The notes under the pieces: model-generated
Told to the model about the DNA's origin: nothing
The model's database searches: none
What the model saw: the letters and a program-made list of their open reading frames with translations, nothing else
Position numbers and translations under genes: made by a program
DNA from: an uncultured virus (IMG/VR IMGVR_UViG_3300025860_000008)
Lineage: Duplodnaviria > Heunggongvirae > Uroviricota > Caudoviricetes
Virus record (IMG/VR): IMGVR_UViG_3300025860_000008
Length of the DNA stretch: 20,000 nucleotides
Reading direction: 5' to 3' (one strand)
In this document: in pieces, positions 1-20,000 of the stretch
How positions within the stretch are numbered: the first letter of the stretch is position 1
How the letters are laid out: each line of letters begins with the position of its first letter

Positions 1-89
1 TGTTCTTTACGAGGAGAGGAAATATAAGTATCAATATTACTCAAAAATTCCACCCAATTCATTTGAATTTGGTCTGCTGTTAATTTCAT
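1..89 (-). CDS. 5' end of a CDS running off the window (MKLTADQIQMNWVEFLSNIDTYISSPRKE...), product unknown
   Basis: Hand-translated. ATG at 87-89 in the recurrent ATAAAAGTTATG start context; frame open to the window edge. Confidence 0.7.
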   Translation of the reverse strand, partial: MKLTADQIQMNWVEFLSNIDTYISSPRKE

Positions 90-105
90 AACTTTTATTT
101 TTGTA

Positions 106-303
106 TTATCCGTTTCTTAGAACTCCGGCTTCGCGTTCAACTAAAGATTCTACCTCTTCAATTTTATCATAAACCTCTTTTATTTTTTTTCTAAAAGTAT
201 CAATGTCGCTTCCTCCACGGGATACCATTAGATCTAATGTTTTAACTCCGGATTTAATATTTACAAACCCTTTGTCAACCAATTCTTTGTTTCTAAATGC
301 CAT
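106..303 (-). CDS. Hypothetical protein, 65 aa
   Basis: ORF track; coding strand; A-rich leader and promoter-like motif at 330-360 upstream. Confidence 0.7.
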   Translation of the reverse strand: MAFRNKELVDKGFVNIKSGVKTLDLMVSRGGSDIDTFRKKIKEVYDKIEEVESLVEREAGVLRNG

Positions 304-329
304 ATTATTTTTATTTTATTAATGTGTCT

Positions 330-360
330 ATAATATACAATAACCCCCTCATTCATCCAA
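330..360 (-). promoter_or_regulatory. Short variant promoter (TTGG...TTGTATATTATA)
   Basis: Minus strand reads TTGGATGAATGAGGGGGTTATTGTATATTATA, with the same layout as the repeated promoter. Confidence 0.45.
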
Positions 361-450
361 CCTATACTCCTCATTTCCTATTCTTTCATTTTCCTAAATA
401 TCTTCAAAACCCGTATTTCCAAGGTACCCAAAATTTCTCTGGTATCCTAC

Positions 451-885
451 TTAAAGTCGTAATTCTTTTGATAGTTTAAGAACTTCTAAAAGATGAAGAC
501 ATTTTTCATACTCTTCTCTTTCTGGGGATTGGAAATGTTTGATGGCTAATTCTAAAGAAGTTTCCAAAAAATCATCACCATGTGCCAATATAGCCTCAAC
601 ATGATCTTTATTACTAAGATCTATTTTTTTAATATAAAACCAAGCTCTATTATAAGCAATTACTTCACCGGCAGCTGCTAATTCTGCAGGATCTAACTCC
701 ATATTTGAATTTTTTAACAATCGTATTGCTTTTTTCCTAAAATTTATATGATTAAGGATAAGTTTTGTATGCATACCTAACCAATATAGGGGAGTTGAGG
801 TTAAATTAGTATAAGTAGTAGTATTATTACTTACATCTTCTTCACCAAATAGGTTAAATATATTATCAAAATCCATTTTTTTCAT
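451..885 (-). CDS. Hypothetical protein, 144 aa (C-terminal EEYEKC helical motif, UVR-like)
   Basis: ORF track; tightly packed against 888..1076. Confidence 0.75.
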   Translation of the reverse strand: MKKMDFDNIFNLFGEEDVSNNTTTYTNLTSTPLYWLGMHTKLILNHINFRKKAIRLLKNSNMELDPAELAAAGEVIAYNRAWFYIKKIDLSNKDHVEAILAHGDDFLETSLELAIKHFQSPEREEYEKCLHLLEVLKLSKELRL

Positions 886-887
886 AC

Positions 888-1076
888 TTAGTAACGATCT
901 TTACTATTACCACCTCTTATCCTATATAAAGCATACTCCCACTTTTCAACCACAGTTTTATTTTTATGTTTATCTTGAGATTGCATTTTTTTAGTTTGTA
1001 TGTCAAACTTTTCTTTTAATCCTTCTCTTTGTACTGTTTCATAAACTTCATAAAGTGCGTCTTCGTAATGGCTCAT
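888..1076 (-). CDS. Hypothetical protein, 62 aa
   Basis: ORF track; coding strand; 2-nt gap to the next gene. Confidence 0.7.
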   Translation of the reverse strand: MSHYEDALYEVYETVQREGLKEKFDIQTKKMQSQDKHKNKTVVEKWEYALYRIRGGNSKDRY

Positions 1077-1140
1077 TTTAAAAATTTTATAGTATTAAAG
1101 TCATAATATATGGTATAAATACTAGCAATCCAAGTAATTT

Positions 1141-2124
1141 TTACCTTAATATTGTAAGATGCCCAGATTTTTGATATATTTCTGGGGAATTATATTTTCT
1201 AGCATAGAAAGTATAAACATATATTCCATCAACCACATAAGAGGATCCACCTTGCATACTACCATCCCAATAAGGATAACTGCTATAATCTTCTCCGTAA
1301 CCTTCAAAAACTAAACTTCCCCATCTATTGTAAATCTTAAATTCTACATCAACCCAACACTCTAAATCAAAAATAATTTCCCAAACATCATTTATACCAT
1401 CATTATTTGGGGTTAGTACATTAGGTATAAAAACATTCCAAGGCCAGCACCCATCAATAATTAATTCACTACAGGGCAAACCAGTATTACAATCTACTTC
1501 AATAATTTTTGTGATAGTATCTGTTAAAAAAACATACTCTAAAACTTCAACTTCCAAAGTATCTACTGTATATATGTAATTGTCTACAACTACAGTATCT
1601 GCTATGTATTCCACAATTGTATCGGTTAAATACACGTATTCTTGCGTTATAACGGTGTCAATTTGCGTTTGTATAATAGTATCTGGTGGTAAAGTTATAG
1701 TAATTGTATCGTTTAAACAATCAACAGGACACTCAGGTATTTCAGGTAAGAATACAGTTGTATTATTATTTCCAGTAACGATTTCATTTAAAATACCATC
1801 AACAGACATTACAAAAATACTACCAGGCCCTTCCATTTCAAAATAAGGAGTAGTAAAGAATTGCCCTTCCCCAGGAGGAATTGCATAAGCCCCAAATAAA
1901 TCACTACTAAAACATTGATAATAATCTTCATTCCAAATTTCAATACAATAGTCTGTAATTTCTTCATCACCAAAATTCCATACAACATAATTTATGTTAT
2001 AAAAAGGTGTATCACCAATACACCCAGTTTCAATTTCTACATCACCTATTATGGCATCTGGAGATTGGGAAAATAACGATAAGGGCAGTAATATAACCGC
2101 AAGGGAAAGAAGAAATTTATACAT
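1141..2124 (-). CDS. Secreted protein with gliding-motility-associated C-terminal domain (type-B T9SS sorting signal, CHU_C/TIGR04131-like)
   Basis: N-terminal signal peptide (MYKFLLSLAVILLPLSLFSQ); Ig/CARDB-like segment (VVWNFG...NEIVTGNN); DT-repeat stalk; C-terminus FIPNVLTPNNDGINDVW...FKIYNRWGSLVF...WDG...DGIYVY...GHLTILR. Confidence 0.9.
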   Translation of the reverse strand: MYKFLLSLAVILLPLSLFSQSPDAIIGDVEIETGCIGDTPFYNINYVVWNFGDEEITDYCIEIWNEDYYQCFSSDLFGAYAIPPGEGQFFTTPYFEMEGPGSIFVMSVDGILNEIVTGNNNTTVFLPEIPECPVDCLNDTITITLPPDTIIQTQIDTVITQEYVYLTDTIVEYIADTVVVDNYIYTVDTLEVEVLEYVFLTDTITKIIEVDCNTGLPCSELIIDGCWPWNVFIPNVLTPNNDGINDVWEIIFDLECWVDVEFKIYNRWGSLVFEGYGEDYSSYPYWDGSMQGGSSYVVDGIYVYTFYARKYNSPEIYQKSGHLTILR

Positions 2125-2191
2125 TAAGTAATAGAGAGTGTAAAGTAGAATAACGTTTTATCACTAATACATATGTAAATCTTCTTTAAGG

Positions 2192-2268
2192 TAGGCAAGG
2201 AGAGACTTGAACTCTCATGTAACCAATTACTCTTTCTACAAGGTATAAGCTTGAGGAGATACATGCCT
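2192..2268 (-). tRNA. Non-canonical tRNA-Ile(UAU)-like gene (no D-arm, D-loop-like hairpin in the variable position)
   Basis: Acceptor AGGCATG/CTTGCCT+A; U8A9; anticodon arm CAAG-CTTATAC-CTTG; hairpin GTAA-TTGG-TTAC; T-arm GAGAG-TTCAAGT-CTCTC; begins 3 nt after the tRNA-Arg CCA. Confidence 0.7.
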
Positions 2269-2271
2269 ATG

Positions 2272-2348
2272 TGGTGAACCCGGTAGGATTCGAACCTACG
2301 ACCGATACCTTAGAAGGGTATTGCTCTATCCAGCTGAGCTACGAGTCC
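2272..2348 (-). tRNA. tRNA-Arg(UCU)
   Basis: GGACTCG-TA-GCTC AGCTGGATA GAGC-A-ATACC CTTCTAA GGTAT-CGGTC-GTAGG TTCGAAT CCTAC-CGGGTTC-A-CCA; canonical cloverleaf with encoded CCA. Confidence 0.96.
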
Positions 2349-2379
2349 ATTCTATAAAAAAATAACGTTTTAGGAGTGT

Positions 2380-2468
2380 TGGTACCGCTGGGCGGACTCG
2401 AACCGCCACGAGCCATTCGGCTCAACAGATTTTAAGTCTGTCGTGTCTACCAATTCCACCACAGCGGC
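2380..2468 (-). tRNA. tRNA-Leu(UAA)
   Basis: GCCGCTG...GGAATTGGTAGAC...ACAGA CTTAAAA TCTGT; long variable arm GAGCCGAATGGCTC; GGCGG TTCGAGT CCGCC; CAGCGGT-A-CCA. Confidence 0.96.
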
Positions 2469-2475
2469 ATTCGGT

Positions 2476-2667
2476 TTAATTACTAGTAATAAGTTTAAGT
2501 TTGTTTTCAATTTCCTCAATAGCTTTATCGATTTTAGGAATCTCGATAGTAACATCTATTGATTTTGGATTTGATGGATGGTAATCCCAATATGTATCTC
2601 TAATTTTTGATAATTGGATAGCCTCATTAATGAGTTCAACTTGTGGATCTTTTTCTTTTTCTGACAT
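2476..2667 (-). CDS. Hypothetical protein, 63 aa
   Basis: ORF track; AAAGTTATG start context; promoter at 2691-2722. Confidence 0.75.
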   Translation of the reverse strand: MSEKEKDPQVELINEAIQLSKIRDTYWDYHPSNPKSIDVTIEIPKIDKAIEEIENKLKLITSN

Positions 2668-2690
2668 AACTTTGATTTTTAATTTATATT

Positions 2691-2722
2691 TAAATATACG
2701 AACAATTTTTTAACAATCCCAA
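2691..2722 (-). promoter_or_regulatory. Short-form promoter TTGG-N16-TTCGTATATTTA, probably also driving the tRNA cluster
   Basis: Minus strand TTGGGATTGTTAAAAAATTGTTCGTATATTTA. Confidence 0.7.
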
Positions 2723-2910
2723 TCTTCTGCTGCAATCTGCAAACAAAGGAGAGGAGATGATTCAGGATTAGATTTCATTTCTTCTAATGCTGTATAAGTT
2801 ACTTCAAATTGTAAACCATGTTTTATTACTCTTAACCATATTTCATTAAAACTAATCATTTCTTCTTGACTCATCTTTTCCAAAAAATCTTTTTTAAATT
2901 GTGGTAACAT
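2710..2910 (-). CDS. Hypothetical protein, 66 aa
   Basis: ORF track; own promoter at 2929-2960. Confidence 0.75.
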   Translation of the reverse strand: MLPQFKKDFLEKMSQEEMISFNEIWLRVIKHGLQFEVTYTALEEMKSNPESSPLLCLQIAAEDWDC

Positions 2911-2928
2911 ATTTATTTTTATTATACG

Positions 2929-2960
2929 TGAATATACGAATTGATTTTCAATTTTCCAAA
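2929..2960 (-). promoter_or_regulatory. Short-form promoter
   Basis: Minus strand TTTGGAAAATTGAAAATCAATTCGTATATTCA. Confidence 0.7.
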
Positions 2961-2964
2961 TTTA

Positions 2965-3903
2965 CTAACAAGCTTGTGTTAAAACTTTAAATTCATTCTC
3001 TTCTGAATCTTGACCTATATTAAAAATAGACTGTTCTTTTAATTTAGCTTCTATTACTATATCTGGGTTAAGACCATAAGTATTAATTTTATTATAAATT
3101 AAATCAGAGTGAGCTTGAGGGCGAATTGTTTCATCTAATTTTTCTTCACGTCTACTTTCAGAATAATGACAACATTGAGTAACACCTTCAGGCCAAGTAA
3201 TAGATGCCATTTTAAGTGCTTCTTCCTCAGTTAACCCTCCAGTATTAAATTTATGATGGAAATAATCAAATGTAATTGGAATACCAATTTGTTGATAAAT
3301 ACCATCAAACAAATCTTTAACAGAGTATTCGTTTGGACTGTCATCATTTTCAATAACTAAGCGTTTTTGAGTGTCAATATTCAATAAACTAAAATTCTGC
3401 ACAAAACGCGCCAACGTTGTGGATTTATCACCATATGCACCTCCAACATGAATATTTATTTTATTGTAAGGTGATGGGTCATAACCCATCATATTAAATT
3501 GCTCACTATGAAAATTTAATTCTCTAATAGTTTTTTCAACTACTTTTTGAGTAGGTGAAGCTAAACAATTATAAGGGCCTGGATGCATCGTAAGTCGTTG
3601 TCCTCCATCTTTAGCAATTTGCCCAATCTCAAACATTATTGATTTAATCTCATCATAATCTTTAAGAGTTTTAACATCATATTCATCTGACCAAGGGAAT
3701 ATTTGGCTAGATAACCGAAATAACTTGATTTTCATCTCATTATTCCACTGAACAATAGTTTTAAGATCTTTAACATTAAGTAATGCAAGATCGGAGACAT
3801 AATCAATACCTTTAGCATCAAATGTTTTTCGACGCATTGTGCGATTTGTCATAATTTTGTTAGCACTTAGTGCAGTATTAATACAAGCGTATCCTAGATT
3901 CAT
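2965..3903 (-). CDS. uvsE: UV DNA damage endonuclease (UvsE/UvdE family)
   Basis: LGYACIN, FRLSS, RLTMHPG, INIHVGG, RLVIENDD, FDYFHH, HSD and EAKLKE motifs typical of UVDE TIM-barrel endonucleases. Confidence 0.95.
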   Translation of the reverse strand: MNLGYACINTALSANKIMTNRTMRRKTFDAKGIDYVSDLALLNVKDLKTIVQWNNEMKIKLFRLSSQIFPWSDEYDVKTLKDYDEIKSIMFEIGQIAKDGGQRLTMHPGPYNCLASPTQKVVEKTIRELNFHSEQFNMMGYDPSPYNKINIHVGGAYGDKSTTLARFVQNFSLLNIDTQKRLVIENDDSPNEYSVKDLFDGIYQQIGIPITFDYFHHKFNTGGLTEEEALKMASITWPEGVTQCCHYSESRREEKLDETIRPQAHSDLIYNKINTYGLNPDIVIEAKLKEQSIFNIGQDSEENEFKVLTQAC

Positions 3904-3927
3904 AACCTTTATTTTTTTATTACGTGG

Positions 3928-3959
3928 TGAATATACGAAAGATATCTTAAAAAACCAAA
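3928..3959 (-). promoter_or_regulatory. Short-form promoter upstream of uvsE
   Basis: Minus strand TTTGGTTTTTTAAGATATCTTTCGTATATTCA. Confidence 0.7.
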
Positions 3960-3964
3960 TTTAT

Positions 3965-4138
3965 TTAATAAGTTCTTTGATGTTTTAGAGTATATTTTAA
4001 ATTGCTATTTTCTTCCTTTAGTTTTCTATTAACTTCTTTAAGATAATCAATGTCTTGACTCATTTTTAGAATAGTAGCATTACACTTATTAATATTTTTT
4101 TGAAGGTTTACAACCTTCTTCTTATTAAAAAGATCCAT
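3965..4138 (-). CDS. Small coiled-coil protein, 57 aa (MDLFNKKKVVNLQKNINKC...HQRTY), not in ORF track
   Basis: Hand-translated; fills the gap; AAGTTATG start 3 nt after the upstream stop. Confidence 0.65.
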   Translation of the reverse strand: MDLFNKKKVVNLQKNINKCNATILKMSQDIDYLKEVNRKLKEENSNLKYTLKHQRTY

Positions 4139-4141
4139 AAC

Positions 4142-4279
4142 TTACTTAATAATTTCCCAAGTAAAAACAGGTCTATTTCTTTGATATTGCTCCATAAACC
4201 ATTCTAAACGATCGGTTTTAATTTGCATTTCTTGTACTTTTCCACTTTCACTTTCAGTAATCTTGATTTTATATAACAT
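4142..4279 (-). CDS. Small hypothetical protein, 45 aa (MLYKIKITESESGKVQEMQIKTDRLEWFMEQYQRNRPVFTWEIIK)
   Basis: Hand-translated; A-rich leader; fills the gap. Confidence 0.65.
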   Translation of the reverse strand: MLYKIKITESESGKVQEMQIKTDRLEWFMEQYQRNRPVFTWEIIK

Positions 4280-4351
4280 ATTTTTTAATTTTAATTAGGT
4301 CGTCTCGAAACTTCTCTCCTTAACAATATAACATCTATACATACGTATATA

Positions 4352-4717
4352 TTATGATATCACCAACCCTACACGACCAGTTGTTTTTAAATAGTAAGTA
4401 TTTGCAGGAATTGTGGTAGTAGGGGTAAATGTAAATGAACCACCCTTACCAAATAGACTTACGGAAAAACCATAGGTATTTTCTTGCAAAGACCCTTCAT
4501 CAATATCTTGTAAAAAACCACCAAACGCTCCGGCTATTGGTGTTTGAGTAAGAAGATTTTGATTTGCGGTTGAGTTAGCTTCCAGTGTAAAGTAAGCTAC
4601 CGAACCAATCGTCGTCGCGGTATTTTCTAATTCAAAGAGATATTGTTGACCGGCAGTCATAACTGACGTTCCTAAAGATCCACTTCCGTTTAGTGATGAG
4701 CTGGGATATGTTGGCAT
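4352..4717 (-). CDS. Hypothetical S/T/G-rich beta-type protein, possibly virion-associated
   Basis: ORF track; composition; ATATTTAT motif ~18 nt upstream. Confidence 0.7.
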   Translation of the reverse strand: MPTYPSSSLNGSGSLGTSVMTAGQQYLFELENTATTIGSVAYFTLEANSTANQNLLTQTPIAGAFGGFLQDIDEGSLQENTYGFSVSLFGKGGSFTFTPTTTIPANTYYLKTTGRVGLVIS

Positions 4718-4741
4718 AATTCTATTATTTTGTTATAAATA

Positions 4742-5146
4742 TCATGAGTTGTGGGTTCCGTTTATAATATCCGAAGAACTTAAGCCTTGATAGCGAGGCA
4801 CATACAACATTGCTTTAGCCCACTTTTTACCTATAATTGTCTTATTTCTATACTCCTCACCAATTACAAATACTTCGGGAGCCAAGCGTTTAATTAAACC
4901 ATCTAGCTCATCATCCGTATTGAAAGGAATTACATTCCTAATGTATTTTATACTTTGTAGGAAGAGCATTCTATTTTCAAGAGAATTCACCGGTCTACAA
5001 TCACCCTTCATCTGACGAATACGCTCATCTGAGTCAATTCCTACTATCACATCATTTCCTTCCTCCCAAGCTCTTTTAAATAGTTGGATGTGCCCCGCAT
5101 GGAGCACATCAAAACAACCATTTAACCATGTGACTCTAGTTCGCAT
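4742..5146 (-). CDS. Cytidylyltransferase-like nucleotidyltransferase (RfaE domain II/HldE, TagD-like)
   Basis: NGCFDVLHAGH (HxGH), VGIDSD...RQMKG..RP, ENR, and C-terminal SSSDII motifs. Confidence 0.9.
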   Translation of the reverse strand: MRTRVTWLNGCFDVLHAGHIQLFKRAWEEGNDVIVGIDSDERIRQMKGDCRPVNSLENRMLFLQSIKYIRNVIPFNTDDELDGLIKRLAPEVFVIGEEYRNKTIIGKKWAKAMLYVPRYQGLSSSDIINGTHNS

Positions 5147-5951
5147 ATTGAAGTGCTACATCAAACAATTCTTTATTGATCTTCATATCTTGCTTGAAGT
5201 TCTTTATCTCACGAGCTTTACGTGCTTTACCACCTGCTCGGTAATCGAAGTCACCTGTTACAATTTTTTCTTGAACTACATTAAATACTGACCAAAGGTC
5301 TGTACCGTAATCTTCCTTACGTACGGGCTGAACTAAAGCTTTATAATCAATTTCAATACGCTTCATTTCTTGCTTTGAAAATCTAGTATTAATGGCATCT
5401 TTAGCAAATTGTAGAATTTCTTCTTCTGCCATTTCTTGAGCTTTCATCTTATTCATAGATTCAACTGTAAGCGGAAGCTTTTCTACCATGTCCTTAAGTA
5501 AAACCTGAAGATCCTCAAATGTATAACCCATATGACGCATTTTAACGGCTTCAAATTGCGTATCTGCAATAACTAAACCATTTGCACAAATCAAACGATA
5601 TAAACCTGCTTGAAATTGGAAGGAATTCTTACCATCGTGAGAATTTGTTAGTAGAATTTGTGGAAAAACTGTATCACCATCACTACCATTAATAACAACA
5701 TCATCATTTCTAAACACTAGCAAGTGCTTTTGAAATCCTTTTGTTGAGTTCTTACGAGCCTTAACTTCTTTGGCTTCAATTGGCTTCCAACCTAGAAGCT
5801 CCATATCATCAATTACACGCTCCGTTGGAATGTGTGTATACTTGTCTGAAACCTCACTACTTGGCTTCGTTGAAAAAACTGAAGGTGCCATTTTGGCAAT
5901 CGCTTCTTTTGTTAAATACTTTGCTTCTTGCAAATTTTCTGAATTCATCAT
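5136..5951 (-). CDS. DUF932/DUF945-family phage/plasmid protein
   Basis: APSVF...SDKYTHIPT, GFQKHLLVFR, LTNSHDG, GLYRLICANGL, DLWSVFNVVQE motifs. Confidence 0.85.
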   Translation of the reverse strand: MMNSENLQEAKYLTKEAIAKMAPSVFSTKPSSEVSDKYTHIPTERVIDDMELLGWKPIEAKEVKARKNSTKGFQKHLLVFRNDDVVINGSDGDTVFPQILLTNSHDGKNSFQFQAGLYRLICANGLVIADTQFEAVKMRHMGYTFEDLQVLLKDMVEKLPLTVESMNKMKAQEMAEEEILQFAKDAINTRFSKQEMKRIEIDYKALVQPVRKEDYGTDLWSVFNVVQEKIVTGDFDYRAGGKARKAREIKNFKQDMKINKELFDVALQYAN

Positions 5952-5980
5952 AACTTTTATTTATTTAAATTAAACTTTTA

Positions 5981-6058
5981 TTGTGTTTTAACCTCATTTA
6001 CCCCGTAAATATACGAAAGCTTCCTCGCTTCTCCAAGCGATTCACCGGAAGCCTTTAA
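5981..6058 (-). repeat. Long promoter repeat copy 1
   Basis: Minus strand TTAAAGGCTTCCGGTGAATCGCTTGGAGAAGCGAGGAAGCTTTCGTATATTTACGGGGTAAATGAGG. Confidence 0.9.
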
Positions 6059-6059
6059 A

Positions 6060-6410
6060 TTACTTTTTAACTAATAGACTTGGTGAAACATTAATTAAAC
6101 CACCAATTCTACCATCACCAACATTAATAGCTTGAACTTTAATGTTCTTATTGTTAATTTTAATAATTTTAAATTCATCATTAGGAGAGACTTTTTTATG
6201 ATTAATACCAACCACATCTCCAATTTGAAAATCATCTTTTGAAGCTTTTTGTGGTGCATCACCAACTCGAGCTGTCATTTTTGCTCTTAATTCTTGAGCA
6301 TCAAACCTAATTGTGCCTAATGAAATAGTAACACCATAATCTTTTTCTAATTGAGCGACTGCTTTTGCGAAATCACCTCTAAAACCTTGAACTTTTTGCT
6401 TATTTAACAT
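6060..6410 (-). CDS. Hypothetical protein, 116 aa (C-terminal SH3/KOW-like FQIGDVV segment)
   Basis: ORF track; bracketed by repeat copies 1 and 2; ATAAAGGTTATG start. Confidence 0.8.
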   Translation of the reverse strand: MLNKQKVQGFRGDFAKAVAQLEKDYGVTISLGTIRFDAQELRAKMTARVGDAPQKASKDDFQIGDVVGINHKKVSPNDEFKIIKINNKNIKVQAINVGDGRIGGLINVSPSLLVKK

Positions 6411-6435
6411 AACCTTTATTGAATTTAATTAACAC

Positions 6436-6513
6436 TTGGGCTCGCACCCCATTTACCCTGTAAATATACGAACGCTTTCTCGCTTCTCCACGCAAGTCAC
6501 CGGAAGCCTTTAA
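6436..6513 (-). repeat. Long promoter repeat copy 2
   Basis: TTAAAGGCTTCCGGTGACTTGCGTGGAGAAGCGAGAAAGCGTTCGTATATTTACAGGGTAAATGGGGTGCGAGCCCAA. Confidence 0.9.
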
Positions 6514-6590
6514 GAAATTGTTGCTAATGTAAACACTACAATCATAAGTGCTACATAAATCACTGAGGATATGTCTGTTTTATGTTTCAT
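6510..6590 (-). CDS. Putative 26-aa membrane peptide (MKHKTDISSVIYVALMIVVFTLATIS)
   Basis: Hand-translated; single hydrophobic helix; stop coincides with the start of repeat copy 2, as for other genes. Confidence 0.45.
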   Translation of the reverse strand: MKHKTDISSVIYVALMIVVFTLATIS

Positions 6591-6879
6591 GGCGATATAT
6601 ATGGGTTTTAATTAATTACCTATGGTTATTTATATTACCCCATGATGAAGTAGCTATTACGTTATATACATATATCTTCTATCGATGTGAAGAAATCGTC
6701 GTTCGCTACTATTTGCGCCTTGCGGGTTTTTATTTTCTTTATCCTATATGGGCTTACATATAATTTTTTTGAGATGCGTTATTTTGTATGTAGTTGCATA
6801 TAATATATTTGTATATACAATCGATGGGTTAGTTTTATACTCGCTCTAATAAGCCCACTACACCCTTTCTTGCGCATAT

Positions 6880-7107
6880 ACACGCCCGATGGACGGCGGC
6901 ATACCGTGGGTTATTATGCGGTACGTACGCCGCACGCCGCCCGAACTATTATCTATATTATATTACACCCAGTACTACATAAGTAATAAGTAATATATAG
7001 TAAGGTACCCACCACGGTAGGTTATGTCACCGTAGGGGTACTTACAATGGCCGTCGACGCCACCTTATATTTAATAATGACGTACTAGTACTTATGATAC
7101 TTGGTAC
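6880..7107. other. Non-coding, GC-enriched, palindrome/hairpin-rich segment with a GTAC cluster (candidate origin, packaging site or structured RNA)
   Basis: No credible ORF until 7092; GTAC at 6921, 6925, 6972, 7005, 7038, 7082, 7088, 7104; long imperfect hairpin at 7000-7045. Confidence 0.5.
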
Positions 7108-7592
7108 GCACCCTCTACTACGCGCCTATAACCATCATACTGATAATTACCATTGTCAATCACCACGCCATCCTTAATCGCCAATGCGTGTTTATTCACG
7201 GCTAGTATGTAATTGCCTTTATTAAACCGCTGTGCAAATGCTTTAACTGTAAATGCAACCGGCTTGTGCTTATATTTTGGATTAACCATGTCACCACCTT
7301 GTTTAGGCCCGTGACCTAGCACCTTTAACTTTCTAGTAATGCCACTATCAAATAGACTCAATTGGCCCACCTCATCAAACGTCATTTCCTTAACGTTGTC
7401 CAAAGTAGACATAAACTGTTTTGTACCTTCACCTTTCTTACGTTTGAAAGTGTCGGAAACATATTTGTGTGCTTGGGAATAATTCACGTCACAAGCATTC
7501 GCAATGGCTCTCACCACGCAATCATTACTCTCGCCTTTAGCTGTTTGATCAGAACCACTAACTGCATAACCACTTTTAAAATTCTTTAACAT
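7092..7592 (-). CDS. Hypothetical phage protein with a possible papain-like Cys-His-Asp triad
   Basis: NDCVVRAIA...HALAIKDGVVID motifs; ATAAAGGTTATG start. Confidence 0.75.
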   Translation of the reverse strand: MLKNFKSGYAVSGSDQTAKGESNDCVVRAIANACDVNYSQAHKYVSDTFKRKKGEGTKQFMSTLDNVKEMTFDEVGQLSLFDSGITRKLKVLGHGPKQGGDMVNPKYKHKPVAFTVKAFAQRFNKGNYILAVNKHALAIKDGVVIDNGNYQYDGYRRVVEGAYQVS

Positions 7593-7622
7593 AACCTTTA
7601 TTTTTAATTAATAACCTTTATT

Positions 7623-7703
7623 CGATGGACTTATCTCATCATTTACCCCGTAAATATACGAACAAAGACTCGGGTATCCAAGCCTTTTGGCGGGAGTCTT
7701 TAA
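7623..7703 (-). repeat. Long promoter repeat copy 3 (divergent spacer)
   Basis: TTAAAGACTCCCGCCAAAAGGCTTGGATACCCGAGTCTTTGTTCGTATATTTACGGGGTAAATGATG. Confidence 0.85.
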
Positions 7704-7988
7704 TTAAACCCAACCAATTGATTTACCATAAAATGTGGTAAGTGAGCAGGTGAGCAAACCTGGACGTGGGTGATTGAGCTTATCGTCACGACGCTCACCG
7801 TAAATATTCTTACCAGTGAAATTACCATATCGACTGTAGCTCTCCTGGTAGTACACTTTATCACCATCAACATCAACCTTCAAACACAGACATGAGCCCG
7901 TATTACTGTTGTTATCGCTAAATAACTTGCCCTCATACTCCATGATGTCCTTAACATCCCCTTCACTTAATTGTCTTACACTATACAT
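7704..7988 (-). CDS. Hypothetical protein, 94 aa
   Basis: ORF track; bracketed by repeat copies 3 and 4; ATAAAGGTTATG start. Confidence 0.75.
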   Translation of the reverse strand: MYSVRQLSEGDVKDIMEYEGKLFSDNNSNTGSCLCLKVDVDGDKVYYQESYSRYGNFTGKNIYGERRDDKLNHPRPGLLTCSLTTFYGKSIGWV

Positions 7989-8010
7989 AACCTTTATTTT
8001 TTTAATTTAA

Positions 8011-8088
8011 CTTGCGTTCCCGCCTCATTTACCCCGTAAATATACGAAGGCTCCCTCGGGGAACCACATATCTTCGCCGGTGCCTTAA
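8011..8088 (-). repeat. Long promoter repeat copy 4
   Basis: TTTAAGGCACCGGCGAAGATATGTGGTTCCCCGAGGGAGCCTTCGTATATTTACGGGGTAAATGAGGCGGGAACGCAAG. Confidence 0.85.
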
Positions 8089-8232
8089 AGAAATAGTTAT
8101 GAATATTCGCGAACCGCGCGTTTCCGTTATGTTCACAAGTATATACTCGTTACCTAGTGGTAAGGTTGGATGCGCGGGCAAGAGGGGTTAACGGCAGTGC
8201 CACTTTAGTCCATATACCCTTATCAACGTTTG

Positions 8233-8397
8233 TTACATACGCTTAATCTCATCCATCCACGTGTCATATTTAGCCATTTGTTGGTCATACTTACGCTTAG
8301 AACGCGCTCGTGAACGCTCCTCTAACCACGTCCACCCAAATGCAAATAGGAATATTGCAGGAACACCTATTAAAGCAATTATTATCTCATTATCCAT
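8233..8397 (-). CDS. Small membrane protein, 54 aa (MDNEIIIALIGVPAIFLFAFGWTWLEERSRARSKRKYDQQMAKYDTWMDEIKRM), not in ORF track
   Basis: Hand-translated; N-terminal TM helix followed by a basic tail. Confidence 0.65.
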   Translation of the reverse strand: MDNEIIIALIGVPAIFLFAFGWTWLEERSRARSKRKYDQQMAKYDTWMDEIKRM

Positions 8398-8416
8398 ATA
8401 ATGTTGATTTTAATTA

Positions 8417-8647
8417 TTAGTACTCATTTGAATCATCTCCCACGTCGTTATACTCTCCACCGCGACGATTTAATTTATCTCCACCGCTGCTGGAATCCCA
8501 TTCATTCTCATCTCTATCCACCCATTCGTCATTTCTCTGCTTTGGGTTTTGAGCAAACATCTTCAGTCGTTTAATTTCATTTATGTAATCAAAACGCTCT
8601 TGCAGTGTCATTTTACTCATCAATTCTTTATCTAATTCTACTCCCAT
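8417..8647 (-). CDS. Hypothetical protein, 76 aa
   Basis: ORF track; TAATG coupling with the upstream gene. Confidence 0.7.
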   Translation of the reverse strand: MGVELDKELMSKMTLQERFDYINEIKRLKMFAQNPKQRNDEWVDRDENEWDSSSGGDKLNRRGGEYNDVGDDSNEY

Positions 8648-8871
8648 TAAAATATAAGTTTAATTACTAACCCACCTAAAATCATTCCAACAACACAACC
8701 ACCAGCTATTGTAATAAACCAAAAGAATGCTTCCTCATTTTTCTTACGCTTAGGGCTATCATAGTAAGGATGCTCATCATATTTACTTTTTACATCATCA
8801 TATTTTCCATCTTCCAACTCACACCAATTCCACTTTTTACGATTGTATTTTCTACCTGTTTTATTTTCCAT
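8647..8871 (-). CDS. Hypothetical protein with C-terminal TM helix, 74 aa
   Basis: ORF track; hydrophobic C-terminus. Confidence 0.7.
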   Translation of the reverse strand: MENKTGRKYNRKKWNWCELEDGKYDDVKSKYDEHPYYDSPKRKKNEEAFFWFITIAGGCVVGMILGGLVIKLIF

Positions 8872-8882
8872 TTGAAGTTATA

Positions 8883-9092
8883 TTATTGGTCTATATTAAA
8901 ATATTCATCTACATTGTTTGGTTGAAAACCAGCCCCTAAAGCTAATTGCTTACATATTTGGTAAAATTCACCAATTGTTAAATCGCTATGATCTCTTTTT
9001 ATCACAACCTCTTCATCCCAATGTTTAAAACTTAATGTTGATTCTTGATTTACTATCATATTATATAATTTACATTTCACGTTTATCCCCAT
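8883..9092 (-). CDS. Hypothetical protein (start probably at the second Met, MIVNQE)
   Basis: ORF track; the longest start overlaps the ligase 3' end. Confidence 0.6.
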   Translation of the reverse strand: MGINVKCKLYNMIVNQESTLSFKHWDEEVVIKRDHSDLTIGEFYQICKQLALGAGFQPNNVDEYFNIDQ

Positions 9093-10359
9093 GTATTACT
9101 TTTACAGTTGGGAATCTTAAACTAATACCACCTTTATCATTTTTGGTTTCCTCAAAATATTGAACCGTAATTACTTTACCTAAAATTGATCCATCCATAT
9201 ACTCCAAACGCTGCTCTTGGGTAAATCCACTACCTACCTTCACAATATGTCCTTTATGTTCAATCCAAACCTGAGCCAACATCGTCATCGACTCAGACTT
9301 ACCATCTCTAACTACCTCATGTGTATCATTATCCCACCCTAACACTTCATACTCAGCATCATGGAATTTCTTTACCTTAACCAAGTTTTTAGTACGCTTA
9401 CCTTCATAACCACAATTCTTACGTAACATTAAACCTTCCCAATTATCTTTACATTCAATATTTCTCCAATATTCAAAATGATCCTCACCTGTAATTAATG
9501 TTTGATCTGTAAAACGTAAAATATCACATTTACTTTCTATCATTGGCTTATCTAAATTATTTCTAACCCAAGACCTACATTTAAGCAAACGTGTTTTTAA
9601 TGGCTCTGTACCTTTACCACTATCAAATTCATCATTTCTCAACATATCAAATACCATATATGCTGGGTTTTTAATTTGATGATCTTTACGTCTCAATTGC
9701 TTCATTACACCTTGAAAATCTTCATTACCATCTTCATCAACTAAACAAATCTCACCATCAAATGTAGTACTAATAATACCAGTATCTTCAATAGCTTCTT
9801 TAACTTTATTTAATGTGGTAAATTCTTTACCTGTTCTACTAAATAATGAGCAATTACCCTCACTATCAACTCTAGCTATACATCTAACTCCATCTAATTT
9901 TCTAGAAACATACCATTCATCACTCCATTCACATTTACCTTTATACTCTTGAGCCAACACTACGTTAAACTCAGGAATAAGACCTGGTACTGCTTTATTA
10001 ATAACTTTAGCTCCAGCCCTAATACCTAAATCTTTATCAATAATTTTATAAACATTATGTCCATAAGCAGTAGCCATTTCAAACCCATTTACTTGATGAA
10101 TTGCATCATGTCCTGTGTAAACTCTATTAGTTAGGTCATTTAACAAACTAAAAACATCCTTATGTGTGTTATATTTGAATTTCCCTTTATTTTTCTTACA
10201 CGTTTTACTGGTGACATAGTATTGTTTGTAGGGGTTATATGTCGCTTCAAGTACATCATGAATAAACGCAGAACTACGCTTAATAATGTCTATTTTGTCC
10301 GTAGCACTGCTCGTACTTCGCATTTCATTTATAAAATCTTCTAATTCAGTCATAACCAT
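9070..10359 (-). CDS. lig: ATP-dependent DNA ligase
   Basis: Motif I SRKLDGVR; FSRTGK; FDGEI; VFDML; EGLMLRK; YEGKRT...VKVK; OB-fold VGSGFT; SLRFPT. Confidence 0.95.
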   Translation of the reverse strand: MVMTELEDFINEMRSTSSATDKIDIIKRSSAFIHDVLEATYNPYKQYYVTSKTCKKNKGKFKYNTHKDVFSLLNDLTNRVYTGHDAIHQVNGFEMATAYGHNVYKIIDKDLGIRAGAKVINKAVPGLIPEFNVVLAQEYKGKCEWSDEWYVSRKLDGVRCIARVDSEGNCSLFSRTGKEFTTLNKVKEAIEDTGIISTTFDGEICLVDEDGNEDFQGVMKQLRRKDHQIKNPAYMVFDMLRNDEFDSGKGTEPLKTRLLKCRSWVRNNLDKPMIESKCDILRFTDQTLITGEDHFEYWRNIECKDNWEGLMLRKNCGYEGKRTKNLVKVKKFHDAEYEVLGWDNDTHEVVRDGKSESMTMLAQVWIEHKGHIVKVGSGFTQEQRLEYMDGSILGKVITVQYFEETKNDKGGISLRFPTVKVIHGDKREM

Positions 10360-10583
10360 TATCTTTCTAATATTACAAATGAACCAAAATACTTATCAAA
10401 TACTTCAATTAGATTCTCATAATCACCTGAAGTCATTTCATCACTTATCTTACTAAAATCTAATTTGAGTTGGTTGGCAAAGTTTTTAGCAAAGCCTAGT
10501 AATGCAAACGCATTACCATCGGGACCTGTCAAGTCAATTATCATTGGAGTTGACGGTTTTAAATCTTGTTTTTTTCTAATCAT
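10359..10583 (-). CDS. Conserved phage hypothetical protein (IDLTGPDGNAF...SGDYENL)
   Basis: Start re-called at MIRKKQ (ATAAAGGTTATG); the longer ORF-track start lies inside repeat copy 5. Confidence 0.8.
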   Translation of the reverse strand: MIRKKQDLKPSTPMIIDLTGPDGNAFALLGFAKNFANQLKLDFSKISDEMTSGDYENLIEVFDKYFGSFVILER

Positions 10584-10606
10584 AACCTTTATTTTTTTAA
10601 TTATTA

Positions 10607-10683
10607 ATTCGGCTTCGCGCCTCATTTATACGTAAATATACGAACCCTCTCTTGCTTCTCCAAGCAATTCACCGGGAGTTTCA
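10607..10683 (-). repeat. Long promoter repeat copy 5
   Basis: TGAAACTCCCGGTGAATTGCTTGGAGAAGCAAGAGAGGGTTCGTATATTTACGTATAAATGAGGCGCGAAGCCGAA. Confidence 0.9.
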
Positions 10684-10851
10684 AATTTGTCTATCAGGAT
10701 GCCAATTATAATCATCACCACCCTTATGTTTAGGTTTACGTTTATAATCTTTTTTACTCTTATGAATATTACCTCGCATAGCCTGCCAAATTTCTTGTTG
10801 AGTGAGTGTTACTTTCTCTAATTTTTTATTTTTATCCTTTTCAGTACTCAT
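10681..10851 (-). CDS. Small basic protein, 56 aa, with HKSKKDYKRKPKHK motif, not in ORF track
   Basis: Hand-translated MSTEKDKNKKLEKVTLTQQEIWQAMRGNIHKSKKDYKRKPKHKGGDDYNWHPDRQI; overlaps the GT2 stop; its own stop abuts repeat 5. Confidence 0.65.
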   Translation of the reverse strand: MSTEKDKNKKLEKVTLTQQEIWQAMRGNIHKSKKDYKRKPKHKGGDDYNWHPDRQI

Positions 10852-11983
10852 CACTAATTTTTAAAACATCATCTCCATTATAACTAATATATCCATACCA
10901 TCCATTCAATATGTGTCCAAACCCAAAATAATTATGAGGTGCATTATCAATATTACAATCAAATATTTGTTTATTAATGTGAAATCTTACTTTATTAACT
11001 TTCCACTTTTCATAATTTTCATACATTATATCTAATGTTTCTTGATTACTTACATAAATAATAACTTCATCATATTCCTCCTCAACACTACCATTATAAA
11101 TTATAGTATTATCATAATACAACTCATTCAATAGTTGTTTTTCATAAGGCTTTATATCTGTTTTTATAAAATTAACTCTACTATTATGTGATGTTTTATG
11201 AAAATCAGCTTCATAAAAAGCCCAGGCTAACTTATTAATTGGTAAATATTTTAAATCAAAAGTACACTCATCATCATCTTTCCAAATAGTACTATACTTT
11301 TCTTCAATCCTACATCTTTCTTCCTCAATTAATCGCTCTGATTCATTATCATAACCATCAAATTGTCTGTGTGAGAAACTACCTTGACTAGCATAATTGT
11401 ATTTATATAATTCTCTAGGTAAAAACATTACTTTACCCCTAGCTTCAATATGTCTCCAAATATTAAGATCATTTTGAAAATAATCTAATTTACCATCATA
11501 ATCAAAATGTGGTATTACATTTCTCCAAGCTCGGCCATAAGTCATAATAAAATTACTCTGCGCCTCTAAATTAGGAGCAGTCCACTCAAACAACTCAACA
11601 CCATTTTTATTTTTTAAAGCACCACAACATATCCCAATCAATGAAGGATCTTCCATAAAATGTTTAGCGTAAACTTCAAGTATATTAGGGTACATTGTGT
11701 CATCACTATCCATCTGGAAGATAACATTACCACTAGCACCATAATTAGGATTATAAAATAATTCTTTTTTTCTAGACTGAGTGTAATAAACTACCCTATG
11801 GTCATTTTTAGCTATCTCTTTTAAACGCTCTTCAGCATTTTTATCGGGAGAAAAATCATCAGTTACAACCCATTCCCAATATTTGTAAGTTTGAGCTTTT
11901 AAACCTTCATAAATATGGTCTACCCAATCACTTCGTTTATAGAATGATGTATTAACCGTAAAATTAATTCTTTCTCCCTTCAT
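10841..11983 (-). CDS. Glycosyltransferase family 2 protein with an extra C-terminal domain
   Basis: AQTYKYWEWVVTDDFS, ASGNVIFQMDSDD (DxD), QND, LYKY GT-A motifs. Confidence 0.88.
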   Translation of the reverse strand: MKGERINFTVNTSFYKRSDWVDHIYEGLKAQTYKYWEWVVTDDFSPDKNAEERLKEIAKNDHRVVYYTQSRKKELFYNPNYGASGNVIFQMDSDDTMYPNILEVYAKHFMEDPSLIGICCGALKNKNGVELFEWTAPNLEAQSNFIMTYGRAWRNVIPHFDYDGKLDYFQNDLNIWRHIEARGKVMFLPRELYKYNYASQGSFSHRQFDGYDNESERLIEEERCRIEEKYSTIWKDDDECTFDLKYLPINKLAWAFYEADFHKTSHNSRVNFIKTDIKPYEKQLLNELYYDNTIIYNGSVEEEYDEVIIYVSNQETLDIMYENYEKWKVNKVRFHINKQIFDCNIDNAPHNYFGFGHILNGWYGYISYNGDDVLKISDEY

Positions 11984-11985
11984 AT

Positions 11986-12225
11986 TTAAAATGGTAATTC
12001 TTCTTGTTTTTGTTTACTAATAGGTTCAGAATGGTCTTCTAATTTTCTATAATTAAAAGAAGCAAAAGGTTGTTCACCTAATTCTAATATACCAACTCCA
12101 CCACCATATTTACTATCAATTTCTTTCTTCATTTGATGAGCTCGTTTACGAGCCATATAATCATTTTCAGCATAAACATACATATCCATCTTTACAACGT
12201 ATCTTTTTTCTTCTTTACCCATCAT
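11986..12225 (-). CDS. Hypothetical protein, 79 aa (ends EELPF)
   Basis: ORF track; tight packing. Confidence 0.7.
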   Translation of the reverse strand: MMGKEEKRYVVKMDMYVYAENDYMARKRAHQMKKEIDSKYGGGVGILELGEQPFASFNYRKLEDHSEPISKQKQEELPF

Positions 12226-12401
12226 TACTTTTTTTTAAATGTATTATATAAATTATACAAATATAAACCTAAAGCTGCAGGCCAAACTAATATACAAACA
12301 GCTCTTTCTATATTTGAAAATTGATTCTTAGTCCCAAATAGCAACCAGTCCCACAATGAAGTGAGAGCTGATCCTATTACTATGTAAATTAAAATATACA
12401 T
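12225..12401 (-). CDS. Small 2-TM membrane protein, 58 aa (MYILIYIVIGSALTSLWDWLLFG...VWPAALGLYLYNLYNTFKKK), not in ORF track
   Basis: Hand-translated; TAATG overlaps at both ends fill the gap exactly. Confidence 0.75.
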   Translation of the reverse strand: MYILIYIVIGSALTSLWDWLLFGTKNQFSNIERAVCILVWPAALGLYLYNLYNTFKKK

Positions 12402-13201
12402 TATGCTGTCATGTTTATCGGCTCATCAAATAACCAGTTAACTTTATTTTTACTGTTCAAGTTGAAGAACAATTTATTTCCACTACCACCTCGACGGTTT
12501 TTACTGAAATGGAAAAAACGCTGACCATCACCGTCAAATTTTAAATGACCCATTGCTGTTGTCATATGCTTAATCTTATTTGACCCAACAAACGTTCCAC
12601 CTTTAGTAACTTGTTGAATGATCAAAAACGTGCTATTAATTTTATCATCATTATTTGCTTGGTTATGCTCATCAAGCAACTGCAAAATTCGGTTGGTATT
12701 TGACTTACCAGTACCACCAAAATAATCAACATAATTATCTGAAATCTCAGCAAGCGAATCAATTAATACACAATCATAACCCTCTTTAAGTGCAGTTCGA
12801 AGAACAACATCAGGATTAACTTCACTATAATCACCCATAAACAAGATATCTAAATCTCCAAATTTTGGGAATCGCTTAACATAACCAACCATGTCAATAG
12901 CATTCATTTCACCTGAAATGAACAAACATTTTTTACCTTTCTGATTAAGATCAGCAAGAACATCTAACAATACTGTTGTTTTACCAACACCTGGATCACC
13001 AGTAACTACAACATTTGTACCAGGCATTACTCCACCTTCCATACTGAAGAATGGATCAACCTTTGTACCTGTTTTCATTGGCTCAAACAATTTCTTGTTG
13101 AATTCCATATTATCCATTTTAACTGTTTTAACAACAACACTTTGTGTTGGGTTGTTAACAACTTTCTTACTCGGACGACCTCTTTTAACTTTATTTACCA
13201 T
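12401..13201 (-). CDS. RecA-superfamily ATPase, RadA/Sms-like ATPase domain with N-terminal AT-hook-like motif
   Basis: Walker A GDPGVGKTT; LFISGE; Walker B VLIDS; QVTKGG..VGSNKIKHM; KNRRG. Confidence 0.85.
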   Translation of the reverse strand: MVNKVKRGRPSKKVVNNPTQSVVVKTVKMDNMEFNKKLFEPMKTGTKVDPFFSMEGGVMPGTNVVVTGDPGVGKTTVLLDVLADLNQKGKKCLFISGEMNAIDMVGYVKRFPKFGDLDILFMGDYSEVNPDVVLRTALKEGYDCVLIDSLAEISDNYVDYFGGTGKSNTNRILQLLDEHNQANNDDKINSTFLIIQQVTKGGTFVGSNKIKHMTTAMGHLKFDGDGQRFFHFSKNRRGGSGNKLFFNLNSKNKVNWLFDEPINMTA

Positions 13202-13227
13202 AACCTTTATTTAATTAATTTAACATT

Positions 13228-13300
13228 TCTGGGCTCTCACCTCATTTACCCCGTAAATATACGAACGCTTCCTCGCTTCTCCACATATTTTGCGCATTAT
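13228..13300 (-). repeat. Long promoter repeat copy 6
   Basis: ATGCGCAAAATATGTGGAGAAGCGAGGAAGCGTTCGTATATTTACGGGGTAAATGAGGTGAGAGCCCAG. Confidence 0.9.
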
Positions 13301-13302
13301 TT

Positions 13303-13629
13303 TTAACTTAATGTGGAATTCTTTAACATTTGGTTGAGATGAGCTGTGTTTCTAGCAGTTGAACACATTCTAATCACTTCAGCAACTTTATCAGTTGATA
13401 ACCAACCTGCAACTTGATCACCATTACCTAAAACAACATCCTTATTGTTACCTGTAATCATAATCTCAGCAGATGTGGCTTCCCAAAATTCACCCTTCAT
13501 AGATTCATCAAACGAACCATCATTTTTCCTGCTACAGTAGTTACCTACACCCCATTGAACTGATATACCAAACCCGTTTTCAAAGGTCATATTAAACCCT
13601 TTATTAAATGTACTAACAAATTTACTCAT
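13303..13629 (-). CDS. Conserved phage hypothetical protein (GFNMTFENGFGISVQWG.GNYC)
   Basis: ORF track; ATAAAGGTTATG start. Confidence 0.8.
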   Translation of the reverse strand: MSKFVSTFNKGFNMTFENGFGISVQWGVGNYCSRKNDGSFDESMKGEFWEATSAEIMITGNNKDVVLGNGDQVAGWLSTDKVAEVIRMCSTARNTAHLNQMLKNSTLS

Positions 13630-13634
13630 AACCT

Positions 13635-13817
13635 TTATTTTTTAATTATTAATTCTAAATTATTATCTTCAAATTTGATACCAACAACTTCATGTCCATT
13701 ATCAACTTCTACTTTTTTGATGAACTTATTCAAATCAAACGATCTAAACATGATACCACTTAATGCTTCCCCATCGAAACCATCTTTCCAGAATATCTTT
13801 TCTTCAAACTTTTCCAT
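13635..13817 (-). CDS. Hypothetical protein, 60 aa (MEKFEEKIFW...)
   Basis: Start re-called downstream of repeat copy 7. Confidence 0.7.
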   Translation of the reverse strand: MEKFEEKIFWKDGFDGEALSGIMFRSFDLNKFIKKVEVDNGHEVVGIKFEDNNLELIIKK

Positions 13818-13830
13818 TTTTATTTTTATT

Positions 13831-13907
13831 TTGGGCTCGCACCCCATTTACCTTGTAAATATACGAAGGGGATCTGGCTAAGCCAAATCCCCTCGCATGA
13901 GTCTTTA
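13831..13907 (-). repeat. Long promoter repeat copy 7, with spacer replaced by a hairpin
   Basis: TTAAAGACTCATGCGAGGGGATTTGGCTTAGCCAGATCCCCTTCGTATATTTACAAGGTAAATGGGGTGCGAGCCCAA. Confidence 0.85.
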
Positions 13908-13913
13908 ATAAAT

Positions 13914-14249
13914 TTACTGTTTGTCTTTTGTGGGTTTAGTAATTGGTTTAGGAGCTGTAAACGAAGGTGGGGTTACTACAGGTTTTGTAGGTCTTGGCTT
14001 TGGATTTACAGGTCTTATAATTACTGGAGGTGTATTATAATAATTGTAGTTGTAAGGATATCTATTAATCCCATTATCATAATAATAGTTGTTATAAACT
14101 TTTGGTCTTAATGAATTGACATCAATAAGAATTGTATCACCCTGAGGAGTGACACCTAATACTTTAACAAAATTATACTCTGTTGAAGGTTGGTAAGAAG
14201 CACAACTTATTATAGATAAGAGTACTAATACTACTAAAGATTCTTTCAT
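13914..14249 (-). CDS. Putative lipoprotein with Tyr/Asn-rich and Pro-rich C-terminal segments
   Basis: MKESLVVLVLLSIIS-C lipobox-like signal; NNYYY and PKPRPTKP tracts. Confidence 0.75.
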   Translation of the reverse strand: MKESLVVLVLLSIISCASYQPSTEYNFVKVLGVTPQGDTILIDVNSLRPKVYNNYYYDNGINRYPYNYNYYNTPPVIIRPVNPKPRPTKPVVTPPSFTAPKPITKPTKDKQ

Positions 14250-14254
14250 ACATT

Positions 14255-14806
14255 TTATACTAGCGGAGTTCCTAGCATTATTTTTTCATGCTTTGTACCA
14301 GCAATGCTCCTTGTATATGAACCATCATCGTTCATAATAATATCTTTACCAGCCAATGCTTTCTCAATAGTAGCTTGGTCAGTTACCTGAGGTACACCTG
14401 CTTTAAGTAAGATATCTTTTATTTTTCCTGATACTTCAACATAAAAACCTGGTTTTTTTAACCTATCTATTTTATGTGTAATAACAGCTCTTTTAGCTTC
14501 ACGAGAACCATCATGGCCTGTAGCAACGAACTTTTCACCAGCAGCTTTACGTTTAGATACGTTAACTGCATCAATATCTCCATCATCATCTAAATCAATC
14601 ACTTCATACTCAGCACCTCTGCCTGTTTCTTTATCTACGTCACCAACACTTTTAAAATTACTATGACCTCCAATGTAGGCATAAGCAGATTTAATTAACT
14701 CTATAATATCATCAGCTTCATCAGAAGCTTCTGTAGAACTTAATTTATCCCAATCCCCTTCTAGCAGGTATTGATTTTTAAAGTATTTTTGTAGATTAAA
14801 ACTCAT
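14255..14806 (-). CDS. Hypothetical protein, candidate internal head protein
   Basis: N-terminus MSFNLQKYFKNQYLLE resembles those of its neighbours. Confidence 0.75.
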   Translation of the reverse strand: MSFNLQKYFKNQYLLEGDWDKLSSTEASDEADDIIELIKSAYAYIGGHSNFKSVGDVDKETGRGAEYEVIDLDDDGDIDAVNVSKRKAAGEKFVATGHDGSREAKRAVITHKIDRLKKPGFYVEVSGKIKDILLKAGVPQVTDQATIEKALAGKDIIMNDDGSYTRSIAGTKHEKIMLGTPLV

Positions 14807-14807
14807 A

Positions 14808-15122
14808 TTATTCTCCAGTTACTAAATCTTTAGCACTAATAATTGCTTGTTCTAAACCATCATGTACATCATCACTACCTATATGATAAAATTTTTCTTT
14901 AGCATCTTCCATATAAGCAACAAATTCCATTACTTCATCTGCTGAAGGCATATTCCAAACACCTTCTTTAATTTCTTCTTTATCTTGTTTAGCTTCATAA
15001 GCTGCTTTAACACTTTCTAGTGTTGGTAGTGCTTCACCTGTCTTTCTAGTATCATACCCAGGTGAGTTTTCATTTAATAGTGATTTTTCACCAAGAAATT
15101 TTTTCAAGTTAAATTTATCCAT
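14808..15122 (-). CDS. Hypothetical protein, candidate internal head protein
   Basis: N-terminus MDKFNLKKFLGEKSLLNE. Confidence 0.75.
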   Translation of the reverse strand: MDKFNLKKFLGEKSLLNENSPGYDTRKTGEALPTLESVKAAYEAKQDKEEIKEGVWNMPSADEVMEFVAYMEDAKEKFYHIGSDDVHDGLEQAIISAKDLVTGE

Positions 15123-15145
15123 TTTATTTTATTTTATTTTTATTT

Positions 15146-15505
15146 TTATTGACCTCTTCCAAATTCAAAAGCAATACCAAACTCTTGGCCTACTTCTTCT
15201 AATACATCTGATGGGTCTATTCCTGTATCTCTAATCATTTGAATTATTTCACCTATTACTTGGCCAGATCTTTTATCTGTACCCGCAGCACCAAAGCTTA
15301 TTTCAGCTAATCTCAATTGCTTTTCATCATACTCCATTTCTTCTCCATCAGCTTTTTTAACTGAGTAAGCATTAAGATCAGACCCAAACATCCTACGTGT
15401 TTTAGTAATCTCCATTTCTGGACCACCATTATTCATGGTTACTTTATCACCAACTTTAAATTTAGCTTCGTTAAGATATTCTCTAAAATTATTTAATTCC
15501 TTCAT
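15146..15505 (-). CDS. Hypothetical protein (MKELNNFREYLNEA-KFKVGDKV, SH3/YodC-like), candidate internal head protein
   Basis: Start re-called at MKELNN, just after the esterase stop; the upstream 36 aa of the ORF-track call overlap the esterase. Confidence 0.7.
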   Translation of the reverse strand: MKELNNFREYLNEAKFKVGDKVTMNNGGPEMEITKTRRMFGSDLNAYSVKKADGEEMEYDEKQLRLAEISFGAAGTDKRSGQVIGEIIQMIRDTGIDPSDVLEEVGQEFGIAFEFGRGQ

Positions 15506-15506
15506 C

Positions 15507-15998
15507 TTATTTAATTGTTTTATTATACATATCGCAAAACACATCAAGTGGCACTCTATGTCCCATTGTTTTAACGCGATGAATTTGAGATTGCATATAC
15601 TTACCGGCAACATGGTCTTTAAGGTAATCTAACGTTTTACTACCATCAATAACGGTGTCTTTTTCACCCAACACCAAATGAAAGTTATCAGGAACATGCT
15701 CTTTTACAAATTTAGGGAAATTAGGCTCAATTCTTCTAGAATGCAAAGCAGGATTAAAAGCAACAACTGGAATTTTATAAAGCGCTCCTAAAACGAATGC
15801 AGAATAACCACCCATTGATGAACCTATAATTACATCAGGTTTAAACTCCTCAACTGTGCTAATAAGGAATGGAAATATATCACTCCTTGTATAATCTAAC
15901 TCAGGTGCATGAACAAATGCTTTAGTTGCTAAGAAATCAACCTTATCACCACCCTGTGGACTTTCTAAACCATGTAAATATAATATTTTTTGTTTCAT
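15507..15998 (-). CDS. Alpha/beta hydrolase, YqiA/YcfP (UPF0227)-like esterase
   Basis: ILYLHG; nucleophile elbow GSSMGG; NPAL; catalytic D (EKDTVID) and H (MGHR); start re-called at MKQKIL. Confidence 0.88.
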   Translation of the reverse strand: MKQKILYLHGLESPQGGDKVDFLATKAFVHAPELDYTRSDIFPFLISTVEEFKPDVIIGSSMGGYSAFVLGALYKIPVVAFNPALHSRRIEPNFPKFVKEHVPDNFHLVLGEKDTVIDGSKTLDYLKDHVAGKYMQSQIHRVKTMGHRVPLDVFCDMYNKTIK

Positions 15999-16005
15999 AA
16001 CTGTA

Positions 16006-16082
16006 TTGGGCGTGCGCCTCATTTATACCATAAATATACGAATAATTTCTTGCTTCTCCACATATTTTTGCAGAAGTCTTAA
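16006..16082 (-). repeat. Long promoter repeat copy 8
   Basis: TTAAGACTTCTGCAAAAATATGTGGAGAAGCAAGAAATTATTCGTATATTTATGGTATAAATGAGGCGCACGCCCAA. Confidence 0.9.
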
Positions 16083-17215
16083 ATATAAAGCGGCATCCGT
16101 GCTTGGTTATGTAACCATGCTATTTCAGCCATATCATCATCAAATTCAAACCCCCAAACTCTAAACATTGACATTTGTCCTCTCCATTTCTGAGTATTGG
16201 TAAACCTCATCCCAATAGTAAAATTATCCCCAAGTGTAGTCATTGCTGTAGAACAAGTTCCACTGGCAACTGGACCAGCAGTGTACCCATTCCCACTACC
16301 ATAATATAATTTACTAGTATTGGTTGAAGAATTCCCAGTCATAACACCATGATGTCTAATACTACTATCACTTCCATTATATTGAAGTCTTGCCGACCAA
16401 TTCCACCTAAACCCTTGATAGCCCATATAATTCCAAGTTCCACCATCATTCCTACCATCACACAAATATTGATCATCAGTAACATTATTAGTGTTTCCTA
16501 TATACTCATAAGTAAGTTGCCCGGTAATTGCTGGATCTGAAGTATTTGTAATTCCAGCAGCATTATTAAAATTAAATGTAGCATCCCAAGGCCATGAAGT
16601 GTAAGCAGCAGTTTCAGAGGGTGCAGTACCACTAATTGTATTTGCTGATTGATTATGACTATCTACATAAGACGTTAATGTGGTCCCATCCCAACACTCA
16701 TCCATGTGAAACTCATAATTATGTACAGGTCGTAAATCAATACTTTCAGTACCTGGTCCTTTTATTGGAGGCCAACCACCTTCAGTCCAAAACCAACCAC
16801 CTACTCTATAAAGCTGTAGTACAATAGTATTCCAATCTGTAGTTGAATCTGGTGTGTTACCTAATGTAGTAAAATATGGAAGCGAGAGTAACCAATCTAC
16901 ATCTAAATGATCACCTTCCCAAAAATTTATTATATTTTCAGGATTTTCTCTTGATAAAATATCATGACAACAAAACACCATTTGTGGATCTCCATCTGGG
17001 CTTGTATTTGCTCCAGCACCTAACCCACCTTGATGACTAACCCAAGTCCAATTATTTGGATTAGCAACATCATTAATATCAACACGAGGTGTTTGTGTAT
17101 ACAAACGCAAGCCTGAAAATTGATTTCCATTATGAACCGACATAGGTCTAAAGCCTTCTGCTACTTGAAAAACACTTGCTACACCATGTGACTTCCAATC
17201 ATTCCATTTTCTCAT
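16079..17215 (-). CDS. LamG/concanavalin-A-like domain protein, probable virion/tail adhesin
   Basis: C-terminal QYLCDGR...RHHGVMT...KLYYG...FTIGMRF...WRGQMSMFRVW pattern; T/G/N/W-rich. Confidence 0.7.
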   Translation of the reverse strand: MRKWNDWKSHGVASVFQVAEGFRPMSVHNGNQFSGLRLYTQTPRVDINDVANPNNWTWVSHQGGLGAGANTSPDGDPQMVFCCHDILSRENPENIINFWEGDHLDVDWLLSLPYFTTLGNTPDSTTDWNTIVLQLYRVGGWFWTEGGWPPIKGPGTESIDLRPVHNYEFHMDECWDGTTLTSYVDSHNQSANTISGTAPSETAAYTSWPWDATFNFNNAAGITNTSDPAITGQLTYEYIGNTNNVTDDQYLCDGRNDGGTWNYMGYQGFRWNWSARLQYNGSDSSIRHHGVMTGNSSTNTSKLYYGSGNGYTAGPVASGTCSTAMTTLGDNFTIGMRFTNTQKWRGQMSMFRVWGFEFDDDMAEIAWLHNQARMPLYI

Positions 17216-17245
17216 TTTTGATTATAAATATTGAGCCTACAACTC

Positions 17246-17452
17246 TTATTCCCAGTCTTCCTCAAGGCGAGGACGAGCTTTCGTAGGCCTCTTCTTTTTA
17301 TGCGCTTCTTTTGGCGCAACCAAAACCTCACCACAATTATCGCATGTGTATAAGTCGGTTATCATGTTTATACTAAAATCATTTCCCCCACACTTCAAAC
17401 AGGGGTGGAATGGATCTTCTTCAATCCAATCGCCATAATTAACTTTTGACAT
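17246..17452 (-). CDS. Zn-ribbon protein, 68 aa
   Basis: CLKC...CDNC cysteine pairs; basic tail. Confidence 0.75.
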   Translation of the reverse strand: MSKVNYGDWIEEDPFHPCLKCGGNDFSINMITDLYTCDNCGEVLVAPKEAHKKKRPTKARPRLEEDWE

Positions 17453-17666
17453 TTTCTTCTAGAATTTCTGCTTCTTCAATGGTTTCACACATTAGGAAAT
17501 GGGTTTGAGATCTAAGAACGTGATCGCACCCAAGGTAATCTCTATAGTCTTGTAAGAGTTGCATGTTTAATTTATTTTGACCTTTAACTTCAAATACGTG
17601 GGTTGGTACCTCACGCTTTACAATGTAAGCATTGTCATTTACATATTTTAAGTAATCGGTTATCAT
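17439..17666 (-). CDS. Hypothetical protein, 75 aa
   Basis: ORF track; short overlap with the downstream gene. Confidence 0.7.
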   Translation of the reverse strand: MITDYLKYVNDNAYIVKREVPTHVFEVKGQNKLNMQLLQDYRDYLGCDHVLRSQTHFLMCETIEEAEILEENVKS

Positions 17667-17709
17667 CGTATATACGTATTAACTGGATATTATTTGTATA
17701 AAAAGCTTT

Positions 17710-17841
17710 TTAGCTTCTTTTTCCACGTTTTGTTTTATATTCATTTATTGTTGCTTTGCCTTCTTTTTTATTTTTTTCTGCTACAATTTGTCTATAGATT
17801 GGACTATTCCATTCACAACCTCTATATTCTCGCTTTTTCAT
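17710..17841 (-). CDS. Putative small basic protein, 43 aa (MKKREYRGCEWNSPIYRQIVAEKNKKEGKATINEYKTKRGKRS)
   Basis: Hand-translated; fills the gap; overlaps the upstream gene end by 20 nt. Confidence 0.5.
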   Translation of the reverse strand: MKKREYRGCEWNSPIYRQIVAEKNKKEGKATINEYKTKRGKRS

Positions 17842-18004
17842 ATGCTTCTTCTAATGTTATTCCTTCACTTTCGGGCCTAAACCCAACCATAAATCCTTTT
17901 TCATCAACATCTAATTCATCTAGTTTACCATCAAACCAACAATCATCATGGTAGTGAGCCCACCATCCATTTTCTAGTAAATATTTTCTTTTATTTACTT
18001 CCAT
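17822..18004 (-). CDS. Hypothetical protein (MEVNKRKYLLENGWW...)
   Basis: Start re-called at the second Met to minimise overlap. Confidence 0.65.
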   Translation of the reverse strand: MEVNKRKYLLENGWWAHYHDDCWFDGKLDELDVDEKGFMVGFRPESEGITLEEAYEKARI

Positions 18005-18345
18005 AATACTTGGATACAAATTAAAATTAATGATAGACATAAACTAACAATTGTTTTAGGATTTAAAGTTTCACCGAAAAAATAATTAACACCAACAGCA
18101 TAAATTATCATCCCAACCCCAAATCCTACAAACCTAGCAGGCCATAATAAACCTTCAAATCCACTAACAGTATATTTAGTTCCCCAAATATAGAAAAATG
18201 ATAGAATTATACCCGCTGCTGCTACTAACAGTTCATTCTTTCTAAACCAATCTGTTTTAAAAAATTGTCCGTTTAATTGGAAGAATGTTAGCACATGAGC
18301 TATACTAAACATGAATATTCCAATTAGCATATCCTTATACAACAT
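17995..18345 (-). CDS. 4-TM membrane protein, SMR/DMT-like
   Basis: Four hydrophobic helices in 116 aa; FFGETL before the last helix, as in DMT-superfamily proteins. Confidence 0.7.
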   Translation of the reverse strand: MLYKDMLIGIFMFSIAHVLTFFQLNGQFFKTDWFRKNELLVAAAGIILSFFYIWGTKYTVSGFEGLLWPARFVGFGVGMIIYAVGVNYFFGETLNPKTIVSLCLSLILICIQVLWK

Positions 18346-18349
18346 AACT

Positions 18350-18484
18350 TTAAATTTTATTAAATTGAATTCTATGAATTAATTCTTCTAAATGTTGCAT
18401 TGCTTCGCTATTGTTACGATCTTCTACTAATTGAAGTATTAAATTTAATTTTCGATATAGATTTTCCTTTTCTAGTTTATCCAT
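18350..18484 (-). CDS. Small hypothetical protein, 44 aa (MDKLEKENLYRKLNLILQLVEDRNN...FNKI)
   Basis: Hand-translated; fills the gap. Confidence 0.65.
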   Translation of the reverse strand: MDKLEKENLYRKLNLILQLVEDRNNSEAMQHLEELIHRIQFNKI

Positions 18485-18489
18485 TTTGT

Positions 18490-18708
18490 TTATTTTAGTG
18501 TTACATTAAAGTAATCTGTTAAAAAGTCACTTGGGTAAGTATAAACCTCACCAGTATAATAACTTTCTTCCAGTTGTCTAGTACCATGTTTAATGCCTGC
18601 TTTAGCAGCGGCATAAGCTACTTTTGTACCTAATTCGCCACCAGCAGCTCTACCTAAATGGTCGAATAGTGAAATATATTCACCTGTGTATTGTTTTGTA
18701 TTTGCCAT
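18490..18708 (-). CDS. Hypothetical protein, 72 aa
   Basis: ORF track; tight packing. Confidence 0.75.
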   Translation of the reverse strand: MANTKQYTGEYISLFDHLGRAAGGELGTKVAYAAAKAGIKHGTRQLEESYYTGEVYTYPSDFLTDYFNVTLK

Positions 18709-18709
18709 A

Positions 18710-19087
18710 TTATGAGTTATAAATTTCTTTTTCTAATTCATCTAAATCCACCTCGTAGATATCATCTTCTTCTACCTCCATTTGGTTTAAACGATCTGTT
18801 TCTAAATCATCTCTCCAAGCAATTTCTGGAAGTAAACCTGCGTTTTCAATTAATGACCAAATTCTTTCTTTCCATAAATTCATATGAACTCCTTCAATGG
18901 TACTTTCATAACCAAATTGCCTAGTAAATTCACCTAAAATATCAACAAACTCACTTGCTAATTCATTTAACTCACCATCAACTGGGAAATTATCACCAAA
19001 CTTATCAGAACCATTAGTTCCAGTTTCATACATTTCTTTAACTACTAACCACTTGGGGGTTAAAAAACTTTTTTCAATTTTTGCCAT
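18710..19087 (-). CDS. Acidic hypothetical protein, 125 aa
   Basis: ORF track; ATAAAAGTTATG start. Confidence 0.75.
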   Translation of the reverse strand: MAKIEKSFLTPKWLVVKEMYETGTNGSDKFGDNFPVDGELNELASEFVDILGEFTRQFGYESTIEGVHMNLWKERIWSLIENAGLLPEIAWRDDLETDRLNQMEVEEDDIYEVDLDELEKEIYNS

Positions 19088-19106
19088 AACTTTTATTTTT
19101 AATTAA

Positions 19107-19337
19107 TTAATCTTCTATATCTACTGTAATAAACTCTTTAGTAGTGTCTATTTTATCTAAATGGTATTTAACATTATCCATAATCTCCCTCATATCATTT
19201 ACCATACTCTCTAAATCTGAATTTCTTACACAATTTTTGATTTCATAAATGTAATCATTCACCGTGCTTAATTCATAGGTAACATCTTTTAATTCTGGGA
19301 CGCAATCCCAACCATCATGTATTGTTTTAATTTTCAT
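19107..19337 (-). CDS. Hypothetical protein, 76 aa
   Basis: ORF track. Confidence 0.7.
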   Translation of the reverse strand: MKIKTIHDGWDCVPELKDVTYELSTVNDYIYEIKNCVRNSDLESMVNDMREIMDNVKYHLDKIDTTKEFITVDIED

Positions 19338-19340
19338 ACC

Positions 19341-19526
19341 TTATGATTTTTTAATACACATTAAACATATCCCACCAAGCATAAAGGACATAACACAAAA
19401 TGCCATTTCATTATCAATACCCTCAAAAGGGATATAATTCTGAACGGCACCATGCATTGTTCCTATACTAAGCATAAATGCACTTACTGCTCCTACTAAA
19501 TACTTAAAATCAATTTTCTTCAACAT
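19341..19526 (-). CDS. Small 2-TM membrane protein (MLKKIDFKYLVG...)
   Basis: Start re-called at ATAAAAGTTATG; two hydrophobic segments. Confidence 0.7.
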   Translation of the reverse strand: MLKKIDFKYLVGAVSAFMLSIGTMHGAVQNYIPFEGIDNEMAFCVMSFMLGGICLMCIKKS

Positions 19527-19547
19527 AACTTTTATTTTTATTAATAA

Positions 19548-19617
19548 TTGGGTTTGCACCCGTTTTACCCTGTAAATATACGAAGGCTTCCTTGCTTCTC
19601 CAAATTTTTATGCGCGA
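19548..19617 (-). repeat. Long promoter repeat copy 9
   Basis: CGCGCATAAAAATTTGGAGAAGCAAGGAAGCCTTCGTATATTTACAGGGTAAAACGGGTGCAAACCCAA. Confidence 0.9.
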
Positions 19618-19790
19618 GAATAAGGACCATTATATTGATACATAATTCCTAATGTAGGGTGAGTGATGTTATTACCATGTTCTAATTGGTCTGATAGCAC
19701 CTTAGACATTGCTAATGCTTTTAATGCAGTAACAAATACAGTACCATTAATAACTTTTGAATTTGACGGATTTAAATTTACTTTTTTCAT
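19608..19790 (-). CDS. Hypothetical protein, 60 aa
   Basis: ORF track; bracketed by repeats 9 and 10; ATAAAGGTTATATG start. Confidence 0.7.
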   Translation of the reverse strand: MKKVNLNPSNSKVINGTVFVTALKALAMSKVLSDQLEHGNNITHPTLGIMYQYNGPYSRA

Positions 19791-19817
19791 ATAACCTTTA
19801 TTTTTATTTGTGTTCTA

Positions 19818-19885
19818 TTGGCTTCATGCCTCATTTACCCCGTAAATATACGAAGGCTTCCTTGCTTCTCCAAATTTTACGCGAA
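19818..19885 (-). repeat. Long promoter repeat copy 10
   Basis: TTCGCGTAAAATTTGGAGAAGCAAGGAAGCCTTCGTATATTTACGGGGTAAATGAGGCATGAAGCCAA. Confidence 0.9.
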
Positions 19886-20000
19886 TATCTTCCAATTACT
19901 TTCTTCTTGAGTTGCTGCTATTTCATAAGGATGGTTATTATAATCATAACCCATATTGTAATATCTTTTCATCCATGATGGAGACTGTAAATAGTGTTGG
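19877..20000 (-). CDS. 3' end of a CDS (...QHYLQSPSWMKRYYNMGYDYNNHPYEIAATQEESNWKIFA), possibly a zincin-like metalloprotein
   Basis: Hand-translated. HYLQ...P.E..A fits the tail of an HExxH protein, but the HE part lies outside the window. Confidence 0.55.
   Translation of the reverse strand, partial: QHYLQSPSWMKRYYNMGYDYNNHPYEIAATQEESNWKIFA

What the first reader, a model, noticed from the sequence alone, without database searches (positions are those of the whole stretch)
6436..19832. Conserved GNRA-type RNA hairpin at the 5' end of the repeat-driven transcripts (boxB/nut-like?)
Seen (minus strand, just after GTAAAT): GGGU-GCGA-GCCC (copies 2, 7), GGGU-GCAA-ACCC (9), GGU-GAGA-GCC (6), GCG-GGAA-CGC (4), GGC-GCGAA-GCC (5), GGC-GCAC-GCC (8), GGC-AUGAA-GCC (10). 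It is weak or different in copies 1 and 3. Sequence varies but pairing (including U-G/U-A exchange) and four distinct GNRA loops are kept, which indicates selection on RNA structure. Known: lambdoid boxB is a short stem with a GNRA-like loop bound by Arg-rich N antiterminators, and 5' hairpins also protect mRNA. Inference: a phage-specific mRNA tag for antitermination, protection from a host-shutoff nuclease, or translation enhancement in an SD-less host.
Basis: partly seen in the sequence, partly recalled or inferred. Interest (0 to 1): 0.7.

Follow-up and report, generated by a model that had tools for sequence, protein, structure and literature searches.

The report
Hairpin cap on phage early mRNAs
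A marine phage of Flavobacteria-like hosts puts a tiny, interchangeable RNA hairpin at the very start of the messages made from its repeated early promoters; it most likely protects those messages from decay and is not a lambda-type antitermination signal.

Summary
The hairpins are real. They lie about +6 to +23 of ten repeated Bacteroidetes-type promoters (TTG-N20-TATATTTA) in the early region of a 164-kb T4-like phage whose nearest cultured relative infects Flavobacterium. Nine of ten copies fold, each only weakly. Across relatives, long leaders fold better than shuffles (41 non-redundant, p=1e-7) and short ones do not. Stems favour G-U over A-C (47 to 8), which points to sense-strand RNA. 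In a second promoter class 62 of 65 long leaders form a stem starting at the predicted start site. About 19 unpaired bases always remain before the AUG. GNRA is not the rule: 5 of 10 window copies, 8 of 68 distinct hairpin tops. No boxA, no Arg-rich N-like protein. One gene carries many hairpins or none in different relatives, and cultured phage immuto has the promoter array without hairpins. Best reading: an optional 5' stem-loop stabiliser inside a PeSL-like promoter cassette (about 0.5). Weak point: the window's copies leave 5-9 unpaired 5' bases. Start sites and function are inferred, not measured. New variant of a known kind; moderate interest.

The parts
19820..19830 (-). Copy 10 leader hairpin GGC-AUGAA-GCC (+9..+19); promoter -33 to -7 at 19873-19843, predicted +1 19838, AUG 19790
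19550..19561 (-). Copy 9 hairpin GGGU-GCAA-ACCC (+8..+19); promoter 19603-19573, +1 19568, AUG 19526
16007..16021 (-). Copy 8 hairpin UG-A-GGC-GCAC-GCC-CA (+6..+20); promoter 16061-16031, +1 16026, AUG 15998
13833..13844 (-). Copy 7 hairpin GGGU-GCGA-GCCC (+8..+19); promoter 13886-13856, +1 13851
13230..13244 (-). Copy 6 hairpin UG-A-GGU-GAGA-GCC-CA (+6..+20); promoter 13284-13254, +1 13249, AUG 13201 (RadA-like ATPase)
10606..10626 (-). Copy 5 hairpin GGC-GCGAA-GCC with weak lower stem (+3..+23); promoter 10663-10633, +1 10628
8014..8023 (-). Copy 4 hairpin GCG-GGAA-CGC (+10..+19); promoter 8067-8037, +1 8032, AUG 7988
7624..7640 (-). Copy 3 hairpin GAUG-A-GA-UAAG-UC-CAUC (+7..+23); promoter 7681-7651, +1 7646, AUG 7592
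6438..6449 (-). Copy 2 hairpin GGGU-GCGA-GCCC (+8..+19); promoter 6491-6461, +1 6456, AUG 6410
5951..6036 (-). Copy 1: same promoter (6036-6006, +1 6001) and long leader before DUF932, hairpin decayed
13866..13894 (-). Upstream stem-loop laid over the -33 box and spacer of copy 7 (13 pairs); similar stems in copies 1, 3, 4. PeSL-like part of the cassette
2686..3960 (-). Three promoters of the same type (cores at 3937, 2938, 2700) with short plain leaders and no hairpin: internal controls
10681..10854 (-). 57-aa Lys-rich ORF, DUF7230-like; not an Arg-rich motif; homolog in immuto
17710..17841 (-). 43-aa basic ORF, conserved in some relatives, no family, not Arg-rich

Best explanation
Each repeat is a cassette: host sigma-A promoter (TTG-N20-TATATTTA), often overlapped by an upstream stem-loop, then a leader. 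Transcription starts at or next to the G of GUAAAU (inferred from host promoter geometry). Leaders come in two forms: a plain A/U-rich ribosome-loading stretch of about 20 bases, or the same stretch with a 12-25-base stem-loop added in front. The stem-loop folds in the mRNA (shown by sequence statistics), stays clear of the SD-less initiation region (shown), and most likely slows 5'-end-dependent decay by host pyrophosphohydrolase plus RNase G/Y, raising output of the small early genes (inferred). The window's copies mostly keep only the GC-rich top of a stem that in relatives reaches back to +1. Leaders are exchanged between cassettes, as in PeSL shuffling (inferred).
For: All 257 promoters found in 113 protein-anchored loci lie on the coding strand with fixed spacing. 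The host -7 box spans -12..-5 (PMC9723704) with 4-5 nt to the start (PMC6847099). Leaders of 36-60 nt fold better than dinucleotide shuffles (41 non-redundant, p=1.2e-7), leaders up to 27 nt do not (71, p=0.98), and the region around the AUG is less structured than shuffles. Native 5'/3' halves fold better than swapped halves (61 leaders, 0 of 20000 permutations). Internal G-U 47 against A-C 8 in 95 distinct helices (p=5e-7). In an independent scan for promoters starting GUU, 62 of 65 leaders of 30 nt or more and 3 of 17 shorter ones fold, pairing rising from 0.10 at -4 to 0.62 at -1 and 0.81 at +1 (68 leaders); two inner pairs covary (0 of 500 shuffles). Median 19 nt from stem end to AUG (170 leaders) equals the short-leader length, 20 (83). 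Loops and stems vary freely. 5'-terminal stems block RppH and RNase E/J (PMC5360333). Two Flavobacteriaceae MAGs carry RNase E/G and RNase Y.
Against: No start site, half-life or mutant data; the RNA runs are contigs only. The window's copies leave 5-9 unpaired 5' bases (copy 5: 2), whereas two or more unpaired bases abolish protection in the systems read. Stems of 3-4 pairs are weak. Fixed-register covariation in the window's class is not significant on a plain alignment (36 and 451 of 500 shuffles); RNAalifold found no consensus for the GUU class; sense and antisense z did not differ in the pooled set (p=0.25). Relatedness inflates all shuffle tests. The host is inferred, and RppH activity in Flavobacteriaceae was not tested.
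Confidence: 0.5

Rival explanations
1. The GC-closed, A-rich top is a binding tag for a host or phage protein that spares or favours phage early mRNAs (protection during host shut-off, or ribosome/bS1 standby in an SD-less host).
For: The top is kept when the lower stem is lost; 33 of 68 distinct tops end in RA closed by Y-G, and an unpaired A often precedes the top stem. Hairpins mark the early cluster: 9 of 10 promoters there, 4 of 19 elsewhere, 0 of 26 late-type leaders.
Against: Loop length 3-12 and sequence vary widely; shared ancestry explains the AA-G bias. No RNA-binding or mRNase family among 146 genome proteins and 35 window proteins scanned with Pfam, although most have no family. 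The same gene lacks the hairpin in many relatives.
Confidence: 0.17
2. The hairpin acts during initiation: folding of +1..+20 in the RNA exit channel helps polymerase escape very strong promoters or sets a promoter-proximal pause.
For: Fixed position: 67 of 67 model hits lie directly behind a -7 core; stems end near +19. Mechanism recalled from general knowledge, not from a call.
Against: Immuto's similar promoters work with plain leaders; half of the clade's promoters lack it (157 of 305).
Confidence: 0.13
3. Lambda-type nut/boxB or put-like antitermination signal.
For: GNRNA loops in 31 and GNRA in 43 of 148 hairpin-bearing promoters; terminator-like stems at about half of the cassettes (150 of 302); a promoter-proximal position would suit a put-like element (recalled).
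Against: No boxA-like word in 305 leaders, no Arg-rich motif in the two candidate ORFs. Four of nine hairpin promoters are followed by the next promoter within 270-602 bases, leaving little to read through. Stems are 3-4 pairs; half the loops are not GNRA-like. Orthologous genes carry unrelated hairpins or none.
Confidence: 0.07
4. The hairpin masks the stray AUG in GUAAAUG so that ribosomes do not start there.
For: 76 of 89 leaders with UAAAUG fold against 21 of 80 without the G; AUG is under-represented near starts in Bacteroidetes (PMC6847099 abstract).
Against: The G is also part of the lower stem and is inherited with the block; GUU-class leaders have no such AUG yet fold.
Confidence: 0.06
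5. Neutral or DNA-level: an inherited palindrome (operator, cruciform) copied with the promoter.
For: Reverse complements also fold better than shuffles (p=8e-5); copies are paralogous.
Against: G-U over A-C 47 to 8; spacing and stem sequence vary; unrelated sequences fold at the same place and stop at the start site.
Confidence: 0.07

Closest known systems
PeSL (promoter-early stem-loop) cassettes of T4-like phages (Comeau et al. 2014, PMC4122927; parts 1-2 of 3 read)
   Same: Repeated host-type promoter cassettes between small ORFs in a variable region of a T4-like phage; stem-loop at the upstream side; genes exchanged between cassettes.
   Different: Bacteroidetes -33/-7 promoter, no Shine-Dalgarno; the upstream stem overlaps the -33 box; a second hairpin lies downstream of the start site, which the parts read do not describe.
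5'-terminal stem-loop stabilisers (E. coli ompA and papA, M. tuberculosis DrrS; passages of PMC5360333 and PMC3997798)
   Same: Stem at or near +1, sequence-independent, upstream of the initiation region.
   Different: Much smaller; repeated on many phage genes; the window's class leaves 5-9 unpaired 5' bases.
Lambda nut site, boxB with N protein (passages of PMC12027372, PMC3177189)
   Same: Short hairpin near an early promoter; some loops fit GNRNA.
   Different: No boxA, no conserved loop or U-A closing pair, no Arg-rich protein found, ten or more copies before one- or few-gene units.
Early promoter array of Flavobacterium phage vB_FspM_immuto_2-6A (NC_055915)
   Same: Same promoter core and AAAGGTTATG-type start; one promoter per small early ORF; major capsid protein 60% identical.
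   Different: Plain A/U-rich leaders; 0 of 12 sense-strand promoters with a hairpin.

Membership tests
Lambdoid nut/boxB | GNRNA pentaloop folding as GNRA, conserved within a phage | tested here: not met
   1 of 10 window copies; 6 of 68 distinct tops GNRNA, 8 GNRA; definition from PMC12027372
Lambdoid nut/boxB | boxA next to boxB | tested here: not met
   0 of 305 leaders hold the boxA-like words tried; the words were recalled, and Bacteroidetes boxA may differ
Lambdoid nut/boxB | Phage Arg-rich N protein | tested here: not met
   Candidate ORFs have 1 and 2 Arg per 11 residues; four coding-strand frames of 30-160 aa reach 4, none tied to the hairpin or tested further; no N family hit
Lambdoid nut/boxB | Processive terminator read-through | not testable with these tools
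   needs reporters
PeSL cassette | Repeated host-type early promoter between small ORFs in a variable region of a T4-like phage | tested here: met
PeSL cassette | Stem-loop just upstream of the promoter | tested here: inconclusive
   170 of 302 upstream segments fold at -8 kcal/mol or better, but the stem overlaps the -33 box and U-tracts are poor
PeSL cassette | Gene or leader exchange between copies | tested here: met
   One hairpin word precedes 10 unrelated protein families; one family has many leaders. Indirect; mini-circles not shown
5'-terminal stem-loop stabiliser | Stem begins within about 1-2 bases of the 5' end | tested here: inconclusive
   Met for the GUU class and 40 of 148 others (first pair at +1 or +2); not met for 8 of the 9 folding window copies; start sites are predicted
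5'-terminal stem-loop stabiliser | Longer half-life that depends on pairing, not sequence | not testable with these tools
   sequence freedom seen; half-life not measurable
Any Rfam family | Covariance-model match | tested here: not met
   Only tRNAs above threshold in the window and in 8 related loci

The most novel reading that the evidence does not exclude
The GC-closed, AA-ending top is a self tag on early mRNAs of a widespread marine Flavobacteria-phage clade, read by an unidentified factor that exempts them from host shut-off or loads ribosomes in a host that ignores Shine-Dalgarno sequences.
Probability: 0.15. Interest if true: 0.75.

Novelty: new variant of a known kind. Interest (0 to 1): 0.42.

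Why it matters
mRNA decay and 5'-leader control in Bacteroidetes and their phages are little studied. This clade offers hundreds of natural variants of one strong promoter with and without a minimal 5' hairpin, plus a cultured relative without it, so the question whether a 5' stem-loop stabilises mRNA in Flavobacteria is directly testable and could give compact expression parts. It also extends PeSL-like cassettes to an SD-less host. It does not show a new antitermination system.

Tried and rejected
Rfam: no match at the cassettes. Metatranscriptome runs X1-X4 (one study) cover all 30 bins of the window but are contigs, may hold DNA, and show no start sites; joints between cassette copies probably come from relatives: not used as evidence. 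Pooled folding test without splitting by leader length was weak; the split at 36 nt was chosen after seeing the bimodal lengths. First G-U/A-C count, terminal positions included, gave 40 to 25 (p=0.03); the internal-only count on the larger set was run afterwards. Fixed-register pair counts on ungapped alignment A1 were not significant for covariation; RNAalifold on A2 gave no structure; the model-fitted alignment A3 gave 3 of 500 but leans to its own structure. R-scape and CMfinder were not available. Generic sigma-70 and terminator scans were at chance level. The cassette has no full-length match in cultured phages. A scan of prokaryote genomes found 3 stretches, in MAGs labelled Lacinutrix, Winogradskyella and Yeosuana; the one read in full resembles this phage, so it is only a weak host hint. 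RNase J was below cut-off in 2 of 2 incomplete MAGs, which does not show absence. Paper searches found no description of this element; two returned nothing. No complex or structure prediction was run, as no partner protein was credible.
Full report
Context. The window is positions 109564-129563 of a single 163,571-base contig with T4-like portal, major capsid, sheath and tube genes. The best cultured match of the capsid protein is Flavobacterium phage immuto at 60% identity. Nearly all called ORFs lie on one strand. The window holds small unknown ORFs, a ligase, a RadA-like ATPase, DUF932 and UvdE. The host is inferred to be a marine Flavobacteriaceae member from immuto, the promoter type and the run labels; it is not shown.

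The repeat. The ten copies read TTGG, then TTCG-TATATTTA, on the coding strand. In 113 loci anchored on two window proteins all 257 distinct promoters lie on the coding strand with 20 bases between TTG and TA. This is the Bacteroidetes sigma-A geometry: TAnnTTTG at -12..-5 (PMC9723704, passages), TTTG near -33 (PMC7366714, passages), 4-5 bases from box to start (PMC6847099, passages). The predicted +1 is the G or U of GUAAAU, so the hairpins at +6..+23 are transcribed. This is inference.

Observation. Nine of ten copies fold at 37 C, at -3.0 to -6.2 kcal/mol, z -0.56 to -2.42. Copy 3 folds best by z; copy 1 does not fold. Five copies have GNRA loops. Genome-wide, 9 of 10 promoters between 109.7 and 123.6 kb fold against 4 of 19 elsewhere (p=0.001; boundary set after inspection; only one of the four is a true copy), and 0 of 26 late-type leaders.

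Selection on structure. Leader lengths are bimodal, about 20-25 and 44-48. Among non-redundant promoters, leaders of 36-60 bases fold better than dinucleotide shuffles (41, p=1.2e-7; reverse complement p=8e-5), those of 28-35 (16, p=0.51) and up to 27 (71, p=0.98) do not. Pooled without this split the effect is weak (156, p=0.035). Of 305 distinct promoters 148 have a hairpin: 111 of 141 long (promoters without a called ORF were counted as long), 15 of 47 middle, 22 of 117 short. Native halves fold better than swapped halves (61 leaders, 0 of 20000). Inside 95 distinct helices found without strand bias, G-U outnumbers A-C 47 to 8 (expected share 0.53, p=5e-7); an earlier count with terminal positions gave 40 to 25. 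Column-wise covariation in the window's class is poor on a plain alignment because loop length shifts the register and modest on a model-fitted one. Relatedness inflates these tests.

A second class locates the 5' end. A scan for the same promoter followed by GUU gave 96 distinct leaders: 62 of 65 with 30 or more bases fold, 3 of 17 shorter ones, 14 had no leader assigned. Stems are 5-10 pairs of unrelated sequence, loops mostly six bases. Mean pairing is 0.10 at -4, 0.16 at -3, 0.27 at -2, 0.62 at -1 and 0.8 at +1..+4 (68 leaders; the T-rich box also shows 0.3-0.5 by pairing with A-rich leader, an artefact of folding untranscribed bases). Two inner pairs covary (22 cells changed on both sides, 0 of 500 shuffles), although RNAalifold found no consensus on that alignment. 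Some GUAAAU-class relatives also pair back to +1 or +2 (40 of 148). The window's copies mostly retain only the top. In 170 leaders the stem ends a median 19 bases before the AUG, matching the 20-base short leaders and the low-structure zone -20..+20 reported for F. johnsoniae.

Against boxB. Lambda N needs a GNRNA loop and U-A closing pair (PMC12027372, passages) and works with boxA (PMC3177189, passages). Here 8 of 68 distinct tops are GNRA and 6 GNRNA; closing pairs are mostly C-G or U-G. No boxA-like word (recalled) occurs in 305 leaders; the two small ORFs are Lys-rich, not Arg-rich; the 57-aa one resembles DUF7230 and is present in immuto, whose promoter array has plain leaders (0 of 12). 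Four of nine hairpin promoters meet the next promoter within 602 bases. DUF932 has no hairpin in 30 of 47 promoters and ten kinds in the rest; one hairpin word precedes 10 unrelated families. All 67 model hits in 51 loci sit right behind a promoter.

Cassette. About half of the promoters carry a second stem over the -33 box and spacer (170 of 302 at -8 kcal/mol or better), independent of the leader hairpin. With repeated promoters and swapped leaders this works like the PeSL cassettes of T4-like phages (PMC4122927, parts 1-2 of 3). Termination there is not shown.

Mechanism. Most likely a host-read 5' stabiliser (0.5): 5'-terminal stems resist RppH and then RNase E or J, and two or more unpaired bases remove the effect (PMC5360333, PMC3997798, passages). 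Two Flavobacteriaceae MAGs encode RNase E/G and RNase Y. The fit is good for the GUU class and imperfect for the window's copies, which leave 5-9 unpaired bases; that gap keeps a protein tag (0.17) and a promoter-escape role (0.13) open. Antitermination (0.07), masking of the +5 AUG (0.06) and neutral palindrome (0.07) are weaker.

Novelty. No Rfam match; no description found in searches of a library that lacks most subscription papers; supplements were not read. Earlier scan notes held nothing on this genome and analogous leaders in other genomes. Verdict: real, selected RNA element; new variant of known kinds; interest 0.42.

Noticed in passing
window 6795-6960 (minus strand), inside the ORF-free gap 6480-7090: Sequence-conserved non-coding element in the 13 contigs aligned (72% mean column identity, invariant blocks, short palindromes), almost no covariation (1 of 15 pairs), no Rfam hit: looks like a DNA site such as an origin or packaging/terminus signal.
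   Followed up: partly
window 8060-8240: Second non-coding stretch, conserved at about 76-92% over 60-110 bases in several relatives.
   Followed up: no
G000 genome-wide; window 4730 and 17222: Late-type motif ATATTTATA before structural genes (28 occurrences listed), sharing TATTTA with the early -7 box; a 270-aa ORF (L138:1353-2165) has a weak sigma-70 hit and may be the gp55-like factor.
   Followed up: partly
window 13866-13894 and other copies: Strong stem-loops with the -33 box embedded in one arm (up to -28 kcal/mol in relatives); terminator, processing site or DNA palindrome unresolved.
   Followed up: partly
window 1141-2124: 327-aa ORF with a type IX secretion C-terminal (CHU_C) domain, a Bacteroidetes hallmark, in a phage.
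   Followed up: no
L136:10482-13093: Family B DNA polymerase split into two ORFs, whereas immuto is annotated with family A polymerases.
   Followed up: no
L260, L347, L348: GUU-class promoters with 5'-terminal stems ahead of non-coding or tRNA-like sequence rather than an ORF.
   Followed up: no
window 6052, 6096, 19994: The window differs from the laid genome at three single bases.
   Followed up: no
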